Source of the DNA: an uncultured virus (IMG/VR IMGVR_UViG_3300020165_000001)
Lineage: Duplodnaviria; Heunggongvirae; Uroviricota; Caudoviricetes
Length of the DNA stretch: 64,000 nucleotides
Strand: one strand, 5' to 3'
IMG/VR virus record: IMGVR_UViG_3300020165_000001
Both the position numbers and the translations under genes were made by a program. The notes beneath the pieces were generated by a model. It did not search any database, was not told where the DNA came from, and was given only the letters and a program-made list of their open reading frames with translations. The first letter of the stretch is position 1; every line of letters begins with the position of its first letter. Positions 1 to 64,000 of the stretch are shown piece after piece.

Positions 1-396
1 TCAGAGGATAATACTGTAGCTGAGATTAAAGCTTATATGGACGATGCGAGCGTAGATTACGCTTCAGGTGATACGAAAGCTGAATTACTTGAAAAGCTTT
101 ATGCGTCATCGCACGATACTCCACAAGCAGAAGAATCATATACTTACACGGATCAAGAGATAGACACAACAACAGCTTATACTCCAACGTGGAAAGAAGC
201 GGCTTTTAAAGGTAGTTTAGGTGCACCAAGAAAAAGTCTAGATGGTAACTTAATTGTAGTTAAAGGCGAATTTAGCTTAAGAACTGGTGAGTTATCTGCA
301 ATAATAGATCTTGGTAGCGGAATGGCTTACCCAAATAACTCTGTATTAACAAAAACTGAAGCTCAGATATTAGTAGCGAGTGAGCTGTTTATATAA
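1..396 (+). CDS. 5'-truncated virion-associated protein with HeH/LEM-like motif
   Basis: Frame is open from base 1. NTVAEIKAYMD...YASGDTKAELL resembles HeH/LEM-like helical motifs of phage proteins. Confidence 0.5.
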   Translation, partial: SEDNTVAEIKAYMDDASVDYASGDTKAELLEKLYASSHDTPQAEESYTYTDQEIDTTTAYTPTWKEAAFKGSLGAPRKSLDGNLIVVKGEFSLRTGELSAIIDLGSGMAYPNNSVLTKTEAQILVASELFI

Positions 397-404
397 TAAA
401 TTAT

Positions 405-536
405 ATGGGATTCATACAAAAATTAGCTAAAAGAAATCCAAGGGTTTATGATAAAATTCTTGAGGTTAAAAAACCTAAAAGAAAAATTCCTAAACTTACT
501 TTGCGTTATGTTTTTAATTTAAAAAACTGGAAATAA
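405..536 (+). CDS. Small basic hypothetical protein (43 aa, not in ORF track)
   Basis: ATG405 to TAA536, MGFIQKLAKRNPRVYDKILEVKKPKRK...; fills the gap between co-oriented genes. Confidence 0.5.
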   Translation: MGFIQKLAKRNPRVYDKILEVKKPKRKIPKLTLRYVFNLKNWK

Positions 537-537
537 T

Positions 538-1308
538 ATGGCAATGGGAAACGGATTATCATCAGCACATAATTATTACGTACCTGTTGTGGCTAGTCCT
601 GACAGTATACCTAACTTAGATTTATGGCTTAAATACAATACAGGATATACATCTGAAGATGATGAAACAACTGCATCTGGAAATATAAATGACAATGATA
701 GGTTAAAACAATGGGACGACCAATCAGGAAATAACAACCACGCATTACAATCTACTGAAGTAGATATGCCTAGATTTGAATCTGATGATAATTCAGTTAA
801 ATTTGCAAATAGAAGTAAATATATGAATTTAACTTCAAATATAATTATTAGTACTGGAGAAAATTTTACCGCTATAGTACGCGTTAAATTATCAGATATA
901 TCTAATACGCATGGTATATTTGGACATAGTGGTAATGATTTTTTCAGAATATTAACTGATGGTGTAGGGTTCAGAGTAAAAATAGAAGACTCAACTCAAA
1001 GCAATTGGATAGAAAGTTCTGAAACACTATCAAGTGGATCTTATTATATAATAACTTTAACTAGGAGTAATGAAGATACTGGAAACTTAACTGTACATGT
1101 TCATGGAGGGAGCTTTAATGATAAAGAGTGGGATGCGTCTGAAAATGCAACCGATACAGATGCTTTTACTATTAGTAATATAGGATGTGAATCTGATGAT
1201 CTTTTGAATTTAGGAGGTTATATACAAGATATTTTAATATATAATGGCACTGCTTTAGATTTAAAATCAAGAAATGAAATGTATGAATATTTAAATAATC
1301 AAGTGTAA
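538..1308 (+). CDS. LamG/concanavalin A-like lectin-domain virion protein
   Basis: LDLWLK...WDDQSGNNNHA...GYIQDILIYN pattern is typical of phage LamG-like domains. Confidence 0.7.
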   Translation: MAMGNGLSSAHNYYVPVVASPDSIPNLDLWLKYNTGYTSEDDETTASGNINDNDRLKQWDDQSGNNNHALQSTEVDMPRFESDDNSVKFANRSKYMNLTSNIIISTGENFTAIVRVKLSDISNTHGIFGHSGNDFFRILTDGVGFRVKIEDSTQSNWIESSETLSSGSYYIITLTRSNEDTGNLTVHVHGGSFNDKEWDASENATDTDAFTISNIGCESDDLLNLGGYIQDILIYNGTALDLKSRNEMYEYLNNQV

Positions 1309-1321
1309 TAAATTAATAATA

Positions 1322-1630
1322 ATGGCAACAACTGCACAAGAAATAGCATTAATGAAAAAAGACATTGAAACTTTGAAAGAGGACGTTAAAGAGATAAATA
1401 ACAAGCTGGATAGATTAATGGTGAAACTATTAGATCCAGATGAGGGTTTAGTTGTTAGAGTCAACAAGAACACTAGTAGGCTAGATAGGAGAGATGTTGA
1501 GCTACCTATGTGGTTAGGAAACCTTGAGCAGTTCAAACAAATGCAAAGATGGAAGTCAAACGTAACAAAAGCCCTTTGGGGTTTGTACGCCGCTATCATA
1601 GGTTATATTGTTAAACTAATATTCTGGTAA
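1322..1630 (+). CDS. Coiled-coil protein with C-terminal TM helix (XhlA/holin-like)
   Basis: N-terminal heptads, C-terminal ALWGLYAAIIGYIVKLIFW, and lysis-region context. Confidence 0.45.
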   Translation: MATTAQEIALMKKDIETLKEDVKEINNKLDRLMVKLLDPDEGLVVRVNKNTSRLDRRDVELPMWLGNLEQFKQMQRWKSNVTKALWGLYAAIIGYIVKLIFW

Positions 1631-1631
1631 A

Positions 1632-1844
1632 ATGAAAGGAATCATAAACTTCAAAGACTTTGCAAGTAATCCTGTTTCAGGGGTTTTACTATTATCTTTA
1701 ATAGCTATAGGTTATTTGTATGTTGACAACAAGACAACTTTAACAAGTCATATCAAAGTTCTACAAGAAGAGGTTATAACTTTAAGAGATGATTATAAAA
1801 AGTTAAACGACAAGTTTATAGAAACATTAAAAAATATAAGGTGA
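1632..1844 (+). CDS. Membrane-anchored coiled-coil protein, possible i-spanin
   Basis: One N-terminal TM segment followed by a coiled coil; overlaps the next gene (GTGA). Confidence 0.4.
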   Translation: MKGIINFKDFASNPVSGVLLLSLIAIGYLYVDNKTTLTSHIKVLQEEVITLRDDYKKLNDKFIETLKNIR

Positions 1845-2284
1845 GAAAAATATGCTATACTTTATTATTTATTCTATTTTCTTGCTCTGGATTAGAGAGG
1901 CCTTTGGAAGAAACAAGCGTAATGATTAATAATGACTTAGATAGTTTAATAAAACTAGCAGATAAAGCTATAGATAATCTAAACAATAGAAAAGAACAAA
2001 CAAAAGAAGCTCAATTAAAATTAAACAAAAGACTTTTAGATATTGCTCGCTTAAAAGATCGCTACAAAGATAGTATAGGTGATTTAAGAAGTTTAAAACT
2101 AATCAACAGGGATAGTGTTATATACGATTATAGAATTGAAACGCACGAAATAGTTGATAGCGTTGAGATTACGGTTTATATACCAGATTCAATATGCCCT
2201 GTTTGTACACGCAAAAAAGAAAACTCAATATTTAATATATTTAAAAATAAAAAAAATAAAAATTATGAAAAAAGCAATTTGTAA
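1841..2284 (+). CDS. Lipoprotein, possible o-spanin
   Basis: Signal peptide II-like MRKICYTLLFILFS-C followed by a coiled coil. Confidence 0.45.
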   Translation: MRKICYTLLFILFSCSGLERPLEETSVMINNDLDSLIKLADKAIDNLNNRKEQTKEAQLKLNKRLLDIARLKDRYKDSIGDLRSLKLINRDSVIYDYRIETHEIVDSVEITVYIPDSICPVCTRKKENSIFNIFKNKKNKNYEKSNL

Positions 2285-2351
2285 ACTTATAAAAAAAATA
2301 ACTTTTGGTAGATACTGTTTAGGTTACTGCTATAATAAATAAAAAAATAAC

Positions 2352-2597
2352 ATGAGCTTATTAACTAGTATTGGAGGTATACCACTATATAGCACAGTTG
2401 CAGAAGCATTAGCTTGGGCCGCTGCAAATAATAAGACAGGGTTTCACACGCATACATATCAAGGGCAAACAGGATATATGGGTGGAGCAACACATGGTGC
2501 AGCAGCGTCATCCTCACAAGGGTTAAACGGTAGTAATCAAATTATAAATAATACTACAAACAATAACACAAATAATAATTTTAATTCAGGATATTAA
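2352..2597 (+). CDS. Hypothetical protein (GFHTH...YMGG motif, Asn-rich tail)
   Basis: ORF with A-rich leader, co-oriented with neighbours. Confidence 0.55.
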   Translation: MSLLTSIGGIPLYSTVAEALAWAAANNKTGFHTHTYQGQTGYMGGATHGAAASSSQGLNGSNQIINNTTNNNTNNNFNSGY

Positions 2598-2598
2598 T

Positions 2599-2985
2599 AT
2601 GTTAAGTAAATTATTTTCAAGCGGAGCTAAAGAGTTAGTAAAAAGTATAGGCGGTGTAATAGATGAGTTTCATACAAGTAAAGAAGAGAAGCTTGCTGCT
2701 GAATTAAAAGTAAAAGAACTTTTATCCAACTACGAGATAGAAATGGAACGCCAAGTAACTGCTAGATGGGAGTCAGATATGAAATCAGATTCTTGGTTAA
2801 GTAAAAACGTAAGACCAATGACACTTATATTTCTAGTAGTAAGTTCTGTATTAATGATATTTATTGACTCAGGGACAATTAATTTTACTGTAGATGATGA
2901 ATGGAAAAGCTTACTACAACTAGTATTAGTAACAGTAATAGGAGCTTATTTTGGAGGTAGGTCTTATGAGAAAATAAAAAAATAG
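2599..2985 (+). CDS. 3TM holin-like protein
   Basis: RWESDMKSDSWLSKNVRP followed by TM segments and GAYFGGRS, the signature of the GTA-type 3TM holin family. Confidence 0.75.
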   Translation: MLSKLFSSGAKELVKSIGGVIDEFHTSKEEKLAAELKVKELLSNYEIEMERQVTARWESDMKSDSWLSKNVRPMTLIFLVVSSVLMIFIDSGTINFTVDDEWKSLLQLVLVTVIGAYFGGRSYEKIKK

Positions 2986-2986
2986 T

Positions 2987-3244
2987 ATGAGTAAAGAAGA
3001 TGATAATGACGAAAAACTTTATCATGAAAGTATGCAAAATGCTTATATACTTATAACAAAGAAATTAAGTTTTAATGATCTATTTGAATATAATGGGTGC
3101 TCATTACCCTTTGCGCCAAAAAAAAAGGTGTCTAATAAGGTATTTGACAATTTAATTGATTATTTTTGTACATTAGAAGAGTACGAAAAATGTGCGGAGC
3201 TAAAAAAGATTAAAGAATCTAAAAAAAAGATAACAATAATATAA
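2987..3244 (+). CDS. Hypothetical protein with UVR-like C-terminal motif
   Basis: EEYEKCAELKK resembles the UvrB/UvrC (UVR) motif. Confidence 0.5.
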   Translation: MSKEDDNDEKLYHESMQNAYILITKKLSFNDLFEYNGCSLPFAPKKKVSNKVFDNLIDYFCTLEEYEKCAELKKIKESKKKITII

Positions 3245-3255
3245 AAATAATTTAT

Positions 3256-3263
3256 TAAATTTG
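3256..3263 (+). promoter_or_regulatory. Bacteroidota-type -7 promoter element
   Basis: TAAATTTG matches TAnnTTTG; intergenic, upstream of ATG3279. Confidence 0.6.
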
Positions 3264-3278
3264 TAAAAATATAAAATC

Positions 3279-3668
3279 ATGCCACAAAATTATACATTCT
3301 CAGCATCAGCAAACGTTTCAGCAACATCAACTACTGGATATTCACAAAATGCTTCTGGTAGTTTTAGTTTAAATATAACTGGTGTAGATCAAGTAGCTAC
3401 AGGAAGATTAGATGTAGCTCATGATAGTGATGCTACTATTATGGCTGCAGCAGGATTTGGTAGAGCAGTTTATGTTCGTAACCTTGACGATACAAATTTT
3501 GTTACTATTTACAATGGAGCATCCTCTGGTACTGATCCAATTGCTGTATTAGAACCAGGAGAATTTTGTTTTACAGTTTTACGATCTACAACTACGACAG
3601 TAGCTAAAGCTGACACTGCTACAGTAACTGTAGAATACTTTGCTTTAGAGATAGACACAAACGCTTAA
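3279..3668 (+). CDS. Small beta-rich virion protein (paralogue family A)
   Basis: YVRNLDD and LEPGEF motifs shared with ORFs 3693 and 38196. Confidence 0.55.
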   Translation: MPQNYTFSASANVSATSTTGYSQNASGSFSLNITGVDQVATGRLDVAHDSDATIMAAAGFGRAVYVRNLDDTNFVTIYNGASSGTDPIAVLEPGEFCFTVLRSTTTTVAKADTATVTVEYFALEIDTNA

Positions 3669-3692
3669 TTAATAACATTAAAAAAAATAGAT

Positions 3693-4106
3693 ATGGCATC
3701 AATGCACACAACATACACAGCTTCAGGATCTTTTACATTAACAGATGAAAGAGGAGTTGTTGTATTTTCATATAATCCTTCCTTTACAGCTGAAACTAAT
3801 ACTACAGCTCACGCTTTATACGGAGGAGAGCATTTAGTTCAAACTGGTAATTCACAATTAGAGTGTGGTTCTGATATTAATGTAGATAGAGTTTATGCTT
3901 TTTTAAAGCACGTAGACACAGACTATGCTATTACAGTATTGCCTGATTCAGGACAAAATGTTGAAATAAGTCACTTAAAACCAGGAGAGTTTTTCTTTGC
4001 TCCTGTAGATTTAAATGCTGATGGTTCAGGAACTTCTTTAAGAGTTACTGCAGCTACAGCTGATCAGAAATTGCAATACCTTATTTGTGACGCTTTAGAT
4101 AACTAA
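3693..4106 (+). CDS. Small beta-rich virion protein (paralogue family A)
   Basis: FLKHVDT and LKPGEF motifs; tandem paralogue of the previous ORF. Confidence 0.55.
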   Translation: MASMHTTYTASGSFTLTDERGVVVFSYNPSFTAETNTTAHALYGGEHLVQTGNSQLECGSDINVDRVYAFLKHVDTDYAITVLPDSGQNVEISHLKPGEFFFAPVDLNADGSGTSLRVTAATADQKLQYLICDALDN

Positions 4107-4118
4107 GATAAGTAAAAC

Positions 4119-4598
4119 ATGAAACTTAAAGTATTAAGATTTAGTAGCCAGGAGGATAGTACTTCTGGCTTACTTTTTTTAGATGGAGATCTTGGCTTAC
4201 AATTCTTATGTTATACACTAGAAGATGAAAAAAGAGCTTTAAAAGTTAGAGGGGAAACTAGAGTGCCTGCTGGTACCTATAAAATAGAATTAAGGAAAGA
4301 AGGGGGATTTCATAATAAATACAAAAAGAAATATGGTAGCCTACATAAAGGAATGTTACACGTTACTAATGTCCCGAATTTTGAATATATCCTTATACAT
4401 ACTGGTAATTCTGATGAGCATACTGCTGGATGTTTACTTTTGGGTGATTCGCAGGAAAATAACAACATTATCAAAGATGGTTTTATTGGAAAGTCCGTTA
4501 ATGCGTACAAGAGAGTATATCCGTATATTGTTAAAGCCTTAGAGTTAAATCAAGAGGTTACTATTGAATATATAGATTTTGATGGCCTAGATAATTAA
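4119..4598 (+). CDS. DUF5675-family protein (L,D-transpeptidase-like, candidate endolysin)
   Basis: CYTLED...TRVPAGTY...ILIHTGN...HTAGCLLLG family signature. Confidence 0.8.
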   Translation: MKLKVLRFSSQEDSTSGLLFLDGDLGLQFLCYTLEDEKRALKVRGETRVPAGTYKIELRKEGGFHNKYKKKYGSLHKGMLHVTNVPNFEYILIHTGNSDEHTAGCLLLGDSQENNNIIKDGFIGKSVNAYKRVYPYIVKALELNQEVTIEYIDFDGLDN

Positions 4599-4603
4599 TT
4601 AGT

Positions 4604-5539
4604 ATGAAATGGATAGGTCAACATATATGGGACTTTATATCTAGATTTCGTAATGACATTTATTTAGAAGACATATCTACTGGAACTATAGCTAGTGGAG
4701 GCAACTTAGGTTTAGATACAAATAACAAAATTGTAAAAGCAGCAGAAGCTATAGGTGATATAACTGGAGTTACTATTACAACAGATTCAGGGGCAGATAA
4801 TAAAGCAGAAGATACTAGTGGAAGTGCTGATTTTAGCATACTTGGTAGTAGTGGTGTTGATGTTACTAATAGCACATCTACAATTACCGTTAATAGCGTT
4901 CCAGGTGAAATAGATCATGATTCTCTTTTAAACTTTACCGCTAACAAACACTACACTCAAGCAAGTATCACAACAGTTGGGACAATTTCAACTGGAGAAT
5001 GGAGAGCAGACGCTATTAACGGAAGTTATATTGCTAATAATACTATTGATTCCGAACACTATGTTAGTGCTTCTATAGACACAGCTCATATAGCTGATGA
5101 TCAAGTAACGTTTGCAAAAGCACAGGGTGTTACACCGAATGTGTATGACAACATCATAAAGCTATTACCTTCTGACTTTGTAACAAATGATGATGGTGGT
5201 GTTACTAAATTTGGTATTGGGTATGTAGATGCTGCTGGGTCTACTTACGGTATGAAACCTACAAACGCGGATACCGAGTTATATACATTTGTTTCTATAC
5301 CACAAGGTATGAAAGCTACGCACGTCGATGTTTTTGATAAGTATAATAAGGGAGTGATTGTTTACGAGGCACAGATAAACGCAACAACGTTAACGTCTAA
5401 AGGTACTGGTAACTGTAACACAACAATAGATATAACAGATGTAAGTTCAACTGCAACAAACTTTTTAGCAATACAAGTAACAACAACTGCTACCTCCGAT
5501 AGAGTTTTTGGTGGACAAGTAACTATAGCAGCAATATAA
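4604..5539 (+). CDS. Tail/head fibre-like protein
   Basis: Thr/Ser/Gly-rich with IANNTIDSEHYVSASIDTAHIADDQVT decamer repeats. Confidence 0.6.
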   Translation: MKWIGQHIWDFISRFRNDIYLEDISTGTIASGGNLGLDTNNKIVKAAEAIGDITGVTITTDSGADNKAEDTSGSADFSILGSSGVDVTNSTSTITVNSVPGEIDHDSLLNFTANKHYTQASITTVGTISTGEWRADAINGSYIANNTIDSEHYVSASIDTAHIADDQVTFAKAQGVTPNVYDNIIKLLPSDFVTNDDGGVTKFGIGYVDAAGSTYGMKPTNADTELYTFVSIPQGMKATHVDVFDKYNKGVIVYEAQINATTLTSKGTGNCNTTIDITDVSSTATNFLAIQVTTTATSDRVFGGQVTIAAI

Positions 5540-5550
5540 AATAAAACAAT

Positions 5551-6141
5551 ATGCCAATAATAAAAGATAAATATAAAGCTAAAAGCACAAGAACAACACC
5601 TATTATAGCTAGAAATAGTAAAGTTGATACTAGAAGCAATACAGATAATTTTTCTGAAAGTTTAAATACAGAGCAACTACAAGCTATTGCGACACAAGAT
5701 GCTCGTAATAACACAAATATTATAGGAGCTGGTCATGAGGGTATCGTAACAACAAATGGACCTGTAATTACAGGTAAAATTAGTGCTTATAATTTAACTA
5801 ATCCAGATCTAATAGAAAATGTATTTATATTAGGTCTTAATGAGAAATTAAACAATATAACAATTAACTACCAAAACAAATATCAAACAGCAAGTACTGT
5901 TAGTTTATTTTGGAGTATATATCCAATTTCAGAAATTAATAATATAGCAGCAGATGGTCTTTTATCTACACTAGACGGTAAACTAAATACTTTAGTATCA
6001 TCAGTATTTCCTGCTAATACAAGTATAAATCTACAAGATTTATGCCAAGGTTTTGAAAATTTAGGTAAAAATATTTATTTTTATGGTCTTGCAAGTGAGG
6101 CTGATGCATTAGGCGTAACATATAATTTTTTAGTTGGATAA
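5551..6141 (+). CDS. Hypothetical protein, possibly structural
   Basis: 196-aa ORF in the operon. Confidence 0.5.
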   Translation: MPIIKDKYKAKSTRTTPIIARNSKVDTRSNTDNFSESLNTEQLQAIATQDARNNTNIIGAGHEGIVTTNGPVITGKISAYNLTNPDLIENVFILGLNEKLNNITINYQNKYQTASTVSLFWSIYPISEINNIAADGLLSTLDGKLNTLVSSVFPANTSINLQDLCQGFENLGKNIYFYGLASEADALGVTYNFLVG

Positions 6142-6385
6142 GGCTACTAAAAGATATAATATTCCTATCTGGCTATCTAGTTGGACTTTTATTGATGGTA
6201 ATAAAAAGAAATATATATTAAATAACTTTATTGTAAAAGGACATAATAAAGGAGAAATTTTTACTAACAAAAAAATTGTTAATAAAGCAGTTAATAAATT
6301 AAAAAGAGGACGTAAAAAAGGAAAGATAGTTCCTGTAAATTTATCACTGATAAGCCAGCATGGATTTGGCGTTAATGATAATTAA
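6134..6385 (+). CDS. Basic hypothetical protein
   Basis: 83-aa ORF with TTG start overlapping the previous stop. Confidence 0.5.
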   Translation: MDKATKRYNIPIWLSSWTFIDGNKKKYILNNFIVKGHNKGEIFTNKKIVNKAVNKLKRGRKKGKIVPVNLSLISQHGFGVNDN

Positions 6386-6396
6386 TAAAATACAAA

Positions 6397-7680
6397 ATGT
6401 CTTTAAATGATGAAATCAGGGAGTATCTATTAAACAACCCACACTTAATGCGTAGCAAATACGCAGACACCGCTAAAAAATTTGGAACTAATTATGAGCA
6501 AGTTAGATTAGTAGCTAGAAGGTTAAGAGCAAAAAATCCAGATACAGAGCCTAAAGAAAAAGAAGTTATAAATTTTCAAGAAACCAAAACTAATGCTATA
6601 TTAACAGCAGAAAATTGCACTAGAGTAAAGTCTTTAGAGGATCTTTTATCTGCATGTGAAGTTGATTTAAATAATTGGGAAGTAGAAAAATATGACATTG
6701 GTACATATGAAGTTACAGGTTTTGATAACGATAGAAATCCTGTTACAGTTACAATGTTTAGGACAAAAGCATTTCTAAAAAGAATTAAAGCGGAACTTAA
6801 CTTAAGTAAACTTAAGGAAGAACTTATTGAAGATTTACGTAATTTATCTCCTAAGGTTTCAAAAATTAAAAGAAAAAGACCTGATGATAGAAGTGATTTA
6901 CATCTATTAGAAATTTCAGCTTTTGATTTACATTTAGGTAAAATTGGTATAAAAGGAGATGAGTATAGTATGGAGATAGCTGAGAACCGTCTTTTAAACG
7001 CTATAGAGCACTTATTATACAGAGCTCAAGGCTACTACATAGATAAGATACTTTTTATTGTAGGGCATGATTTATTAAACTCTGATAAGGATTGGCCTAT
7101 ACCAGCAACAACAAGAGGTACGCCTCAATTTAATTCAGACTATCATATAGACATGTATAGACAAGCTAGAAAACTTATGATTAAAGCTATTGATATACTA
7201 TCTGAAGTGGCTGACGTTCATGTTATGGTAATACCAGGTAATCATGATAGAGAGTCTGTAATGCACTTAGGTGATACATTAGAGCTTTATTATGACAACA
7301 ATAAAAATATTAAAGTAGATAATAGTGATTGTTTAATGAAGGCATTACCTTATGGTAACAATCTTATTATATCTGATCATGGTGATGGTCCTAAGACAGC
7401 CAACCTTCCAGGTATTATAGCTCAAAGGTTTAAAAACTTATGGAGTGATACTGTGTATGTAGAAGTACACAGAGGGCACTTTCATACTAATAAAGCCATG
7501 AAGCTGCAGGCCATAGAAGAACTTAACGGTATAACTGTTAGAAATCTTTCATCTATGTCTGCAACTGATTATTGGCATGATAGTAAAGGTTTTATTGGTA
7601 ATATAAAAAAGGCACAAGCTTTTATATACAGTAGACAAAACGGTTTACAAGGTATACTAAACTATAACGTTAGCGTTTAG
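6397..7680 (+). CDS. Calcineurin-like metallophosphoesterase with N-terminal HTH-like region
   Basis: DLHLG, GHD, PGNHD, HGD and GHFH motifs in canonical order. Confidence 0.85.
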   Translation: MSLNDEIREYLLNNPHLMRSKYADTAKKFGTNYEQVRLVARRLRAKNPDTEPKEKEVINFQETKTNAILTAENCTRVKSLEDLLSACEVDLNNWEVEKYDIGTYEVTGFDNDRNPVTVTMFRTKAFLKRIKAELNLSKLKEELIEDLRNLSPKVSKIKRKRPDDRSDLHLLEISAFDLHLGKIGIKGDEYSMEIAENRLLNAIEHLLYRAQGYYIDKILFIVGHDLLNSDKDWPIPATTRGTPQFNSDYHIDMYRQARKLMIKAIDILSEVADVHVMVIPGNHDRESVMHLGDTLELYYDNNKNIKVDNSDCLMKALPYGNNLIISDHGDGPKTANLPGIIAQRFKNLWSDTVYVEVHRGHFHTNKAMKLQAIEELNGITVRNLSSMSATDYWHDSKGFIGNIKKAQAFIYSRQNGLQGILNYNVSV

Positions 7681-7885
7681 TAAGATCCTCTTCTAGAATT
7701 TTAATAAGTACATTCTTATTATGTAGAGGTCTTGCATTTTTACCTTTATGTTTATTAAAGGCATAATATTCAGATGGGTTATATATTTGCTTAACTTCTC
7801 TAATAAGTCCTTTCTTATTAAATTTTACAATCCATCTAATGTTATCATCTTGATTAGTAGATTTTAAATGCTTTAAGAATCCCAT
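7670..7885 (-). CDS. Hypothetical protein
   Basis: 71-aa ORF coupled to GroES; last gene of the minus block. Confidence 0.5.
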   Translation of the reverse strand: MGFLKHLKSTNQDDNIRWIVKFNKKGLIREVKQIYNPSEYYAFNKHKGKNARPLHNKNVLIKILEEDLTKR

Positions 7886-8145
7886 TACTTTTCTATTTTA
7901 GCTATGATCTGAGTTTCATAAAATAAGAAATACTCTTCTTCTTCATAAGTTACTGGAGTTATTCCCATAGGATCAAATATAACATAATCACCTTTATTTA
8001 ACTCTTCTACCTTTTCCCCTACAGATACTACTATTCCCCTGTCAGGTATATCAGGCAATATCTCAGTTAGTATAATTCCTGATTCTGTTGTTTCTTTTGG
8101 TTTGTCTGGATTAATTATAACCCTGGTACCTACTGCTTTTATCAT
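7885..8145 (-). CDS. groES: Co-chaperonin GroES (Cpn10)
   Basis: AVGTRVII...TTESGIIL...GIVVSVG...GDYVIF...QIIAKI. Confidence 0.9.
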   Translation of the reverse strand: MIKAVGTRVIINPDKPKETTESGIILTEILPDIPDRGIVVSVGEKVEELNKGDYVIFDPMGITPVTYEEEEYFLFYETQIIAKIEK

Positions 8146-8285
8146 AGTGTGAATTTTTTATGGGTGTTACCCGTTATTAAACATAAATAGTCTTGTTCTG
8201 TAGTGTAGACTCTTCTTCTGCAGCTAGAGTTATGAAACCCCATACTGTGTAATATATAACTTAGTTTTTTCTTTAAATTAAACAT
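8142..8285 (-). CDS. Small hypothetical protein with H-C-C-H residues (47 aa, not in track)
   Basis: MFNLKKKLSYILHSMGFHNSSCRRRVYTTEQDYLCLITGNTHKKFTL; its TGA overlaps the groES ATG (ATGA). Confidence 0.5.
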   Translation of the reverse strand: MFNLKKKLSYILHSMGFHNSSCRRRVYTTEQDYLCLITGNTHKKFTL

Positions 8286-8418
8286 ACCATACTTTGTATA
8301 CCTTAGTACCATTAGAGGTGGTACATGCGAGTTCTTTCTTTTTTATTTCCTTTTCTTTTAACTTGCTTTTGTCCCAGTATTTTGGATTCTTGCTGTTCAG
8401 CTTCCTTTTTTTTGTCAT
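8278..8418 (-). CDS. Small Lys-rich protein (46 aa, not in track)
   Basis: MTKKRKLNSKNPKYWDKSKLKEKEIKKKELACTTSNGTKVYKVWYV, translated by hand. Confidence 0.55.
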   Translation of the reverse strand: MTKKRKLNSKNPKYWDKSKLKEKEIKKKELACTTSNGTKVYKVWYV

Positions 8419-8496
8419 AAAGCTCTATGTTTTTAATTAATTTTTGATTCTGTTTTTTCATATTTTGTCCAGTTTATTAGTTAAAAAACTAGACAC

Positions 8497-8553
8497 ATTA
8501 TATGTATTTGCATTCTTTAAGGTTGATTTGACCTCTATTATATGTATTTGCAT
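8497..8553. repeat. 17-bp direct repeat, two copies
   Basis: ATTATATGTATTTGCAT at 8497-8513 and 8537-8553. Confidence 0.85.
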
Positions 8554-8567
8554 ATCTATTGTTTTAG

Positions 8568-9422
8568 TTAAAATATATATCTTATTTTATTCCAAGGTAT
8601 AACAATATCGTGTAAATCTACAAATTGTTTTATGTATTCACGTTTTAATTTATAATTATATCTAACGTTTTTTCCACCATACTGGGATGTTTTAGTTTCC
8701 TGTATATTAGGAGTCCATATATCTACTTCTGTTTGTGGGTGATTTTTTAAGTTTAACGTATGTCTTTCAAAGTTATGAGTTAAAAATATACACTCTGAAA
8801 ATACTTGCTCTTTATACTGTACATAATCATTCATCATGCTAAAAAGCTCAAAGTAATCGTTTAACCATCCCTCGTATACTATAATTGGGCTATAGTTTAC
8901 ATGAACATCATAACCTGCTTTTATAAAAGCATCAATAGCTTTAATTCTGTCTATAATTTTAGATGTTTTAGGCTCGTGTATATCAGCTTTGCGCTGTGGC
9001 ATTAAGCTAAATCTGATACGTATTTTACATTCAGGATCAAATTCAATTAAATCTGGATTAACATACTTCGTTGCAAAACTACCCATAATATCAGGATGAT
9101 TTTTAAAGAATGTAAATATTTTTTTCCACTCATGATGTTTAGCGTGAAGAGCAAAATCTTCATTACAACTTATATCGTAAGTTATATATTTCTCATGTGT
9201 TTGGTTTGGTTTGTTAACTACTGCAAATGCAGCATGACTATTAATTTCAGTTAAAATATCTTCAGTGTTTGTAGCTACAGACAGCCCTCTAGGTCTATGG
9301 CGTTTCATATAACAATAAGAACAGTTATACAAACAGCCATAACCAAAACTAGGGGATATAAAATCTGTAGACCTACCAGAAGGTCGTATTTTAAATGTTT
9401 TTCTGTTAACTTTTTTGATCAT
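8568..9422 (-). CDS. Spore photoproduct lyase-like radical SAM protein
   Basis: SFGYGCLYNCSYCYM (CxxxCxxC), FATKYVN, IRIRFSLMPQ, AGYDVHVNYSPII match the SplB family. Confidence 0.8.
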   Translation of the reverse strand: MIKKVNRKTFKIRPSGRSTDFISPSFGYGCLYNCSYCYMKRHRPRGLSVATNTEDILTEINSHAAFAVVNKPNQTHEKYITYDISCNEDFALHAKHHEWKKIFTFFKNHPDIMGSFATKYVNPDLIEFDPECKIRIRFSLMPQRKADIHEPKTSKIIDRIKAIDAFIKAGYDVHVNYSPIIVYEGWLNDYFELFSMMNDYVQYKEQVFSECIFLTHNFERHTLNLKNHPQTEVDIWTPNIQETKTSQYGGKNVRYNYKLKREYIKQFVDLHDIVIPWNKIRYIF

Positions 9423-9720
9423 CTATCTTTTCTAATTCAAATTCTAAATGCGCTATTGCTTTTTTTAAACATTCTACAGGAGTATCATGTTTATGGTATG
9501 CACGTAAAATATAAGTAGTAGCGGTAGCAAGATGGTAAGGAAGCTCAAAGTTATCACATACTTTCCTTGCTTCATAACCATTTCTGCCCCTATAATAATT
9601 TGGAACTTTAGTGTCTTTTAATCCTAATTCTTCTTTAGACATTTTCATTTTAGGATTTATATTTGTAGTAGAGTCCATATTTCTATCATATTCATAATAA
9701 TATTTATTTTTTTTGTCCAT
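9406..9720 (-). CDS. DUF3310-family protein
   Basis: PNYY...YILRAYHKH...CLKKAIAHLEFEL. Confidence 0.7.
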   Translation of the reverse strand: MDKKNKYYYEYDRNMDSTTNINPKMKMSKEELGLKDTKVPNYYRGRNGYEARKVCDNFELPYHLATATTYILRAYHKHDTPVECLKKAIAHLEFELEKIDDQKS

Positions 9721-10112
9721 TAGTCTAATTTTGTTTTAAAGTGATCAATTATTTTATTCATTTGCCTTTTGTAGAATAAATCAAAATCTACATATTCCAT
9801 TTGGCCTGTATCTCCATTCATAGTTTTAGGCTGTGTTTTTTCCCATAGTTTATACAATACGCCTCTCATTCTCTGGCTAGGTGTCTTTTCACTAAACTCT
9901 ACGTTAGTTGTTGCTTTTTCAACTGCATCTACTTGATCTTGATTTATAGTGCTTGTTGATATTAATACATATCCTGGTTTCTTTATCATTCCAAATAAAT
10001 TTACCATTGTTTCACTTGTTAGTTCTGGAGTCCCAAGGTAAACCCTTAAGCTTCCGTCTGCTAAGGTACTAACTTTATCAATACCTCCCTCAAATACTAC
10101 TGAATTTTTCAT
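9720..10112 (-). CDS. Phage hypothetical protein
   Basis: TLADGSL...KTPSQRMRGVLY...FDLFY; translationally coupled to neighbours. Confidence 0.6.
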   Translation of the reverse strand: MKNSVVFEGGIDKVSTLADGSLRVYLGTPELTSETMVNLFGMIKKPGYVLISTSTINQDQVDAVEKATTNVEFSEKTPSQRMRGVLYKLWEKTQPKTMNGDTGQMEYVDFDLFYKRQMNKIIDHFKTKLD

Positions 10113-10792
10113 ACTTTCTTTTTTAATTGTTTTGCTACATTCTCTGCGTTCTTGTCATATACTATTAAGTATATAGGGTCTGATTTAATAACTTTATCTT
10201 TTTCTAAAGTTCCTTTACAGCCGTATATACAATCTTTAATAGTAAAATTTTCTGTAATACTATCTACTATTTTCTGTGTTTCATCATTTACTGATGTAAT
10301 CTTATCAGAGCATATTATATAAGCTATTCTTACCTTTTCTTTATTTTTAATAACCTGATATGCAGATACATATTCATTAGTTTCTTTTAGAATATTATCT
10401 GTTTGCTCCCATTCTTTTAGAGTTTCAAAAAAATGTTTTTTAGTTATAGAGTCTAAAGTAGGTAGTATAGAGTATCCTGTAAGATATATAGCGTCTATAT
10501 CAAAGTCTTTGTTGTACCTGTATTCATTACAGCCATCAGGCCTGTAGTATATCTTGTCATAAACAAAGTCTTTTTCTTTATACTTGTATTTAACAAATAT
10601 TTCTCCTTGTAATTCAGAGTGCTTAGATGGCCTACAAATAAGATATACAGAATGCACGTTACCTCCATGCATCCTGATATATCCTGTATTGTGTTCCGTC
10701 ATTTCAAAATCCCCAAACTCCTTTCTTATATTAGTTGGAATAAGTTTAAATAAATACTTTATAAACTTTTGTTTAAATTGCGGATTAGTCAT
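10109..10792 (-). CDS. Hypothetical protein
   Basis: 227-aa ORF in the operon. Confidence 0.55.
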   Translation of the reverse strand: MTNPQFKQKFIKYLFKLIPTNIRKEFGDFEMTEHNTGYIRMHGGNVHSVYLICRPSKHSELQGEIFVKYKYKEKDFVYDKIYYRPDGCNEYRYNKDFDIDAIYLTGYSILPTLDSITKKHFFETLKEWEQTDNILKETNEYVSAYQVIKNKEKVRIAYIICSDKITSVNDETQKIVDSITENFTIKDCIYGCKGTLEKDKVIKSDPIYLIVYDKNAENVAKQLKKKV

Positions 10793-10794
10793 TT

Positions 10795-11001
10795 TTATAT
10801 TTCTGTTAATTGTTTAATTTTATCTGAAATAGTTATATTCTCTTTTTTCATAGATTCCAATTCTTCAACTATTTTTAATCTTGCATATTCATCTATAGTG
10901 TCCATTAAATCTGTAGGACACAATACACATTCAATTAAATCATTTAATTCTTCATATAATTTTTCTTCGTATTTTCTTGATTCTGTTATTATTTCTGTCA
11001 T
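10795..11001 (-). CDS. Hypothetical protein
   Basis: 68-aa ORF with ATGA overlap. Confidence 0.5.
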   Translation of the reverse strand: MTEIITESRKYEEKLYEELNDLIECVLCPTDLMDTIDEYARLKIVEELESMKKENITISDKIKQLTEI

Positions 11002-11807
11002 AATATATTTTCATTCATTATATGTATACTTCTTTCTGATTTCTTATCTAGATAATCAAATCCTTGACTAGGCCAGTAGTCATTATCAGTACAGTATCTG
11101 TATATTTCTAAATCTCTGTTGTACAACTCCCTACCTTTGTCTAGTAAGTCATCACCTATTTGTATGATGTTAATACTAAATGGTGGGCTTTTTTCTATTG
11201 CTACAATATAGAACTCATGAGCCTTTACAGCATCCATGTAGAATGCAGCTTGCTTATAATACTTAAACTTCCTTACAGAGCTTGCAAAGCCGTAATAAGA
11301 GCTATCTTGTGTTGTTTTTAGGTCTACTATAATATTAGCATCTTTATTGTATACATCAAGCATACCTCTGCACTTAACATCATGCTCTTCGTTTTCCCAT
11401 ACTATAATTTGCTCCTTAAGACCATTAGTTAACATAAGCTTAGCATCGTCATCTCTCATTAGTTTTTCTGTCATTTGTTCTATTAAATGATAGTCTTGTT
11501 CTGATATAACAGTTTTAAATATATTATTTTTTACAAATTCTGCGTAATCCGCCTTTCCCTGTTTAGTTCTTTTATCAAATTTAGGAGATACAGCGTAGTG
11601 TTTATTAAACTCTTCTGGTTGCAATACATTCATGTGTAATGCAGATCCAAATTTCATTGCTGGTGTAGACGGCTGTGGATTATCTAAAGCAAATCTAAAA
11701 TATTCTGGTGATTTACCAGTAAGGTTGCTCAACATACTGTTAGATACATATTCAGTATCTTCGTAGTAGTTGTGATGTGATAAGTTGTGATCTTTTATTA
11801 ATTTCAT
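10998..11807 (-). CDS. PD-(D/E)XK exonuclease (RecE/ExoVIII, DUF3799-like)
   Basis: SNSML...FGSALH...CRGMLD...IVDLKTT...YYKQAAFY. Start re-assigned to ATG11807 because the upstream part crosses a terminator. Confidence 0.85.
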   Translation of the reverse strand: MKLIKDHNLSHHNYYEDTEYVSNSMLSNLTGKSPEYFRFALDNPQPSTPAMKFGSALHMNVLQPEEFNKHYAVSPKFDKRTKQGKADYAEFVKNNIFKTVISEQDYHLIEQMTEKLMRDDDAKLMLTNGLKEQIIVWENEEHDVKCRGMLDVYNKDANIIVDLKTTQDSSYYGFASSVRKFKYYKQAAFYMDAVKAHEFYIVAIEKSPPFSINIIQIGDDLLDKGRELYNRDLEIYRYCTDNDYWPSQGFDYLDKKSERSIHIMNENIL

Positions 11808-11825
11808 TTTTTTTATTATAGTACA

Positions 11826-11850
11826 TAAAAGCCCTCCCGAAAGAGGGCCT
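11826..11850 (-). terminator. Intrinsic terminator
   Basis: Minus strand AGGCCCTCT-TTCG-GGAGGGCTT followed by TTAT; UUCG loop. Confidence 0.65.
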
Positions 11851-11897
11851 CTATGCAATTAAAAACAAACCGAGAAAGCTCTACAAAGTAGTTACTA

Positions 11898-12254
11898 CTA
11901 ATTTGCTCCCTGTTCTTTCTTAGGCTTGTCTTCTTTTTTGTAAAACTCTTCAGCACTAATTCCTTCTTTTCTTTTTTCTGAATCATCTAAATGTTGCTTG
12001 TCTAGCTCTACCATTCTTTTTAGAATATTTTCAGCTTCAGGTATGTTCAGACAATACTCATTTAATGCATTTCTAAATCCATCTAAATCATTAGTTTCTG
12101 CTCCATTATAATCTTTATGAGCCCAAGTTAATAATGCAACTTCATGAGAGTGTAAAGCTTCTGATAAAGCCTGTAAAGTTTTATTTACATCTTCATCTAC
12201 TTTGTATTTTGACCCCATAATATTGATTTCTATTTTTTTAGTTTTCTTTGCCAT
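11898..12254 (-). CDS. Hypothetical protein
   Basis: 118-aa ORF. Confidence 0.55.
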   Translation of the reverse strand: MAKKTKKIEINIMGSKYKVDEDVNKTLQALSEALHSHEVALLTWAHKDYNGAETNDLDGFRNALNEYCLNIPEAENILKRMVELDKQHLDDSEKRKEGISAEEFYKKEDKPKKEQGAN

Positions 12255-12678
12255 ATAATTCTTTTTCTAAGTTATTAATTTTTTGTTTTAATTTTTCTTG
12301 ATTTTCTAATAGTATATCTACTAGTTTTGTTTCTTTCTCATACTTTGTGATATTTATATCATAAGTACAATGTAGTTGTATTTTAAATTTCTCATAAGAC
12401 TGTACAGCGTGGCTGTATAAGACTTTTATGTGAGGGTATACTACTAAGAAATTTTCTATAGCTTTGTTATAATGTATTACAGTTGCATGATCTTTATTAA
12501 TACAGTTTCCTGCTTGCGTGAGCGTTAGCCCGACTCTGTTTCTTAATACATGCGCAATAACCATTCTTCTTTCTACTATATTTCTTTTTCTACTTCTAGA
12601 TTTCAATACATCTAGTGATATATCAACTCTTTCACAATAGTCTGTAATAAAGTTGTTCAAAATTGTTGTATTTGTCAT
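12238..12678 (-). CDS. DnaA C-terminal (domain IV)-like HTH DNA-binding protein
   Basis: LKSRSRKRNIVERRMV...LTLTQAG...KDHATVIH. Confidence 0.8.
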   Translation of the reverse strand: MTNTTILNNFITDYCERVDISLDVLKSRSRKRNIVERRMVIAHVLRNRVGLTLTQAGNCINKDHATVIHYNKAIENFLVVYPHIKVLYSHAVQSYEKFKIQLHCTYDINITKYEKETKLVDILLENQEKLKQKINNLEKELYGKEN

Positions 12679-13040
12679 AATACTTTTATTATTACTCCTG
12701 AATGTTCTTTGTCGTATTTGTACTCCCCAAAACTAGGGATGATACAATCACAGTTGTCATCTTGAATATAATCATATTTTACCATTAAGTCCTGAACTGT
12801 TTGACAAGGATTTATATAATCAAATTTTCTTCTACTATTTCTTATAAATGTAAATTCTATTTCATATGGTATCTCCTTGCCTTTCACTAGTTCTTCAAAT
12901 TTGTTTTTATTATTTACCCAATCCTCTTTTGTGTTTTTTATGTAATTCATCACTGTTTTAGAGTGGATTAAATACTTTCCTGTCCATCGTTTTCCGTTCT
13001 TACTAGATGGGACATTTCCTGCTATAAATATCTCTGCCAT
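12675..13040 (-). CDS. RusA-like Holliday junction resolvase
   Basis: GNVPSSKN...RRKFDYIN...DLMV...IQDDN. Confidence 0.7.
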   Translation of the reverse strand: MAEIFIAGNVPSSKNGKRWTGKYLIHSKTVMNYIKNTKEDWVNNKNKFEELVKGKEIPYEIEFTFIRNSRRKFDYINPCQTVQDLMVKYDYIQDDNCDCIIPSFGEYKYDKEHSGVIIKVL

Positions 13041-13044
13041 ATTG

Positions 13045-13052
13045 CAAAGATA
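13045..13052 (-). promoter_or_regulatory. Bacteroidota-type -7 promoter element
   Basis: TATCTTTG on the minus strand, 4 nt before ATG13040. Confidence 0.6.
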
Positions 13053-13061
13053 ATAATAAAT

Positions 13062-13148
13062 TTGAGAGTTTCACCCATTAGGAATTTGGCGCATTTAAGT
13101 CTTAAAGGCATTAGCCTACCTGATCCTAGGGATCTGTTATCTCTCTCA
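13062..13148. ncRNA. Candidate structured intergenic element
   Basis: TGAGAG...CTCTCA closing stem around AGGC/GCCT and GATCC/GGATC hairpins. Confidence 0.35.
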
Positions 13149-13159
13149 TTTATATTTGT

Positions 13160-13834
13160 TTAGAAGGGCATATCATCATCAGCTGCACTAGCACTCATAG
13201 AGCTATTTGCATTTGACCAATCAGAATGTTGCTTGCTAAAATCAGCCATTTGCTCATCAGTTAAAGTCTGGTTCATGTCATTGTTATATGTACATTTTCC
13301 TCCTGACTTAGCAGACCATCTATACTTAGTAGCAGTTCTAATTACAGGCTCTTGATTATCTCTGTTTTTACTAATGTACTCTTCTGATATAAAGGTTACC
13401 ATTAAACTATTTCCTATAGCACTATTCATAGCTTTACTGTCATCACTAAAATCTTGCACCCCTGAGTTTACTAGAAAGTCTTTAATTTGCTTAGATTTCC
13501 ATTCTTGTGTTGATTGTTTATCAGTTTCTTTTACCACCCAAAATCTACATCTACCAACTTTACCGTTACTTGTAACAGAGTATTGTATAAATGGAGACCC
13601 TTTGTAGTCTTCTAACTGATCTGATGTAGTTAGTCCTGTAATTTTACATTCGTGTGCTCCAGGTGTAATGTATTCTACTTTTTCACCTACAGCTCTTTTT
13701 GTTGTTGTTGCGTTTAAATTAAACGGTAATGCACTCATTATTTGTTTTTTTTTATTTATTTTATTTTGTTCATATCTTAGGCTTTCTTTTCTTTGAGCTT
13801 CATTAGCCCATTTACTTATTGGATCATTTGCCAT
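13160..13834 (-). CDS. Single-stranded DNA-binding protein (phage type)
   Basis: ITPGAHECKI, acidic C-terminal tail DDDMPF, adjacent to an annealase. An alternative start lies at 13738. Confidence 0.65.
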   Translation of the reverse strand: MANDPISKWANEAQRKESLRYEQNKINKKKQIMSALPFNLNATTTKRAVGEKVEYITPGAHECKITGLTTSDQLEDYKGSPFIQYSVTSNGKVGRCRFWVVKETDKQSTQEWKSKQIKDFLVNSGVQDFSDDSKAMNSAIGNSLMVTFISEEYISKNRDNQEPVIRTATKYRWSAKSGGKCTYNNDMNQTLTDEQMADFSKQHSDWSNANSSMSASAADDDMPF

Positions 13835-14315
13835 TTTTAATTTTCCAATTAATGTACTTAGTTAATGTATCTCCATCAAAGATAATTTTATCTTTCTCAG
13901 GAGCATATGGATAGTCTTTACCTTTCCATTGTTTTGTAGTTAAAGTTTGTATTGGTAATCTATATAAGAATCTTCCTATACCCCACGATACACATGCACG
14001 TTTAAATGCATCTGATACATGACCTTTATCTTTTTCTACTTTAGATTCTGAACCTGTGTCTGATTTCCATACCCACTGATGATATGCAACTTCAGACTCA
14101 TTGTCTTTTGAATCACAACAAATACCTACTTTACAAAATAATAATCCATTTTCTTCATAAAATATACTTTGCCAGTTTTCAGGACCTACTACTTCATCTA
14201 GTAAGTCTTGACAATCTCTAGCATCTATATACGCAACACAAGTTGTTTTTCCAAACTTAGTAGATTGCACGCGCCACTTGAATGGCAGTTCTTTACTTAA
14301 ATCTTTTAAATTCAT
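13824..14315 (-). CDS. Rad52/Rad22 (Sak)-family single-strand annealing protein
   Basis: AYIDAR...LDEVVGPENWQ...KSDTG...SDAFKRACVSWGIGRFLY. Confidence 0.9.
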   Translation of the reverse strand: MNLKDLSKELPFKWRVQSTKFGKTTCVAYIDARDCQDLLDEVVGPENWQSIFYEENGLLFCKVGICCDSKDNESEVAYHQWVWKSDTGSESKVEKDKGHVSDAFKRACVSWGIGRFLYRLPIQTLTTKQWKGKDYPYAPEKDKIIFDGDTLTKYINWKIKNGK

Positions 14316-14551
14316 TTTTTTTCTTTTTCTAATTTATCTTTTCTCATTTTGTTTGCAGCAGACGCAGCTACTACAAATTTTACAAATCTTCTTATCATGA
14401 CAGGCCTACCTCTTAATATTAAAGTTACTGCTATTTCTTTAAATGTTAACAGTAACACCTGTCTGACAAGTTTTTTATCAATACCTAAGTCATGCGCTAT
14501 CTCTGAAACTATAGCTCGTATTGTAGTTTTCTCTTTATTTTTACCATTCAT
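14312..14551 (-). CDS. HU/IHF-like DNA-binding protein
   Basis: IVSEIAHDLGI...GRPVMIRRFVKF resembles the HU body and first strand. Confidence 0.6.
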   Translation of the reverse strand: MNGKNKEKTTIRAIVSEIAHDLGIDKKLVRQVLLLTFKEIAVTLILRGRPVMIRRFVKFVVAASAANKMRKDKLEKEKK

Positions 14552-14558
14552 GTGATGG

Positions 14559-14566
14559 CAAATATA
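14559..14566 (-). promoter_or_regulatory. Bacteroidota-type -7 promoter element
   Basis: TATATTTG, 7 nt before ATG14551. Confidence 0.55.
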
Positions 14567-14571
14567 AGTAT

Positions 14572-14733
14572 TTAATCTTTATCTCCAAACAATTGAACAG
14601 CTAAATACATTGGAAGTACAATAATACCTGCTACAATCAATGAAAATAATACGGGGCCAACAACAAAAACTGCTGCCGCAATAAGCGTTACAGCTATCAT
14701 TGGGTATTTACCTATAAGGCTATATTTTTTCAT
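14572..14733 (-). CDS. Small membrane protein (53 aa, not in track)
   Basis: MKKYSLIGKYPMIAVTLIAAAVFVVGPVLFSLIVAGIIVLPMYLAVQLFGDKD. Confidence 0.55.
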   Translation of the reverse strand: MKKYSLIGKYPMIAVTLIAAAVFVVGPVLFSLIVAGIIVLPMYLAVQLFGDKD

Positions 14734-16009
14734 AATCTGTAAATTTAGTTATTTCACTTTTAAAAGTTAGAGTCACCTCCCCGACACCTATATTCCTACC
14801 TTTAGCAAATATAATATTGGCGGTTCCCTGACTATTTTCTCCATTATCATTAAACTCTATTCCATAATACTCAGGACGATATATAAGCATTACTACATCA
14901 GCAGCTTGCTCTATCTCGCCTGATTCTCTAAGATCAGATAATGTTGGTTTGCTATTGTTACGATTACCAACACCTCTATTTAATTGACTTAGTGCTATTA
15001 CAGTGATATTTAACTCTTTAGCTAGATTTTTAAGAGTTCTAGCTACTTGACTTACTTCTTGTTCTCTAGTTCCAGACTTACTTTTACAACTAATTAACTG
15101 TAAGTAGTCTATCATAACAAGCTTAACATTTTTATTTTTTACATATTCTTTAATCCTATGCACTAAATAATTTAATGATGTTATATTACCTTCGTCTATA
15201 TGTAATGGAGTTTCTTGTATAGCATAAATTGACTCATGTATTTTCTTAAGCTCATCATCGTTTAAAGTTCCATTAGTAATATACCTGTTGCTAATACCAG
15301 AATCCATAGAAGCAAGCCTTCTAAGCAATTGTAACGCACTCATTTCGTAAGAAAACACAACAGTAGGTGTATTGGTGTATAAAGCAGCGTTATAAGCTAA
15401 GGCAAGCGCAAAACTAGTCTTACCCATTGATGATGCTCCTCCTACAATAATTAAATCTGTTTCTTGCCAGCCACCAGTAAACCTATCTATAGCTTGAAAT
15501 CCTGAAGCAATTCCTAGTAAGCCATCACTATTCATTCTTATTTCTATATCATCTAAGAAATCTTTAATCTGAGAATTTATATCTCCTAAAATTTCTGGCT
15601 TACCTATTTGTAGCTTTGACATTTCTGTAGTTAAATTACCAACTATAAGCTCTAATTCATCTCTGTTGCTTAGTTGATTATGTACATCATGTACTATACC
15701 AGTAAGTGTGCGTTTTTGAAACTCTTCTGTTAGCACGCCTACACATGTTATTACTTCCATAAAATCAAAGGCTCTATCAGTCATCTGTGATAATCCTAGT
15801 ACAACCTTATCTCCTTTAATTAGTTTAGATACTGTTAGTATATCTATAGTTTTACTTTTGCTGTGCAGTTCTATGATAGCGTGGTATGTAGATTTATTAA
15901 AATCATACTCAAACAAATCTTCGTGCAATAGCATACTGTATTTATCTATTAATTCTGGCTTTACTATAAGCTTGCCCAGTAATGTTTCTTCTATTTCATT
16001 GTTATCCAT
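14720..16009 (-). CDS. dnaB: Replicative DNA helicase
   Basis: GGASSMGKT (Walker A), MIDYLQL (Walker B), LSQLNR, LSDLRESGEIEQAAD, AKGRN. Confidence 0.95.
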   Translation of the reverse strand: MDNNEIEETLLGKLIVKPELIDKYSMLLHEDLFEYDFNKSTYHAIIELHSKSKTIDILTVSKLIKGDKVVLGLSQMTDRAFDFMEVITCVGVLTEEFQKRTLTGIVHDVHNQLSNRDELELIVGNLTTEMSKLQIGKPEILGDINSQIKDFLDDIEIRMNSDGLLGIASGFQAIDRFTGGWQETDLIIVGGASSMGKTSFALALAYNAALYTNTPTVVFSYEMSALQLLRRLASMDSGISNRYITNGTLNDDELKKIHESIYAIQETPLHIDEGNITSLNYLVHRIKEYVKNKNVKLVMIDYLQLISCKSKSGTREQEVSQVARTLKNLAKELNITVIALSQLNRGVGNRNNSKPTLSDLRESGEIEQAADVVMLIYRPEYYGIEFNDNGENSQGTANIIFAKGRNIGVGEVTLTFKSEITKFTDYEKI

Positions 16010-16028
16010 AATTTTAAATTTTAGCTAA

Positions 16029-16036
16029 CAAATATA
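16029..16036 (-). promoter_or_regulatory. Bacteroidota-type -7 promoter element
   Basis: TATATTTG, intergenic, upstream of dnaB. Confidence 0.55.
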
Positions 16037-16039
16037 TCA

Positions 16040-16294
16040 TTATTCGCCATACTTACGCTTAGCATCAGCTTTTTCTTCAAGATAATTTTCTTCCATTCTT
16101 GCATCGTATTCATATTTTTCTTCTAGATCTTCAGTCCAATTTCCACATTCATTACATATATATCCTGTTGTATCTGTATGCTCCTTACAGGATGGGCATA
16201 TATCTGAATCAGAATACATTTCTACACTACAACAGTCTGATATCCAACTATCTTCAAAGCTGCTTCCACAGCAGGTAGTAACTTCATTACTCAT
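16040..16294 (-). CDS. Cys-rich zinc-ribbon protein
   Basis: CC, CC, CPSC and CNEC motifs; likely start MSNEV. Confidence 0.6.
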   Translation of the reverse strand: MSNEVTTCCGSSFEDSWISDCCSVEMYSDSDICPSCKEHTDTTGYICNECGNWTEDLEEKYEYDARMEENYLEEKADAKRKYGE

Positions 16295-16577
16295 AATTAT
16301 TATCTTTTTTAAATTCTTGAATAGCAATTTCTTTAGACGCACATATAGAATCCATTAAAGCATCGTATATATTTTCAATAGTTTCATCATTTGATTCATG
16401 CATAGAGTTGTCTATTTCTTTTTCATAAAGTTTTGCAACTTTAAGTAATTTATTAAATTTTTGCTTAACCTGATGAGAATGAGACCACTGCATAGTATGC
16501 AGCTGCTCACTCAAACATTTCACCAAGGCTAATGTAAAATTAATATCTAGATTGATTTTTGCATCTTCTAGTTTCAT
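16287..16577 (-). CDS. Hypothetical protein
   Basis: Likely start MKLEDAK overlapping the upstream stop. Confidence 0.5.
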   Translation of the reverse strand: MKLEDAKINLDINFTLALVKCLSEQLHTMQWSHSHQVKQKFNKLLKVAKLYEKEIDNSMHESNDETIENIYDALMDSICASKEIAIQEFKKDNNYE

Positions 16578-16771
16578 GATGGATTCTTGCTTAACCATCC
16601 TAAAGCGTGCTCAACAGCCTTATCTTTCTCTCTAGTAGGTGCTTTATCTACTATAACATTCATTAAATCTAAGATAACTCTTTTAGCATCTCTTGTTATA
16701 CTATTGTTAATGCATTTCATTTGAGAATTGTATAATTCTTCAAAGTATTGATTGTGTAGTTCGTCTATCAT
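16574..16771 (-). CDS. Hypothetical protein
   Basis: 65-aa coupled ORF. Confidence 0.5.
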   Translation of the reverse strand: MIDELHNQYFEELYNSQMKCINNSITRDAKRVILDLMNVIVDKAPTREKDKAVEHALGWLSKNPS

Positions 16772-17028
16772 TATATTACTGGTATTGTTCCTAATTTTTC
16801 AAATGTAGTGGATATAGCTCCACCATCATTACCTTCATCATCCATCATTGGTACTAACCAATATTTATTATCTAACTGAATAGCTATTGGGCGCTTATAC
16901 CACATATTATCTTCCATTTCATGTCTAGTCATATATTCTACTTTTGTTATTTTCTTGCCAACTAAATGTTTAGCAATTTTTTCTGTCCAGTATTGTTCTA
17001 CTGGTTTTCCTTCAATTTTGCACTCCAT
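16771..17028 (-). CDS. Phage hypothetical protein (DDEGNDGG motif)
   Basis: LVGKKITKVEYM...MDDEGNDGGA. Confidence 0.6.
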   Translation of the reverse strand: MECKIEGKPVEQYWTEKIAKHLVGKKITKVEYMTRHEMEDNMWYKRPIAIQLDNKYWLVPMMDDEGNDGGAISTTFEKLGTIPVI

Positions 17029-17177
17029 AATTCATTTATTTTATTAAATTCTTCTATTAATATATTTTCTTCATTATCTGATAATTTTAAAAATCCTTGT
17101 ATGTATAAATTAAATAATTCAAAAATACTTGGATTGTAACCAAACTTTTCTTTATAATTTTTTATTATTGTTTCCAT
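16998..17177 (-). CDS. Hypothetical protein (59 aa, not in track)
   Basis: METIIKNYKEKFGYNPSIFELFNLY..., ATG17177 to TAG16998. Confidence 0.45.
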   Translation of the reverse strand: METIIKNYKEKFGYNPSIFELFNLYIQGFLKLSDNEENILIEEFNKINELWSAKLKENQ

Positions 17178-17190
17178 AATTTATTTATTT

Positions 17191-17535
17191 TTATTGTGCT
17201 GCCCATCCAATAAAGTAAAAAGCTTTGATACCTTTCTTGCCTTTATAACCTCTACTTTCTTTCATTTTTTTTAAGACTGCTCCTGTTATTTCTATACATA
17301 TACAGCTTCCCCATTTTTCTGCAAATTCTAGCATACTATCTTCCCACTTCCAAAACGCTTTAGTTGCATATCTTGGATTGTCATCACGCATTTTAAAGCC
17401 TGATGTTGTTGATATTGTACCATTGTAACTATCATGACCATAATCATGTAATGCATCCTCTACTAAGCTGTTATAAGCTTCTGAGGCGTTTTTGTATCTA
17501 CCGACTGCCAAATTTCCAAAATTTGTTGCTCCCAT
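17191..17535 (-). CDS. Phage early hypothetical protein
   Basis: MGATNF...YGHDSYNGTIST...KWG...FIGWA. Confidence 0.6.
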   Translation of the reverse strand: MGATNFGNLAVGRYKNASEAYNSLVEDALHDYGHDSYNGTISTTSGFKMRDDNPRYATKAFWKWEDSMLEFAEKWGSCICIEITGAVLKKMKESRGYKGKKGIKAFYFIGWAAQ

Positions 17536-17559
17536 AATTTTATTATTTTAATTAATTAA

Positions 17560-17586
17560 TAATAGTAAAAGGGGGCGTTAGCCCCC
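17560..17586 (-). promoter_or_regulatory. TAAC-loop hairpin plus TTTACTATTA cassette
   Basis: Minus strand GGGGGC-TAAC-GCCCCC-TTTTACTATTA. Confidence 0.7.
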
Positions 17587-17597
17587 TCTCATGTTGT

Positions 17598-18467
17598 TTA
17601 ATAATTTAACAAAAACTTATATGCGTTTTCGTTCATTTTACCAGCAGATCCAGTAATAATACTTTCTTGCTTACCATTTTTCCTTAATGGTGCTGACTTA
17701 TGATGTGTTGTATATTTAGTTATACCATTAAATACACCCCATTTAGTATGTGATATTCTAGACATTTCACTATCTATACAATGTGCTATATCATATATCA
17801 TATTTTGTTTTCTAGAAGACATATCTTTTTCTGTAGCCATTCTATCTGTATTTGTTAAATAATCTATTAAATCATTTACCAAAGTAGGTGTAGCAGACTG
17901 ATCGCTAAATCTTTGCAAGTTAGCAATCTTTTCTTCTTGTGATGTAAAGTTAATTATAGCAGGCAATTCTTTTACTTTATCCTGTATAGACTGTGTATGT
18001 CTATAACCTGATATTGCATTAGAATTTAACCAGCCAAATTGATTTTGACAGAATATTACTTTATTCATAAATCCAAACTTAAGGCTACTAGATCCATCAT
18101 GACTGTTAATAGCATATATGTATTGTTCAGTGTCCTGCCCACCTATAACTACATGGTTATTAGGGCGTTTCATCTGTACCATTACTTTTCTACCTTCGTT
18201 AAAAGGCATTGCTTTTACTATTTCTAAATCATTCTGACCAGCAATTTCTTGCATAGTTTCTATAATAGTATGATTTTGTGTAGGAGTGTACGCTTCTTTT
18301 ACTGTAGCAAATACTTCTCCAGTATCTTCTCTTACTATACCATAGTAGTCTGTAGAGTGTAATCCATTGTTAGCATCTGTTGTGCATTCTCCTGCATAAA
18401 GCAGTGGTTTCTTAACTACATTCCAGTTAAGTCCATTTTGTTCTAAAATTTCTTCTGTATTAAGCAT
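17598..18467 (-). CDS. DUF932/DUF945-family protein
   Basis: GLNWNV...YTPTQN...NSHDGSSS...CQNQ...RHT...TKWGVFNGIT. Confidence 0.85.
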   Translation of the reverse strand: MLNTEEILEQNGLNWNVVKKPLLYAGECTTDANNGLHSTDYYGIVREDTGEVFATVKEAYTPTQNHTIIETMQEIAGQNDLEIVKAMPFNEGRKVMVQMKRPNNHVVIGGQDTEQYIYAINSHDGSSSLKFGFMNKVIFCQNQFGWLNSNAISGYRHTQSIQDKVKELPAIINFTSQEEKIANLQRFSDQSATPTLVNDLIDYLTNTDRMATEKDMSSRKQNMIYDIAHCIDSEMSRISHTKWGVFNGITKYTTHHKSAPLRKNGKQESIITGSAGKMNENAYKFLLNY

Positions 18468-18927
18468 AATCTAATTCTAATTTAGTTAATAATTCTTCTG
18501 GTGTTCCATGAAATATCTCTGTAGCTTCGCTTCTACTATCTATTTCATACACTGTTAGGTGTATTTGTTTATCTTCTTCTGATATTTCATATAGATATTC
18601 TTCCCAGCATTCTGAAGCGTCAGGATGCATACAGTATATACCTCCTACATTAGATGTTGGTGTTCCATCATCTTTGCATCCGCTTGATTTAAAATGTACA
18701 AACATTTGTGCTGCTAGACAGTCCATACCATTAAACATAGGCTCAGACTTATCTAAAGGTATACCATTTACAACTGTATATCCAGATAACCATTCTGCTA
18801 ATTCAGCACCATGACCACTCATGTAGCCGTCATATTGACGGTACATACATGTAAGTGGTTGTCTGTGTTTTTTACCTGTTGTATCTTCCCAGGTTCTTAT
18901 TACTTTAGTTAATGATCTAGTTCCCAA
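18460..18927 (-). CDS. Phage early hypothetical protein
   Basis: MGTRS...MYRQYDGY...NGMDCLAAQ...EYLYEI; TTG start. Confidence 0.65.
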   Translation of the reverse strand: MGTRSLTKVIRTWEDTTGKKHRQPLTCMYRQYDGYMSGHGAELAEWLSGYTVVNGIPLDKSEPMFNGMDCLAAQMFVHFKSSGCKDDGTPTSNVGGIYCMHPDASECWEEYLYEISEEDKQIHLTVYEIDSRSEATEIFHGTPEELLTKLELDYA

Positions 18928-18928
18928 A

Positions 18929-19105
18929 TTATTTTGTTTTATTTGTTAATGACTCTGATATTGTTTCTGTTATCAATGACAACACTTTTGCATACGCTTC
19001 ATTTGATCCTAAGCGATATTCTTCAGATCTATTATCTGTATTTTCTCTGCTTATTGCAAGCTCCAGCTCTACAAGAGTTGCTATTTTACCTATTAGTATT
19101 TCCAT
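18929..19105 (-). CDS. Hypothetical protein (58 aa, not in track)
   Basis: MEILIGKIATLVELEL...; fills the gap exactly. The listed + ORF 18934-19119 is its shadow. Confidence 0.55.
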   Translation of the reverse strand: MEILIGKIATLVELELAISRENTDNRSEEYRLGSNEAYAKVLSLITETISESLTNKTK

Positions 19106-19107
19106 AT

Positions 19108-19317
19108 CTATTGTTTTAGTTCTTTAATTTCCCAATTTTCATGAGCTATATCCATTTGCTCAAGTTCTTTTTCAGCTATTAGCGCCCATAAACCCTCATC
19201 ACCAGATAAGACTTTATCGTTAATAGTTGTTTTATGATCTCTTCCATCATCAGGAAATTTTAAAAACACACTTGTAGTATATTCTCTAGTTACTCTAAGT
19301 TCATATTCTTTATGCAT
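19108..19317 (-). CDS. Hypothetical protein
   Basis: 69-aa ORF in the operon. Confidence 0.5.
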   Translation of the reverse strand: MHKEYELRVTREYTTSVFLKFPDDGRDHKTTINDKVLSGDEGLWALIAEKELEQMDIAHENWEIKELKQ

Positions 19318-19414
19318 TGTCTTTTATTAATTTAGTCATTAATTTTACTAGCTTTTCCATAGCTTCAGCTAGTCTCTTGATGTCATTAGCTAGTTCTTGA
19401 TCTAATCTAGTCAT
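19310..19414 (-). CDS. Small coiled-coil peptide (34 aa, not in track)
   Basis: MTRLDQELANDIKRLAEAMEKLVKLMTKLIKDNA; overlaps both neighbours. Confidence 0.5.
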   Translation of the reverse strand: MTRLDQELANDIKRLAEAMEKLVKLMTKLIKDNA

Positions 19415-19655
19415 GGTAATAGCTTGTAATTCTTTCTATAATTCCTCTACCGTTAGCTGTATGAAACCCATAGCTATGTGTATGAAGCTCAGGTATTGGT
19501 TTGTTTTCTAATAACAAATATAGTAAGTCCCATTCGTTGTCATAATCCATATCTTCACGAGTTTGGTTTACAGCTTGTGCTAGTGCATAGACATCATGCC
19601 TTGGCTCACAATTAAGCGTGTTTATTATATATGATTCTACCTCTTGTCCACTCAT
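19407..19655 (-). CDS. Hypothetical protein
   Basis: 82-aa ORF. Confidence 0.5.
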   Translation of the reverse strand: MSGQEVESYIINTLNCEPRHDVYALAQAVNQTREDMDYDNEWDLLYLLLENKPIPELHTHSYGFHTANGRGIIERITSYYHD

Positions 19656-19659
19656 AATA

Positions 19660-19947
19660 TTAATGTTCTTGTTGGTCTTTAAAACTTGTAAAGCTCTTTG
19701 CTTTAACTACATTAGTTTTTTTATTTCTGTCAATATATTGAACGGCTTTTAATCCCTCCCATATTTCAGTTTCTCTTTTTACTACTTTGTAGCATTCTTC
19801 AATTAACATTTCTCTCTGTATTTCTACAGGTTTAGTTGGATTAACTGTGATGCTTTGCCCATAGTTAATCTTTACTGCTTCAAAGTTGCCTATATTTATA
19901 GACTTACTTACATTGAATGATATTGATGTTGTTTCTATTTTACTCAT
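19660..19947 (-). CDS. Hypothetical protein
   Basis: SINIGNFEAVKI motif; 95 aa. Confidence 0.55.
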   Translation of the reverse strand: MSKIETTSISFNVSKSINIGNFEAVKINYGQSITVNPTKPVEIQREMLIEECYKVVKRETEIWEGLKAVQYIDRNKKTNVVKAKSFTSFKDQQEH

Positions 19948-20216
19948 CTTTTAAATTGTTTTAAGTTTAAAAATCTTAACATATCTTTTTTAAGATCTGT
20001 TGTTTTATTTCTTAGCTTTTCCATTTCAAAGTATAAACCTCTTTCACCAAGATATGTATTGCTAATGCTTTCCAGTCTGTCTTTTAAATTATTAACAGAA
20101 GGTATTAGTTTGTTTTTAATAATAGTAAGTTCTTTCTGTCTCTCTATGTATGCTCTCCATGCATCGTAAGACTCATAAACTCTTTCTCCTATTTTTCTAA
20201 TTCTCATTGGTTCCAT
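19944..20216 (-). CDS. Hypothetical protein
   Basis: 90-aa ORF. Confidence 0.5.
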   Translation of the reverse strand: MEPMRIRKIGERVYESYDAWRAYIERQKELTIIKNKLIPSVNNLKDRLESISNTYLGERGLYFEMEKLRNKTTDLKKDMLRFLNLKQFKR

Positions 20217-20748
20217 TTACTTTAATTTTAGCAGGCTTAATATCAGCCACGTTAATACTTATTGTTTCTGTTTCTTCTCCACATGAAAGACATTTAGCTT
20301 CATATTCATCATCAAATAATACTTCTGCTTCACAGCATTCTGAAGCTGCGTCTAAGTCCCATGTAAAATCATCCCATATTACTTCATACTGTGCTGATAG
20401 TCTACCACCAAAGCACATGCCTGGCTCTTCGTATTCTAACGTAAAACATAAGTCGGGAAAATCTTGCATAATATTGTCTACCCATTGTATAGGAGGGCCC
20501 CAAGCTGATTCAAAGTTTACAGAAAAGTAATCTTTATCATCATGGTTTATATGTGGTTCGCAAGCATCCCATTTAGTTCCCCAATTAGCTATACTCCATT
20601 CATACCAATCTTTACGATCACCACGAGGAAGCGTTCCTTCAAATGAAAACTCTGTTTCTTTATGAGCATTCATAGATTTTTCTACAAATTCATGTAGTTG
20701 TTTTTCGTCACCTGATACTTCTAGGTGATTCCAGCACCAATTTGGCAT
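20197..20748 (-). CDS. DUF1281/YubB ferredoxin-like-domain protein
   Basis: MPNWCWN...WYEWSIANWGTKWD...FESAWGPP...YEEPG. Confidence 0.8.
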   Translation of the reverse strand: MPNWCWNHLEVSGDEKQLHEFVEKSMNAHKETEFSFEGTLPRGDRKDWYEWSIANWGTKWDACEPHINHDDKDYFSVNFESAWGPPIQWVDNIMQDFPDLCFTLEYEEPGMCFGGRLSAQYEVIWDDFTWDLDAASECCEAEVLFDDEYEAKCLSCGEETETISINVADIKPAKIKVNGTNEN

Positions 20749-20769
20749 AATTATTTGTTTTTAGTTAAT

Positions 20770-21227
20770 AAAAAAGGAAGAGAGTAGTAGGATAACAGCA
20801 AACGTTAGTTATCATTCCGTGGCCACACGCTACCACTACTCTCAACCTATTAATACACAACCCTTGAGTGACTGAAACTACTCTTCACCAGTGTTGTAGA
20901 TATGTAAAAAAGAACAGGCTATAGTACAGCTCGCGAGATGTCTATGACACAGACTATATTCGTGCTTGGTACAGTAAGAGAGCTACTCTTACTAAGTAAA
21001 TACGTATATAGTATTTACAGCCTTATTTTATACCTGTTCTTATAACAAAAAGAGGTAGGTTGAATCAGACCGATAGCGAGGAAAACCCTCTTTAGCATGC
21101 TATCTATATGTAACAACCCTTGGCATAGGATTTAGCTACTGTGTACCTACCTCTCTTATAACAAGAAAGAGGTTAGTGATGCATGCTTTTAAGCTGCCTG
21201 CAGGGCTTCTGCGCACGTCTCTTTCTT
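20770..21227 (-). ncRNA. Tandem array of candidate structured RNAs
   Basis: ORF-free region of about 460 nt with four consecutive multibranch elements closed by 8-10 bp perfect stems. Confidence 0.55.
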
Positions 21228-21619
21228 TATATTTGTGATGCTAATGCTTTAATCTGTTCGGGACTAATGCGACTAGCAATTGTTTTATATTTAGTTTTAA
21301 ATCTAGCTCTATGCTTAGTAAAAGCATTTACTATCTTATAGTATCTAGATATGTGTTTTCTTCTTAATGACTTATATTCTTCATTAGCCATATTTACTCT
21401 TTTTATAAATTCATTATATTTAGAGAATTTTCTTACAGCACCGCTAAGGTATTGTATTTCAAGTGTTTTAGCATTCTTGTAGTGTATAATACTGTCTGCA
21501 TATTTCTTTCTAAATGATGCATGTGCGATATCATATTTACTGATGTCAGGTGATTTTGCATCAATTAGTTTTTTTAAATCTTTCAGATAAGCTGAAGTAA
21601 TTTCATAAGGTTCTTTCAT
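21227..21619 (-). CDS. Basic hypothetical protein
   Basis: 130-aa ORF preceded by the early motif. Confidence 0.55.
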   Translation of the reverse strand: MKEPYEITSAYLKDLKKLIDAKSPDISKYDIAHASFRKKYADSIIHYKNAKTLEIQYLSGAVRKFSKYNEFIKRVNMANEEYKSLRRKHISRYYKIVNAFTKHRARFKTKYKTIASRISPEQIKALASQI

Positions 21620-21648
21620 GGTAAAAAGTTTTAGTTAGTATTATAGAG

Positions 21649-21682
21649 AATAGTAAAAAAGGAAGGAGCGTTAGCTCCGACC
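21649..21682 (-). promoter_or_regulatory. TAAC-loop hairpin plus TTTACTATT cassette
   Basis: Minus strand GGAGC-TAAC-GCTCC-TTCCTTTTTTACTATT. Confidence 0.7.
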
Positions 21683-21685
21683 TGT

Positions 21686-21937
21686 TTATTTGTAGTTGTT
21701 TAATTCTTCTTCTGTCAACGGTTTAGGTGTTAATGCTGTGAATATAGAGAATAATACTCCTGCAATAACAGCTGTAGCTAAGCCACTGAATGTACCTATA
21801 AATAACATAGGTAGTAATACGGTAAACAGTATGTCCCAGAATGTCTGAGTCTTTACTAGTCTACGCCTGCCTAAGGCTTTATATACTATGATATAATAAC
21901 CTATGGCAGCGAAGAATGCAGTTCCAATGATACTCAT
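21686..21937 (-). CDS. Small multi-pass membrane protein
   Basis: About three hydrophobic segments; LFIGTFSG...AGVLFS. Confidence 0.6.
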   Translation of the reverse strand: MSIIGTAFFAAIGYYIIVYKALGRRRLVKTQTFWDILFTVLLPMLFIGTFSGLATAVIAGVLFSIFTALTPKPLTEEELNNYK

Positions 21938-22245
21938 TAGAATGGCAGATTTTCTACAGTTTCTGTTAATTCTGCTTTAGCAGCAGCTTGAGGATTGTAG
22001 TCATTATGACTCATACTGTGAGTGAATTTACTACCCTCTTTGTTACTCCATACATCTGTTTGAACATAACCATTTGCATTTACATTCTCTTTCATCCAGT
22101 TGCAGAACTTTCTTGCATCAAAGTTTATCTTCATTAAAGTGTTACCATTATCAAATGTTATTTCTTTAATAAATACTCCTGATGCGAAATTAGTTTCTTT
22201 CTTTGCTACTGATTTCTTTGTTGCTTTTTTTGCTTTTGTTGCCAT
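21937..22245 (-). CDS. Small possible ssDNA-binding protein
   Basis: FASGVFIK...NANGYV, basic N-terminus, C-terminal ENLPF. Confidence 0.45.
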   Translation of the reverse strand: MATKAKKATKKSVAKKETNFASGVFIKEITFDNGNTLMKINFDARKFCNWMKENVNANGYVQTDVWSNKEGSKFTHSMSHNDYNPQAAAKAELTETVENLPF

Positions 22246-22308
22246 TTTTAGTTTAGTGGTTAAGCCACAAGCTATTAATTAATAATTAGTTTATTGTAAA
22301 TAGTAAAA

Positions 22309-22373
22309 ATAATCCCCTACGACTTGCACGCCAAGGTCCACTTTGCCACAAGGGCAGATTAGACAGGGATTAT
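22309..22373 (-). ncRNA. Candidate small structured RNA with its own upstream motif
   Basis: ATAATCCC/GGGATTAT closing stem, two inner hairpins, U-tract; TTTACTATTA at 22387-22396 just upstream. Confidence 0.5.
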
Positions 22374-22463
22374 ATATTGTTATAGTTAATAGTAAATAAC
22401 TAGAAGTTATAGAAGTATAGTTTATTAACTAAGTCTATATCCTTAAGATAGATGTTTAATATG

Positions 22464-23117
22464 TTATACACTTTCAATAAGTTTATTCATGTTTTTAGAA
22501 TCATCCATAAAATCGTTTTTACGCATAGCTCTAAATCCATCTTCTTGAGCATATTCTACCCATCCTCTTACAGATGATTGAATAATAAATTTATTGCATA
22601 TTAAATCAGCAATTTCATTAGGTTGTCCTGGTTCCGTTGGCCAACCATCAAATAACATAGTTAGTATATCTCCACGATTATCTTTATACCATCTTCCACT
22701 TACTAATATAGTTGTACCTTTCTTTGCTTCAGATATGAAATAGTCCATTGTTTCTTTAAATGAAATTCTTTCAGTTTCCGAATCACTAAAGTATATATCT
22801 ATTGTAAAGGGTAATAGCTCTTTTTGTTCAATATCTAGATAGTCACCTGTTTCTAAGAACCATTTATAAGCTTCTGCTCCTGTTTTATTTATTCCATGAT
22901 AATAATGGTGATAAACAAAATGTGGAGAGTTGTTAGTAGGTGCTATTGTATTTTGTATATTTATTAATAGATCAGTTAAAGTTTTGTGATTACGAGTGTA
23001 CTCGCCTGTTTCTATTAAATGTTCAATCCATCCTTTACATTTTTTTAGTATTTCTGATGAGCGTTCATTAGCATCATCCCATCCTCTTTCATATTCTGTG
23101 TCAATTAAATTTTCCAT
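22464..23117 (-). CDS. Hypothetical protein
   Basis: 217-aa ORF. Confidence 0.55.
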   Translation of the reverse strand: MENLIDTEYERGWDDANERSSEILKKCKGWIEHLIETGEYTRNHKTLTDLLINIQNTIAPTNNSPHFVYHHYYHGINKTGAEAYKWFLETGDYLDIEQKELLPFTIDIYFSDSETERISFKETMDYFISEAKKGTTILVSGRWYKDNRGDILTMLFDGWPTEPGQPNEIADLICNKFIIQSSVRGWVEYAQEDGFRAMRKNDFMDDSKNMNKLIESV

Positions 23118-23152
23118 AGTTTTATATTTGTTTAGTTAATGTTTAGGTTAAA

Positions 23153-23274
23153 AAGAGTAAGCCTCTTGAGTGTGATGGTACCCCCATCTGCTCTTTTATA
23201 GCGTAGTGATACTTCAATATATCACTATGTACTATAGTTATTAATGAGCTCTCACGCAAGTTAAGACTTACTCT
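23153..23274 (-). ncRNA. Candidate multibranch structured RNA
   Basis: AGAGTAAG/CTTACTCT closing stem; inner GATGG/CCATC and TAGTGATA/TATCACTA stems; U-tract on the minus strand. Confidence 0.5.
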
Positions 23275-23290
23275 CTTATGTAAAGAGCGA

Positions 23291-23584
23291 CTAATCCACT
23301 CTTATGTTTACGTCTCTTATAGAATAACAGTAATCTTGTACCATATCCTCAAAGCAAGTAGACCAATCTATGAATGGCATATTTACTAATTGCATATCTA
23401 TTACTGCTTTATCTTTAGCACGCTGTTCCATTATATCGTGTAAAGGTTCTACTTTGTATGTATGGAATACTGGTGTATCCATATGAATTGTTGTTGAGCA
23501 AGATGTACACTCAACTAAGTTGTGTGAATGCTCAAATGCTGTTGTGCTGTTGCAGTTATTGCAACTAATGTCTGTAAGTTTCAT
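23291..23584 (-). CDS. Zinc-ribbon protein
   Basis: CNNC...CTSC. Confidence 0.55.
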   Translation of the reverse strand: MKLTDISCNNCNSTTAFEHSHNLVECTSCSTTIHMDTPVFHTYKVEPLHDIMEQRAKDKAVIDMQLVNMPFIDWSTCFEDMVQDYCYSIRDVNIRVD

Positions 23585-23624
23585 ATAATAATATGTATTA
23601 GTAAGTAATTAGTTTATCTATTAT

Positions 23625-23654
23625 TAATAGTAAAAAAGGGAGCCGTTAGGCTCC
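23625..23654 (-). promoter_or_regulatory. TAAC-loop hairpin plus TTTACTATTA cassette
   Basis: Minus strand GGAGCC-TAAC-GGCTCC-CTTTTTTACTATTA. Confidence 0.75.
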
Positions 23655-23659
23655 GATTA

Positions 23660-23881
23660 TTAGAATGGTAAGTCATCATCATTTCCTTTTGATACTTGAT
23701 TGATTTCGCAATGCAACCAATTTTCATATGATAATGGGTTATCATTGCAATTATTGCAATAAGTTTTGTAATCAGACTGAAGTTGTTCTTGGATACGTTG
23801 ATGTTCTTCGGGTGTTGTGTCTCGCATTGTAGGTACTCCGTCTTTGTCATCAAATACTACGTTTTTAGATTTGTCAAGCAT
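23660..23881 (-). CDS. Small early protein with SSB-like C-terminal tail
   Basis: Likely start MLDKSK (ATG23881); ends GNDDDLPF. Confidence 0.55.
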   Translation of the reverse strand: MLDKSKNVVFDDKDGVPTMRDTTPEEHQRIQEQLQSDYKTYCNNCNDNPLSYENWLHCEINQVSKGNDDDLPF

Positions 23882-23954
23882 TTTATTATATGTATTGATT
23901 AATGTTATTATTAATAGTAAATATATGCGGAGCAATTAGAGTGATATATTATTA

Positions 23955-24020
23955 GTGAGTGAAACGAACACAGTAATGATGAGAGATAAGCGAGCAGTTC
24001 GTAGAACATATTTGCGAGCA
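23955..24020 (+). other. Strand-specific ssDNA-type hairpins (GNA triloops, tandem G.A pairs)
   Basis: GTGAGT-GAA-ACGAAC and GCGAGC-A-GTTC-GTA-GAAC-ATATTT-GCGAGC. Confidence 0.55.
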
Positions 24021-24030
24021 GTGTAAAAGA

Positions 24031-24046
24031 GGAGCCGTTAGGCTCC
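24031..24046 (-). terminator. Conserved TAAC-loop hairpin
   Basis: GGAGCC-TAAC-GGCTCC-TCTTTTAC, identical stem to 23639 and 24318. Confidence 0.7.
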
Positions 24047-24066
24047 GTCTATTGGAATGGTTAGTT

Positions 24067-24273
24067 TTACCACCACCAATCATCACTCCTACTCTCATCA
24101 TAAGCTTTCTCTGCTTTATTTGCTTTATCTATATCAGCTTTTTTATGCTTATAGATATATTTATTGTGCTTTACACTCAATCTATAAAATAGATGGTATT
24201 GTGATATAGTCAAATTCACTCCTCTGTCTCTACAGAATGCATTTAATAATATTGCTTGTCCTACTGTCATCAT
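24067..24273 (-). CDS. Hypothetical early protein
   Basis: 68 aa, ends DDWWW; preceded by the early motif. Confidence 0.5.
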   Translation of the reverse strand: MMTVGQAILLNAFCRDRGVNLTISQYHLFYRLSVKHNKYIYKHKKADIDKANKAEKAYDESRSDDWWW

Positions 24274-24304
24274 ATCTTTATATGTTTTAGTTAATACTTA
24301 TTAA

Positions 24305-24333
24305 TAATAGTAAAAAAGGAGCCGTTAGGCTCC
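24305..24333 (-). promoter_or_regulatory. TAAC-loop hairpin plus TTTACTATTA cassette
   Basis: Minus strand GGAGCC-TAAC-GGCTCC-TTTTTTACTATTA. Confidence 0.75.
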
Positions 24334-24339
24334 ATAGTT

Positions 24340-24522
24340 TTAAATAGATAGTTCATAATAATCTATCATTGATAATGGTTTTGTATTGATTGTTTCTAAA
24401 AAGTCACAATAAATAAACCATTCTAATTTTAATGTTTTAAATTCTTTTAGTGATTGAATTTTATCAGCCACTAAGTTGTTGAAGATATTTAATTCTTCTT
24501 GTGTTGTGATTATCTCACTCAT
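24340..24522 (-). CDS. Hypothetical early protein
   Basis: 60 aa; motif at 24554-24563 upstream. Confidence 0.5.
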   Translation of the reverse strand: MSEIITTQEELNIFNNLVADKIQSLKEFKTLKLEWFIYCDFLETINTKPLSMIDYYELSI

Positions 24523-24567
24523 AATGTATATATATTAATTAATAACTTATTATTAATAGTAAATATT

Positions 24568-24710
24568 TAATCAGCTAAATATATTAAGGAATATAGTTTG
24601 TTGTAAAAAATAGCTAGAACGCTTGACAATGTCATTTAAAATGTATAACTTCGCAAACTCAATAGTTAGTTATTATACTAATCAGCTAAATATATTAGAA
24701 CATATAGTTT
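24568..24710. repeat. 19-bp exact (about 32-bp imperfect) direct repeat in AT-rich non-coding DNA
   Basis: TAATCAGCTAAATATATTA at 24568-24586 and 24679-24697, each followed 4 nt later by ATATAGTTT. Confidence 0.8.
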
Positions 24711-24887
24711 ATACTTATTATAATCATTACTAATGTATTAATTGATTGATTATCAATGTTTTAACTTAATACTTATAGTGTTTATAGGTATTATAGTATA
24801 GTTATTAAGGGTGTTAGACTGTATCACACTCACACTTATATCCGCAATATTTATAGTATTTTCACAGATAATGTTAAAAAAAGAGAA

Positions 24888-25025
24888 CTAATTGTTCTCT
24901 CTTATTTCTTTTTTAGCTTCTTTGATACCTTGTTTAACGCCTTCTGATATACCAACGTATATTCCGACCATTGTACCTACTGTCTTACCAGTTAAAACTG
25001 CTGCTTTGTTTACTAAATCTTTCAT
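24888..25025 (-). CDS. First gene of the minus block (45 aa, not in track)
   Basis: MKDLVNKAAVLTGKTVGTMVGIYVGISEGVKQGIKEAKKEIRENN; TTTACTATT motif 32 nt upstream; AGAGAAC/GTTCTCT hairpin with T-tract at the stop. Confidence 0.55.
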   Translation of the reverse strand: MKDLVNKAAVLTGKTVGTMVGIYVGISEGVKQGIKEAKKEIRENN

Positions 25026-25160
25026 GATATTTTTAGTTTAATTAATACTTATTTAAAATAGTAAAAAGAAAGATAGGGTGGGGTATCCAAAGATTTGAAA
25101 ACCAAGGGGGGTTTTAGGCATATAGTATCCCTCCCTCACAAAAAAAATAAAAATTTTTTA

Positions 25161-25168
25161 TATCTTTG
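25161..25168 (+). promoter_or_regulatory. Bacteroidota-type -7 promoter for the late block
   Basis: TATCTTTG, 21 nt upstream of ATG25190. Confidence 0.65.
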
Positions 25169-25189
25169 TAAAAACTTAAACCTTACGCT

Positions 25190-25735
25190 ATGACACAAGA
25201 AGATCAAAATCTACAAAGCTTATTCGCTAATTTAAATCAAGTATCCCGAAATTCTATGATAAGAGAGAAGGTTGGAGGAGGTACAGGTGGTGGTTCTAAT
25301 ATAGCAGAAGGGACTATGGATCCAAATACATTAATGACAGGTAATCCATATATTGCTAAGAATGTTGTTGAGTTTAATCAAGGAGGAATGGTAGGAGCAT
25401 CAGGTGCGCCAACAATGAATAATCCTTATATTGAAAAGATGAATCAATTAGTAGGCTTACAGCAAATGGTGAATGTAGGAAAAGGTTTAGCAAATAACGT
25501 CTTACAACAAGAAGCTATGATGTCTGCTCCTCAAGCAAACTACGGGATGAAAAGAAAGTATCAAGAAGGAGGAAACTTTCCACACAACATGTATCATCCA
25601 AAAACTGGATACAAAATAGTAGCAGAAGATAATGACGCACATACTAAATTAGCTAAGGCTGGATTTGGTCATACGCCTAAAGCTGCTTATGGTATGAAAA
25701 TGAAAAAAAGATACACTAACGGGGGTAGATTCTAA
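25190..25735 (+). CDS. Hypothetical protein with repeated (F/Y)xxGG and AxYGMK motifs, probably virion-internal
   Basis: FNQGG, ANYGMK, YQEGG, AAYGMK, YTNGG. Confidence 0.55.
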   Translation: MTQEDQNLQSLFANLNQVSRNSMIREKVGGGTGGGSNIAEGTMDPNTLMTGNPYIAKNVVEFNQGGMVGASGAPTMNNPYIEKMNQLVGLQQMVNVGKGLANNVLQQEAMMSAPQANYGMKRKYQEGGNFPHNMYHPKTGYKIVAEDNDAHTKLAKAGFGHTPKAAYGMKMKKRYTNGGRF

Positions 25736-26418
25736 TGGATGAAATAGGACTAAACGAACTATTACAATTAATCATAAAAGAAAAAGGAGGTACACCTCAG
25801 CAGTATAACAAGATGATGGATTATATTGCTTTCCATGAAACTGGTCATAAGCAGAGAATGGATCCTAAAGCTAAACAGATTTCAGGTAATGAGAAGGATG
25901 GATTTTTTGATGGACCTGGAAGAGGTTTGTTTCAGTTTGAAGTAGGAGAAAATAAAGGAGGTAACTTAGCAGTTAATAGAACCGTTAATTATTTAGAAAG
26001 AAATGATCAGTTTGTGCCTCAGTGGTTAAGACAGTTATGGAGAGGCAAAAAAAGTGTTGATGTAAGTAAATTAAATGCCGATCAACAAAAGATGTTATTC
26101 TTAGGTTACCATAGAGAGCATCCTACATCTGACTTTACTAAGGTATGGAATAATAAACAAACTGTACAAAACTTTTGGGCTGAGAATCACTGGGCTGGAG
26201 ATAAAGAAAACCTTACAGCTAAACTAGCTTTATTTAATAAGAATATAACTGCAAAGGATTCTATTGACGCATTAAACATTAGAAAATCTGAGTTGTTTGG
26301 TCAAGACGATAAAGTTCCTTTTCAATCAGCTCAGAAAGATCCTAATAGATTACCTAAAGAATCTGATATATTAAAAAGCATATTTGGACAACAAACATCA
26401 TCTTTAATAAAACAATGA
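25735..26418 (+). CDS. Lysozyme-fold / lytic transglycosylase-like protein
   Basis: IAFHET (candidate catalytic Glu) and GRGLFQF. Confidence 0.55.
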   Translation: MDEIGLNELLQLIIKEKGGTPQQYNKMMDYIAFHETGHKQRMDPKAKQISGNEKDGFFDGPGRGLFQFEVGENKGGNLAVNRTVNYLERNDQFVPQWLRQLWRGKKSVDVSKLNADQQKMLFLGYHREHPTSDFTKVWNNKQTVQNFWAENHWAGDKENLTAKLALFNKNITAKDSIDALNIRKSELFGQDDKVPFQSAQKDPNRLPKESDILKSIFGQQTSSLIKQ

Positions 26419-26687
26419 GAGAAATAAACAGAGAAGATGGTAAGGTGTATACAATAGATGATTTCTATTTTTTGGAAAAGAATTATATAGATTTAGGTAA
26501 ATTAATAGAAGATGAAAAGTGGATTGTTAGTAGGTCTAAAAAAAATGGGTTTAGAGTTGTAAAATCTAACTGGTATATGCAAGATAATCCAGACTTTACA
26601 ATTGAGAGCGTTATCTATGGCACAACTCCTAAGCATACTAGTCCTATACGATATATGTTTAAATTACAATTAGAATATACTAAATAA
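26415..26687 (+). CDS. Hypothetical protein
   Basis: 90-aa coupled ORF. Confidence 0.5.
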   Translation: MREINREDGKVYTIDDFYFLEKNYIDLGKLIEDEKWIVSRSKKNGFRVVKSNWYMQDNPDFTIESVIYGTTPKHTSPIRYMFKLQLEYTK

Positions 26688-27217
26688 TGTACTTATTAAA
26701 GCTAAACAGGAAGGGCGATATTTATAAGGATGATGACGGATGTACTGGCGTACCAGAATTTCTTACACTCATTAAGAAAGAAAAATTCGGGCCTACGGCC
26801 CTCAAGTGGGTTGCCCTAGTCTGCGACTATGAAAGCCCATATAGGCACTACAGTGAAAATGAGAGAGTTAAGGCTGTTTCTAAAGACTTATATGATACTT
26901 ATACTTGGAAAGGAGCTAAAGACGCGTCTATAAAAGCAGCTTGTAAGAAATATACAGAACTACAATTTGATCCTTTAGATGAACAGCTTATAGCATTTAA
27001 CAATAAAATTAATCAGTTTACAGCTCTTATTGACGGAATGCATTTAGATGAAGAGAATGCTGAGTTATTACAAAAGCTAATGATAGGGGTTGAAAAGATA
27101 CTTAAGACTAGACAGTCTTTATTAGATGCTATAGACAGAAGAGGGGAAAGACAAAAGATAGCTGGAGATAAAGGATTGTCATTTTTAGAAAGAAGAAAAG
27201 AAATAAAAGAACTGTAA
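26687..27217 (+). CDS. Helical protein, candidate terminase small subunit
   Basis: DYESPY motif, C-terminal coiled coil, two genes upstream of TerL; the call is positional inference. Confidence 0.4.
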   Translation: MYLLKLNRKGDIYKDDDGCTGVPEFLTLIKKEKFGPTALKWVALVCDYESPYRHYSENERVKAVSKDLYDTYTWKGAKDASIKAACKKYTELQFDPLDEQLIAFNNKINQFTALIDGMHLDEENAELLQKLMIGVEKILKTRQSLLDAIDRRGERQKIAGDKGLSFLERRKEIKEL

Positions 27218-27444
27218 TGGCTAGAAGCAAAAAAGAAACAAAACATGATGTCAAATATCTTTACGCAAGATATATTAAGTTTTATAATAAAGCAGATATG
27301 GATAAGGCTGCTGAGTATCACGACTTAGCTATGAAGCTACATGGTGTGGATTTAGCACAAAGATATCACATGAAGATAGAAAAGAGGGAGCAGTCTAAAG
27401 GAACTTTTGGATTAGGTAAGACTAAACGATTAAGATATGGGTAA
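27217..27444 (+). CDS. Hypothetical protein
   Basis: 75-aa coupled ORF. Confidence 0.5.
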   Translation: MARSKKETKHDVKYLYARYIKFYNKADMDKAAEYHDLAMKLHGVDLAQRYHMKIEKREQSKGTFGLGKTKRLRYG

Positions 27445-29251
27445 GATAAAGTTTGATCCACAAAGATATCGCCCTATACCAAATAGTGGTCATCCTGATT
27501 TAAATCCTGACTCAGTGGCATATCAAGAGTATTGGGCTCAAGAAACTGATAGATGTTTACATGGGTATAAACCTAAAGGCATGAAAGCAATATCTGGCAA
27601 GTACTATTTCTATCTAAATTACTATATGATATTAGGTAATGACGGAACATCAGGTAATCGTAAGAATTTAATACATCCTTGGTACAGAACTATGGATCAT
27701 GAGTATTTTGATACAATAGAGCTGTGTAAAGAAGAAGGTAAGGGGATGATTGTTATTAAAGCCAGAGATAAGGGGTTTTCTTATATGAACTCAGGCGCTG
27801 TTGCTCATGAATATACATTCTATCCTTTTAATGATGTAGGTGTAGCTGCTGGACTGCAAGTTACAGCTGACGCATTCTTTGATAAAACTAGAAAAGGTCT
27901 TAATGGTATACACCCTAACTTTAAACACTCTGTACTTAAAGACACTGATGGTATAATGAGATCTGGATACAAACAAAAGAATAAAGACGGTAAGTGGGAG
28001 ATAGGTGGCTATCAATCTAACATTATATGTAGAACAATGGATAATCCTGAAGTATTCAAAGGAGAAAGGGTTTCTTTAATGATATTTGAAGAAGCAGGAG
28101 AATTTAAAAAACTTAAGAACGCTTACATGTCATCTAAAGCATGTTTTATGGATGGAGATATTCAGTTTGGAGTACCTATTGTCGGTGGAACTGGAGGGGA
28201 TATATCTAAAGCGTCTAAAGATTTTATGGATATGTATTATAGTCATGATGCTTATAATCTAATTCCTATGTTTATTCCAGCATCAAAAGCATACTATGGT
28301 TTCTTTGATATAGATACAGGTGTAGAAGACGAAAAGGGTGCAAGAGAAAAACTTATAGCAGATAGAGAGGATATACAGAAATCTGGAGATAATGAGGCAT
28401 ATAACTTACATATACAGAATTACCCTTTAACTGTAGAGGAGGCATTTTTAAATACTCACTCTTCAAGGTTTGATATTGCATTACTTAACGCACAAAGATC
28501 TAGAATATTATCAAGTAAAGACAATAGAAGTCAAATACAACAAGGCTTTTTAGATTGGCAATTAGGAGAGGGTGAACCTAAAGTAACTTGGAGGCCACAC
28601 CCTACTGGTCCATACAAAATATTAGCACATCCAGAGAAAGAATATAAGAATTTAGACATAGGTGGTATTGATAGTTATGATCAAGATCAAGCTGGAGCAT
28701 CAGATTCCTTGGGTAGTGCAATAATTTATCGTAGATTTGCAAATACAGAAATGCCGAGCGATTACGTGGTTGCAGAATATACAGATAGACCCCCTAAGAA
28801 GGAAGATTTTTGGGATGGTTGTTTAAAGCTCGCTGTGTATTATAACTCTAAAATGCTGGTAGAGTATACAAAGATAGGTATATTAGATTACTTTAAACGT
28901 ATGAATGCGCTAAAGTATTTAAAAGAAAAGCCAGAGTCTGCACATAACCCTGGTACAAAAACTAGAAACAGGTATGGTGTGCATATGAATAAGCAGGTTA
29001 AAGCTCTTATGGAAGATTTGATAGATGATTATTTAAGAGAGAGTGCTCAAGACATATGGTTTATTGACTTGATAGATGAGCTTGCTAATTATGGATTGCA
29101 AAATACGGATAGGGCTATGGCTTTTGGTTTGTGTTTAATTCATAATATAGATAATTATAGAATGAAGGCGTCTATACAAGAAAAGGTGAAGGATATAGGA
29201 TTTAAATATTATAAAATGGGATATAATGGAATCCCTACAGAAATAAAATAA
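27437..29251 (+). CDS. terL: Terminase large subunit (crAss-like)
   Basis: KARDKGFS (Walker A), LMIFEEAGE (Walker B), GGTGG, nuclease GGIDSYD and DRAMA motifs. Confidence 0.95.
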   Translation: MGKIKFDPQRYRPIPNSGHPDLNPDSVAYQEYWAQETDRCLHGYKPKGMKAISGKYYFYLNYYMILGNDGTSGNRKNLIHPWYRTMDHEYFDTIELCKEEGKGMIVIKARDKGFSYMNSGAVAHEYTFYPFNDVGVAAGLQVTADAFFDKTRKGLNGIHPNFKHSVLKDTDGIMRSGYKQKNKDGKWEIGGYQSNIICRTMDNPEVFKGERVSLMIFEEAGEFKKLKNAYMSSKACFMDGDIQFGVPIVGGTGGDISKASKDFMDMYYSHDAYNLIPMFIPASKAYYGFFDIDTGVEDEKGAREKLIADREDIQKSGDNEAYNLHIQNYPLTVEEAFLNTHSSRFDIALLNAQRSRILSSKDNRSQIQQGFLDWQLGEGEPKVTWRPHPTGPYKILAHPEKEYKNLDIGGIDSYDQDQAGASDSLGSAIIYRRFANTEMPSDYVVAEYTDRPPKKEDFWDGCLKLAVYYNSKMLVEYTKIGILDYFKRMNALKYLKEKPESAHNPGTKTRNRYGVHMNKQVKALMEDLIDDYLRESAQDIWFIDLIDELANYGLQNTDRAMAFGLCLIHNIDNYRMKASIQEKVKDIGFKYYKMGYNGIPTEIK

Positions 29252-29255
29252 AATT

Positions 29256-31559
29256 ATGGATCAGAAATACACATCAATGCCATCAATGGTTATTGCAGAC
29301 AAAGAAAAAAATGACGAATGGTGCGAGCAAGTTTTAAATGCAATCACAAGCTACATGAGTTCAGATGGTGGCGAGTATTCTACTTCAAGAACTAGAGACA
29401 TTAGGAATTATCAGATTTATAATGGAGAATTAAATCAAGGTGATTATAAATATATAACTGAGCAATATGGATTAACATATCCAGCTAGATTGGTTAATTA
29501 TCCTATCATAACACCTAAGATTGATCTTTTAATTGGAGAAGAGATAAGAAGACCTATTGACATGAAAGTTACTACAGTTAATAAAGCTGCTGTAATTAGA
29601 AAGCAAGATCATAAAGTAAGTTTAATGATGAGAGAGCTTTTAGATGAATTTCATCAAGAGATGAGAGAGACTATGAAAGTTGATGTTAAGGAAGAGGGGC
29701 AAGGTATTCCTGTACCAGAAGATATAGAAACTTATATGAAATACAACTATCGTGAGATGATAGAAGAAACAGCTCAAGATGGATTAGAGTATATATCTAA
29801 TAGGTATAATCTAAAAGACGTGTTTAAGGAAGGATTTAGAGACTTATTAGTTACATCAAAAGAGTTTCATAAAGTAAGTATTCAAAATGGAGATCCATAC
29901 GTAAGGAGAGTTGACCCTAGAAATATAATATTTGATAGTTCTGCACATTCAGATTACTTAGATGACTGTAGTTGGGTGGGTGAAGAAAGATGGATATCTG
30001 TTAATGAAATAAACGATGAGTTTAAAGATAGCTTAACTACTAAAGATTTAGAAGAGTTAGATAAAATGAGAAATCTTTATGCTGGTGGAGATATGAATAA
30101 TTACAACTCTAGCTTAGAATGGATTGACGCTGGACACGGAAAAGAAACTAGAATTAGAGTGGTAACTGCAGAGTGGAAATCTCTTAGAGCAATTAAATTT
30201 AAATTATCTGACAATAAGTATGATCCTAATAGACCATTTAGAAAAATGGTAAAAGACACTTATAGAAAAAGAAAAGGTGATAGGATAGAAACTAAATGGG
30301 TGGATGATGTTTGGGAAGCTACAAAAATTGGAGGTAAAATTTTAGTAAACGCAAGAAGAAGAGATAATCAAGTAAGAAGTATAGATAATCCAGGTAAAAC
30401 TCCATTGTCTTATGTAGGATGTGTGAAGGGTAATACTTCTGGCTCTCCTGCTTCTATTGTAGATTTGTTAGACAATGTACAAATGCTTTATAATATTGTT
30501 GTTTACCAAATAGAATTAGCTATGGCTCGTTCTGGTGGTAAAGCTGTGGTATATGATGTATCGCAATTACCTACTAATGTTGGTATGGATATACAGCAAG
30601 TATTGTACCACTTAAAAACAGATGGTATTATACCTATTAACTCAAAAGATGAGGGTAATCAAATGAGTAGCTTTAATCAGTTCCAACAAATTGACTTTAC
30701 TTTATCGCAATCTGTACAACAGTTAATTAACCTTAAAGTAATGTTAGAAGATATGGCAGGTCAAATATCAGGAGTTACCAGACAAAGAGAAGGAGCTGTA
30801 GAAAAGTATGAGTACGTTGGTAATGTGCAAAGAAGTGTAGTGCAATCTTCAACTATAACAGAAAGCTGGTTCTATTCACATGCAGAAGTAAAACAAAGAG
30901 TGTTAGAAAGACTATGCAATCTAATGAAGGTTGCTTGGGCAGGAGGTAAAAAAGCTGGAATGATATTAGGTGATGGTGCTTATAAATTCTTAAATGTTAT
31001 GCCAGATGTAGCGTTACAAGACTTTGGCGTATATGTAGGTGATAGTGGTAAAGATGATGCAATGAAGCAAGTTGTACAGCAATTAGCTCAAGCTGCTTTA
31101 CAGGCAGGGTCTGTTGACTTATTAGGTGTTATTAAAGTTCTTAGATCTGATACAATGACTGAAGCTGAGAAAGTGTTAGAACAAGCTATGAGTGAAATGC
31201 AAAAACAACAAGAGGTTGCTATGCAACAGCAACAACAAGCTCAACAAGCTGCTGCTGAAGCTGAACAAGCTAAATTCCAAGCTGAGGCTCAACTTAAACA
31301 AATGGATAATGAAGCTAAAATACAAGTTGCTAAAATTGGTTCAGACTCTAGGTTGAAAGTTGCTAAAATACAAGCTGAAGTTGATAGAGATTTACATGAT
31401 ACTAAAGAAAGAAATGAAATGGACAAGAAGGCGGCCGACTACTATATTGATAGAAAAAATAGAGAGAGCGAGGCTAATTTGCAGAAAGAAGAAAAAGCAA
31501 AAAGCACTGGAACATCCACAACATCAAATGATTTAAAAAGAGCGGCAGAGAAGTTATAA
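29256..31559 (+). CDS. Portal protein (crAss-like)
   Basis: Directly follows TerL; NYPIITPKIDLLIGEE, WVDDVWEATKIG, SGVTRQREG; Gln-rich C-terminal barrel. Confidence 0.9.
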   Translation: MDQKYTSMPSMVIADKEKNDEWCEQVLNAITSYMSSDGGEYSTSRTRDIRNYQIYNGELNQGDYKYITEQYGLTYPARLVNYPIITPKIDLLIGEEIRRPIDMKVTTVNKAAVIRKQDHKVSLMMRELLDEFHQEMRETMKVDVKEEGQGIPVPEDIETYMKYNYREMIEETAQDGLEYISNRYNLKDVFKEGFRDLLVTSKEFHKVSIQNGDPYVRRVDPRNIIFDSSAHSDYLDDCSWVGEERWISVNEINDEFKDSLTTKDLEELDKMRNLYAGGDMNNYNSSLEWIDAGHGKETRIRVVTAEWKSLRAIKFKLSDNKYDPNRPFRKMVKDTYRKRKGDRIETKWVDDVWEATKIGGKILVNARRRDNQVRSIDNPGKTPLSYVGCVKGNTSGSPASIVDLLDNVQMLYNIVVYQIELAMARSGGKAVVYDVSQLPTNVGMDIQQVLYHLKTDGIIPINSKDEGNQMSSFNQFQQIDFTLSQSVQQLINLKVMLEDMAGQISGVTRQREGAVEKYEYVGNVQRSVVQSSTITESWFYSHAEVKQRVLERLCNLMKVAWAGGKKAGMILGDGAYKFLNVMPDVALQDFGVYVGDSGKDDAMKQVVQQLAQAALQAGSVDLLGVIKVLRSDTMTEAEKVLEQAMSEMQKQQEVAMQQQQQAQQAAAEAEQAKFQAEAQLKQMDNEAKIQVAKIGSDSRLKVAKIQAEVDRDLHDTKERNEMDKKAADYYIDRKNRESEANLQKEEKAKSTGTSTTSNDLKRAAEKL

Positions 31560-31570
31560 TAAATTATTCG

Positions 31571-31578
31571 TATATTTG
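31571..31578 (+). promoter_or_regulatory. Bacteroidota-type -7 promoter element
   Basis: TATATTTG, intergenic before the scaffold/MCP genes. Confidence 0.65.
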
Positions 31579-31612
31579 CAAACTTAGGGAGTATTAATTT
31601 AAATTAAATAAA

Positions 31613-32632
31613 ATGGCAAAAGAAGAGTCAAAATTAGTAGATGAAGTAGCTGAAACAGCAGAAGCTACTACAGAAGAAACAGGGATTAAGGATGAATTTA
31701 ATCCTCTAGCTTTTACAGAAGATAATTATGGAGAGCTAGGAACAGAAGATAAAACTGAAGATGCAGAAGAAGATGTTAAGTCTGAAAAGGAAGAAGAGCA
31801 AGAGCAGGCAGACGGATGGGGATGGGATAAAGCAAAGGAAGAAGAAGAGGTTGTAGAAGAAGAAGAAGAAGACGATGATTGGGATTCAGAAAAGACAGAA
31901 GAAACTGAAGAGTCTAATAAAGATGGTTTAAGCTGGTCACAAGTTGGTAAAGAGATAGGGTTGAACGTTAATTCTAAAGAAGAGTTTTTAAAAACACTTA
32001 ACGACTATGCTGAGCAATTAAAAGAACAAAATGCGCAACCAGCTCCTAATAGTCAGATAACTGAGTTAAGAGGATATCTAGCTTTAAGTGATAGAGATTT
32101 AGTTGCTGAGGAATTAAAAGCTGATGGAATAGAGGCTGCTGACATAGAAGACTCTTTAGATAAACTAGAGGATTCTGGAATGATGAAGATGAAAGCTAAA
32201 AGCGTTAGAAGAGTAATAGGTAATGCTATTGATCAACAAGCTGCACAAGCTAAACAATCACAAGCGCAAGAAGCAAAGAAACAACAGGAAGACATAAAGA
32301 ATGCTAAGAGTGGCTTGAAAAAGCAAATCAAAAGCATGGGAGAATTTATGGGGGGAAAAGTAACAAAGAAACAGAAAGAAGAAGTATATCGTTATGCTAC
32401 TACCGATATGATGAAAGACATATATGAGGATCACGCCAATGTTGCTGATGTCGCTATGTTTATGTTGTATCGTAAGCAAATAGAGAAAATTCTTCGTTCT
32501 CAAGGATTGGAAGACGGCAAAGCCACTATCATGGATAGTATAGTTTCACCAAACCTTAACAACGGAAAAAGCAAATCTAATTTCAAAGTGAAGTCAGGTT
32601 CGTTTGATCCAAAAGCGTTCATGGGCGAGTAA
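31613..32632 (+). CDS. Acidic capsid scaffolding/assembly protein
   Basis: Very Glu/Asp-rich N-half and helical C-half; lies between portal and MCP. Confidence 0.65.
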   Translation: MAKEESKLVDEVAETAEATTEETGIKDEFNPLAFTEDNYGELGTEDKTEDAEEDVKSEKEEEQEQADGWGWDKAKEEEEVVEEEEEDDDWDSEKTEETEESNKDGLSWSQVGKEIGLNVNSKEEFLKTLNDYAEQLKEQNAQPAPNSQITELRGYLALSDRDLVAEELKADGIEAADIEDSLDKLEDSGMMKMKAKSVRRVIGNAIDQQAAQAKQSQAQEAKKQQEDIKNAKSGLKKQIKSMGEFMGGKVTKKQKEEVYRYATTDMMKDIYEDHANVADVAMFMLYRKQIEKILRSQGLEDGKATIMDSIVSPNLNNGKSKSNFKVKSGSFDPKAFMGE

Positions 32633-32718
32633 GCTTAAAAAGTAAGACAAAGTCTACTCATAGTTGAAAGTTAATTGGGCAAATATGTAAAATGTTTAAT
32701 TAATAAAAATTTAAAAAA

Positions 32719-34233
32719 ATGGCTGTAACTTCAACGGGTACATACGGGAAAGGAACAACTGCTGCGAATGCACTTAACGCAAATTTGTTACAACATCCTG
32801 AAATAGCTAGAACTTTAATATCTCTTTACCCGAGATATTCAATGACATATCTTTTAGAAAGAACTAGAAGAATGGCAAGTGAAAAAGTTTTAGGAGATAA
32901 TTCTTACGAATGGAAAGTAATGAACCGTCTAAATAGAAAAACAATGATTGAAACTCACGGTACTGATGCATCAAACGGTGCTGGTGGTGCTGCTGCTGCT
33001 GGGTCTAAAATTACTGGAACTAAATTTGAAGCTTCTTCAGGTGGAGGTGCTGAAGATCAATTTAATTTATTTGATGTAGTTAGATACCCATCTGGTGGTA
33101 CTGCACTTGTAGTAGCTGGGCCTTCTACAAACGCTTATACTTTAGAGGCAATTACTGCAATTACTGCTGCTGATAACTCTGTAGGAAGTGTTATAGGTAG
33201 AATTGGTTCTGCATTTCCTGCTGGGTCTGCTGGATCTGATGTAGGTGAAAACTTTGCTTACCCAGATACTTACAAAAACTGGATGACTATCAATAGAAAG
33301 AAATGTACAATCACTGGTAAAGACGCTACTGATGTTTCTTGGATTGAGAATAATGGTCAATCACTTTGGTACTTTACTAAAGAGCAACAAATGATGGATC
33401 AGTTTATGTATGAGCAAGAATTACAAAGATGGTATGGACAAACGTCTGTAGCTACTGGTGCTACTAACTACTCTGCTACTAACACTGATATTATTAGTGA
33501 AATTGCTGTTGGTACTGCTGGAGCTGGTTCTTATGGAGACGGATCTTTAAGAGCTGCATCTACAACTACTGACGGTAGCTTTACTATTGGTGATGGTGTA
33601 TTAGCTCAAATTAGCTCATCTAATCAAGCTTCTTATTCTGCTGGAACATTAACTGAAGATATTATTACTGAGTTTATCGGTAAGATCTCTTTAAATGCTC
33701 AAGGTGCTGAAGGTAATGAGTGGGTTGTATTTACTGGAACTGAAGGACGTATTGCTTTCCATAGAGCTATGAAAGATCTTATTGTTGCTCCTGCTGGTGC
33801 AATGACAGGTGGATCTATGACTGATGTAAAAGCTGGTTCTGATATTTCTTTAGGTGGAAACTTTACTTCTTACTACGCGTTAGGTAATAAAATTACTATT
33901 GCTTACTGCCCAGTATTTGATGATCCGCACGTACATGGTGCTTCAGGTGGAACTAACTCATTTGGTGATACAAGATTGAAAGAATCTATGAAGATGGTAT
34001 TCATGGACTTCGGATCAACTTCTGGTGTTTCTAATGTAGAGTTAATCACTAAAGGTGCTAACGGAATTAATCGTTCATTAGTTAAGAAATATGTTGGTGG
34101 TATGGTAAACCCTTACGATACTAAATCAATGATGGCTGCTAATGGTGATGATAGATTCCAATGTCACGTATTATCTGAGTCAGGTATTATCGTAAGAAAC
34201 CCGCTTTCTTGTGGTATTTTATCTGCATCATAA
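32719..34233 (+). CDS. Major capsid protein (crAss-like)
   Basis: YEWKV...RKKCTITG...EQELQRWYG...GDGVLAQI...TGTEG...FDD...GIIVRNP; biased codon use; position. Confidence 0.9.
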   Translation: MAVTSTGTYGKGTTAANALNANLLQHPEIARTLISLYPRYSMTYLLERTRRMASEKVLGDNSYEWKVMNRLNRKTMIETHGTDASNGAGGAAAAGSKITGTKFEASSGGGAEDQFNLFDVVRYPSGGTALVVAGPSTNAYTLEAITAITAADNSVGSVIGRIGSAFPAGSAGSDVGENFAYPDTYKNWMTINRKKCTITGKDATDVSWIENNGQSLWYFTKEQQMMDQFMYEQELQRWYGQTSVATGATNYSATNTDIISEIAVGTAGAGSYGDGSLRAASTTTDGSFTIGDGVLAQISSSNQASYSAGTLTEDIITEFIGKISLNAQGAEGNEWVVFTGTEGRIAFHRAMKDLIVAPAGAMTGGSMTDVKAGSDISLGGNFTSYYALGNKITIAYCPVFDDPHVHGASGGTNSFGDTRLKESMKMVFMDFGSTSGVSNVELITKGANGINRSLVKKYVGGMVNPYDTKSMMAANGDDRFQCHVLSESGIIVRNPLSCGILSAS

Positions 34234-34252
34234 TTAAGTTAATAATTTGATA

Positions 34253-34273
34253 GAGGGGGGCTTTGGCCTCCCA
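34253..34273 (+). terminator. Probable hairpin after MCP
   Basis: GGGGGGC-TTTG-GCCTCCC; no clear U-tract. Confidence 0.4.
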
Positions 34274-34299
34274 ATATCGCCTAAAAACAAAATAAAAAA

Positions 34300-34773
34300 A
34301 TGGCAAATTATTTAGATATTTCAGGAAAATCCTCAGAAGCTGGGCAAGGAAGACTGCCTAAGCTAAGAGGTCAAATTGCTCCAACGAGCACAATAACATC
34401 AAGCACAACACTATATGATTACAATAGTGATACTACTTATTTTTTAGATGGTAGTGGTGTAGAAGATGCAATTCTTAACGTTACCTTACCTACTGCAAAA
34501 GCAGGTGTTGTTTTTAAGTTTATTTTAAAAGCAATTGGTGATGAAGCAGCTGAAGATATTACTATCACTCAAGCTGCAAGTGATGAGGATTTTGTTGGTA
34601 CAATTGTAACTGGAGCTGGAGGTAGCGATACTGCTGTATCTGGTGATACAAAAATTGTTTTTGATCAATCTGGTGGTGCTGTTGCAGGAGACCAAGTGTC
34701 TTTAGAGTGCGATGGTACAAATTGGTACGTTAAAGGAACTTGCGATGCTGCAGGTGGTGTAGTTTTTGGATAG
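34300..34773 (+). CDS. Capsid decoration/auxiliary protein
   Basis: VTLPTAKAG...GDQVSLECDGTNWYV; follows MCP. Confidence 0.6.
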   Translation: MANYLDISGKSSEAGQGRLPKLRGQIAPTSTITSSTTLYDYNSDTTYFLDGSGVEDAILNVTLPTAKAGVVFKFILKAIGDEAAEDITITQAASDEDFVGTIVTGAGGSDTAVSGDTKIVFDQSGGAVAGDQVSLECDGTNWYVKGTCDAAGGVVFG

Positions 34774-34792
34774 TAATTAATTATTGGAAGAC

Positions 34793-34812
34793 GGAGGGGC
34801 TCAGTCCCCTCC
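34793..34812 (+). terminator. Hairpin
   Basis: GGAGGGGC-TCA-GTCCCCTCC. Confidence 0.45.
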
Positions 34813-34832
34813 AAATTCCTTATATTTGCAAG

Positions 34833-35060
34833 ATGAAAACAAGATTAGTAGTAAGAGATGGAAAGGTAGTAGAGTTAAAAGAAGATGAAGTATTAAGAAG
34901 TACAAAAGAACAAAAGGCGTTTAGTATTGGTAAGGCTAGTGGATTAACATGGGGAAAGAGAGGTTATCAAAAGACTAGAATATCAACAAACGAACAAGGA
35001 CAAAGAAGAATATTTAAAGAGACTGCAAAAAAGTCTAAATATTATATAAACAAAAAATAA
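34833..35060 (+). CDS. Small basic protein
   Basis: Likely start MKTRLVV (ATG34833), 4 nt after TATATTTG at 34821-34828. Confidence 0.55.
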   Translation: MKTRLVVRDGKVVELKEDEVLRSTKEQKAFSIGKASGLTWGKRGYQKTRISTNEQGQRRIFKETAKKSKYYINKK

Positions 35061-35088
35061 CAGGGAGTATTAACTAAAACAAAAAAAG

Positions 35089-35847
35089 ATGGCACATTTA
35101 ATTTATGTAAAAGCAAGAGATGACAAAAGATTTTCTTACGTTAAGTTTGGAACTTACACACAAAGAAACGGTAAAAAATCAGTATTATTAAATCCAGACG
35201 ATATAGTTGTAGATGGTTGGGAAATGACAAGCGCATTAACAACACTAAATATTGATGATGAGTATGATAAAAGAATTTATGATTTTTTATTAGAACATCC
35301 TTTTATTCTACAAAACAAGCATTACGAATTAATAGACACTAAAGCTAATGTTAAAAAGCAGGCTGATAGTATATTAAAATCAGCAGAAGCAGTTCAAGTA
35401 GCTACAGGAATTAAAGATAATGAATTATCTGACCTTACAAAACTATTTGGTATTGGTGATGGCTTTGATAATGATATTGTAAGAGCAAAACTTATTCAAA
35501 TGGCAGGACAAGCTCCTGATAAGTTCTTAGAAATATATAAAGACGCAGACAAGTCTTACCGTGTATTTTTAAAGAAAGCATTAGAGAAAAAAGTAATACA
35601 AAAAGTAAATGATGTTTGGAAACATAATAACTATACTTTAGGTATTTCTGATGAGCATGCAATAGCTTGGTTAAAAGAAAATTCAGACGTTTATGCTATA
35701 ATGAAAAATCAAGTAAGAGGTAATTTTGCTAAGAAAGAAGTTGAGATGGAAGTATCAACTGAAGACATGACTTCTAGTGAAGGAGTTTCTGCATTAGAAA
35801 AAGCTGTAGATGCTCAGAAAGGATGGTTTAAAAAAGGTCAGAAATAA
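35089..35847 (+). CDS. Conserved capsid-module protein of crAss-like phages
   Basis: FLLEHP...PDKFL...LG...AIAWLK; lies between capsid and ring genes. Confidence 0.5.
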   Translation: MAHLIYVKARDDKRFSYVKFGTYTQRNGKKSVLLNPDDIVVDGWEMTSALTTLNIDDEYDKRIYDFLLEHPFILQNKHYELIDTKANVKKQADSILKSAEAVQVATGIKDNELSDLTKLFGIGDGFDNDIVRAKLIQMAGQAPDKFLEIYKDADKSYRVFLKKALEKKVIQKVNDVWKHNNYTLGISDEHAIAWLKENSDVYAIMKNQVRGNFAKKEVEMEVSTEDMTSSEGVSALEKAVDAQKGWFKKGQK

Positions 35848-35856
35848 TACTAATAA

Positions 35857-36642
35857 ATGAATTTAGCTGAAGCTCACGAATACATAGATATACTTTTAGA
35901 TAAGGCAGATCAACCATATTTTATAGAAGAAGAAAAGAATAAATTTTTAAATCTAGCCATATCTGACTTTATTAATATGCATTATCAAAAAATGGAAGCT
36001 GATGAAGATTCTAGAAGGGCATTGGCTGGATGTATTGATTGGAAATCGTTTTCCCTTACTAAAGCAAAGATAATTGATGGTACTGCTATTTATGATACTT
36101 CTTATCCAGCATTGTCACTTGTGTATCCTGACACTACAGCTACTAATACTGAAGGTTATTTTAAATATGGAAACCATTATGTATTACCAAAGCAACATTT
36201 ATATGTATTATCTTTAGGGGTAAGTTATTATAACAAAGATGAGGTTATAAATCCTGGTGACGGGACAATTTATTCAGGCGTTACAGAAGATGATATAATT
36301 TTTAGCCCTACTATTTCTGTAAAAAACAAATCTACTAGAGAGCTTTATGAAGATAGTTATACTGGAGATCCTTTTAATAAGGCTAGTGAAGACAATCCAT
36401 GCTGGACTTATATAGAAAATAGAATTATAATTGGTGGTGCTAGTAATTCTATAAGATATATAAATATACAAGTAGTAACATTACCTACAGTAGATCAAGC
36501 ATTTTCTGCAAGTACTTGGGATAGTTCAACAGCACCAGCTTCGTTAACATTTACAGAGCATTATCAAAAACAAATAATTCAAATGGCTGTAAAAAGAATG
36601 ACACAAACTGATGTAGGGTTAATGACACCTCCATCAAATTAA
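35857..36642 (+). CDS. Head-tail adaptor / ring protein
   Basis: LDKAD...EEEKNKFLNLA...DPFNK...EHYQKQIIQMAV. Confidence 0.6.
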   Translation: MNLAEAHEYIDILLDKADQPYFIEEEKNKFLNLAISDFINMHYQKMEADEDSRRALAGCIDWKSFSLTKAKIIDGTAIYDTSYPALSLVYPDTTATNTEGYFKYGNHYVLPKQHLYVLSLGVSYYNKDEVINPGDGTIYSGVTEDDIIFSPTISVKNKSTRELYEDSYTGDPFNKASEDNPCWTYIENRIIIGGASNSIRYINIQVVTLPTVDQAFSASTWDSSTAPASLTFTEHYQKQIIQMAVKRMTQTDVGLMTPPSN

Positions 36643-36680
36643 AAGCATTTAAAGAGAGTTCTTTTGCTCCCTGCTGCAAG

Positions 36681-36718
36681 AATAGGTTGCGACTAGAAAT
36701 AGTTAAGGCCTATTTTTG
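36681..36718 (+). terminator. Probable intrinsic terminator
   Basis: AATAGG...CCTATT stem followed by TTTGTTTT. Confidence 0.45.
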
Positions 36719-36746
36719 TTTTATAAAGAAAATTTAACTAATTTTG
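36715..36746 (+). promoter_or_regulatory. Full Bacteroidota -33/-7 promoter
   Basis: TTTG (36715-36718), 20-nt spacer, TAATTTTG (36739-36746). Confidence 0.65.
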
Positions 36747-36767
36747 TAAACACCTAAACTACGCCTA

Positions 36768-37817
36768 ATGATTACATTAAATGAAATAGCTTATAATATT
36801 AAAAACCTAGCGTATGGAGGATCTAATTCTACAGAAAATAGTATTAGTTTAAGGCAGATAAAACATTGGATACATTATCATAGAGCTAAACTTATTGCCG
36901 ATAACATTGATAAAGGCATTACAAATAATCAGGCATTGTATCAAAATATATCTTTTACTGCTAAAAATTCAACAAGTACATCTGTTATAGGATATTATAA
37001 GGAATGGGATCAATATAAAATAGATGCTGTAACCGCCCCTATAAGTACTGGAGATAATTTCTTAGAAAATATGCCTAAAAATTCTGATGGATTTTTAAAT
37101 GGTGAATGGTTAGCAATTGGCAGTATAAGTACAGGTGAAGCTTCTTCTAATGGAAAGAATAGAAATTTTTATGGAGAAGAAGTGATGTCTTCTCAAGTAA
37201 GAGGTGATTGGAGAAACTTTGGGGCTCATAGTTTTTATTGCCCTAAACCAGTACAATTAAAAAATGATGAGGGGATTAAATCAGTAAGCATTACAAGAGA
37301 AGTTTATTTTCCTGATGACATAACAACAGTTGATGTAGACGAGTCAAATGAAGGGTTAAATAGAAAGTTAATAAAAATATATCGCAAAGAGCATAACATG
37401 TTTGATGAGTATAATAAATTTACAGACTATAGCGAACCTTATTACTATCAAGATCAAAGTAGAAAAAATAATAAAAATTATATATCATTTCAAAGTTTGC
37501 AAATTTCTCCAAACTATCATGGTGGATTAAATACTCCTGGGAATAAAAAATTATTTTGGAAGTACACAGCTGGTGCGTCAATGATATTAGAGAATCCTAC
37601 AGAAATTGACATGATGGGGGATTGGGAAGACACTAAGTTGAATTGGGACGATACTACAACTTCTTATCCTATTCCTATGGAATATGTTGGCGACTTAATA
37701 CAAAGAGTTATACAAGTGGAGATGCAGACAGAATTAAAAACTACGCCAGACGTAGTAACAGATGGTTTAGATGATACTATAAAACAGAAAATAAGTGGGC
37801 CACAAGTACAAAGATAA
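36768..37817 (+). CDS. Tail ring/tubular protein
   Basis: MITLNEIAYNI...ISLRQIKHWI...ILENP...YPIP. Confidence 0.6.
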   Translation: MITLNEIAYNIKNLAYGGSNSTENSISLRQIKHWIHYHRAKLIADNIDKGITNNQALYQNISFTAKNSTSTSVIGYYKEWDQYKIDAVTAPISTGDNFLENMPKNSDGFLNGEWLAIGSISTGEASSNGKNRNFYGEEVMSSQVRGDWRNFGAHSFYCPKPVQLKNDEGIKSVSITREVYFPDDITTVDVDESNEGLNRKLIKIYRKEHNMFDEYNKFTDYSEPYYYQDQSRKNNKNYISFQSLQISPNYHGGLNTPGNKKLFWKYTAGASMILENPTEIDMMGDWEDTKLNWDDTTTSYPIPMEYVGDLIQRVIQVEMQTELKTTPDVVTDGLDDTIKQKISGPQVQR

Positions 37818-38190
37818 ATATACGCTCTCTAGAGGGCTTTTTAAGCATGTAAAGCTTATGCTTTATAAATCTATAGATTATAGTTTATATTACAATATAA
37901 TAAAAAGATTTTTTGAGATATTAATTAGAGATATTGTAGTAAGAGATAGAATAGTTTCTTTACCTAATAAAATGGGTTATGTTTATTTAGATGAAAAACC
38001 TCATAAAAGAGCATTTCATATAAGAGTAGATAATGAGGCTACAAAAGAAGCAGGAGAAACAATCTACAATAGAATACCTATCTTAGATGATTTCTACAAA
38101 AAATTAGTTTGGGTGAGACCTACAAAATATAGAAACTGTAAAATACTACCTTTAGGGTGGTCAAAAAAAATAATAAATTATAAAGATTAA
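37795..38190 (+). CDS. IHF/HU-like protein of the crAss-like tail module
   Basis: Basic; VSLPNKMGY...RVD...T; position among ring genes. Confidence 0.5.
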   Translation: MGHKYKDKYTLSRGLFKHVKLMLYKSIDYSLYYNIIKRFFEILIRDIVVRDRIVSLPNKMGYVYLDEKPHKRAFHIRVDNEATKEAGETIYNRIPILDDFYKKLVWVRPTKYRNCKILPLGWSKKIINYKD

Positions 38191-38195
38191 TAATA

Positions 38196-38663
38196 ATGGC
38201 AACAACTATAAACGTATCTACATTAACTGTCGCAATAACAGAAACATTAGCTCTTAGTACTGACGCTTCTGGTACAACTGATGATGTTACTTTTTCGCAA
38301 ACTAATAATCATATAATAAATACATCAATATTAAATGCATCTAAAAGGATTGTAGAATTAGAAAGCACAGCCTTAACTACAGTAGTTACTTTTGACGCAA
38401 GTTTAAATGCAGGAGGTCAGTTTAAAAGAGGTGATGTTAAATATGTTAGAATAACTAATTTAGATGACTCAGCAGTACTTAAAGTAGGTTTAATAGGAGA
38501 TAGTAGCGGAGCCTTTCAGTCAGTAGCAGCAAATACATCTATTATGTTTACAGGAACAGAATTAGAAATTGGAGCTACATTTAGTTCTTTTGCTAATGCG
38601 GACTCAATTAAAGTAATTGGAGCAGCACAACAACAGCTAGAAGTTTTTGTGGCAACTACATAA
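38196..38663 (+). CDS. Small beta-rich virion protein (paralogue family A)
   Basis: VKYVRITNLDD motif. Confidence 0.55.
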   Translation: MATTINVSTLTVAITETLALSTDASGTTDDVTFSQTNNHIINTSILNASKRIVELESTALTTVVTFDASLNAGGQFKRGDVKYVRITNLDDSAVLKVGLIGDSSGAFQSVAANTSIMFTGTELEIGATFSSFANADSIKVIGAAQQQLEVFVATT

Positions 38664-38673
38664 ATAATATAAT

Positions 38674-39777
38674 ATGCACATACATATAGATAGGGTTTTT
38701 ACAACTGTAGCTAGAAATTTAGGATTAAAAGATTTTTCTAGATATACAAATAATTTTATAGAGTGGGCTTATGAAGCTGAAAAACTTATAGGTAGTAGAG
38801 ATACATTTGTACAAAAAGAAGCTACATATAGCTCTACAGGAGCTCAAGCTACAGGAACAATAACATTTGCAGCTAATCCTACATCAGGCGATTCTATTAC
38901 GTTAAATGGTGTAAAGTTATATTTTAGAGATACAACAGATTTAGGAGAAGCTAAATCTCCTAACGAAATAGAGATAGGAACTACTTTAACACTTACATTA
39001 AATAATACAACAGCTCAATACGGTTTAATACAGTCTTTAACAGGACTTATAGATATTACTGCCAGCACAGGAACATACACTAATTCGGCAGTATATAATT
39101 ATCCTGAAGCTTTAAATATTTCAGATTATAGTGTAGATACAACTACAGGGGTGCTTACTATAACTACAAAAGAAATAGGGGATAAAGGCAATGAATACAC
39201 ATTAGCTTCAGATAATGCAAATGCTACAGTAAGTGGATTAAGTTTAACTGGAGGAAAGGATATATTTAGAAACCAACAATTAACTTTGCCTGAAAATAAT
39301 GTAAAGCTATTGGGCGTTAGGGTAGGAACAGCATCTACAAAAAATCAGCACTATGAGCTAAGAAGAGCTAGTGGGCCTCATAGAGAAAGAATTGGTAGAG
39401 ATAATAACGAAACTAGACAAAGAGCTTTTAGATATTATGTAAATGGTAATAGATTAAATATACAGCATGACGAGGTAGATGAAATTACAATTTCTTATTT
39501 AGCATATCCTGTAGATCTAAGAGGTTGGCCTAAAATAAAAGAAGGTCATGAAACAGCAGTTGCTCAGTACATAATGTGGCAAATGAAATTAATAGAATTT
39601 TATAATGGTAAGTTACCGCAATACATAACTAAAGAATTAGAAAAAAGATGGTACTATTTGTGTGGTAAAGCAAGAGGTGATGATGGTATGCCTACTTCTG
39701 ATGAATTAAAGCAAATAGGAAATATGTGGAATACATTACTTCCTATCAAAAGTAGTAATGGATTGATAAACCTATAG
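38674..39777 (+). CDS. Tail tubular/ring protein with inserted beta domain
   Basis: IEWAYEAEKLIG...ISYLAYPVDLRGWPKI...AVAQYI...RWYYLC. Confidence 0.65.
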   Translation: MHIHIDRVFTTVARNLGLKDFSRYTNNFIEWAYEAEKLIGSRDTFVQKEATYSSTGAQATGTITFAANPTSGDSITLNGVKLYFRDTTDLGEAKSPNEIEIGTTLTLTLNNTTAQYGLIQSLTGLIDITASTGTYTNSAVYNYPEALNISDYSVDTTTGVLTITTKEIGDKGNEYTLASDNANATVSGLSLTGGKDIFRNQQLTLPENNVKLLGVRVGTASTKNQHYELRRASGPHRERIGRDNNETRQRAFRYYVNGNRLNIQHDEVDEITISYLAYPVDLRGWPKIKEGHETAVAQYIMWQMKLIEFYNGKLPQYITKELEKRWYYLCGKARGDDGMPTSDELKQIGNMWNTLLPIKSSNGLINL

Positions 39778-39778
39778 A

Positions 39779-42700
39779 ATGGCAAAAAAACAAGAACCTA
39801 AAAATACTTCTGAAAACGCAGGATTTTCTAAAGCACAAGGCTTTACACATGGAATGGTTAGTGATTTAGATCCTCACTTTCAATTAAAAGGAAGTTATGC
39901 AGATGCACAGAATATAAGATTAACTAACTCAGAAGGAGATACATTTACTGTAGAAAATATAGAAGGTAATAGTTTATTTGTAGATCTATCTACGTTTCAC
40001 ATAGACACTGTTGCTGATCAGTATCAACAAGCAGCTTCGTATCCAACATTTTATGATAGAGGACCAGAAAACGATGTAACTTTATTAACTAATTTAGAAA
40101 TATCTAATAGGTCTTCTATTGTAGGTCATGTTTCTTATGCAGACCAAATGTTATTAATAATTGTTGGTAGATTTGAGTATAATAGAGGAGACGGAACTCC
40201 TTTTGCCGAAACAAAAGACAGAACAATATTTCTTCTGGTTGATTTTAACAAAGATTTTGAAGTTACTAAAGTAACAGATTTAAGAGTTTGCTATAGTCAT
40301 GATGGTGGACAATATCCTGATTTAGGAATGAAGCAAGATATTCCTGTTCGTGTTGAGACAATGATAGAAAATCATTGTATTTCTAGAATATACTGGACAG
40401 ATAATGTTAATTCTCTAAAGACATTAAACATAAAACAACCTAGATTAGACCTTTTAACTATTGAGTCTCTTGATATAACACCTATCATGACTCCTTCACA
40501 ACCAGTTTTAGACAGAACCTTACACGGCTCATTGCCAGTAGGAGTTTATCAATATACATTTAAATACATTTCTGAAAATGGAGGAGAAACAACATTCTCA
40601 CCATTAAGTAATCTATATCATGTCTCAGATCAATCTTTTAGTAGCTCTATAACTTATGGAGGAGGGCCAAGAGGAAACTTGGGAACGCAAGGGTTTTCTT
40701 TAAAAGTGTATGATTGTGATCAAGATTTTGATCAAATAGAAATGTATGCTTTATTTTACGACTCATTAAATCAAGCTCCAAGAGTTGCTTTGGTAGACAG
40801 TGTCTCAATAAACGGAAGTACTGCTAGTTTTATGCATACTAATTGGAACTCAGAAATCACGCAAGGATTAGAAGAAATTTTAATTGAATCAAACACTTGG
40901 GATGTATGTAAAGATATAGCTATTAAAGATAATATTTTATTTGCTGCTAATTTAAAAGAAAAGAAAAATTGGATATCTGAAAAAGAATGGAATGTTAAAG
41001 TAATGAGGTATCGTATACAGCCAGGAACTGACGGAACGTATCTAGACGCTATGATTACTACTAACGACCCTGAAGTTAAACACTATACAGGCACACCTGG
41101 AAGCGCTACAGAGATAAGCAATGGAACGCAAGACGATGCTAGTCACTATTGTGGTCATGGTAATTTATTAGGAATTGATCAATATCTTTTAGCAAGTAAC
41201 CCTGAAATGGCTTATAATGGACAGTATGGCCATCCAATGTGGAGAACGCAGAGCTTCCAAAGATATAGACACGGGGGTCAGCTTAAAGGTAGAGTAAAAA
41301 CAAAATACGAATACAGGTATTTAGCAGATAAAATGACTTTAGGGGGAGAAAGTTTTAATTATGGATCTAATGGTTTAGGAGGTTGTAGGGTTACTTTTGG
41401 ATTACAAGAACGTATTGCTGATCAAACAACTAACCCACAATCATCTCCATACATATCAGCAACAGCCGCTCCTGAATCTTTAAAAACTGATTTTCAAGAT
41501 TTTCCAGCAGATGGTAATACTGTGAATGCCACTACACAAAAAGACACTGTATTTAAAACATCTATGTCTTTAGGGGGATCAAAAGATCCACACGTTACTG
41601 GTAATAAAAGAGGATACCAAAGAGGTGAGGTTTATAGGTTTGGGGTGCAAGTGTATGATTTAACAGGAGCTCCTGGAAATGTATTGTGGATAGGCGATAT
41701 AGAAACACCTCAACAGCATGATGTTTTAAGACAACTACGTGTAACTGACTCAGTTTACAGTCCATACAAAAAAACAACAGATGCATCTGGAGGATTAGGT
41801 ACAAGTATGATAAGTAATAAGCTTTTTGGAAGTAGTAATTACTCACAAGATCATCGTTTATCATATATTTATGGACACGTGATACCTCCTGTTGATGTAG
41901 AATGGTTTTCAGGAAGATTAGGTCAATCTATTAAAAATTTAGATGCTTATGTAAAAAAAACAGGAAATCAACAAGGCATACTTCCTAATGACGGCTCAAA
42001 TTCTGGTTTTACTCCTAACGGTATAAGAAAAGGATTGACTAACAGTGTTTTGAGAGTTAATACTGGGTCAAGTTGGGAATACCCTTGGGATATGGATCTA
42101 GACCATAATTATGATGATAATCATTATTTGCTTGATTTGTTTGTTAATTTTGAATTTAGAATACCAAGTGAAATATGCGCAAAGATTTCTGGATTTAGAG
42201 TTGTGAGAGCAGTTAGAACAGAAGACGATAGAAGTATAGTACAGCAAGGATTGTTAAATCAAACTGCACAATACGGAGATGCTACATTAGACTTAAAAGA
42301 CGGTTATGATGCAACAGAATTTTCAAACGCAGACAATAGCGCTTTTGATGACGACCCTGTATTTGTAAATGCTTACAACGCACAAGACACGAATACGCCA
42401 ACAACCCCAACACAAACAGAACAACCAGAATATAATACATATTTAAATGGTTATTTAGGACTAGCTGAAAATACTTATTATGCTTATAGCAACACTGGAA
42501 CTATAGCTGATGGTAAAGCAACTATTGGAGGAAACACGGCAGGAAAAATATTTTATTGGCCAGAGAGGTCTGATCGTAAAAACTTCGATACACATTATCA
42601 TTCGTATCCTGTACCAAATCACCAAGCAGGTACAAGCTCAGAATCAGGAGGACACTTAGCAACTCACTATAGAATGTCAGCTTATTTTGGTGGATATGAT

Positions 42701-45700
42701 AAGCTAACTAAAATAAACGCAACTTATGGTGATGTTGATTCTGCTGACACAAACGCTAATTTTGGCAGAACAGAGATAAGCGGAAGTATATTTACTTTAG
42801 ACTCTCCAGATAGCGCATTTGGTATAAGGCCATATACTTTTAGAGAGGGAGATGTTTTACGTATAGATAGTGTTTTGAAACTAAGTACTTCTTTGAGGTA
42901 TGGAAGCAGTGGTACTTTACCAGCGTATTACTATGCCCATACAGAAGGAGTGCAGAGTTCTAATTATTCCAACACACTTCTATGGAAGACAGGCGATAGA
43001 GATAAAACTGCACAGGAAGGTTTAAGCTACGCATCTCGTAAAGAAATAAATGATAACTATGGTGTTTTAGTGGCAAAATATTATTGTTTTGATCCTTATT
43101 ATGGAATAGGTATGGAAATCACTGGAGGCTCGTATTGTGGTAGTTATTCTGGTGGTAATAATGGTGGGGCTAGACCATCTTCGCAAGGTTGGTATTTACC
43201 AATATCAGCAGCTAAAGAATTAAGTGATGGTGAAATTGTACCTTCTGGTTTTTTTAAGAAAAGCAGGAGAGTTTCCAAAGGAAGAATCCATGGATTTTCT
43301 AACAATACATTAGGCTATTGCAAACATCAAGCAACAACAAATGGTAAATATAATTATAAAGTTTGGGCTGGTGTAAGTAGTTTGCTAGCAAAAACCGTAG
43401 GAATCAATAATGCTACTCCAGTTGCTGGATGGACAGAAGCAAAGCAAAAGAAAGATTATACATACGACACCGTATCAACAATGCAAATGGGGTTGAGAAG
43501 TATATTAATTGAATTAAATACTAAAAGTAGTGAAGTTAGAAAAACAGGGTCTACCTCAACATCTACTTGGTTTAGCCATGGTCACACAAATGGAAATAAT
43601 GATAAAATGGATCATAGTGCCTGGTTTGCTCCTTATGATTTATCTATGATTTATGATCATGGGTCGTGGAATGGTAGTAGTAATACAAACGGATATGAAG
43701 GAGAATGGTGGAATAAACCGCAATGGATGTCTGTTTTAACTAAATATTTGGACTCTCAGTATTTAGGAACTAGTGGTAGTCAATGTAATGATAAATACAA
43801 AGGATATCATCCACATAATTTTTTATGTTCTATTGTTAGAAAAGTAACTCCATATAATGGTTGGACAAAAGGATCAATTGAAAAAACAAGATACATACCT
43901 TGTGGTAATTTTCATGAAGTACCAATTGCCCCTAACGATACTCCAGGAGAATGGCAAGGCCATTTATCACAAGTCTTTGGTGGTGATACTTTTGTAAATT
44001 TATACTCTCATCAAAAAACATCTGCACCATATATGAAAAAATCTATGGTTAGGTTTAAAGTATTTCCTGTAGAGTCCTATGTTAACACTGATATGAGAAG
44101 TGGATTAAATCTTAACAATGGAGATACAGTTATAGGTAAAGATATGAATACAGCTCCATTTAGTAATGATTGGTTATACAACTCTGTTTATTCGCAAGAG
44201 AATACAATTAAGTCTGCTTTAATGGTAGATGAAGATGAAAGTTGTGATAATTTAGATTTACCTTATGAAATAGCATATTCAAACACAAAAATATTAGGTC
44301 AAAAATCAGATGCATTTAGAGTCTTTCCTATAAATCAATTTCATGATATGGAAGGTCAGTATGGTGAGATTAATAGAATAGTTAATTTTAAAAATGAAAT
44401 ATATGTTTTACAAGATAGCGCTTTTTCTAAATTATTAGTTAATCCACTATCTATGTTAAGTGATGATTCTGGAACCTCTCTATTTACTGGAACAGGAGAA
44501 ACTGTAGAAAATCATATTTATATATCTACTAAGTATGGAACTAGGCATAGGTTTAGTGTAGCTTCTAGTGAAAAAGCATTGTACTTTGTTGATGTTAATT
44601 TCGGTAGACTATTTAGATACGATACAGAAAAGTTAGTATCTTTAGGAGATGCTTTAGGTCAAAGAAACTATTTAAGATATATTACTAAGCAATGGGAGAT
44701 GATATCTAAAAAGATTTGCCCTGCTAATAGTGGAGGTGGAGCTCCTTTTGGAACAACAACAACTACACACCCAGCTAATACAAATGTGCAACATGGTATA
44801 TACAAAACAGATATTAACAGTAAAGATAAAATAGGAAGAAACTATAAGTCAGATAATCCATTAAAATTCTTAGGTATTAATTCAATATTTGATTATACTA
44901 ATAAAGAGTTAATGGTAACTTTTCACAATAGTGCGTTTCCAGGGACTTCAAATAGAGCTTTTGCAAGAACATCAGATTTACATTCAATGGCTAATTTTGC
45001 AAATGGACAACCTATATCACACTCTGAAACATTAGTATATAATGAAGGTATAAATGCATTTACTTCTAAATACACCGTAGCGCCTCCACAATGGCTTACA
45101 GGGGCACAAGGAGCATTTATATTATGTCCTGAAAATCAAGTAAGTGCTTTTGAAGCAACAAATTTTTCTTACAAAGACAAAGCTTACAATCAAGTTGGAT
45201 CAAGCGATAACGCTTCTTATATAGATTTTAGAGCTAACCCTTTAAAATTATGGATTTGGGACAAGCATGATAAGGGTAAAAAGACACATTTCTTTGGAGA
45301 AAAAATAGGTTATGTAACCACTGAAACACAAGATTCTATTACTACACCTGGTACAAATGTAACTGCAAAAATTAAAACTTATGATTCTAAAGATTATGCT
45401 CATGAATCATATATAGTAAAAGTAGTTAATTCTGAAGCCTCTGATGCTAAGATATTTGATAATGCTGAAATTATTATAAGGCCTGCTAACGTACCTTTTA
45501 CTGATATAAAATATATTACAGACACTTCTATAGATAATGTATCTGCATATTCAACTATACACGATAAAACTATTACTATTGATGAAGAAGAACAAATTGT
45601 AATTAATAGAAGATGGGATTTTAATGACAGTTCTGAAGGTTGGTATTTTTATGATGGAACTGCTACAGCCACTGAAGCGTCTATAGTAAACACAGGAAAC

Positions 45701-46333
45701 TCTACATTGACATTAGATTACCAAGGAGACGGAATGTTTAGAAGTCCTAACAATAAATATGGATTTAATCAAGGTGGAGGAGATCAACTAAGACCAGATG
45801 ATAGAGGTTTCGTTGGAAAGTATAATAACAAAGTTAGAATGCGTGTTAAAAGAACTGAGATTGGAGCTTGGGAAGGAAAGATCTACTGGACAGGTACTGA
45901 TATTAAAAGATCTCTTGTAGGAACGCCATTATCTTGGGGTGAAAGTGGCTCAAGACAGGTAAACATACCAGAGCCTCCAGGAACAGGTGATTTTGGACAA
46001 GACGCTAATGGGGTAGATATTGTAGGGGGAATAGATCTTGATTTTGTAATTTTAGAATGGGATATGAGTGATTCAGCAGAATGGGATGATGCTAGAATTG
46101 AACAAATAAGGATAGATTTAGATTCTAGTACAGGAACATACGAAGTTGATTGGATAGAGATTGTAGGATTAAAAGCTAGTAAATATATTGACGGAGTATT
46201 AAAAACACCATTAAGAACTGATAAAAGTAAAGGAAGAACTAGAGGTACTTGGTCAAAAATCAAATACTCTGCAAATACTACAGAAAAATTTAATATCTTT
46301 GCAATACTTGCAAAGTACCGTAAACAACTATAA
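39779..46333 (+). CDS. Tail stabilisation/muzzle protein (P22 gp10-like)
   Basis: FTHGMVSDLDP...YADAQNIR, IYWTDNVN, GYQRGEVYRFG, FGGDTFV, YGEINRI, RTRGTW; 2184 aa. Confidence 0.8.
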   Translation: MAKKQEPKNTSENAGFSKAQGFTHGMVSDLDPHFQLKGSYADAQNIRLTNSEGDTFTVENIEGNSLFVDLSTFHIDTVADQYQQAASYPTFYDRGPENDVTLLTNLEISNRSSIVGHVSYADQMLLIIVGRFEYNRGDGTPFAETKDRTIFLLVDFNKDFEVTKVTDLRVCYSHDGGQYPDLGMKQDIPVRVETMIENHCISRIYWTDNVNSLKTLNIKQPRLDLLTIESLDITPIMTPSQPVLDRTLHGSLPVGVYQYTFKYISENGGETTFSPLSNLYHVSDQSFSSSITYGGGPRGNLGTQGFSLKVYDCDQDFDQIEMYALFYDSLNQAPRVALVDSVSINGSTASFMHTNWNSEITQGLEEILIESNTWDVCKDIAIKDNILFAANLKEKKNWISEKEWNVKVMRYRIQPGTDGTYLDAMITTNDPEVKHYTGTPGSATEISNGTQDDASHYCGHGNLLGIDQYLLASNPEMAYNGQYGHPMWRTQSFQRYRHGGQLKGRVKTKYEYRYLADKMTLGGESFNYGSNGLGGCRVTFGLQERIADQTTNPQSSPYISATAAPESLKTDFQDFPADGNTVNATTQKDTVFKTSMSLGGSKDPHVTGNKRGYQRGEVYRFGVQVYDLTGAPGNVLWIGDIETPQQHDVLRQLRVTDSVYSPYKKTTDASGGLGTSMISNKLFGSSNYSQDHRLSYIYGHVIPPVDVEWFSGRLGQSIKNLDAYVKKTGNQQGILPNDGSNSGFTPNGIRKGLTNSVLRVNTGSSWEYPWDMDLDHNYDDNHYLLDLFVNFEFRIPSEICAKISGFRVVRAVRTEDDRSIVQQGLLNQTAQYGDATLDLKDGYDATEFSNADNSAFDDDPVFVNAYNAQDTNTPTTPTQTEQPEYNTYLNGYLGLAENTYYAYSNTGTIADGKATIGGNTAGKIFYWPERSDRKNFDTHYHSYPVPNHQAGTSSESGGHLATHYRMSAYFGGYDKLTKINATYGDVDSADTNANFGRTEISGSIFTLDSPDSAFGIRPYTFREGDVLRIDSVLKLSTSLRYGSSGTLPAYYYAHTEGVQSSNYSNTLLWKTGDRDKTAQEGLSYASRKEINDNYGVLVAKYYCFDPYYGIGMEITGGSYCGSYSGGNNGGARPSSQGWYLPISAAKELSDGEIVPSGFFKKSRRVSKGRIHGFSNNTLGYCKHQATTNGKYNYKVWAGVSSLLAKTVGINNATPVAGWTEAKQKKDYTYDTVSTMQMGLRSILIELNTKSSEVRKTGSTSTSTWFSHGHTNGNNDKMDHSAWFAPYDLSMIYDHGSWNGSSNTNGYEGEWWNKPQWMSVLTKYLDSQYLGTSGSQCNDKYKGYHPHNFLCSIVRKVTPYNGWTKGSIEKTRYIPCGNFHEVPIAPNDTPGEWQGHLSQVFGGDTFVNLYSHQKTSAPYMKKSMVRFKVFPVESYVNTDMRSGLNLNNGDTVIGKDMNTAPFSNDWLYNSVYSQENTIKSALMVDEDESCDNLDLPYEIAYSNTKILGQKSDAFRVFPINQFHDMEGQYGEINRIVNFKNEIYVLQDSAFSKLLVNPLSMLSDDSGTSLFTGTGETVENHIYISTKYGTRHRFSVASSEKALYFVDVNFGRLFRYDTEKLVSLGDALGQRNYLRYITKQWEMISKKICPANSGGGAPFGTTTTTHPANTNVQHGIYKTDINSKDKIGRNYKSDNPLKFLGINSIFDYTNKELMVTFHNSAFPGTSNRAFARTSDLHSMANFANGQPISHSETLVYNEGINAFTSKYTVAPPQWLTGAQGAFILCPENQVSAFEATNFSYKDKAYNQVGSSDNASYIDFRANPLKLWIWDKHDKGKKTHFFGEKIGYVTTETQDSITTPGTNVTAKIKTYDSKDYAHESYIVKVVNSEASDAKIFDNAEIIIRPANVPFTDIKYITDTSIDNVSAYSTIHDKTITIDEEEQIVINRRWDFNDSSEGWYFYDGTATATEASIVNTGNSTLTLDYQGDGMFRSPNNKYGFNQGGGDQLRPDDRGFVGKYNNKVRMRVKRTEIGAWEGKIYWTGTDIKRSLVGTPLSWGESGSRQVNIPEPPGTGDFGQDANGVDIVGGIDLDFVILEWDMSDSAEWDDARIEQIRIDLDSSTGTYEVDWIEIVGLKASKYIDGVLKTPLRTDKSKGRTRGTWSKIKYSANTTEKFNIFAILAKYRKQL
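46294..46301 (+). promoter_or_regulatory. Bacteroidota-type -7 promoter for the ejection-protein genes
   Basis: TATCTTTG within the 3' end of the muzzle gene, 40 nt upstream of ATG46342. Confidence 0.45.
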
Positions 46334-46341
46334 ATAAAGCT

Positions 46342-48498
46342 ATGTCAGGATACGAAAATATATTGAAAGCAATGGAGCAGTTAAAAGGAACTGGTATAAC
46401 TCCTAACTTTGCTAATAAAGGAAATAATCTTAGTAATATTAAAACTAGTGGAGTTAATCCTTATTCATCAAGAGCGTATACAGATTTTAGTTATAGAGAT
46501 TTAGCTAGCCAATCTCCAGAAATATTTGATGAAAGACAAGCTTATTCTGATTTAACAAGTGGTTTATCAGGTGAAGACAAATTAATGCTTAAAGGAACTA
46601 AGGGATTACAAGGATATTCACTGGGTAGTGAGTTAAGCCCTTATTTAAGTAAAGGACTAACTAATGTTACTAGTGCAATAACAGGAAGTCCAATGTCTAA
46701 CGCAGCTATGCAATCTTTTAATTTAGGTCCTGCTGCTGGGGTATATAGTGCATTTGGTACAGACAATAATCCTTATACTTTTACAAAGCAAGAAATGTAT
46801 GGAGGTACAGCATCTAACTTAATGGCTGCACATCAATTGTCAAAAGTACTGCCAGCAGCTAGTAAATTTGCTGGAGGAACAGCTATGAAATTAGGAGCAG
46901 GAGGTGTAAATCCTTATGTGGCATTAGCAGCATTAGCATTTTCTTTTTGGAATAATAAGAGAAGAAAGAAAAAAGCTAGAAGAGCAAATGAAAAAGTAGC
47001 TAGAGAAATAGGAGATGAGCAAACTAAACAATATGATGAAAGACAAGAGATAGTACAAGATTATAGAGACGAACAATTAGCAAGACATAACCAACAAATG
47101 CATATGGACACACAATCACAATACTCAAATCAATACGGAGGAAATTACAGCAATAGATATATGGCTGCTGAAGGAATGAAGTTTTCTCCACAAGAATTAA
47201 ATAAGATAGCTAAAGCTGGTAGAAATGGTGATACTATGCTAGCTCACATTAATCCACAAGAAGCTGCTTTGCTAAAATCTTTAGGTGGTAGTGGAACTAT
47301 AAATCCTCACACAGGATTAAATGAGTATGGTTATGGTAGTGCGCTGCAGTCATTTGGAAGTGCCGTAACAGGAGGTGTTGGAGATGTTTTAGGAGGTGTT
47401 GGGGATGTTATAAGTCCTATTGTTACTCCTATTTTTAACTCTGCTGGAAATGTTGTAGATACTGTAGGGAGCAATGTAGTAAACCCAATTGTTAATACAG
47501 CTGGAGGTATAGTTACAGATACTATTGATACAGCTATAAATACTGGTATAGATACGATTCAAACAGCTGGAGATGTTGCAAGCGATGCAATGACAACTGT
47601 CAGTCATGGAATAAACCCTATCTTAAAACCAGTTATGGATACAGCAATGGATATTACAAAACCTGTAATGGAAGGTATTCACAGTGTAGTAGAGCCGATA
47701 GCTGGAGCTACATTAGATGTATTTGGAAATGTGATTGAAGGCACGTTAGATGGTGTAAAAACTTTAGGGCATGATGTTTTAATACCATTAGTTGAAACAG
47801 TAGGAAAGCCAGTTGGAGATGCATTACAAGGGGGTATAGATTTTATAGAAGATTTATTTGGAGGAGGTGGTAGTGAGGGTGCGACTTTTGCAACACCTGA
47901 AAACTTTAAAGGCTATGATAGTAAAAGAGGAGCTATTACACAGGCTCCAGTAAGAGGTAGTGAGCAAGTAATGTCAAATATTAAAGGTTCTGCTCCTTCA
48001 ATTGCTGGAAATAAAGATAAAAAAACTTACATTCCAGGTGATTGGCAAGGATTTAAAGAGAGTGAATATTTAACAGAAAATGTTTTAGAAGAAACAGATT
48101 ACGCTGCACAAGGAATGAAGTATAAGTATTATGCAGGAGGAAAGGCAGAAGATATTGTTGCTGAGTTTACAGGTAATGAATTAATTGTTAATGATCAAGC
48201 TAAAGTAGAAAAAGCCTTAGAAGCTGGAAACTATAGAGCTGCTGCCGCTCCAATTAGAAGAGCAATGAATAATAAACAAATAACACCTGGACCTGAAACA
48301 CACTCTGGAAATCCAATGCCTGTAGATAAAGAAGGTAATATATATTCTCATGGTGGTAAGCTTAAATTTAAAGTTAAGAAAGGTGCTGGTGTATATGATC
48401 ATGCAACAGATCAGTTTAAACCAACAATGACTGATAGAGAGATAGCTATGACGGCTTACAATAATATGGAGAAGTGGAAATCAAACGGAATGGCATAA
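46342..48498 (+). CDS. Internal virion (ejection/cargo) protein
   Basis: TM-like segment plus coiled coil, GRNGDTMLAHINPQEA motif, amphipathic repeats; position after the muzzle gene. Confidence 0.6.
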   Translation: MSGYENILKAMEQLKGTGITPNFANKGNNLSNIKTSGVNPYSSRAYTDFSYRDLASQSPEIFDERQAYSDLTSGLSGEDKLMLKGTKGLQGYSLGSELSPYLSKGLTNVTSAITGSPMSNAAMQSFNLGPAAGVYSAFGTDNNPYTFTKQEMYGGTASNLMAAHQLSKVLPAASKFAGGTAMKLGAGGVNPYVALAALAFSFWNNKRRKKKARRANEKVAREIGDEQTKQYDERQEIVQDYRDEQLARHNQQMHMDTQSQYSNQYGGNYSNRYMAAEGMKFSPQELNKIAKAGRNGDTMLAHINPQEAALLKSLGGSGTINPHTGLNEYGYGSALQSFGSAVTGGVGDVLGGVGDVISPIVTPIFNSAGNVVDTVGSNVVNPIVNTAGGIVTDTIDTAINTGIDTIQTAGDVASDAMTTVSHGINPILKPVMDTAMDITKPVMEGIHSVVEPIAGATLDVFGNVIEGTLDGVKTLGHDVLIPLVETVGKPVGDALQGGIDFIEDLFGGGGSEGATFATPENFKGYDSKRGAITQAPVRGSEQVMSNIKGSAPSIAGNKDKKTYIPGDWQGFKESEYLTENVLEETDYAAQGMKYKYYAGGKAEDIVAEFTGNELIVNDQAKVEKALEAGNYRAAAAPIRRAMNNKQITPGPETHSGNPMPVDKEGNIYSHGGKLKFKVKKGAGVYDHATDQFKPTMTDREIAMTAYNNMEKWKSNGMA

Positions 48499-50459
48499 TG
48501 GCGTTACCAGGAAAAAACAAAATATCTATAAAAGAGGTTTATAATTATTTAATGACTAAACCTAATATGACCAAGAACAAAGCCTTGGGAATTATTGCTA
48601 ATATACAAGCTGAGTCAGCATTTTACTCTGATGCTGTTGAAATAGGCGATATAAAAAATAAAGGATTAGGTCTTTTTCAACATACATATAAAACTAGAAA
48701 AGATGCATTTGTAAAAGCAGTACCTGATTGGAAAACAAATTGGCAAGGACAAATAGATTTTGCCTTACAAGAGCAAGAAGCACAAAACTATTTAAACTCT
48801 AATTATAAAGATAAGGAGGCGGCTACAGAAGCTTTTATGAAAGAGTTTGAAAATCCAAAAGACCAGTCTAACAAAGCTATTCAAGGAAGAGTAGATTATT
48901 TAAATAAAATTTCTTTTGATGAAAAAACAGATGAAATAATTGTATTACAAAAAAATCCTACTAAAGAAGAGATAGAATTACAAGAAGAAGGTAAAAGTCC
49001 TTACAGGGAAAAGGAAGAAGAAGAGATGCCAGGCTTATTGCCAGAGGTTAAAGTAGAAGGAGAGTCTAAAGAGACAAGTAAAAAGAAATATAGAAAAGAT
49101 GTTTTAGATAGAATATCTGGTAGAGATGAATACTTAAAATACTTAGAAGATAATCAAGATGCTTTTAAAGAATTAAGTACTATAGAAAAAAACTTAAAGT
49201 CTTTTAGTAAAGGGACAAAAGAATATAATGATCTTGTAAGAAGAAAGAATGAATTAATAAAAGATCTTACAAAAAAAGAAAACATACTTAAAGAAGATTT
49301 GTATAAAAAAGAATTAAACAATTATGTTAATTCAGAAAACAATGCAAGAGAAGAATTAAGTAGACTACAAAATGAAGCTAAATCCTATATAGATGCAGGA
49401 GAAGAAGTTCCTTCAGATATAACTAATAATATAGCAAAAGCAAGAGATACAATATCCAAATCTGGTAATAGAGTAAAACTATTAGTTAAACAAGATTGGA
49501 ACGATTATGATATTAGTCCTGTACAGCAAGGATACAATCAAAATATTTTATTGCCTGATGGTACTATTGACATAGAAGAAAGTAAGACGACACCTATATT
49601 GCCAGACCCCTTAAGTGATGATAAGGAAGAGGATATTGTTTATAATGTTGTTGATGAAAATACTGATCAAACACAAATAATAGAAACTCCAGAAGCTAAA
49701 ATTATTACAGAAGATGTTGTAGAAGAAACAGTAGGAAGAGAAGATGCTGTAACAGAAACAGAAGACCCTACAATTGATCCTAACTATAGAATGAATCAAC
49801 TAGGTAATGCTGGTAAAGCATTATTTCAAGGTGCTGGTAAAGTGTTAGATTACGTTGGAGGTCCAGGAGGTATTATATCTTACGTGATGGGTAAGAAAGG
49901 ATTGAAAGAGGCTATGAAAGAAGTGAAGCCTCATGCAAGCGCACAACTATCACCTATGTTTATGCAGCATCTTAGACAAAGTAGAGAGATTGCTAAGAAA
50001 GGATTTCATCCTGATCAAGCTAGGGTGATTCAAAAAGAAATGGATGGTGCTTATCAAAAAGGATTAGAGAATGCGGTTAGAGGTTCTGGAGGACAAAGAG
50101 CAAGATTTTTAGCTTCCTCTGGTATATTAGACGCTCAAAGATCATCTGCACTATTAAATTATGCTGCTGAAGATTCTGAACTACAATCAAAGAATCAAGA
50201 GAAGTATGAAAAGCTTATGATGTTTAAAGAGAATTTTGATATACAACAAACAGAAAAAGAAAGAGCAGAGGATATGGAAAGACAGGTTGCTAATAAAAAA
50301 GCAGCAGCTACATTTACATCAGCTGCATTTACAAACCTTATGTCTGGATTTGGAGGAAGTGGCAGCTCTCTTTTAAACAGAAACAACACAAGCAATCTTT
50401 ACAATACAATAGAAGGATTAATGAGTAACCAGGGGAACACAGGAACAGATAACAAATAA
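48498..50459 (+). CDS. Ejection protein with N-terminal phage tail lysozyme domain
   Basis: ALGIIANIQAES...GLGLFQHT...WQGQIDFA...FMKEFENP; start re-assigned to the TAATG overlap at 48498. Confidence 0.75.
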   Translation: MALPGKNKISIKEVYNYLMTKPNMTKNKALGIIANIQAESAFYSDAVEIGDIKNKGLGLFQHTYKTRKDAFVKAVPDWKTNWQGQIDFALQEQEAQNYLNSNYKDKEAATEAFMKEFENPKDQSNKAIQGRVDYLNKISFDEKTDEIIVLQKNPTKEEIELQEEGKSPYREKEEEEMPGLLPEVKVEGESKETSKKKYRKDVLDRISGRDEYLKYLEDNQDAFKELSTIEKNLKSFSKGTKEYNDLVRRKNELIKDLTKKENILKEDLYKKELNNYVNSENNAREELSRLQNEAKSYIDAGEEVPSDITNNIAKARDTISKSGNRVKLLVKQDWNDYDISPVQQGYNQNILLPDGTIDIEESKTTPILPDPLSDDKEEDIVYNVVDENTDQTQIIETPEAKIITEDVVEETVGREDAVTETEDPTIDPNYRMNQLGNAGKALFQGAGKVLDYVGGPGGIISYVMGKKGLKEAMKEVKPHASAQLSPMFMQHLRQSREIAKKGFHPDQARVIQKEMDGAYQKGLENAVRGSGGQRARFLASSGILDAQRSSALLNYAAEDSELQSKNQEKYEKLMMFKENFDIQQTEKERAEDMERQVANKKAAATFTSAAFTNLMSGFGGSGSSLLNRNNTSNLYNTIEGLMSNQGNTGTDNK

Positions 50460-50461
50460 TT

Positions 50462-52480
50462 ATGGGAATAGATTATGGATTTTTTGATGCTTTAACAGGC
50501 CCAATGAAGGCAGCTGGAGATATCCAAGCAAATCGTGATGCTAGGGCAATGCAGCAAATGCAACAACAGCAACAAATTAAAAATCAACAATTACAAGAGC
50601 AAAACAGAGACCAAGCATATCAACAACAATTATCAGCAGCTACAGACCAAGCATTAAAAGATATATACACTGATAATGGATTTGCAAGACAAAAAGATGT
50701 AGATGATTTTAAAAATTGGCATACAGACTTATCTGGATGGAAATCTATACAGGGAGTTTTAAGGCAACATGGCTCTATAGACAATGCTAGGCTAAGTGGT
50801 AATTTAGATTATTTAATGGAAGAGTATAAAGCTAATTTAAAAGACAATCCAGTTTCTAGAAGAATTAAACAGAACAAAAATTCTTTAGAAAAATATCACG
50901 CTGCTGCTTTAGATCCAAAAAATCAACAATTTATTACATCAGGCCAAAGTGAAAGATACGAGCAGTTTATAAAAAATGAAACTGATAACTTTGTATTCCA
51001 CGGATTAAGATCAGATTATTTAGATCAAGCTAGTCAAGCATTAAGTATGTCAGACCAATTAGATTTAGATGAGGTAATAGGAAGTAATTATCAGGCTATT
51101 ATAAAGGATATGATTAATGATCAGAATCCTGATGATCCACAAGCATTTATGCAATCATTAAGTCAAGAGGACATTAGAACGTGGGTAGGTAAAGAATTAC
51201 GCTATGATGAAGGTTCTGGATTCTTTAATGATAAAGGTATATATGGTGTTAAAGAAATTGATACAGAGTTTGCTACAGAAATGGTTAGGTCATTAGATGC
51301 CGTAGGAAGCACTGGTATCGCTAAGGGTAGTGATTATTTTAGAAATAAAGATCAAGGTGTATCATTTAAAGAATTGTTTGACGGGACAGCTGCTATGGAT
51401 TGGGATAGATTAGGAGGTTATGACAAGAATAACGAAATGAAAAACTACAAAGGCATAAAAGCACCTTTTGCTAAAGGAAGACAAATGGTTGGTAGTGGTA
51501 GAGTATTCGCTAATAATCAAATGCTTGAAAACGCTATAACACAATCTTGGGCTGGTGATTATGGAGATGAAGCTAAATCATCTAGATATAATTCTAAATC
51601 ACGTCAAGTAAACGATATAGCTATGCAAGGCCTGTATGATTCAAGAGGACATAAAATAACAGATAGCGATATAGCATCTACTTGGTTAACAGGAGCAGGC
51701 TCATGGCAAGAATCAGAAACAGATGACTTAAGATTAACTGGATATCACATTGCTTTAGAAGGTAAAAATAAAGATGGTGATGCATTCTTACTTACAGACG
51801 TTTCTAATGAGGAAGATATGAATAAATTGAGAGAACAATACGCTAATACAGTATTTGATTACGTTGTAGTAGCAGAACTTATAGATGACGATATGGTAAG
51901 CCATGATGATGCTTACTATAAGAAGATAGATATGGGAGATCCTACAATTCAAGCAGCTTTAAATGAAAAGATAGATTCTACAGATTTAAATAGAGTCAAA
52001 ACTCAAATGGCAACATACGAGCAAAGTTTAGCGCAAAAAACATATAATAATAAAAGAAAAGCTTCAGGTAATGCTATATTACAAAAACAAATGAATTTAC
52101 CTTCTTCTCCTGCTGTAGATGAATTTATAGGAGCTTATGATCAATCTCTATCAATAGGATTAGGTATGGCTAATGTTCCTTCAGCAAAAATTCAAAAGGC
52201 TATTCCTTTGTTAATGTCAGATTTATATGTAGATTCGCAACAAGAAAGAGAATACCCTGTACAAATTGGAGATCAGATAGCAAGAAACTCTTCTGAATAT
52301 ATGGCTTTATCTACACAGGTTCTTAAAAAAGGATTGATTAATAAAAATCCTGGAGTGTTAGATATGCTAAAAGCAATACAAGAGGGTAACTATGACGTAT
52401 ACAGTCAAGGTTTAATGCCTGAAAATAGATACAAGCAAAGCAGAAAATTAAGTAAACAAATATCACAATACCAAAATTAA
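50462..52480 (+). CDS. Internal virion/cargo protein
   Basis: Gln-rich N-terminus; lies directly before the RNAP gene. Confidence 0.5.
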   Translation: MGIDYGFFDALTGPMKAAGDIQANRDARAMQQMQQQQQIKNQQLQEQNRDQAYQQQLSAATDQALKDIYTDNGFARQKDVDDFKNWHTDLSGWKSIQGVLRQHGSIDNARLSGNLDYLMEEYKANLKDNPVSRRIKQNKNSLEKYHAAALDPKNQQFITSGQSERYEQFIKNETDNFVFHGLRSDYLDQASQALSMSDQLDLDEVIGSNYQAIIKDMINDQNPDDPQAFMQSLSQEDIRTWVGKELRYDEGSGFFNDKGIYGVKEIDTEFATEMVRSLDAVGSTGIAKGSDYFRNKDQGVSFKELFDGTAAMDWDRLGGYDKNNEMKNYKGIKAPFAKGRQMVGSGRVFANNQMLENAITQSWAGDYGDEAKSSRYNSKSRQVNDIAMQGLYDSRGHKITDSDIASTWLTGAGSWQESETDDLRLTGYHIALEGKNKDGDAFLLTDVSNEEDMNKLREQYANTVFDYVVVAELIDDDMVSHDDAYYKKIDMGDPTIQAALNEKIDSTDLNRVKTQMATYEQSLAQKTYNNKRKASGNAILQKQMNLPSSPAVDEFIGAYDQSLSIGLGMANVPSAKIQKAIPLLMSDLYVDSQQEREYPVQIGDQIARNSSEYMALSTQVLKKGLINKNPGVLDMLKAIQEGNYDVYSQGLMPENRYKQSRKLSKQISQYQN

Positions 52481-52482
52481 TT

Positions 52483-52617
52483 ATGCCAGCAAGAGGATTA
52501 TACGCAAATATGAATGCTAGAAAAAAAGCAGGTACTTCTAGATCTAAAAAGAATACTACAATATCTAAAAAAGCATATTCTAATATGAAATCTGGATTTA
52601 AAAATAAAAAGAAGTAA
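52483..52617 (+). CDS. Small highly basic protein (44 aa, not in track)
   Basis: MPARGLYANMNARKKAGTSRSKKNTTISKKAYSNMKSGFKNKKK; its TAA overlaps the RNAP ATG. Confidence 0.65.
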   Translation: MPARGLYANMNARKKAGTSRSKKNTTISKKAYSNMKSGFKNKKK

Positions 52618-55600
52618 TGGCAGAAGACTATAGATCAGGTTTAAATATGCTGTTAGGTGATTTAGCTAAAAACGATGTCAACGTTCCTAGTCCAGAAGAA
52701 GCAATTAGTCAACAATATGACGCTCCTATGGAGGGGCCGTCAACACTTAGTTCTGTGATACAAGGACTAGATATCTCAGGACAACAAGATATAACTTTTG
52801 ATAGAATGGCTCAAGGACAAGCCGCTTCACAGTTAGGTGCTGATGAGTATGGTAAGTTAGATGAATTAAAGTATGGCTCTGCTCCTGATCAACAAATAGT
52901 AGATCCTAATGCTATGATAGGCTCTACTGGAGAAAGAGTAGGGAGAGGATTAAAAGCAGGTTGGGGTGATTTATTATATGGTACTGGTGAAACAGTAGAT
53001 TTTATTAATGCTTGGGCTAGACCAGGAGATGTAGAGCCTTCTACTTCTGTTGGTGAATGGTTTCAAAAGATAGGTACAGAATATCAAAATGAAAATGCTT
53101 TAATTCTTTCTGAAGATTTAAAAGACATTACCTTTCAAGATATGTTTAAGGGAGAGTTTTGGTCTTCTAAGATATCTAGACTAGTTCCTTATGCTATGTC
53201 ATTTGTTATACCTTACGGAGGAGGTGCTAAGGTAGGAGCTTCATTGTTAGGAAGATTTGGGGTATGGTCTGCTAAAGGTATATCTAAAGCTAATAAATTA
53301 GGGAAGGTAGGTATTCCTGTTGGGGCTATGGGTAAAGGTATAGGAATGGGTGGTAATGGAATAAAAGGATCTGGTATTTTAGGGAAGTTAGCATTTGATG
53401 GTGGTAAAAAAGGATATGCTCAAACAAAATTTATGCGTAATGCTGGAGGTTTTATTGGAGGGGGTGCTGCTGCGAATATGGCGGAAGGAGCATATCTTTC
53501 AGGAGAAGCATATTCTGAAATGTTACATGAGGTAGATGCTGATGGAAATAAACTATTTACCCCAGAAGAAGCGGCTAATCATGCAGCTGGCGTAATGTAT
53601 GATAATGCTAAATGGATGGGTGTAGATATGGTTCAATATGGATTACTATTTGGTGGTATAGGTAAAAATATGGCTAAAAGATTATTACTAAACCCTCTAA
53701 AATCAAATCCATTTAAAGCTAGTATAAAAGGGCTTACTGCTCATACCGTAAGAAAAGTATTACCTAATTTACCAGCAGCAGGAGCTTATGCAAGTGTTGA
53801 AGGTATAACAGAAGGTATACAAGAAACATATCAAGAGTGGATTAAATACGCTAACATACAAGAAGCTAAAGGTGAAGATTACGAATCTATGACTGATTGG
53901 GTTAAAGATGAGTACGGAAATTATAAGCCAGAAATTAGAGATTTATTCTGGTCTTCTGTAGGATTAGGAGGCGCTATGGGTGGTGCTAGAGGTTATTTTG
54001 ACTCAGCAGCAGCAAGGCATAAAGCTCTTAATGAGCATCAAGAGGCTATCAATACTAATGCTCAAATAATGGATGCGGCTAAAACACCTGATCAACAGTA
54101 TGTTGCGGAGCAAATGGTGCAAGATAATATTATATCACTTAATGTATGGAATTATAGAGGTGATGGATCTATTGTTATGGAGTATATTAACAATATGGTT
54201 AAGGATAAAAAGATGGATCAACAAACTGCTGATGAATACATTCAGGCGGTAGAGCAAGCAGAAAAGAATTACGAAAAGCATACAGTTAATAGTATGCTCA
54301 CTGAAGCTGGTGCAAAACAAGCATTTTTTAGAGAGACAAGAAAATCTAGAAACCAAGCACAACAAGCATTACAAATAGCCTCTTATGAAAATGATAAAGC
54401 TGTTACTATTGAGAACATTAAAGATGATAAAAAACAGAAAAAAGCTCTTGCTATATTAGAGCAAAATCATTTATCTATAATGGAAACATTAGAACAGGAT
54501 ATGGCTGTTTTAAATAGAGAGATAGAAGACATATACACTTTAAGGGTTGACGAGGCTCCTACAGCTAAATCTACAGGCAAGAGAGATGCTAGGTATAAAA
54601 CTCAAGGCCTTACTAAAGATGAGATAAATATATATTCACAAGAAGGAGCCAAGGAAGCTGAAGCAGAAGCTAAGAAGAAAGCAGATGCAGAACCTTCTAT
54701 AATATCTAAAGTTGTAGAAGGAGCTAAAGAATTAGGAGGTAAAGCTGTAGAGGGGGCTAAAAGCTTATTTGGTAAGGCTAAAGAAAAAGCTACATCAGAA
54801 GAAACTAAAAAAGCAGTAGAAGATATTAAAAAATATACTAAAGAAGAAATAACTCCTTCTGCTAAAGAAAAATTAGTTAAAGCTTTAGAAGCTGGTAAAA
54901 TAGGAGTGAAGGCTGCTTTAAAAATTATTGGTAGTGGAGTAAATAAAATCATTAACAATAAAGATGTAAAAGAAGCCATAGAAAAATTTAAACAGGCTAA
55001 GAAAGAAACAGTAGAAGCTGCTGAAGAAAAGAAACAAGAGTCTGACGAAGACGTAAAAAAAAAAGACCAAACCCAAGTAGTTCCTAAAACAGAAGAGTAT
55101 AGCAAGACAGAAGAAGCTCTTAAAAAGAAAGGAATACAGTTAGAAGCTGCAAGTATATCTAAAGTAGTAGATAAAGAAGGTAAGGCAAGTACTACTAGTT
55201 ATATGTTAAAAACAGCTACAGGTAAAGTTATTAAGTTTTTTACATCTAAACCTTTCGGAGCAGAAGCTCTAACAAACACACCACAAAATATAAAGTTAAA
55301 TTTAGTAGAGCCAGTAGCTGGTAAAGCTGATGTAGTTGAAGTAAATGGTAAGTTATACTTTCAGTATCAAAAAGGAGCTCCACTATATGAAAGTAAAATC
55401 CAAGTTATAGTAGGAGATAAAGTTATTGGTCAGTTAGAATACCAATCTTATAAAGAAGATACAGGTCCTACTAAAAAAGCTAAAAAGAAAGATGCTCGTA
55501 CTATAGATAAAGTAATAGGTTCTGTTAAGCAAACGAAAGAAAGTTTTAAAAAATTACTTGATAAGTCTTTTAAGAATATTCCTGCACAAGAGGATATATT

Positions 55601-58600
55601 AATTAATCGTAATTTAGAAGTATACACTCATTCAGGATTAGGGGCAGCAGCATTAACTAGAAGTATTGTACAAAAACAATTCCCAGGTGCGCGTGGGTAT
55701 GTAATATCATCTAAGCTAGCAGACGACTATGGGCAAGAAGCTACATCTTTAGCAATAGGCTCTGTTGTTTTAATTAATGAGAATCAAGTAGAACAAACTG
55801 ATTTAATACATGAATTAGGACATGTGTATTACGGCTTAATGGAAGATACTCCATTAATGAAAAGAATTAAAAAGCTTTTACCGAAATCATCTTTATATCA
55901 AAAAACTAGAGAAGAATATCCTGAGCTAACTTTAATGAGTTATAAGGGTAATAATCTGACTTTAGGTAGTATTTATAGAAATGTACTTAATAATAAACCA
56001 GACGCTACTAATGACGTTATAAGCATTGCAGAAAACATTGCAATAGCAGAAAGACAAGGAGATAGCGCAAGAAGTACAGAGTTATTTAATAACTTAAGAA
56101 TACAATTAAAAGCACAAGGAGTTAAAGATGTTAGAGTAGACCAACAAAGACATTTGCTTGAAGAAACGTTTACTAGAACACTAGAAGCCTATTCTAAAGG
56201 AACAGTTAATTCGGTTATAAAAGGATCAGAAGCTCAAGAATTATTAAAGAAAGATTTAATAGAGTTTTATAAAAAAACTAAGAAGCTAGCAACTGACGAA
56301 GAAGCTAAAAGACTTTTAGATTTATCTGTAGATAACATACAGTCATTAGACTTAGAGGCTTCTATTAAGCACATCTTACTAGATTTTAACTCTGGAGAGC
56401 GCACTATACCTGTAGTGCAAAACTCTGCTTATGGTGATATCAAAAGAGCTAATAAGAAAGCATTTTCATCTAGAGCAACATACTCAGCAGTATCATCTTA
56501 TATAGGAGATTTTATAGGCAGAAGCTTAACTCCTACTGTTATGACTAATAGAGTTATGAAAAGAATAGCAGAAGACTCTAGCTTAAAAGTTGCAGATGTT
56601 AAACAATTAAGAGAGTATGTAAAAGCTATTATAGTTCAGATTACTAGACCTGCAGATTTAAAGTTAGCTGACGAAACATTAGACAATCAGCTTTCTGATA
56701 TAGGATTAGATTTAAATGAAAAAGAAAACATGGATCAGGCTTCTGAGTCAGATCAATACAAAGAATCTAATAAAATAATTGCATTACCAACAACTACATC
56801 TAATTTTATAAAGAAGATTACTGAAGTATATAACTTTAAAAACCCTGACAATGTAATTAACAGGAAGAAGTTGTTGTATGATATGTATGTTATAGCTAAA
56901 AGCACACAGAACGATCCATTTGATTTTATTCCTACATTAAGAAAATCTGATAGTGCTGAGATTATGGCTATGTTAAGGGTATTAGATGGTGTTTATGGTA
57001 AAGACAAAGTTCTTACTAACGCTAAGCTAATGGAGCTTAAAGGCCCAATAGAAGGTATTAATATAGAGGTTCTAACTCAACAAGCATTAGAGATAGGATA
57101 TATGGGCGCTAGAAAGTGGAAAACTTATAAAACCATGAGTAAAACTTTAGAGGCTGGTGTTATAAATGATGTTATGAATAACCTTAAAGAAAACACAGCT
57201 AAAGGGAAAAGAATAGCAAAAATATATGATAACTTATTTTATGATTCTAAAGAAAATAAATTTAAAGAAGTTCTTGATGAGAACGATATAAACACAGCTG
57301 CTAAAAGAGTTTTGTCTGAAATTTTAGATGACACTAACAAGGGTGTTTTAATAGACAAGGACGCTTTATTAAATGCAAGGATATTATTTAAAGGCAAAAG
57401 ACAAACATTAAGTCAGATACTTTTTAATCATACTAGATTTAAAAATGGCAAGCCTAATTTAGAGAACCAATCTTTAATGGGTATAACTAAAGAAGGTAAG
57501 TTTGCTGCAAAAATAGGAAAGTATGAGGCTAAAGGATTAATATACGGCAAGCAGGGTGAGTTAAAAGTAATACTTACAGAAGGTCTTGTAGCTTCTAGAG
57601 CTATTAACTATTTATCTATGGTAGATAATGTAGAGGGAGATGGCATAAGTGTGTTTAATAAGGAGAATGGTTTGCATAATAGAGCTAAAAATGTAGCAAC
57701 TATTATAAACAACGAAACTATTATAGAGTCAGACAGTGTTATGCACCCTGATAATAATATTTATACTGATATGGCTTTTAGAAAAAAGCAAGCTGGAGTA
57801 TTAGCTAATAACGATGGTAAGGTGACAAATAATCCTTTTAACTTTACTATACACTCAGGAATGATGAGAACATTAGTTACAAGAGCTGATGGTGTTAAGT
57901 ATGAGGGTAGAGCATCAAAATTAAATAGCGTAACTCCTAGTGAGTTAATAGCAGGTGATTTCTTTAGCTTCTTATCTAAATACAATGAGTTAATGGCTGG
58001 TAACGAAGCTATGGGTATATACGATCAAGCTATTGCAGTATTTTCTGATAAAAGTAGAAGGTACTATGTAGAAAGTATTATAGCTCATAACGATAAAATG
58101 AAAAAGTTATTGCTTACTAAAGTAAAAAACAATCCTGCTTATAATGCTAAGTATTTAAAAGGAAGTAAAGTCTTTCCATATACTATAGAAAATGGTAAGA
58201 TTAAAGAAATGCCTGCTCTTATTAAAAAATGGAAAAGCTATGCAAATAAAAATGCAGAACTATTTAAAGGCAATACTGATTTAAAAGAGGTTAAAAATTT
58301 AGACGCTGCTTTAGACGCTTTCTTAACATCATATATTGCTAATAAGTTTATGGCTCAACAATTGTTTGTGCATGATCATAGACAATCTAAAGACCAAATA
58401 GACTATATTAAAAGAGCTGCTGGTTCAATAGCTAGCCATATTGTATTTGATAGAAATACACAAATAGAGCCTATTATTATTAAAGATTACTTTGTTGATG
58501 AGGAAGGTAATATAGGTACCGATGAAAAAGAAGACAGTGCTATTGAAAACGATGCAATGGGATATGTTCTTCCTGAGCAAGCTAAATACATTAGAGCTAA

Positions 58601-61600
58601 GTATGGAGAAGTACAAAAGGTAGGTAATGTATTTAAGTTTGTATATCACTATACAGAAACAGAAGGTAAGTTAAAAGGCAACACAACATATTTAAAGTTT
58701 GCTGTACACACGTTAACACCTAAGCTAGAATCCACAAGTCCTTATCTTAAAAACATAGGAGATATGCTTAGAAAAAGACAAGAGCAAGTTCAAGAAATGT
58801 CTAACACTCCAGGTAACCTTGTTATAGCTGCATCTGAATCTGCTGCTAAACTATTCTTTGATGGGCCTTCTGGTAAAACAGGAAGTAAGTATGTATACGA
58901 TGTTTCTACATCTGAAAACATAGATCAGATAATGGCTAGTCAAGATGAGATATATAAAGGAGACAATGGTTACCAAGCATTATCAGGAGAGGGATTAGGT
59001 ATACAGTTAGAATTAGATAAGCAAGCAAGTGAAAGATTCTTTCCTTCTCAATTATTCTACAACTTAGCAACAAACATAGAAACTAAAGAGGAGCAAGCAA
59101 TTGTAGAGGAAATGTTTATATTACGACAAAGAGTAATGGAAGCAAACAATTATTCTAGAAATAATGCTGGAGAACAAAATGGCCTTATTGTAGATAACAT
59201 GGCTACAGAATCACAAGTCCTACAAGAGAGAGATGGATTTAAGTCTTCTGTAAGCGCAGATGTATTTGGTGTACTACTAGACTCTGTTTTTCCTAAAGTT
59301 GATCCTAGATATCCTTTTGTTAATGCGTCTTATAACTCTATAGCAACAGGACGTATAACACACAAAGGTACTAAAATGTACACTAAAGGTTCTATTGCTT
59401 ATCAATCTGCAAGTCTAGGTATGGGGTTACAATCTTATAAAGAAGGTTTATTTAAAGGAGATGAGAGTGTAATTGCTTCAGAAGCTATTGTTCCTGGATA
59501 CTTACAAAAAGATGGAGTTAAAAAAGGAGACTTGTTTATCGGCACAAGAGTACCTGCTCACGGTAAAGTAAGTAGTTCTATTTTTGTAGTAAAAGATTTT
59601 CATGATCAAATAGGAAACTCACCAACATCTAATATTACTATACCTGCACATGTAAGTAAGAATTGGGGAGCCGATTTAGATGGCGATTCGGTTCACATGA
59701 ATTTTAAATGGACAAACGCAGAAGTTAAAAAGAAAGGTAAAGAATGGAGAGAGTTTTCTAATGAGTTTTTTGACAAGTATGTACAGTTAATTAGTCAACC
59801 TAAAAGACAGGCTGAAATTAAAGCTGATATTAACTTTGAAAACGATGCTAAGGCAGCTATTGCTAAAGCAGAAAGTGTTTATGGCTCTAAAGCTAAACAA
59901 GAAGAGTCACAGCTTACACCTATGGGCGATGCGCAAATGTTTGAAGATAATGTGCCAGCAAAGAATTTAGTTGGTATAATCGCAGCATTACAAAGAACGT
60001 TTAATATATTTTCTAACACAGAAGAAAAACTACCTTTTAGTATAAAGATTAATAATAAAACGGAAGACAAGTTTTTTGATGATTCTTCATTAGAAGGTGG
60101 TGTAGGTAATTGGTTTGGTGTAGCACAGCTTCTTAATATAGCATTAGACAACGCTAAACATCAATTTGCTGGGAAGCTTGGTATAGATATGCAAAGTGTA
60201 TTCCCTTATGTTACTTTAAGAAGATTAGGGTATTCATTAAATGATTTATCAGTATTATTTAATTCTCCTATAGTAAAAGAGTATATGGAGTTTAAAAGAA
60301 GTAGAAGTAAAAACTATATATCAAAAGATAGTGATATTAAAGAAATGTTCTTAGAAGATCAAACTATAAACTTTAACGAGTTAGTTATGTTCTTAGAAAA
60401 AAGAGGTGTAAAAGGATTAACTACAAAAACTGAAAAGGGTAGAGCTTACAATCAAAAGACTTGGGATAAGTTAGCTAATAGAATTACAGGGGGTATTGAG
60501 ATAAATTTAGATGCATTGTCTAAAGAGGACGCAACGGCAGAGATTGACACTATACTAATGCTATATGGTTTAAACAAATACAATCAAGATATAGTAAGGC
60601 CTTTTTCTAAAGCGTTTACTGTACATCAAACTATAGAAAAGAATCCTTTAGAACTTAGAAAGATAAGAGATGATATAGCAAGAATACAAGCTGGTCCTGT
60701 TATTATAAATGAAAAAGCTAAAGCTGGTGGATTAAACATATCTTACACATTAGGAGCTAGTTCACGTAATAGCATTGTACAGCATGCTATGGGATTATTT
60801 GATAGTGTATTAGAAAGAGCACAAAGAACTGATATAAGATATACTCAGTATATGAGAGATATTATTAATGATGCTACTTTTGAAGAATTAAATAAAAATA
60901 AATTAACTAAGCCAAAGATTATAAATCAAATTATAATAAATAACTTAAACAAGAAAATTGAGTTTTTAAGACCTTTTGCACAAAAAGATAGCCCTACACT
61001 AATAGAAGAATTTAAATTATTACAAGGACGTAATAAGGAAAATAAATTCTTAAATAGAATTATAGAGGTTAATGAAAAAGGAAACAAAGTAGTTATTAAT
61101 AGAGCTGAGATTACAGAGTTTACATCTTATAAGGCTATAGAGCAAATAAAAGAATCCTTTAATCAACTTACTGAAACTGAAAAAGATTTTGTGTTTGCAT
61201 TAGAAGCGCAGTTTAATGGATTTGGATTTACAGGAGGAGCTGGTGCTGCTGGGTCTTTTGTGCCTTTCTTTGATGACGTGTATATAGATAAAATAAATAA
61301 ATCTATGTCTGCTATTATAGAAGAAAATCAAAATAGAGAAGCAAACTTAGTAGGTTTATTTGCAACAGAGTATACAGATGCAAAAAACATGATTGTAAAG
61401 AAAGCTAAAAAATACTCCACTGAAGACAAGATAGACATAGCTTCTAAGCTAGACAATTCTTTTGTAGACCCAACAAGAAAAGCTAAAAAGATAATATCTT
61501 CTGATACTTCTTATAATAATGATTATTTAGGAAGTGGTGTTAGAATGCTAGATATAGATACTTGGGCTAAAGACAAAGGAATTGATTTATCTAAAATATC

Positions 61601-64000
61601 TCCAGAATCAGATACATTTACTATACTAAGAAATAGATATGACACATATAGAGAGCAATATAGACTAGTTAAAGAGTTTGAAGCTAAGTTAGAAAGCAAA
61701 CCATTATCTAGCTATGAAATAGATAGCCTATATGAGCTAGGTGTTAAGTTTAGAAAGATGGACAACTCAGCTACTAAAGGTATTGCTCATGCTATAGAAA
61801 AAGAAATAGGACAAAGAGCATTTAGAATACAATCTGAAAAGCTTAGAAAATTAGGAGCTAAGCAGGGATACGAATACAATACTCCTGGAGTAGATGGTGT
61901 AGCACAAGAAGATATTAGTAATTTTCAAAAATGGCTGGGGTCTAATGATATGACATCTAAAAGGCCTGAAATGCAATATCTAATTAATGAGGTGCAAGAA
62001 CAGTACAGAGCTTACTTAAGATCCTTTACAAAATACAAGAATATTATAGAGAGTGCTAACAGATCTCTTGTCAGATCTAAAATGAGAAGTTTAAGTATTT
62101 TAGAAAGAGTTAGACAAGGTTTTGATGTTAATGCAAGATATGAGTTTATATATGGTAATATAGCAACATTAGAAAATGGCAATATAAGACTGCTAAGTGA
62201 GCAAGAAATAAATGAAAAAGAATTAACACAAGAAGAGATTAATTACTACAATGCTTTTAAAAAGATAGGAAGTGATTTATTAAATGTACAAGATGTTGTA
62301 GTTCCAGGTATGCAAATGGGCAATATAGAATCAATGTCTAGAAGTGGATTATTTGGACTATACAATACAACAATAGATTCTAGTGACTACAATAGAGTTA
62401 GGGTAAAAGGTGTTGACAAAAACGGAGACAAGGTTTATAAAACTTTTTACGAATGGAAGTATGATGTTTACAAAGGTAGGAGTGGTTCTATTACATTAGA
62501 GTCTGGTAAGAAAATAAATGAGTTAGAAAAGTTAAGAAAACTAGCTAAAGACTACAAGTCTAGAGGTATGCATATGGACGGAGAAAGTATTATGCTTTCT
62601 GACGCGGAGTATGATGCTTTAATAAACAACGGATCAAGACTTAAGAGAATGATGGGTGATGGAGCTATGAATAGTTTAGATGCCGAGTTAATACAAGAGT
62701 ATGAAAGAAGAAGAGGTGTTAAGGCTGCTACTACTAGTTATGATATACACTCTGGTATGCTAGAGTTTGTAAGAAGCTCATTGTTTATGCATGGTGAAAA
62801 CTTACAAGAAAATCCAAATGGCTTTGCTGGTATGAATAAAATGGCTGTTCTTACAGATTCTATTATAGGATTTAATAAAGGTTTAGATAATAAAAAAGCT
62901 GTTGAGTATTTAACTAAATGGTGGAAAGAAGGATTTTTAGAAAAGAAACAACAGGAGGGTGTATTTGGTAAAACAGGAGATAAAGTTATAGATGGCTTTG
63001 TTAGGCTTACATCACTTAGATTGCTTGGTTTTAATATGGGTGTAGGTGTTGGTAATATATTAGCAGGTAAGTATCAAGAACTACGTAAGCGTGGTGGTAA
63101 GCAATTTGCATTAGGAGAAAAAAGATATTGGGTTGATGGTAAAGACAAGTCTTGGAATCTATTAAAAAAACACAGGATAGTAGAATATAGTTTTGATGAA
63201 TTTATACACTTATCTGAAAGAAAGGGAATGTATGGAACATTAGAAAGATGGTCTTATATATTTATGGATAGATCAGAAAGTTACATACAAGGCTCTGCAT
63301 TTTTAGGAGAGCTTACACAAAGAGAGTATGATGGTCTTGATCCTATTACAGATAAACGAGTAATGCAGATTAATCATAAAATATCTACACTGCACGGAGA
63401 AGGATACACAGCATTAGACGCAAGCACACTATCTATGTATTCTTATGGTAGGGCGTTAATGCAATTTAAAAAATGGTTTGTTACTACACTAAGAGATAGA
63501 TTAAAGCCTGAAGATATAAATAGATTTGGAGAGGTTAATATAGGTAGTTACAGAGCATCTAGCGAATTTGTTGTAAATTTATTTAGAAAGTATTTTGCTG
63601 GAGAGATGACGAAGAAAAACATTATGGATATATTTAATGAGTCTAGCAAAGTAAGACAAAAAGAAATTATCAATCATTTAAACGGTATAGGTATAGGGGT
63701 AACTTTATTAAGTTTAATTGCACTTGCAGAAGATGATGACGATATTGATTCTACAACATTAAGAACAATGAAAAAGTTGTCTCATGATGTATTTGTAACT
63801 ACAGATATAAATAGATTTACAAATTATACAATAAAGCCTTCTGCTTACAGTACGTTAAGAAATTCTACTAAAGTTATAGGAGAAGCTGTTAGAGGTGATA
63901 AGGTTAAAAGAAGTGGCCCATACGGAGGCAAAGGAGAGTCACAAGCTATAAAAACACTTAAGTATGATATAGCCCCATTAGCTGAAGTTAGAAAAGATAT
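52617..64000 (+). CDS. Giant virion-associated DNA-dependent RNA polymerase with zincin-like domain (3'-truncated by the window)
   Basis: ATG52617; the same frame is open at the window end and no stop-bounded ORF is listed, giving at least 3794 codons. In frame: HELGH (55809-55823), GTRVPAHG (about 59541) and GADLDGD (DLDGD 59673-59687). Confidence 0.88.
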   Translation, partial: MAEDYRSGLNMLLGDLAKNDVNVPSPEEAISQQYDAPMEGPSTLSSVIQGLDISGQQDITFDRMAQGQAASQLGADEYGKLDELKYGSAPDQQIVDPNAMIGSTGERVGRGLKAGWGDLLYGTGETVDFINAWARPGDVEPSTSVGEWFQKIGTEYQNENALILSEDLKDITFQDMFKGEFWSSKISRLVPYAMSFVIPYGGGAKVGASLLGRFGVWSAKGISKANKLGKVGIPVGAMGKGIGMGGNGIKGSGILGKLAFDGGKKGYAQTKFMRNAGGFIGGGAAANMAEGAYLSGEAYSEMLHEVDADGNKLFTPEEAANHAAGVMYDNAKWMGVDMVQYGLLFGGIGKNMAKRLLLNPLKSNPFKASIKGLTAHTVRKVLPNLPAAGAYASVEGITEGIQETYQEWIKYANIQEAKGEDYESMTDWVKDEYGNYKPEIRDLFWSSVGLGGAMGGARGYFDSAAARHKALNEHQEAINTNAQIMDAAKTPDQQYVAEQMVQDNIISLNVWNYRGDGSIVMEYINNMVKDKKMDQQTADEYIQAVEQAEKNYEKHTVNSMLTEAGAKQAFFRETRKSRNQAQQALQIASYENDKAVTIENIKDDKKQKKALAILEQNHLSIMETLEQDMAVLNREIEDIYTLRVDEAPTAKSTGKRDARYKTQGLTKDEINIYSQEGAKEAEAEAKKKADAEPSIISKVVEGAKELGGKAVEGAKSLFGKAKEKATSEETKKAVEDIKKYTKEEITPSAKEKLVKALEAGKIGVKAALKIIGSGVNKIINNKDVKEAIEKFKQAKKETVEAAEEKKQESDEDVKKKDQTQVVPKTEEYSKTEEALKKKGIQLEAASISKVVDKEGKASTTSYMLKTATGKVIKFFTSKPFGAEALTNTPQNIKLNLVEPVAGKADVVEVNGKLYFQYQKGAPLYESKIQVIVGDKVIGQLEYQSYKEDTGPTKKAKKKDARTIDKVIGSVKQTKESFKKLLDKSFKNIPAQEDILINRNLEVYTHSGLGAAALTRSIVQKQFPGARGYVISSKLADDYGQEATSLAIGSVVLINENQVEQTDLIHELGHVYYGLMEDTPLMKRIKKLLPKSSLYQKTREEYPELTLMSYKGNNLTLGSIYRNVLNNKPDATNDVISIAENIAIAERQGDSARSTELFNNLRIQLKAQGVKDVRVDQQRHLLEETFTRTLEAYSKGTVNSVIKGSEAQELLKKDLIEFYKKTKKLATDEEAKRLLDLSVDNIQSLDLEASIKHILLDFNSGERTIPVVQNSAYGDIKRANKKAFSSRATYSAVSSYIGDFIGRSLTPTVMTNRVMKRIAEDSSLKVADVKQLREYVKAIIVQITRPADLKLADETLDNQLSDIGLDLNEKENMDQASESDQYKESNKIIALPTTTSNFIKKITEVYNFKNPDNVINRKKLLYDMYVIAKSTQNDPFDFIPTLRKSDSAEIMAMLRVLDGVYGKDKVLTNAKLMELKGPIEGINIEVLTQQALEIGYMGARKWKTYKTMSKTLEAGVINDVMNNLKENTAKGKRIAKIYDNLFYDSKENKFKEVLDENDINTAAKRVLSEILDDTNKGVLIDKDALLNARILFKGKRQTLSQILFNHTRFKNGKPNLENQSLMGITKEGKFAAKIGKYEAKGLIYGKQGELKVILTEGLVASRAINYLSMVDNVEGDGISVFNKENGLHNRAKNVATIINNETIIESDSVMHPDNNIYTDMAFRKKQAGVLANNDGKVTNNPFNFTIHSGMMRTLVTRADGVKYEGRASKLNSVTPSELIAGDFFSFLSKYNELMAGNEAMGIYDQAIAVFSDKSRRYYVESIIAHNDKMKKLLLTKVKNNPAYNAKYLKGSKVFPYTIENGKIKEMPALIKKWKSYANKNAELFKGNTDLKEVKNLDAALDAFLTSYIANKFMAQQLFVHDHRQSKDQIDYIKRAAGSIASHIVFDRNTQIEPIIIKDYFVDEEGNIGTDEKEDSAIENDAMGYVLPEQAKYIRAKYGEVQKVGNVFKFVYHYTETEGKLKGNTTYLKFAVHTLTPKLESTSPYLKNIGDMLRKRQEQVQEMSNTPGNLVIAASESAAKLFFDGPSGKTGSKYVYDVSTSENIDQIMASQDEIYKGDNGYQALSGEGLGIQLELDKQASERFFPSQLFYNLATNIETKEEQAIVEEMFILRQRVMEANNYSRNNAGEQNGLIVDNMATESQVLQERDGFKSSVSADVFGVLLDSVFPKVDPRYPFVNASYNSIATGRITHKGTKMYTKGSIAYQSASLGMGLQSYKEGLFKGDESVIASEAIVPGYLQKDGVKKGDLFIGTRVPAHGKVSSSIFVVKDFHDQIGNSPTSNITIPAHVSKNWGADLDGDSVHMNFKWTNAEVKKKGKEWREFSNEFFDKYVQLISQPKRQAEIKADINFENDAKAAIAKAESVYGSKAKQEESQLTPMGDAQMFEDNVPAKNLVGIIAALQRTFNIFSNTEEKLPFSIKINNKTEDKFFDDSSLEGGVGNWFGVAQLLNIALDNAKHQFAGKLGIDMQSVFPYVTLRRLGYSLNDLSVLFNSPIVKEYMEFKRSRSKNYISKDSDIKEMFLEDQTINFNELVMFLEKRGVKGLTTKTEKGRAYNQKTWDKLANRITGGIEINLDALSKEDATAEIDTILMLYGLNKYNQDIVRPFSKAFTVHQTIEKNPLELRKIRDDIARIQAGPVIINEKAKAGGLNISYTLGASSRNSIVQHAMGLFDSVLERAQRTDIRYTQYMRDIINDATFEELNKNKLTKPKIINQIIINNLNKKIEFLRPFAQKDSPTLIEEFKLLQGRNKENKFLNRIIEVNEKGNKVVINRAEITEFTSYKAIEQIKESFNQLTETEKDFVFALEAQFNGFGFTGGAGAAGSFVPFFDDVYIDKINKSMSAIIEENQNREANLVGLFATEYTDAKNMIVKKAKKYSTEDKIDIASKLDNSFVDPTRKAKKIISSDTSYNNDYLGSGVRMLDIDTWAKDKGIDLSKISPESDTFTILRNRYDTYREQYRLVKEFEAKLESKPLSSYEIDSLYELGVKFRKMDNSATKGIAHAIEKEIGQRAFRIQSEKLRKLGAKQGYEYNTPGVDGVAQEDISNFQKWLGSNDMTSKRPEMQYLINEVQEQYRAYLRSFTKYKNIIESANRSLVRSKMRSLSILERVRQGFDVNARYEFIYGNIATLENGNIRLLSEQEINEKELTQEEINYYNAFKKIGSDLLNVQDVVVPGMQMGNIESMSRSGLFGLYNTTIDSSDYNRVRVKGVDKNGDKVYKTFYEWKYDVYKGRSGSITLESGKKINELEKLRKLAKDYKSRGMHMDGESIMLSDAEYDALINNGSRLKRMMGDGAMNSLDAELIQEYERRRGVKAATTSYDIHSGMLEFVRSSLFMHGENLQENPNGFAGMNKMAVLTDSIIGFNKGLDNKKAVEYLTKWWKEGFLEKKQQEGVFGKTGDKVIDGFVRLTSLRLLGFNMGVGVGNILAGKYQELRKRGGKQFALGEKRYWVDGKDKSWNLLKKHRIVEYSFDEFIHLSERKGMYGTLERWSYIFMDRSESYIQGSAFLGELTQREYDGLDPITDKRVMQINHKISTLHGEGYTALDASTLSMYSYGRALMQFKKWFVTTLRDRLKPEDINRFGEVNIGSYRASSEFVVNLFRKYFAGEMTKKNIMDIFNESSKVRQKEIINHLNGIGIGVTLLSLIALAEDDDDIDSTTLRTMKKLSHDVFVTTDINRFTNYTIKPSAYSTLRNSTKVIGEAVRGDKVKRSGPYGGKGESQAIKTLKYDIAPLAEVRKD

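Follow-up and report, generated by a model that had tools for sequence, protein, structure and literature searches.

An early-region signal conserved among relatives of a crAss-like phage, and a candidate promoter of its virion RNA polymerase

Few known viruses are as abundant as the crAss-like phages, and the RNA polymerase that they inject has been structurally solved, yet we found no promoter described for it in the literature searched. Coliphage N4 injects a T7-like single-subunit virion RNA polymerase (vRNAP) whose promoter is a DNA hairpin, and promoters of the T7 group are compact signals in which related phages differ at a few bases and the part near the start is steadier. For the crAss-like group itself, a 2023 review of the Crassvirales does not contain the word "promoter". 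In Cellulophaga phage phi14:2, gp66 makes rifampicin-resistant early transcripts, the whole replication module being among them, no common motif was found upstream of these transcripts, and only single-stranded or denatured DNA was transcribed in vitro (Drobysheva et al., 10.1101/2020.03.07.982082). Since no early motif was detected in phi14:2 and gp66 used only such templates, a duplex sequence promoter is not established for this enzyme family. In Thermus phage P23-45, the virion two-barrel RNAP gp96, which is fused to the tape measure, has been assigned to a conserved AT-rich motif before the pre-early genes (PMC10770324). Another described arrangement is the promoter-early stem-loop (PeSL) cassette of T4-type phages, in which sigma-70-like promoters are read by the host RNAP (Arbiol et al. 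2010, PMC2839356).

The DNA analysed here, a stretch of 64 kb that we call the window, represents nearly the whole genome of its phage, as relatives measure 65–68 kb and full-length copies of its truncated giant open reading frame (ORF) are some tens of residues longer. The muzzle and ring proteins identify the phage as crAss-like. The giant ORF, a candidate virion RNAP, lies downstream of the muzzle gene, the position that the polymerase gene has in phi14:2, and its full-length relatives comprise 3750–4080 aa. Residues ~1700–2850 form a gp66-like two-barrel polymerase core, for which an AF2 model (pLDDT 80, pTM 0.77) finds phi14:2 gp66 as its top PDB match (6VR4, E 1.7e-21, TMq 0.60), ahead of QDE-1 and RDR2; P23-45 gp96 is a remote match (E 0.026). 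All 22 aligned homologues, the most distant at 31% identity, keep the GADLDGD segment unchanged. Model and alignment show that the phage encodes a two-barrel RNA polymerase of the gp66 kind, with a catalytic loop of DxDxD form, and synteny with the phi14:2 g071–g066 block, together with the homology of the crAss muzzle and ring proteins, suggests that the giant protein would be packaged in the virion and injected. Both phages are crAss-like, of marine flavobacterial type, with a gp66-like polymerase downstream of muzzle and tail genes; phi14:2 likewise has an early block divergent from the structural genes, host-type TTG/TAnnTTTG promoters at middle and late genes, and abundant early noncoding RNAs. 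The polymerase of the window phage differs in lying within a ~3800-aa protein and in carrying DLDGD where gp66 has DFDID.

The early-looking block of this genome carries a short, sharp signal. An exact search on both strands finds TTTACTATT 15 times in the window, against a mean of 3.68 (sd 2.02, largest 9) in dinucleotide-preserving shuffles, none of which reached 15 in 100. Nine copies form an array on the minus strand spanning 17561–25065 (Table 1), and all nine are intergenic once an ORF call at 23614–23850 is replaced by a gene at 23660–23881; intergenic DNA makes up 3604 nt, or 5.6%, of the window. The remaining six copies (four on the plus strand, two on the minus) lie inside coding DNA, in a number in line with chance expectation and without the downstream block described below, and the equal frequency in coding or late regions that the sequence-only reading had named as fatal to its proposal is not observed. 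That reading had listed the same nine sites, five of them one base lower because a trailing A was included, and its distances to the next ATG agree with ours within 1 nt. The full signal reads TTTACTATT-N4-ATAR, often followed by N-TATTAAy. A start codon follows the 9-mer by 25–53 nt at eight of the nine sites, while the ninth heads a short structured RNA. At 9/9 sites the motif stands in sense orientation, between genes, ahead of early-looking genes, which we take to be early because they are small, have unknown functions and lie where they do. The motif is a DNA-level, strand-specific, intergenic signal limited to the early-looking gene block.

Table 1. Positions in the window of the early signals, neighbouring elements and polymerase-related features
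Feature	Position	Strand	9-mer at (+ coordinate)	9-mer to ATG (nt)	Remarks
Early signal P1, TTTACTATT-N4-ATAA-G-TATTAA	25042..25065	-	25057	31	Heads 45-aa ORF 24888-25025; orthologous site aligned across clades
Early signal P2	24540..24563	-	24555	32	Heads ORF 24340-24522
Early signal P3	24291..24314	-	24306	32	Adjoins hairpin 24318-24333, downstream of it; heads ORF 24067-24273
Early signal P4	23898..23921	-	23913	31	Heads ORF 23660-23881
Early signal P5, ATAG form	23611..23634	-	23626	41	Just past hairpin 23639-23654; heads ORF 23291-23584
Early signal P6	22373..22396	-	22388	none	No ORF behind; heads ~65-nt structured RNA with terminal T-run
Early signal P7	22284..22307	-	22299	53	Heads ORFs 21937-22245 and 21686-21937
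Early signal P8	21634..21657	-	21649	29	Past hairpin 21665-21678; heads ORF 21227-21619, then 478 nt of noncoding DNA and the genes as far as 17598
Early signal P9	17546..17569	-	17561	25	Overlaps T-run of hairpin 17566-17591; heads ORF 17191-17535
Terminator-like hairpin GGAGCC-TAAC-GGCTCC with T-run	24318..24333	-			13 terminator-like sites vs 3.1 expected
Host-type (Bacteroidota) -7 box TATCTTTG	25161..25168	+			21 nt before rightward gene 25190
Further sense TAnnTTTG boxes	3256, 31571, 34821, 36739	+			Ahead of replication/structural genes
Further sense TAnnTTTG boxes	16029, 14559, 13045	-			Ahead of replication/structural genes
crAss muzzle protein gene	39779..46333	+			PF25731, E 1.4e-137; marks phage as crAss-like
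Giant ORF, candidate virion RNAP	52617..63998	+			3794 aa up to the window's end (so >3794 aa)
DLDGD codons (aa 2353-2357)	59673..59687	+			Within GADLDGDSVHM; putative Mg-binding catalytic loop

The same placement recurs in related phages, where the motif is kept at the same places ahead of unrelated genes. Exact TTTACTATT sites with distinct contexts number 77 in the window and 80 related loci taken together, and 41 of them are intergenic on the early strand; ATAR stands at +14–17 in 32 of these 41, and at 0 of the 11 plus-strand sites in the same set. An ORF follows 30 of the 41, at a spacing of 25–35 nt in 28 cases, and the other 11 head noncoding stretches, some of them structured. Together with P6, these 11 sites make the signal independent of an ORF.

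Such tight spacing to the start codon could also arise if the motif acted in RNA, as a processing site (the alternative offered by the sequence-only reading) or, within a long read-through transcript, as an element of the translation leader; the TATTAAy and A-rich stretch that follows the 9-mer indeed resembles the AT-rich leaders before other genes. We regard this as very improbable. Immediately upstream of 15 of the 41 family sites stands a GC hairpin followed by a T-run, and at several sites this run shares the motif's first T's, so that a promoter further upstream would have no space. The sites without an ORF, P6 with its small structured RNA among them, speak against it as well, and the part of the motif that varies is the upstream 9-mer, which has no evident role in a leader. 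The TATTAAy block is a separate matter: it also occurs before 31613, in the leader of a gene that has a host-type promoter, and may therefore be part of the mRNA leader and not of the promoter.

These hairpins are terminator-like and recurrent. The hairpin at 24318–24333 occurs again in identical form at 24031–24046 and 23639–23654, related ones are found at 21665–21678 and 17566–17591, and the TAAC loop is present in 9 of the 15 hairpins upstream of family sites. As in N4, a few closely spaced early promoters would serve an injected polymerase and stay unused by the host RNAP, and GC hairpins stand beside several sites. However, an N4-type hairpin promoter does not fit, since the hairpins occur at 15 of 41 sites only, always with a T-run and terminator-like for the preceding gene, since the conserved part is linear, and since the polymerase is of the two-barrel kind.

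Known host-type signals are found elsewhere in the genome. The window holds 14 intergenic TAnnTTTG boxes; no sense-oriented one falls in the nine gaps with the motif, which bears out the earlier statement that the genes behind the motif lack this host box. The nearest, at 17120–17127, is found past the last motif, 91 nt ahead of the gene at 17028. Eight sense boxes stand 4–34 nt ahead of replication and structural genes, and a box of the same type precedes the phi14:2 middle genes g070 and g075. A Bacteroidota primary-sigma promoter (-33 TTTG / -7 TAnnTTTG) does not fit the motif sites, and neither does one of sigma-70 type: hexamer pairs (TTGACA-17-TATAAT, 16–18 nt apart) number 48 against 50.3 expected (sd 8.6) in shuffles of 16500–25500. 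PHROGs and Pfam searches of the window's proteins found neither a sigma factor nor a T7-like single-subunit RNAP, and a T7-group promoter was rejected on the latter ground, a small part of the genome lying outside the window.

We interpret TTTACTATT-N4-ATAR as a lineage-specific early promoter read by the virion two-barrel RNA polymerase, with a probability that we place at roughly 0.55. That the motif is a promoter is well supported, and the virion polymerase is its probable reader given the gp66-like core encoded in the same genome. What the sequence-only reading proposed therefore stands in part: a strand-specific signal of the early block, unlike the host promoter and conserved with clade versions, in a phage encoding a gp66-like polymerase, is what we observe, and the reader polymerase and the start position are conjectural. 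Several observations weigh against our reading, among them the phi14:2 results on early transcripts and on gp66 in vitro, and the polymerase-core identities given below. The contigs of two metatranscriptome runs show no transcription starts. In the window phage, host-type boxes and not the early signal precede the replication genes, whereas the replication module of phi14:2 is wholly early and rifampicin-resistant.

The versions of the signal in other clades bear on which enzyme reads it. Other clades have their own 9-mer, TTTACTACT or TTTCWACTT, at orthologous places and in the same register, and the variable part among clades is this upstream 9-mer, while ATAR keeps its fixed register 4 nt downstream. 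Class A (TTTACTATT) genomes have 5–11 copies on the early strand and 0–1 on the opposite strand; clades with TTTACNACT or TTTCWACTT have only 0–1 class A copies. The class does not track terminase similarity, as one locus with a 93% identical terminase (L019) belongs to class C and another at 86% (L039) to class A. When the 20-base pattern was searched in 2.9 million IMG/VR contigs, 40 stretches matched; those with at least four same-strand copies all belong to this phage family (16 family stretches), and the other 24 have 1–3 copies. These comparisons support a lineage-specific signal that is conserved in relatives in clade-specific versions.

The positional evidence fits any promoter, including one read by the host RNAP, whether guided by an alternative sigma of the host or by a small phage factor that is delivered by the virion or made first. 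We consider this unlikely, though it draws strength from the phi14:2 system, where gp66 showed no promoter-specific activity on duplex DNA in vitro and no motif was found at early transcripts, and from the polymerase cores, whose identity to the window does not split the motif classes sharply (class A G005 65%; class C G003 62%; G002 ~60%; class B G011 ~52%). The sites, however, lack the Bacteroidota -7 box used elsewhere in the genome and show no enrichment of sigma-70-type hexamers, the window yielded no sigma-like gene, and the motif array in IMG/VR is confined to this phage family. A conserved host sigma is also hard to reconcile with the data, because the 9-mer differs among close phages that share the same host-type boxes.

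Gene content changes exactly at the hairpin–motif units. Compared with the window, the related locus L005 lacks two cassettes: what lies upstream of the 24306 site in the window is fused there, at hairpin and motif, to what follows the 23626 site. This is one clear swap. The motif could then be mainly a protein-binding or recombination cassette, either an operator for early-gene shut-off or a PeSL-like swap unit, with the true start signal less conserved and nearby. PeSL cassettes act likewise, being arrays of promoter and stem-loop terminator that box small nonessential genes, with gain and loss exactly at the units (PMC2839356). We judge this quite improbable as a full account: no other conserved promoter-like element was found between the terminator T-run and the ATG, and the tight 25–35 nt spacing suggests a start signal. 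Because PeSLs are themselves promoters and terminators, the cassette role complements the promoter reading rather than replacing it. The promoter–terminator architecture is present in the window, with the one swap, but the sigma-70-like promoter that defines PeSLs is not, as the signal fits neither the sigma-70 nor the Bacteroidota consensus.

Under the promoter reading, the two-barrel polymerase within the giant virion protein (ORF 52617 onward) would enter the cell alongside the DNA and initiate at the nine sites without a host sigma, yielding short transcripts with one small early gene or small RNA apiece. Most of these would stop at a GC hairpin and a T-run that extends into the promoter behind it. 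The 9-mer would serve as a clade-dependent specificity block with ATAR fixed 4 nt downstream, and transcription might start near the G at position 17/18, which is a guess. Replication and structural genes would later be read by the host RNAP from the Bacteroidota TAnnTTTG promoters.

Among the described systems, P23-45 resembles the window phage in layout. Both have an AT-rich motif before the first-expressed genes, common to polymerase-bearing relatives, and a two-barrel polymerase fused to a very large virion protein; in P23-45 the starts were mapped by ONT-cappable-seq and the polymerase located by ChIP-seq, whereas the window motif is described from sequence. The polymerases are only remotely alike, and the likeness between the motifs noted here is one of placement and AT-richness. 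The window phage also differs from phi14:2: no common early motif was detected for that phage, and its genome shows no cluster of the downstream block ATARNTATTAAY, whereas the window phage has a sharp signal of 17–24 nt.

More tentatively, and at somewhat less than even odds, this may be the first promoter defined by sequence for the single-chain two-barrel polymerases, gp66/QDE-1-like, that crAss-like phages carry. It would have a T7-group-like build, with a 9-nt specificity block that co-evolves with a fast-changing polymerase and forms mutually exclusive classes among otherwise freely recombining phages, a constant ATAR block for initiation, G 17/18 as the start, and promoter–terminator units that act as break points of early-gene swaps. 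A short candidate signal with sister-clade variants provides a template set for in vitro transcription and initiation-complex structures, clade-specific versions would permit specificity-swap experiments, and the signal can aid the annotation of early regions in uncultured relatives. The resemblance to the T7 group lies in a compact signal that varies by clade, with its more constant part by the presumed start; the likeness of ACTAT to the CACTATA of T7 is probably chance.

The 9-mer TTTACTATT occurs 15 times in the 64-kb window by exact search, compared with 3.68 ± 2.02 occurrences in dinucleotide-preserving shuffles, none of 100 of which reached at least 15 copies. On the minus strand, nine copies fall between 17561 and 25065 (P1-P9; table), all of them intergenic after the boundaries of one gene are corrected to 23660-23881, in a window where intergenic DNA makes up just 3604 nt, or 5.6%. 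The other six copies (four on the plus strand, two on the minus) fall in coding DNA without the downstream extension and appear chance-like. The next minus-strand ORF starts 25, 29, 53, 41, 31, 32, 32 and 31 nt beyond the end of the 9-mer; the copy at P6 has no ORF downstream. The motif coordinates and ATG distances of the sequence-only reading were reproduced to within one base, its placement of all nine copies in intergenic DNA stands after the ORF correction, and the genome-wide count that it had proposed confirms the enrichment. The consensus of the nine sites is TTTACTATT-N4-ATAA, frequently followed by G-TATTAAyTAA. We interpret this signal, at a probability of roughly 0.55, as an early promoter read by the virion RNA polymerase.

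Features of the early block and of other parts of the window
Feature	Position	Strand	Remark
P1	25057	minus	heads 45-aa ORF
P2	24555	minus	heads 60-aa ORF
P3	24306	minus	heads 68-aa ORF
P4	23913	minus	heads 73-aa ORF
P5	23626	minus	heads 97-aa ORF
P6	22388	minus	heads ~65-nt structured RNA ending in T-run
P7	22299	minus	heads two ORFs
P8	21649	minus	heads operon down to 17598, including 478-nt noncoding stretch
P9	17561	minus	last of the nine sites
Terminator-like hairpins	17566-17591, 21665-21678, 23639-23654, 24031-24046, 24318-24333	minus	terminator scan
Sense TAnnTTTG boxes	3256, 25161, 31571, 34821, 36739	plus	intergenic box search
Sense TAnnTTTG boxes	16029, 14559, 13045	minus	intergenic box search; 16029 before DnaB, 13045 before RusA
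Structured RNA candidate	22308-22372	minus	between P6 and P7
478-nt noncoding stretch	20749-21226	minus	P8 unit
~320-nt noncoding stretch	24564-24887
GC-rich element	25075-25098	minus	AAATCTTTGGATACCCCACCC; divergent gap between early and rightward genes
Repeat-bearing gap	8462-8567		intergenic
Radical SAM and GroES-like genes (listed together)	8568-9422 and 7885-8145

Several sites lie directly 3' of a GC hairpin whose T-run merges into the T's of the motif, and a scan of 16500-25500 found 13 terminator-like sites against 3.1 ± 1.9 expected; the region reads as a row of units, each made of signal, small gene and terminator. Because the terminator T-run overlaps the signal, we take the signal to act in DNA; that it is an RNA-level element seems very improbable. 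The TATTAAy block may itself belong to the mRNA leader: one gene under a host-type promoter carries it in its leader (before 31613), which counts against the virion-polymerase promoter. The early-region terminator-like hairpins have a TAAC loop in common, which the family shows in 9 of its 15 upstream hairpins; hairpins behind late genes have other loops. Duplicated cassettes, or a terminator proper to the phage polymerase, could account for the shared loop.

Searching IMG/VR with the terminase gave 228 relatives, from which 80 loci were kept; with the window, these hold 77 exact TTTACTATT sites with distinct contexts. ATAR follows at +14-17 in 32 of the 41 intergenic sites on the early strand, in 5 of the 25 placed in coding DNA of that strand by a simple ORF caller, and in none of the 11 on the other strand, all coding. 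Counting ORFs of at least 35 codons within 110 nt, 30 of the 41 intergenic early-strand sites are followed by an ORF, at a gap of 25-35 nt in 28 of the 30, and some of the 11 without one stand ahead of structured noncoding stretches. The signal is constant between phages while the genes downstream differ. Across all of IMG/VR, the 20-base pattern TTTACTATT-N4-ATAR-N-TATTAA matched 40 stretches; 16 belong to this phage family, including every stretch with at least four same-strand copies, and the other 24, giant-virus bins among them, have one to three copies each. A hairpin just upstream accompanies only 15 of the 41 family sites, so it is not part of the signal, and an N4-like hairpin promoter was rejected on the same count.

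In one related locus, L005, hairpin and motif form the exact point at which the upstream side of P3 is fused to the side downstream of P5 (position 2441 of that locus); two cassettes between P3 and P5 are missing and extra cassettes precede P2. Judged from these sequences, early genes seem to be swapped at signal-hairpin units, and the same joining at units is described for the PeSL units of T4-type phages in the cited part of the source (PMC2839356). The junction favours the motif as an operator or PeSL-like recombination cassette, an improbable alternative that would be largely additional to the promoter reading.

Other clades of the family lack TTTACTATT and have a 9-mer of their own in the same register, 13 nt ahead of the conserved ATAR-N-TATTAAy block: TTTACTACT or TTTACNACT in L045 and L038, TTTCAACTT or TTTCTACTT in L075 (genome G002), L019, L065, L077 and L079, and a third form around TTATATTAC in L053, L055 and L056. 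Genomes of class A, the TTTACTATT carriers, have 5-11 copies on the early strand versus 0-1 on the other; those of class C, the TTTCWACTT carriers, have 2-4 copies of the class C form and 0-1 of the class A form, and the class D pattern was too loose for counting and was left out. The orthologous first promoter candidate, directly after the conserved element AAACTTTGGAYACC, reads TTTTACTATT in class A genomes, TTTTACAATT in L048, and TTTTACAACTT or TTTTTCAACTT in L019, L022 and L065. Class does not track terminase similarity to the window: L019 is 93% identical but of class C and L039, at 86%, is of class A.

The host-type box of Bacteroidota, TAnnTTTG, occurs 14 times in intergenic DNA, eight of the boxes being sense-oriented and 4-34 nt upstream of a gene. 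None of the 14 stands in sense orientation in the nine motif-bearing gaps, which bears out the earlier claim that the early-block genes lack this host promoter. In the genome sequence of phi14:2, a Cellulophaga crAss-like phage, g070 and g075 are likewise preceded by middle promoters of CTTG...TAnnTTTG type, and the cited part of the phi14:2 study shows a host-type RNA polymerase reading them (10.1101/2020.03.07.982082). Pairs of sigma-70-type hexamers show no enrichment in the early region (48 versus 50.3 ± 8.6). Together with the lack of sense boxes, this sets the TTTACTATT signal apart as a separate class, confined to the small-gene block adjoining the divergent point 25066-25189. A sigma-70 reading with TTTACT as -35 and TATTAA as -10, which leaves a 12-nt spacer, was rejected. 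That the host RNA polymerase reads the motif with another sigma factor, or with a small phage factor, we consider rather unlikely. Family searches of the proteins of the window turned up neither a sigma factor nor a T7-like polymerase and gave no match for most ORFs of the P1-P9 units.

The sole polymerase found is a gp66-like enzyme. Where phi14:2 has g067 and g066, the latter its virion RNA polymerase, the window carries one ORF exceeding 3794 aa, whose full-length homologues measure 3750-4080 aa. Pfam, PHROGs and a PDB sequence search returned nothing for it, and it was identified by fold search alone: an AlphaFold2 model of residues 1700-2850 (pLDDT 80.3, pTM 0.77) has as its best solved-structure match the phi14:2 virion polymerase (6VR4 chain A; E = 1.7e-21, TMq 0.60), followed by QDE-1, plant RDR2 and, weakly, the P23-45 polymerases. 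The sequence GADLDGDSVHM stands at residue 2353, and G, D, L, D, G and D of GADLDGD are invariant in 22 of 22 aligned sequences at identities down to 31%. With this invariant motif and the match to 6VR4, the premise that the phage has a crAss-type RNA polymerase is upheld, and homology and synteny suggest that the enzyme is packaged in the virion. Alternative genetic codes for 52-64 kb were unneeded: in the standard code the region reads as one ORF, which continues past the end of the window. The consensus of the giant protein family also shows an HExxH-like stretch (IIHExGH) in the N-terminal third.

In the same genomes, the polymerase core is 51-65% identical to the window and the terminase 84-92%, so the polymerase diverges much faster. 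Core identity is 65% in G005 (class A), 59-62% in G002 and G003 (class C), ~52% in G011 (class B, with another clade's 9-mer) and 56-59% in the unclassed G001 and G004; G010, G006, G007 and G012, fragmentary records without the gene region, were left out. The motif classes are not sharply separated by this measure, which counts against the virion-polymerase promoter.

The signal, which acts in DNA, keeps to one strand in front of the leading small genes and RNAs, differs from the host promoter that other parts of the genome use, and shifts consistently between sister clades whose host-type boxes stay constant. A promoter that serves a phage-supplied polymerase would be expected to behave in this way. 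In phi14:2, gp66 makes the early transcripts that resist rifampicin, according to the cited part of that study (10.1101/2020.03.07.982082). The portion of PMC10770324 cited here assigns the virion two-barrel polymerase of P23-45 to an AT-rich motif conserved ahead of pre-early genes, a motif missing from relatives that lack that polymerase. Further points count against a virion-polymerase promoter. In the cited part of the phi14:2 study, its authors saw no common early motif, gp66 was active on single-stranded or denatured DNA only, and the replication module was wholly early (10.1101/2020.03.07.982082); the replication genes here, by contrast, have host-type boxes, and the phi14:2 genome holds no cluster of the downstream block. 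In the literature searched, where the most targeted queries returned no papers, we found no description of a promoter for crAss-type virion polymerases, and the word "promoter" is absent from a 2023 Crassvirales review.

The window covers nearly the complete genome of an uncultured marine phage, whose relatives measure 65-68 kb and are rated 97-100% complete. It encodes the crAss muzzle protein (PF25731, E = 1.4e-137), crAss ring proteins 1 and 2 and a capsid protein ~26% identical to crAss-like capsids, and the gene order downstream of the muzzle gene matches phi14:2. No close cultured relative was found by megablast of 17000-26000 against 50,697 phage records or by tblastn with the first 3000 aa of the giant ORF, and the terminase had no relatives among 185,579 prokaryote genomes, so it gives no host hint; marine Flavobacteriia are the probable hosts. 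The window also has genes for a spore-photoproduct-lyase-like radical SAM protein (PF20903, E = 1.6e-23) and a GroES-like co-chaperonin (PF00166, E = 1.4e-16). No tRNAs, and no Rfam family at gathering scores, were found in the window.

The structured RNA candidate has a closing stem followed by a T-run (fold z-score -1.7), and in the relatives L039 and L052 signal copies likewise precede noncoding structured stretches. The 478-nt stretch folds better than its shuffles (z = -3.6, 0 of 100 as good) and, within the region, has the best coverage in two marine metatranscriptome runs. These runs consist of contigs only, hold small shares (0.09 and 0.06), are uninformative for uncovered parts and leave starts and strands unreadable. 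One 523-nt contig matches the stretch perfectly and another has a depth of 26, with strand and ends unreadable and DNA carry-over possible; by analogy with phi14:2, the stretch may be an abundant early noncoding RNA. The ~320-nt stretch is 73-76% conserved with G002 and G005, its adjoining genes not being conserved, and contains two copies of TAATATATTTAGCTGATTA, the palindrome TGACATTGTCA and several ACTATAA repeats; the second TAATATATTTAGCTGATTA copy is directly upstream of P2 in all clades, and the stretch may be an origin or regulatory region. All clades keep the GC-rich element directly ahead of their first early signal; it may be bound by a regulator or be close to a genome end. The repeat-bearing gap, upstream of a small minus-strand ORF, contains ATGCAAATACATATAAT as two direct copies ~40 nt apart.

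What the first reader, a model, noticed from the sequence alone, without database searches (positions are those of the whole stretch)
20770..21227. Tandem array of four multibranch structured elements: candidate phage small-RNA cluster
Seen: about 460 ORF-free nt in a gene-dense block, tiled by elements with perfect closing stems. These are GAGAGTAGT/ACTACTCTC (20780-20843), AGAACAGG/CCTGTTCT (20911-21040, with inner AGTAAGAG/CTCTTACT and GTAAATAC/GTATTTAC), AGAGGTAGGT/ACCTACCTCT (21051-21154) and AAGAAAGAG/CTCTTTCTT (21163-21227). A small hairpin lies at about 20857-20897. On the minus strand each stem is followed by a U-rich run, and the linker TTATAACAA is repeated (21040, 21156). Three G.U pairs in element 3 favour the minus strand; elements 2 and 4 are ambiguous. 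The inner sequences differ from each other, so this is not CRISPR. Inference: a polycistronic precursor of distinct 65-130 nt RNAs, such as decoys or antitoxin/tRNA mimics against host defence, or regulators.
Basis: partly seen in the sequence, partly recalled or inferred. Interest (0 to 1): 0.85.

Follow-up and report, generated by a model that had tools for sequence, protein, structure and literature searches.

The report
Modular structured-RNA array in crAss-like phage
A 480-base gene-free stretch in an aquatic crAss-like phage holds five self-folding RNA units stacked behind a small gene; related phages swap these units like cassettes and they turn up in ocean RNA libraries, but what they do is still unknown.

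Summary
Window 20749-21226 is intergenic in a distant crAss-like phage and is tiled by four multibranch elements plus one hairpin, at the coordinates given. The RNA strand is the minus strand, the same as the flanking genes. In E2, E3 and the hairpin, 9 of 11 variable base pairs stay paired through G.U on the minus strand; 0 of 11 do on the plus strand. Two elements are real RNA families with compensatory changes: E1 (37 variants) and E3 (a divergent homologue). E2 and E4 exist only as near-identical copies. No Rfam family and no tRNA match. The elements are independent modules, and related phages carry different subsets and orders, with other modules in the same frame. Each is a closing stem followed by a U-run. 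They sit where this phage otherwise has plain gene-end hairpins. Contigs from three metatranscriptomes cover mainly the array, but give no strand or end information. My reading: terminator-clamped, stable non-coding RNA cassettes co-transcribed with the upstream 130-aa gene, with inner domains that have a sequence-specific but unknown role. The decoy or tRNA-mimic idea is untested, and tRNA mimicry is not supported. This is a new variant of a known kind.

The parts
21227..21619 (-). ORF130, a basic 130-aa protein of unknown fold. The array starts at its stop codon.
   Evidence: ORF list. No Pfam or PHROG hit. The model has pLDDT 85.8 but no fold match: Foldseek best E 1.3, VIA best Z 5.7. Homologues precede E1 in 36 of 53 distinct upstream ORFs.
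21163..21227 (-). E4: a 65-nt element with a 9-bp closing stem and two inner hairpins. Its first stem base lies inside the stop codon of ORF130.
   Evidence: z -2.03. Two 65-nt versions were recovered: one shared by the window and 13 loci, the other (L060) lacking only the first base where that locus ends. This includes phages whose ORF130 homologue is only 54-55% identical. No covariation test is possible.
21154..21162 (-). Linker GUUAUAAGA, copy 1, between E4 and E3.
   Evidence: the only two exact copies on this strand in the block are here and at 21038-21046. L017 lacks E3 exactly between the two copies.
21049..21156 (-). E3: a 108-nt three-way junction with an 11-bp closing stem and conserved unpaired AUAG, GCUAA and CGGUCNGAUUC.
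   Evidence: z -3.46. Model R2 finds 15 near-identical copies and 4 divergent ones. On alignment A8, 99.1% of cells are paired, 12 of 33 pairs change on both sides, and 0 of 500 shuffles reach the covariation score.
21038..21046 (-). Linker GUUAUAAGA, copy 2, between E3 and E2.
   Evidence: In L098 and in RNA contig X19 rec11, another module sits at this linker.
20911..21040 (-). E2: a 130-nt four-way junction with a closing stem and three inner hairpins.
   Evidence: z -3.61. Three variants in 10 loci, with both variable pairs kept through G.U on the minus strand only. No divergent homologue found.
20853..20903 (-). Small irregular hairpin that precedes E1 in some genomes.
   Evidence: z -0.92, not significant. 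Among 7 variants, 4 of 5 variable pairs are kept through G.U on the minus strand only. Present before E1 in L120, L089 and L098; absent in L105 and L108.
20765..20851 (-). E1: a roughly 65-nt three-way junction (P1 closing stem; P2 CGUG-UGGC-CACG; P3 GAUAAC...GUUAUC) in the frame AAUAGGUU...UUCCUUUUUU.
   Evidence: Model R1 scores 89.1 bits here, and E1 is single-copy in the window. Across 37 variants, 98.3% of cells are paired and 7 pairs change on both sides, all in the closing helices; 0 of 500 shuffles reach the score. Found on 21 IMG/VR contigs and 54 metagenome stretches.
20749..20779 (-). U-run and leader (UUAUUAACUAAAAACAAAUAAUU) up to the AUG of the next gene.
   Evidence: Conserved together with E1 in front of three different genes.
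20197..20748 (-). Downstream gene: 183 aa with a DUF1281_C (Api92-like ferredoxin-like) domain.
   Evidence: Pfam PF18406, E 2e-10. 40 related loci found.
23140..23280 (-). A further unit of the same build outside the finding: a 14-bp closing stem, a multibranch interior and a U-run, just after ORF 23291-23584.
   Evidence: z -7.29, 0 of 200 shuffles.
21665..21678 (-). A plain gene-end hairpin GGAGC-UAAC-GCUCC followed by UUCCUUUUUUACUAUU. It is the simple form of the same frame. Others lie at 17566-17591, 23639-23654, 24031-24046 and 24318-24333.
   Evidence: (14 terminator-like sites against 4.0 +/- 2.1 expected in 14000-26000).

Best explanation
The array is a stack of five autonomous RNA modules on the minus strand. 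It is transcribed together with the upstream 130-aa gene of a distant, aquatic crAss-like phage. Each module is an elaborated form of the phage's own gene-end signal, a G/A-rich stem followed by a U-run, in which the short loop is replaced by a structured domain of 45-110 nt.

Shown: the structures exist and are selected at the RNA level on this strand. E1 and E3 are conserved families with compensatory changes. The modules are exchanged, lost and reordered as units between related phages. The region is present in RNA libraries.

Inferred: the closing helix plus U-run acts as a leaky terminator, a 3'-end former and an exonuclease clamp. This would sequester both ends, so the modules accumulate as stable non-coding RNAs, either as 3' tails of the mRNA or as released pieces.

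Inferred more weakly: the invariant inner cores (E1 GCGUGUGGCCAYGGAAUGAUAACUAA; E3 CGGUCNGAUUC) contact a conserved phage or host factor, for example as decoys or regulators. What that factor is, is unknown.
For: Strand and selection. In E2, E3 and the hairpin, 11 base pairs vary. 9 stay canonical on the minus strand through A-U/G-C to G.U changes; 0 of 11 do on the plus strand. E1 has GC/GU alternation at two pairs, in 6 and 17 of 37 sequences.

Covariation. E1: 7 pairs with changes on both sides, 98.3% of cells paired, 0 of 500 shuffles reach the score, and slid controls give 38-71% paired. E3: 12 of 33 pairs, 99.1% paired, 0 of 500.

Modularity. L017 lacks E3 exactly between the two GUUAUAAGA linkers. 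L098 = E4-E3-B-E2-hp-E1; L120 = E4-D-hp-E1; L105 = E3-D-E1; L108 = E3-insert-E1. In L023 and L079 an E3-like unit follows E1.

Modules are far better conserved than their neighbours. L017's ORF130 homologue is 53.6% identical in protein. Its E4 is 97% identical and its E2 96% identical in DNA.

Same place and frame as plain gene-end hairpins. E1 lies 5-13 nt after a stop codon in 26 of 60 listed contexts. It follows DUF932 homologues in 11 of 53 distinct upstream ORFs, where the window itself has a plain hairpin at 17566-17591. 26 modules in relatives share the frame AAUAGGUU...UUCCUUUUUU.

RNA libraries. X18 has a 523-nt contig equal to window 20743-21252 with 0 differences. X19 has a 488-nt contig over the array at depth 26.4, against 2-7 for contigs on the neighbouring genes. 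X20 has two contigs confined to the array. These come from three studies.

Precedent. In crAss-like phage phi14:2, two long intergenic regions are transcribed above most genes, early and persistently, with unknown function (bioRxiv 10.1101/2020.03.07.982082, passages read).
Against: There are no strand-specific or end-mapped RNA data. The RNA evidence is assembled contigs, which cannot show strand, ends or level. DNA carry-over is not excluded, and neither is pooled coverage from several strains that share the modules but differ in the flanks.

The contigs bridge the linkers, so release of separate small RNAs is not shown.

E2 and E4 have no covariation because only near-identical copies were found. 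The hairpin's fold is not better than shuffles. Fold z-scores are similar on both strands.

E3's compensatory changes rest on one deep split of two sequences, in an alignment fitted to the model.

E1's invariant core is partly forced, because most copies were retrieved with a pattern inside it.

No partner protein or RNA was found. No RNA-related protein is encoded in the window. There is no antisense target of 13 nt or more in the right orientation. No look-alike appeared in 401 sampled genomes of one phylum.

G.T pairs would also be tolerated in folded single-stranded DNA of this strand.
Confidence: 0.55

Rival explanations
1. Purely cis-acting gene-end signals. On this view the array is a run of tandem intrinsic terminators or insulators that also serve as recombination points for cassette shuffling, like PeSL promoter-terminator motifs. 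The decorated loops would have no function of their own.
For: The frame and position are the same as the plain hairpins after stop codons. Indel boundaries fall at the repeated linkers and frames. The motif TTTTACTATT follows many hairpins: 47 matches against 28.9 +/- 4.7 expected. PeSLs are described as composite terminator/promoter sequences that mediate indels (PMC4122927, abstract read).
Against: The inner cores of E1 and E3 stay invariant while their closing stems change by compensatory substitutions, so they are under selection of their own. Plain 14-26-nt hairpins do the terminator job elsewhere in the same block, so 480 nt is costly for that role. If each unit terminated well, the downstream units and the gene without an evident full promoter motif would not be transcribed.
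Confidence: 0.2
2. Regulated attenuators. Each unit would bind a protein or small ligand that stabilises or opens its closing stem, setting read-through into the downstream genes. This would resemble tandem riboswitches or antitermination sites.
For: The architecture is a P1 stem directly followed by a U-run, with conserved junction nucleotides and variable peripheral hairpins. This is seen in E1, E3 and family B of relatives. The position is inside an operon, upstream of a gene.
Against: The gene downstream of E1 differs between phages, with at least three unrelated starts. Closing stems of 9-14 perfect pairs should fold without help. No Rfam riboswitch matches, even at E up to 10.
Confidence: 0.1
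3. New self-cleaving ribozymes or processing signals that cut a long transcript into pieces. Mixed clusters of small ribozymes and associated motifs in phage-like DNA are known (recalled).
For: The units are tandem and unlike each other, 50-130 nt long, with covarying outer stems and invariant junctions. One weak match to RAGATH-7 in a relative: L003 2710-2875, 25.7 bits against a gathering score of 111.8, E 0.09.
Against: No match to any ribozyme family in Rfam at E up to 10 over the array. The hammerhead core motifs are absent on reading the sequence. RNA contigs run across the units uncut. The RAGATH-7 hit is far below threshold.
Confidence: 0.06
4. DNA-level elements: folded single-stranded DNA sites such as recombination sites, hairpin promoters or a replication or packaging signal.
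For: The inverted repeats with repeated 9-nt linkers resemble an insertion with a target duplication. G.T pairs are tolerated in single-stranded DNA. Each of E1-E3 holds an 8-nt palindrome.
Against: The units are always co-oriented with the genes and placed right after stop codons. U-runs occur on one strand only. The region is present and enriched in RNA-library contigs. No recombinase, transposase or integrase gene was seen next to them.
Confidence: 0.05
5. Small protein-coding genes hidden in the stretch.
For: ORFs of 31, 33 and 35 aa overlap the region.
Against: E1 variants differ by 1-nt and 3-nt indels inside the 31-aa ORF. Module indels of 38, about 80 and 112 nt are mostly not multiples of three. 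Substitutions follow pairing, not codon positions.
Confidence: 0.02

Closest known systems
PeSL composite promoter-terminator motifs of T4-like phages (Arbiol 2010, search listing only; Comeau 2014 PMC4122927, abstract read)
   Same: Both are short stem-loop plus promoter-like sequences between early or variable genes. Both recur along the genome and mark the boundaries of insertions, deletions and swaps between related phages.
   Different: PeSLs are plain hairpins. Here the loop is replaced by conserved multibranch domains of several unrelated families, stacked up to six in a row, with selection on the inner sequence.
Bacterial intrinsic (Rho-independent) terminators
   Same: A G+C-rich stem immediately followed by a U-run, placed a few bases after a stop codon.
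   Different: The enclosed 'loop' is 45-110 nt with its own helices instead of 3-8 nt. Several units follow one another, and a gene without an evident full promoter motif follows the last. Termination itself was not tested.
Abundant early non-coding transcripts of crAss-like phage phi14:2 (Drobysheva et al., bioRxiv 10.1101/2020.03.07.982082, passages read)
   Same: Same phage order. Both are long intergenic regions among small genes, co-oriented with them, with RNA at or above the level of coding genes and no known function.
   Different: No sequence or model similarity: R1, R2 and R3 find nothing in phi14:2 1-9000. The phi14:2 region is 1.7 kb and holds a tmRNA-like gene. The modular frame is not seen there.
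Y RNAs and adenovirus VA RNAs (recalled, not from a call)
   Same: Small abundant RNAs whose 5' and 3' ends pair in a long terminal stem ending in a U-run, with a structured central domain. VA RNAs act as decoys. Bacterial Y RNAs can lie in tandem.
   Different: No Ro60/TROVE gene in the window and no Rfam Y RNA match. Ends, abundance and partners are not established here.
Phage tRNA gene clusters
   Same: Tandem, unlike, 65-130-nt structured RNAs with short spacers in a variable region. Gene content differs between related phages.
   Different: No cloverleaf, T-loop or anticodon arm. ARAGORN finds 0 genes in the window and in 39 loci.

Membership tests
tRNA / tRNA-like | Cloverleaf with a 7-bp acceptor stem, D, anticodon and T arms, and a T-loop motif | tested here: not met
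   ARAGORN finds 0 genes in the window and 0 in 39 related loci. Reading E1-E4 shows no T-loop.
Any Rfam 15 family, including ribozymes, riboswitches, Y RNA and IMES motifs | Covariance-model score at or above the family's gathering score | tested here: not met
   0 matches in the window and in 20 loci. At E up to 10 over 20600-21400 only three chance-level hits appeared, the best being MIR1887 at 20.6 bits against 90. In relatives the best was RAGATH-7 at 25.7 against 111.8.
Intrinsic terminator | G+C-rich stem directly followed by a U-run on the transcribed strand | tested here: met
   Closing stems of 9-11 bp followed by UUCCUUUUUU (E1), UUUUUU (E2), UUUUUG (E3) and UUGUUAU (E4, weak).
Intrinsic terminator | Short loop (about 3-8 nt), a single hairpin | tested here: not met
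   The enclosed regions are 45-110 nt with 2-3 inner helices.
Intrinsic terminator | RNA polymerase releases the transcript there | not testable with these tools
   This needs Term-seq or in vitro transcription. The RNA contigs cross the units.
PeSL-like promoter-terminator cassette | Recurring stem-loop plus promoter motif at the boundaries of indels between related phages | tested here: met
   The hairpin plus TTTTACTATT motif recurs, with 7 exact copies on the minus strand. Module indels end at frames and linkers.
PeSL-like promoter-terminator cassette | The element is only a simple hairpin with no conserved interior | tested here: not met
   Conserved interiors in E1 and E3.
CRISPR array / RNA anti-CRISPR | Near-identical direct repeats separated by unique spacers | tested here: not met
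   The four elements are unlike each other. E1 is single-copy in the window. The only repeat is the 9-nt linker.
Type III antitoxin (ToxI-like) array | Tandem identical repeats of about 36 nt next to an endoribonuclease toxin gene | tested here: not met
   The units differ in sequence and length. The neighbours are ORF130 (no family) and a DUF1281_C protein.
Riboswitch | Aptamer upstream of a consistent class of genes | tested here: not met
   At least three unrelated genes follow E1 in different phages. No Rfam riboswitch hit.
Y RNA | Adjacent Ro60 (TROVE) gene and a conserved Ro-binding bulged stem | tested here: not met
   No TROVE domain in 54 window proteins scanned. No Rfam Y RNA match.
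phi14:2 early long non-coding RNAs | Homology to the g004-g006 intergenic regions | tested here: not met
   R1, R2 and R3 give no match in phi14:2 1-9000. blastn of the region against 50,697 phage records gave no match.

The most novel reading that the evidence does not exclude
Aquatic crAss-like phages would carry a cassette system for RNAs. It would comprise at least eight unrelated families of structured RNA domains, each mounted in one common stem-plus-U-run frame that gives termination and stability. The cassettes would be stacked behind an early gene and traded between phages by recombination at the frames. The array would then be an RNA counterpart of the variable anti-defence gene islands of phages, with each cassette a decoy or inhibitor aimed at a different host factor.
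Probability: 0.2. Interest if true: 0.88.

Novelty: new variant of a known kind. Interest (0 to 1): 0.62.

Why it matters
crAss-like phages are among the most abundant viruses of Bacteroidota, and their early biology is poorly known. A published RNA-seq study of one member already found unexplained, very abundant non-coding transcripts.

This locus offers defined, compact RNAs for study. E1 is about 65 nt and has 37 natural variants. E3 has compensatory changes in its helices. Both can be synthesised, probed and used as baits.

If the common frame really confers stability and 3'-end formation on any enclosed domain, it is a natural RNA scaffold. It would also show how phages could evolve and exchange functional RNAs as modules, much as they exchange genes.

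If instead the units are only elaborate terminators, they still show that gene-end hairpins can be hot spots for the birth of new structured RNAs.

Tried and rejected
- Named phage relatives: blastn (distant) of 20700-21300 and megablast of 15000-27000 against 50,697 phage records gave no match. The capsid protein matches crAss-like phages at only about 26% identity.
- Whole genome: none is held for this window.
- Earlier notes of this scan: nothing relevant by place, sequence or words.
- E1 core in 185,579 prokaryote genomes: 6 exact matches to a 19-nt pattern, none with E1 context.
- Array DNA against 401 sampled genomes of one phylum: only short low-complexity hits, best E 0.0018. No host RNA that the elements might mimic was found in those searched.
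- Divergent E2 homologues: model R3 found only near-identical copies in 94 sources.
- Divergent E1 in 18 related loci that lack the core pattern: only one weak frame-level hit, L007 at 23.3 bits.
- Linker GUUAUAAGA as a genome-wide motif: 39 matches with up to 1 mismatch against 42.7 expected, so not enriched.
- UAACUAA as an enriched motif: 39 against 33.4 expected, so not enriched.
- Antisense targets of the array in the window: nothing of 13 nt or more in a transcribed orientation apart from A/T-rich leader repeats.
- ORF130 function: no Pfam, PHROG, PDB-sequence or ESM Atlas lead, and no fold match.
- RNA-related enzymes in the window: none among the 54 proteins scanned.
- A crude scan for any 7-bp stem plus U-run gave 81 hits, mostly chance. 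It was not used as a statistic.
- Literature: four full-text searches found no description of such arrays in crAss-like phages. One search on marine phage small RNAs found nothing relevant.
- Parts of the laid stretch without RNA-contig cover are not taken as evidence of silence.
Full report
**Context.** The window is a phage of the crAss-like group. Its proteins match the Crassvirus major capsid protein, the crAss muzzle and ring proteins, the P22-like portal and crAss-type terminase families. It is distant from every named phage: the capsid is about 26% identical to gut crAss-like phages, and there is no DNA match among 50,697 phage records. DNA runs labelled marine, aquatic-viral and freshwater metagenomes hold half or more of the sampled words of 19000-23500 (12 rows). 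The finding lies in a block of minus-strand genes running from about 8 to 25 kb. That block includes a DnaB helicase, a PD-(D/E)XK exonuclease, Rad52 and DUF932 proteins, and many small unknown ORFs. The stretch 20749-21226 separates ORF 21227-21619 (130 aa, here ORF130) from ORF 20197-20748 (183 aa, DUF1281_C).

**The observation.** The stretch folds well beyond shuffled controls on both strands: z -4.86 on minus and -4.01 on plus, with 0 of 100 shuffles as good in each case. Taken singly on the minus strand, E1 (20780-20843) scores z -3.06, E2 (20911-21040) -3.61, E3 (21049-21156) -3.46 and E4 (21163-21227) -2.03. The small hairpin (20853-20903) scores -0.92, which is not significant. Plus-strand values are similar, so energy alone cannot name the strand.

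**Strand and selection.** I fetched related DNA through the two flanking proteins (51 loci). I also searched with a pattern from the E1 core, which gave 21 IMG/VR contigs and 54 metagenome stretches. In E2, E3 and the hairpin, 11 base pairs vary among the variants. Nine stay canonical on the minus strand, because the changes are A-U or G-C to G.U. None of the 11 stays canonical on the plus strand. In E3, variable columns are 4 of 66 paired and 7 of 42 unpaired. In E1, two pairs alternate between G-C and G.U, in 6 and 17 of 37 sequences. These are structures of the minus strand, the strand of the genes.

**E1 is a family.** It has 37 distinct variants. A covariance model (R1) aligns all of them. 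On that alignment 98.3% of cells pair. Seven pairs change on both sides, all in the closing helices. The covariation score is 0.244 against 0.147 for shuffles (0 of 500 reach it), and sliding the partners drops pairing to 38-71%. The closing stem takes forms such as GGGAGUA/UACUCCC, GGGGUGG/CCGCCCC and GGGGCAG/CUGCCCC, while the interior GCGUGUGGCCAYGGAAUGAUAACUAA does not change. Part of that invariance is forced, because most copies were retrieved by a pattern inside the core. However, 18 related loci without the pattern hold no intermediate form; the only hit is one weak frame-level match. E1 is single-copy in the window (89.1 bits on minus). It is absent from 185,579 prokaryote genomes at the level of the core pattern, where all 6 matches are chance hits.

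**E3 is a family too.** Model R2 finds 15 near-identical copies and four divergent ones in L079, L023, L024 and L085, at 46-47 bits. In the divergent form the closing stem, the GAUAGC/GCUAUC helix and the inner GAGGG/UCCUC helix are all rewritten with pairing kept. The unpaired AUAG, GCUAA and CGGUCNGAUUC segments stay, and the first hairpin is replaced by another. Counted on the model alignment, 99.1% of cells pair, 12 of 33 pairs change on both sides, and 0 of 500 shuffles reach the score. Two caveats apply: this rests on one deep split of two sequences, and the alignment is fitted to the model.

**E2 and E4.** These were found only as near-identical copies. E2 has 3 variants in 10 loci. E4 has one 65-nt sequence shared by the window and 13 loci, plus one copy cut short by one base at a locus end. 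Their structure therefore rests on energy, on two wobble-compatible changes in E2, and on their behaviour as modules.

**Modules.** The units come and go as wholes. L017 lacks E3 exactly between the two copies of the linker GUUAUAAGA, and L002 has an extra 38 nt between E2 and the hairpin. Other orders are E4-E3-B-E2-hairpin-E1 (L098), E4-D-hairpin-E1 (L120), E3-D-E1 (L105), E3-insert-hairpin-E1 (L089) and E3-insert-E1 (L108). In L023 and L079 an E3-like unit follows E1. B and D are further families seen only in relatives. B has conserved CUUAACGAAU and ACGGUAAACUAG around a hairpin whose sequence differs while pairing is kept: ACCG/CGGU, GGAUAU/AUAUCC and CCGUG/CACGG. A scan of all loci found 26 distinct modules in the shared frame AAUAGGUU-stem...stem-UUCCUUUUUU. 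These fall into E1, B, D and several singletons. The modules are much better conserved than their neighbours. L017's ORF130 homologue is 53.6% identical in protein, yet its E4 and E2 are 97% and 96% identical in DNA. This points to lateral exchange of modules, strong constraint, or both.

**Relation to gene ends.** The minus-strand block has plain hairpins with a UAAC loop followed by a U-run and the motif ACUAUUAUUAA, a few bases after stop codons. They lie at 17566-17591, 21665-21678, 23639-23654, 24031-24046 and 24318-24333. In 14000-26000 there are 14 terminator-like sites against 4.0 +/- 2.1 expected. TTTTACTATT is over-represented, with 47 matches against 28.9 +/- 4.7 expected and 0 of 100 shuffles reaching that count. 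The decorated units occupy the same position. E4's stem begins inside the stop codon of ORF130. E1 lies 5-13 nt after a stop in 26 of 60 listed contexts, some of which are the same contig fetched twice. E1 follows ORF130 homologues in 36 of 53 distinct upstream ORFs, DUF932 homologues in 11, and other ORFs in 6. In the window itself the DUF932 gene ends in a plain hairpin. At least three unrelated genes follow E1. Further units of the same build lie outside the finding, for example 23140-23280 with z -7.29. So the array is a stack of elaborated gene-end signals behind ORF130, with no room for a promoter between units.

**Expression.** Three runs on record as metatranscriptomes, from three studies, held small shares of 19000-23500. 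Laid on 17000-25500, those shares fall mainly on the array.
- X18 has a 523-nt contig equal to 20743-21252 without a difference.
- X19 has a 488-nt contig over E1, E2 and E3 at depth 26.4, while its contigs on neighbouring genes have depths of about 2-7. It carries 47 and 112 other letters at two linkers, as in the L002- and L098-type arrays.
- X20 has two contigs confined to 20786-21028 and 21048-21216.

These are contigs. They show neither strand, ends nor level. DNA carry-over and pooling of strains that share modules but not flanks could both inflate them, and they bridge the linkers. I take them as a moderate hint that array RNA accumulates, not as proof. There is a published precedent. 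In crAss-like phage phi14:2, two long intergenic regions are transcribed above most genes from the earliest time point and do not decline, with functions 'to be determined' (bioRxiv 10.1101/2020.03.07.982082, passages read). Those regions are not homologous to this array.

**What it is not.**
- Not tRNAs.
- Not any Rfam family, including ribozymes, riboswitches, Y RNAs and marine motifs.
- Not CRISPR or a ToxI-like repeat array, since the units are unlike each other.
- Not a gene-specific riboswitch, since the downstream genes vary.
- Not coding, given 1-nt indels in E1, module indels that are mostly not multiples of three, and substitutions that follow pairing.

**Mechanism, with odds.**
- About 0.85-0.9: these are minus-strand RNA structures under selection, organised as exchangeable modules.
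- 0.55 overall: they are co-transcribed with ORF130, and the closing helix plus U-run works as a leaky terminator, 3'-end former and exonuclease clamp. This lets the enclosed domains accumulate as stable non-coding RNA, whose invariant cores engage a conserved factor. This is inferred from the architecture, the position and the RNA contigs. The partner and the biological role are unknown.
- Rivals: pure cis terminators or recombination cassettes 0.2; regulated attenuators 0.1; new ribozymes or processing signals 0.06; DNA-level elements 0.05; small ORFs 0.02.

**Novelty.** Four full-text searches found no description of such arrays in crAss-like phages. Supplementary files of the phi14:2 preprint could not be seen and might list coordinates of its non-coding transcripts. 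The parts have known analogues: gene-end hairpins, PeSL-type cassette boundaries and abundant viral non-coding RNAs. The combination is not described: several unrelated conserved RNA domains, each mounted inside a common terminator-like frame, stacked and reshuffled between phages. I rate it a new variant of a known kind, with interest 0.62.

Noticed in passing
L133 (phi14:2 NC_021806) 4031-4502, + strand: The long intergenic region that the phi14:2 paper reports as an abundant non-coding transcript contains a tmRNA-like gene. ARAGORN calls a tmRNA with tag peptide GSSVQKLAMVA*. Rfam tmRNA scores 46.0 bits against a gathering score of 47, E 2.6e-16. A second T-arm-like piece lies near 1806-1843.
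   Followed up: partly
window 17566-17591, 21665-21678, 23639-23654, 24031-24046, 24318-24333 (minus strand): Recurrent gene-end hairpins with a C-UAAC-G loop, three of them the identical GGAGCCUAACGGCUCC. Each is followed by a U-run and ACUAUUAUUAA, and about 15 nt later by UUAACUAAAAC before the next AUG. Together these look like a composite terminator-promoter cassette.
   Followed up: partly
window 23140-23280 (minus strand): The most stable unit of this build in the window: a 14-bp closing stem with a multibranch interior, -46.7 kcal/mol, z -7.29. Only its 3' tail is conserved in the related loci held.
   Followed up: partly
window about 25060-25170 (minus strand): An intergenic element beginning GAGGGAGGGAUA... 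is 72-88% identical in L051, L049/L006, L047/L004, L022 and L021. Its fold is not better than shuffles (z -1.39).
   Followed up: partly
L002 2396-2436; also L089 and L108: An optional 38-nt insert between modules, made of two direct copies of ACCUGCWAUGCGGU separated by 10 nt. It is not in the window.
   Followed up: no
window 20821-20828, 20930-20937, 21094-21101, 21179-21186: E1, E2 and E3 each contain a perfect 8-nt palindrome (GUGGCCAC, CUCGCGAG, AGCAUGCU). E4 has overlapping 6-nt ones (AUGCAU, GCAUGC). These could allow RNA-RNA dimer contacts or be chance; no statistic was made.
   Followed up: no
L003, L004, L009, L011, L014, L087, L098, L102 (family B); L012, L076, L078, L087, L105, L120 (family D): Two more conserved RNA module families sit in the same frame in related phages but are absent from the window. 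Family B has a hairpin whose sequence differs between copies while pairing is kept.
   Followed up: partly
window 21227-21619 (minus strand): ORF130 is a lysine/arginine-rich protein. Its model is confident (pLDDT 85.8; two helices, three strands, then a 40-residue helix) but has no family or fold match. It is the gene most often found just upstream of E1.
   Followed up: partly
window 8568-9422 (minus strand): A phage gene matching spore photoproduct lyase / radical SAM (PF20903, E 1.8e-23).
   Followed up: no

Follow-up and report, generated by a model that had tools for sequence, protein, structure and literature searches.

An accessory, strand-asymmetric DNA hairpin cluster between a terminator and a promoter-like motif in a marine crAss-like phage: a candidate start site for leftward RNA synthesis

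An uncultured marine phage, which its TerL, portal, and muzzle-protein homologues place among the crAss-like phages, carries a spacer of ~100 bases between two small leftward genes, and this spacer hosts a cluster of small DNA hairpins (Table 1). The cluster occurs as a single copy in the 64-kb stretch of DNA that was analyzed (hereafter, the window). It is bordered on one side by the intrinsic terminator of a 68-aa gene and on the other by the promoter-like motif TTTACTATTA, which precedes a 73-aa gene for which Pfam returned no family. These flanks agree with the first-pass annotation of the sequence, which had put the site between a GTTA hairpin and a sequence motif; they correspond to GGAGCC-GTTA-GGCTCC at 24031-24046 and TTTACTATTA on the minus strand at 23921-23912.

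Both flanking features recur within the window. The terminator hairpin is present in three identical copies versus 0 expected, and TTTACTATTA directly follows two of them. In total, TTTACTATTA has nine exact copies, seven on the minus strand (10237-24563) and two on the plus strand, and each copy that has a gene after it lies 40-50 nt before an ATG. Thus, the surroundings show a PeSL-like arrangement, i.e., a repeated terminator stem-loop and a promoter motif between small genes, at the break points of cassette exchange. Indeed, relative L070 is without exactly one cassette between two copies of the terminator hairpin, and gene replacement was seen in L042 and in run X8.

Table 1. Features of the hairpin locus (window coordinates)
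Feature	Coordinates	Strand	Remark
Downstream 73-aa gene (MLDKSKNV...)	23660-23882	-	another gene in its place in relatives
Promoter-like motif TTTACTATTA	23912-23921	-	40 nt ahead of the ATG of the downstream gene
Whole hairpin element (family 1)	23922-24023	+	unit kept across 13 variants, matched by covariance model R1
Mini-hairpin HP0, TGC-GGA-GCA	23926-23934	+	heptamer GCGGAGC at 23927-23933
Unpaired conserved block GAGCAATTAGAGTGATAT, HP0-H1 interval	23930-23947	+	retrieval anchor
Hairpin H1, GT-GA-GT / GAA / AC-GA-AC	23955-23969	+	4 Watson-Crick pairs, tandem G.A/A.G step, GNA triloop
Outer stem, 5' arm (GCGAGC plus A)	23990-23996	+	partner 24013-24019
Hairpin H2, GTTC-GTA-GAAC	23997-24007	+	C-GNA-G triloop hairpin inside the outer stem
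Outer stem, 3' arm (T plus GCGAGC)	24013-24019	+	partner 23990-23996
Intrinsic terminator of the upstream gene, GGAGCC-TAAC-GGCTCC then TCTTTT	24025-24046	-
Upstream 68-aa gene	24067-24273	-	its terminator borders the element

The first-pass annotation had pointed to H1 with its tandem G.A step and to two GCGAGC copies (23990-23995 and 24014-24019) around H2, and the sequence holds all of these as described. HP0 is a third mini-hairpin, additional to those already named. H1 has six stem positions (the four Watson-Crick pairs and the tandem G.A), and the H2 stem measures 4-6 bp. Variants of the element retrieved from relatives are 102-141 nt long and have 3-5 hairpins each; their G.A-containing outer stem encloses one to three C-GNA-G triloop hairpins. 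The mini-hairpin sequence GCGAAGC is found in H1 of L131 and in H3 of 7 of the 9 long variants. A longer helix around H1 (alignment columns 27-33 with 52-59) was left out, as it is AT-rich and varies in register among variants.

Judged from the window alone, the hairpins are no more than chance would give. The + strand DNA fold reaches -6.1 kcal/mol (z -0.50), which 57 of 200 shuffles equaled, and the minus-strand RNA fold has a z of -0.49. GNA-triloop hairpins with at least four pairs number 23 on the + strand and 36 on the minus strand of the window. C-GNA-G mini-hairpins show no enrichment there (13 and 10 on the + and minus strands versus 29.5 and 20.7 in shuffles), and the count of GCGAGC, 7 versus 3.6 expected, is reached by 8 of 100 shuffles.

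It is the comparative evidence, namely pairing, covariation, and invariant G.A steps, rather than these statistics, on which the reality of the hairpins rests. We aligned 13 distinct homologous variants that had been retrieved by flank sequence only (alignment A3). Five helices are kept among them, with 286 of the 287 pair cells paired (99.7%) versus 17-46% in slid-register controls, and de novo prediction with RNAalifold yielded the same helices. Compensatory changes on both sides affect 8 pairs (21 cells), and the covariation score of 0.175, versus 0.067 in shuffles, was attained by none of 500 shuffles. The tandem G.A steps are invariant in all 13 variants in both H1 and the outer stem, and they stay fixed even as H1 and the core outer stem show changes in 5 of their 8 Watson-Crick pairs. 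The first-pass annotation had proposed to look in relatives for precisely this combination of conserved GA tandems with stem covariation. A search with covariance model R1 gave the element 105.5 bits (E 5.8e-19) as the sole match within the 526 kb searched. Taken together, these patterns support the hairpin cluster being a real structure kept by selection.

The individual parts differ in how they vary. The loops of H1 and H2 read G-N-A in 13 of 13 variants, with N being A, T, or C: that of H1 is GAA in 12 variants and GTA in 1, and that of H2 is GTA in 10, GAA in 2, and GCA in 1. The closing pair of H1 changes from T-A to C-G in two variants. The H2 stem takes the forms GTGC/GCAC, CAGATC/GATCTG, and CTGATC/GATCAG in relatives and contributes three compensatory pairs, and the outer stem shows changes on both sides in four of its seven pairs, with G.T on the + strand in two rows of the alignment. 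HP0 is the weakest helix; its three pairs are invariant in all 13 variants and thus lack covariation, and its loop is GGA in 8 and AGA in 5. The unpaired block GAGCAATTAGAGTGATAT has the highest conservation within the homologues found by BLAST, its conservation in the loci fetched with it as an anchor being by construction, and it is a possible initiation region.

All the asymmetric features of the cluster (G.A steps, GNA loops, and G.T wobbles) are found on the + strand, the one that serves as template for the leftward genes. Strand-specific features of this kind, as proposed earlier, are thus supported: the tandem G.A steps, the triloops whose middle base is free between G and A, and the wobbles, the + strand pair cells containing two G.T and no A.C. 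In every one of the 13 variants, the predicted stability of the + strand exceeds that of the complement, by a mean of 2.5 kcal/mol. Neither refuting condition named in the first-pass annotation (unconserved GA positions, or a + strand no more stable than its complement) is borne out by these comparisons, the second as judged by prediction. In addition, a strict descriptor (two pairs, GA, two pairs, GNA, mirrored) matched nine times on the + strand and never on the minus strand in 954 kb, comprising the window plus relatives, versus 1.9 (+) and 0.65 (-) for shuffles, which reached 5 at most. Terminators in these phages have tetraloops (UAAC, UUCG) on the sense strand, whereas the element has GNA triloops on the other strand.

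The element lies after the T-run of the terminator and before the promoter-like motif, a position that argues for action at the level of DNA rather than mRNA, and it is probably outside either mRNA. A terminator scan found nothing within 23922-24023 and returned only the flanking terminator (24046-24031); the 3' flanks of the element's own hairpins are A-rich or mixed. Scans for tRNA and tmRNA found none in the element, and Rfam, at E up to 1, gave it no family, its two matches in 22000-25500 falling outside the element. Metatranscriptome run X20, which consists of contigs only without strand or ends, contained 9% of the sampled words and left 23670-24337 uncovered.

With regard to distribution, the element behaves as an accessory part. 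The family-1 element is absent from all five near-complete relatives (with a positive control run), from the complete genome G002, and from 17 of the 24 loci covering at least 4.5 kb upstream of TerL. Its absence from the five relatives means that it is dispensable and marks it as an accessory, movable module upstream of promoters. Where present, it precedes at least five different genes across the variants, and among the 11 variants with a recognized downstream ORF, 9 have the center of HP0 42-60 nt ahead of the ATG. Other relatives carry a second family of hairpins built to the same design, ~45-50 nt before leftward gene starts. The terminal repeats of G002 lie ~33 kb from TerL, and by that comparison the element sits mid-genome. 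Neither megablast nor blastn of the region matched any GenBank phage (INPHARED), and an exact 20-mer scan of viral contigs gave matches limited to two contigs already known. An IS200/IS605-type miniature element was considered on account of its strand-specific subterminal hairpins and was set aside: no transposase was found among the window ORFs scanned, the element is bordered on its left by the promoter motif in every case, and its mobility is accounted for by recombination between repeated cassettes.

We tentatively favor, at somewhat less than even confidence, the view that leftward RNA synthesis enters or starts at the element in its extruded, single-stranded form, with an injected crAss-type RNA polymerase (RNAP) as the preferred enzyme. 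The element would fold on the + strand, the template of the leftward genes, into a small branched cluster of mini-hairpins (HP0, H1, and the outer stem), which negative supercoiling or local opening of the AT-rich promoter region may extrude. The complementary strand, limited to weak hairpins with pyrimidine mismatches and TNC loops, would stay open or become coated with SSB. The extruded template strand would then offer a fixed junction between hairpin and single strand, together with the conserved unpaired block, and an RNA-synthesizing enzyme that needs a single-stranded template could start at this junction and run leftward into the adjacent cassette. A primase appears less likely in this role than an injected crAss-type virion RNAP. 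Several observations speak against a start site: the single copy sits mid-genome, relatives can do without it, and each cassette comes with a TTTACTATTA-type motif of its own, so that cassette transcription can be explained without the element.

A candidate for the enzyme is encoded in the window. An open-ended ORF of >3794 aa that starts at 52617 contains the motif GADLDGD at residue 2353, and leads from a protein atlas point weakly to two-barrel RNAP families (score 0.82, to be read as a lead only). On this basis, we regard the giant ORF as an unproven candidate for the crAss-type two-barrel virion RNAP. It had no match among PDB sequences (phmmer with the whole ORF and a 1001-aa part), among phages (tblastn), or in Pfam or PHROGs, and its best BLASTP E value against phi14:2 gp66 was 0.57. 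A 2184-aa ORF was also considered as the polymerase and rejected, as it is the muzzle-protein homologue. No T7-like single-subunit virion RNAP of the N4 gp50 family was detected.

The first-pass annotation had suggested a functional single-stranded DNA signal, such as a loading site for a virion RNAP, a single-strand origin, or a priming site. A selected + strand structure stands, but given the single copy in the window and the absence from all five near-complete relatives, it cannot be an origin that this phage group depends on, nor its sole early promoter. Among the functional readings we rank transcription first and priming second. As a priming signal, i.e., a single-strand initiation site of a replication origin, the + strand hairpins would resist SSB and recruit primase once the nearby AT-rich divergent intergenic region opens, and the primer would lead into leftward leading-strand synthesis. 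We consider this unlikely, although it has several points in its favor. The origins of G4, St-1, and alpha3 and ssiA of RSF1010 are described as 100-140 nt multi-hairpin signals with GCGNAGC or CCGAAGG mini-hairpins (PMC13037366). The hairpins adjoin an AT-rich intergenic region with repeats in L174, L209, and family 2 (L144, L146), corresponding to window position 24566; a fork that moves left out of this region would have the + strand as its leading-strand template, and a DnaB-type helicase is encoded by the phage. The window ORFs scanned, which represent part of the genome, included no primase gene. A second pair of GNA hairpins on the opposite strand, at the other side of the AT-rich region (26786-26829), recalls paired ssi sites, but it is coding, and its pairing is lost in L160-L162 with the peptide unchanged. 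The cumulative GC skew has its minimum near 22-24 kb, yet the skew switch coincides with the switch in gene direction and hence is not independent evidence. Above all, an essential part of an origin should be present in the near-complete relatives and in G002, and an origin is not required to move with a promoter motif or to keep its distance from gene starts. An RNA structure, either a small antisense RNA from the + strand or part of a protein-bound read-through sense RNA, seems to us less probable still. Watson-Crick covariation is neutral as to strand, tandem G.A pairs and G.U wobbles are stable in RNA too, and the AT-rich left side has consensus-like sigma-70 hexamers on the + strand (e.g., 23844-23871). 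Against an antisense RNA, in no variant is the + strand structure followed by a U-run or terminator, its 3' flank being A-rich, and no conserved + strand promoter is apparent; to the left, past the 40 nt of the promoter region, the sequence varies among variants because the genes differ. Read as sense RNA, the element is behind a terminator, and its folds would have tandem pyrimidine mismatches and UNC loops, with A.C where the + strand has G.T; the unexceptional minus-strand fold and the lack of an Rfam family also count against RNA.

The same low probability is given to a double-stranded or cruciform protein-binding module with no role in initiation, such as an operator or insulator of the adjacent promoter, a supercoil sink, or a recombination hot spot that promotes cassette shuffling. 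In line with such a module, element and promoter motif go together in a region where strains differ by the exchange, deletion, or replacement of entire cassettes; the phage encodes a Rad52-like annealing protein and a PD-(D/E)XK exonuclease; and there are direct repeats on the minus strand, e.g., ACTGCTCGC twice, 24 nt apart. However, the second copy of ACTGCTCGC is not kept as such in the L091 and L131 types, and a symmetric site predicts that both half-sites are conserved, not that eight pairs compensate freely. The invariant GA...GA steps break the duplex dyad; a palindromic operator should not show this, whereas sheared G.A pairs in a folded strand should. We regard it as very improbable that the structure arose by chance in a nonfunctional spacer or is what a deleted gene left behind. 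Although statistics from the window alone do not exceed chance, covariation and the invariant noncanonical steps contradict such an origin, and in one DNA run 23874-24031 differs by a single base although the neighboring gene has been replaced. A short + strand ORF (23975-24025, 16 codons) might hint at a remnant; it was rejected as a gene since neither its frame nor its length is conserved, the insertions among variants being 23 and 36 nt.

The favored start site would matter for the biology of crAss-like phages, which are among the most abundant phages known. Their injected RNAP transcribes single-stranded DNA in vitro, and its natural start signals are undefined. The element provides a concrete substrate of 100 nt with natural compensatory mutants. 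Tandem sheared G.A steps and GNA triloops, usually seen as curiosities of DNA chemistry, are kept here by selection in a phage genome, and such a hairpin signal can be an accessory module that moves among gene cassettes. The narrower proposal that the hairpins are a structure-dependent promoter of the crAss-type injected RNAP, convergent with the unrelated T7-like polymerase of N4 and carried on a movable cassette, is in our view rather doubtful; if it holds, the element would be the missing early start signal of a polymerase that needs a single-stranded template, and the cassette could place any small gene under immediate-early control. For phi14:2, the crAss-type virion RNAP is described as transcribing single-stranded or denatured DNA well and double-stranded DNA poorly, and the same account of its early transcripts gives no common upstream motif (10.1101/2020.03.07.982082). 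The first 50 kb of phi14:2 contained no comparable hairpins (one descriptor match on the + strand, in a coding region, and none on the minus strand), and therefore the signal does not extend to the one crAss-like phage with mapped early transcripts. The P23-45 virion RNAP preprint does not mention a hairpin promoter, and our literature search of open-access papers and bioRxiv retrieved no description of hairpin early promoters in crAss-like phages.

The closest transcriptional parallel is phage N4, whose virion RNAP promoters are described as template-strand hairpins that combine a three-base loop with a sheared G:A; gyrase extrudes them, and SSB keeps them open (PMC4496689). Like the N4 early promoters P1-P3, the hairpins here are small, lie on the template strand just upstream of the genes to be served, enclose a sheared G:A in a three-base loop that C-G closes, and face a weaker hairpin on the complementary strand. 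Stems of the N4 type measure 5-7 bp, comparable to the six stem positions of H1 and the 4-6 bp of H2. The heptamer GCGGAGC within HP0 is given as the N4 promoter mini-hairpin in PMC13037366. Both phages also have a giant virion protein, here with a polymerase-like motif. Unlike the N4 virion RNAP, which is a T7-like single-subunit enzyme, the unproven candidate here is of the crAss-type two-barrel kind, and whereas N4 has three separate hairpins at the entering genome end, here a single branched cluster of 3-5 hairpins sits mid-genome and is dispensable in relatives. The description of N4 promoters used for this comparison has no tandem G.A steps in stems. The N4 enzyme is stated to need a purine at the loop center (-11) (PMC4496689), but family 1 has A, T, or C there and family 2 has A, C, or G. 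N4-type promoters are further characterized by conserved bases through +1 at a fixed distance.

As in the G4, St-1, and alpha3 origins and RSF1010 ssiA/ssiB, which PMC13037366 describes as poor SSB binders with several GCGNAGC-type hairpins in ~100-140 nt of single strand, synthesis running outward from an AT-rich region close by would use the strand that carries the element as its template. The replicons in which those signals work are single-stranded at the time, whereas the phage here packages double-stranded DNA, so that extrusion or origin opening would be needed first; in addition, and unlike them, the element is accessory and tied to a promoter motif. Folded single strands of conjugative plasmids, such as F Frpo and ColIb-P9 ssi3, make RNA start for early genes or priming. 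These plasmid promoters are long imperfect hairpins that mimic a duplex sigma-70 promoter in the transferred single-stranded DNA, whereas the hairpins here are tiny GNA/G.A structures without a -35/-10 mimic. PeSLs are generally made up of just a terminator plus an early promoter, while in our phage an extra hairpin cluster lies between the two, on the strand opposite to the terminator's RNA. The cassette organization itself follows that described for T4-type phages, in which each small gene is flanked by a repeated unit of terminator stem-loop and promoter motif, and closely related phages differ by the gain, loss, or replacement of entire cassettes (PMC2839356, PMC4122927). Collectively, the element resembles both the hairpin promoters of N4 and the priming signals of G4 and RSF1010 and is a member of neither family.

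Judged from the window alone, the hairpins of the element, a cluster on the plus strand (the template of the leftward genes), were not above chance. The DNA fold of the plus strand came to -6.1 kcal/mol (z -0.50) and that of the minus strand to -3.6 (z +0.20), hairpins with a GNA triloop and at least four pairs are common in the window (23 on the plus strand and 36 on the minus), C-GNA-G mini-hairpins are not enriched there, and the frequency of GCGAGC is only mildly raised. No relatives were found among GenBank phages. Relatives were therefore gathered by three routes, i.e., from the terminator sequence, from the large terminase (TerL; 80 loci, 79-100% identity), and with an 18-base pattern drawn from the element's unpaired flank rather than from its hairpins, which returned 48 metagenome loci, 18 of them true homologues. 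Pooled over all routes, they yielded 13 distinct variants of 102-141 nt.

In a MAFFT alignment of these variants, the five helices show standard pairs in 286 of 287 cells, the sole unpaired cell being an A.G in the enclosed hairpin H2 of locus L203. Both sides change at 8 of 26 pairs (21 cells), and the covariation score (0.175 vs 0.067 in shuffles) was matched by none of 500 shuffles. Sliding the partners by 1-3 columns left pairing at 17-46%, and RNAalifold, unprompted, predicts identical helices. The closing pair of H1 turns from T-A to C-G in two loci (L131 and L217); the outer stem GCGAGC/GCGAGC is replaced by ACGAGC/GCGAGT, GCGAAC/GTGAGC, or GCGAGTAACC/GGTTACGAGC; and the H2 stem GTTC/GAAC becomes GTGC/GCAC, CAGATC/GATCTG, or CTGATC/GATCAG. 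Long variants carry one or two added hairpins within the outer stem (ATATGC-GAA-GCATAT and CTATGAT-TT-ATCATAG). The stems of the mini-hairpin HP0 and of H3, an extra hairpin of the long variants, never vary and are for that reason uninformative on pairing, for or against. The hairpins picked out in the first-pass annotation are thus borne out as a real structure with compensatory changes, and the conserved GA tandems and stem covariation that it had proposed to look for in relatives are both present.

Watson-Crick covariation is blind to strand, and four other features were used to assign one. Both tandem G.A/A.G steps are invariant in all 13 variants while adjacent pairs change; their opposite-strand equivalent would be tandem pyrimidine mismatches. 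The loops of H1 and H2 always read G-N-A with a variable N (H1: GAA in 12, GTA in 1; H2: GTA in 10, GAA in 2, GCA in 1), which would give TNC on the opposite strand, and the exceptions to G-N-A both fall in the invariant helices (AAA in 2 of 9 H3 loops, AGA in 5 of 13 HP0 loops). The outer pair is G.T in two rows and A.C in none. Finally, in all 13 variants the plus strand is predicted to fold more stably than its complement (mean difference 2.5 kcal/mol) under DNA nearest-neighbour parameters that give no credit for the special stability of G.A/GNA motifs. These features support the earlier assignment of the fold to the plus strand, and we conclude that the structure is real and strand-specific. 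Over 954 kb (window and TerL loci), a strict descriptor of the H1 design gave nine matches on the plus strand and none on the minus, compared with 1.9 and 0.65 in shuffles (maximum 5 in 100); the nine are non-independent, comprising five sequence types in two families.

The second family found with this descriptor consists of AGGAGC-GAA-GCGACT (L125) and AGGAAC-GAA/GGA-GTGACT (L144, L146, and L147), all on the same strand as family 1, that of the element, and near the head of leftward genes. Retrieval by a neighbouring 19-mer gave eight loci, seven of which have AGGAAC-GNA-GTGACT (N being A in three, C in three, and G in one); L224 has a plain hairpin, AGAACC-AAA-GGTTCT, at this place, and L147 bears an additional copy with two G.A steps. 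As pairing is built into the descriptor, family 2 is supporting rather than independent evidence.

Positions of the element, its surroundings, and other features (window coordinates unless a locus is named)
Feature	Position	Strand	Remark
Element (family 1)	23922-24023	plus	
HP0, TGC-GGA-GCA	23926-23934	plus	
H1, GT-GA-GT/GAA/AC-GA-AC	23955-23969	plus	
Outer stem	23990-23996 with 24013-24019	plus	encloses H2
H2, GTTC-GTA-GAAC	23997-24007	plus	
Small genes beside spacer	24273-24067; 23882-23660	minus	68 aa; 73 aa
Intrinsic terminator, GGAGCC-TAAC-GGCTCC + T-run	24046-24025	minus	first in spacer, read on minus strand
~100 nt with hairpins	after terminator		second in spacer, read on minus strand
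Promoter-like motif, TTTACTATTA	23921-23912	minus	third in spacer
ATG	40 nt past motif start	minus	last in spacer
Identical terminator hairpins	23654-23639; 24046-24031; 24333-24318	minus	
Family 2 copies, AGGARC-GNA-GYGACT	L125:688; L144:4654; L146:848; L147:4914 and 5454; L222-L229	same as family 1	near leftward gene starts
Stretch of L143 with promoter motif and terminator hairpin	L143 ~4830-5000		left of its element
Divergent intergenic region	24566-24915		
32-nt repeats	24568-24599; 24679-24710		
Sigma-70-like TTGACA...TATAAC	vicinity of 24623-24650	plus	conserved in L144
Terminator-like hairpin	24882-24900	plus	
GNA-triloop hairpin pair	26786-26829	minus	inside plus-strand ORF 26687-27217
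TerL	27437-29251		
Recombination module	10998-14315	minus	
Palindromic hairpin	46297-46315	both	8 bp
Giant ORF	52617-63998	plus	open at window end

The element lies in a 184-nt spacer between two leftward small genes. Its place between a GTTA hairpin and a motif, as first described, was confirmed, the hairpin being that of an intrinsic terminator. This terminator hairpin has three identical copies in the window (none expected), and TTTACTATTA has nine exact copies, of which two lie on the plus strand and seven on the minus (10237-24563). Seven motif sites, six exact and one with a single mismatch, have an ATG 40-50 nt downstream, and the motif stands directly after the T-run at two of the three terminator hairpins. 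Given these repeats and the ATG spacing, the region reads as a series of cassettes, each made up of a promoter, a small gene, and a terminator. Over 21600-25100 on the minus strand, every ATG has a TTTACTATTA-type motif ~40 nt ahead of it, with a second block (TATTAAYTAA) after the motif, and close relatives differ by deletion or replacement of whole cassettes; the series is like the PeSL cassettes of T4-type phages. The element is an extra module between one cassette's terminator and promoter.

Since a terminator T-run precedes it and the promoter-like motif follows it, the element is probably in neither mRNA. On the plus strand, no U-run follows it in any of the 13 variants, and no conserved promoter is apparent, as the genes to its left differ; Rfam has no family for it. 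Whereas the sense-strand terminator hairpins of these phages have RNA-type tetraloops (UAAC, UUCG), the element has GNA triloops, and the GCGNAGC mini-hairpin with its sheared G-A pair is a documented, extraordinarily stable DNA structure (PMC13037366). Taken together, these observations make it quite likely that the element acts as a DNA signal.

The element is single-copy in the window, and its covariance model matches it alone (105.5 bits) in a search space of 526 kb that includes 50 kb of the crAss-like phage phi14:2 and a complete relative besides the window. Across strains, it precedes at least five different genes. A downstream ORF was detectable in 11 variants, and in 9 of these the HP0 centre lies 42-60 nt ahead of the ATG; in two variants, no ORF was found in the available DNA. 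The distance is 177 nt in L143, with a short terminator-ended stretch between. To the left of its element, L143 has a promoter motif, ~90 nt without an ORF, a terminator hairpin, and the next promoter, which points either to a very small non-coding RNA or to a scar left by gene loss. In L174 and L209, the element sits one or two cassettes farther right, exactly between the motif and the intergenic repeat (the place of window position 24566); L070 lacks the entire cassette between two terminator hairpin copies; and one DNA run shows the element with one differing base and the adjoining gene replaced. Among 24 TerL loci with at least 4.5 kb upstream, family 1 occurs in 4, family 2 in 3, and neither in 17. 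Family 1 is absent from five of five near-complete relatives (E up to 1; known copies were recovered in 3 of 3 control records), and both families are missing from the complete relative genome G002 (65,046 bp, 59-bp terminal repeat). The varied downstream genes and places, and the absence from relatives, mark the element as a conserved yet accessory, movable module. The recombination module, a PD-(D/E)XK exonuclease (DUF3799, PHROG 'exonuclease VIII') and a Rad52-like annealing protein, fits with heavy cassette shuffling among relatives. The divergent intergenic region, with two repeats, a sigma-70-like sequence, and a terminator-like hairpin, may be a ~230-nt non-coding RNA or an origin region.

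The window (~32% G+C, AT-rich) belongs to an uncultured phage related to crAss-like phages: TerL has ~30% identity to its counterparts in crAss-like Bacteroides, Flavobacterium, and Cellulophaga phages (205 records), PHROGs names the portal and major head protein, and a 2184-aa ORF matches the crAss001 muzzle protein gp44. Public runs containing the stretch are mostly marine metagenomes. Genes run leftward from ~25100 to 8000 and rightward from 25190. Two genes before TerL, a conserved 176-aa gene, possibly the small terminase, contains an opposite-strand hairpin pair, TAGTC-GCA-GACTA and T-GA-GGGCC-GTA-GGCCC-GA-A, the latter having flanking G.A steps and, in a genome of 32% G+C, a GC-rich stem. 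Its stems are kept while the loop codon alters the encoded residue (T/A/M/S), and pairing is lost in L160-L162 with the peptide unchanged; the pair might serve as a pac-type site or be the element's counterpart. A palindromic hairpin, CTTTGCAA-GTA-TTGCAAAG, marks the place where the muzzle-protein gene meets the following gene, and also occurs in G002. The giant ORF (>3794 aa) has GADLDGD at residue 2353, which resembles the metal-binding motif of two-barrel RNA polymerases. Weak protein-atlas leads point to Rpb1/Rpb2/LEF-9-type (two-barrel RNAP) clusters (score 0.82, a lead only), and every sequence search of this ORF for a polymerase, including phi14:2 gp66 and all PDB chains, was without a match.

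A functional reading of the element as an initiation signal is plausible. We tentatively favour, at somewhat less than an even chance, an extruded site on the template strand for the entry or start of leftward RNA synthesis, which would serve the adjacent cassette. Most of that likelihood falls to an injected virion RNA polymerase (vRNAP), a more doubtful assignment in itself. The promoters of coliphage N4 are hairpins of the template strand that have a sheared G:A pair and a loop of 3 nt; gyrase extrudes them, and SSB melts the complementary hairpin (PMC4496689); their mini-hairpin is GCGGAGC (PMC13037366); and the crAss-type vRNAP of phi14:2 is efficient on single-stranded and denatured DNA, an upstream motif not being found for its early transcripts (10.1101/2020.03.07.982082). 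Against a vRNAP site, however, the element is single-copy, mid-genome, and dispensable, the middle base of its loops is free, the first 50 kb of phi14:2 are without comparable hairpins, and every cassette already has a promoter-like motif. A priming signal or part of an origin seems improbable, the element being dispensable and tightly coupled to gene starts. The element has its closest precedents in the N4 virion-RNAP promoters and in primase signals of the G4/RSF1010 type, and within this known kind of signal it is distinguished by its tandem G.A steps, its branched cluster, and its cassette mobility.
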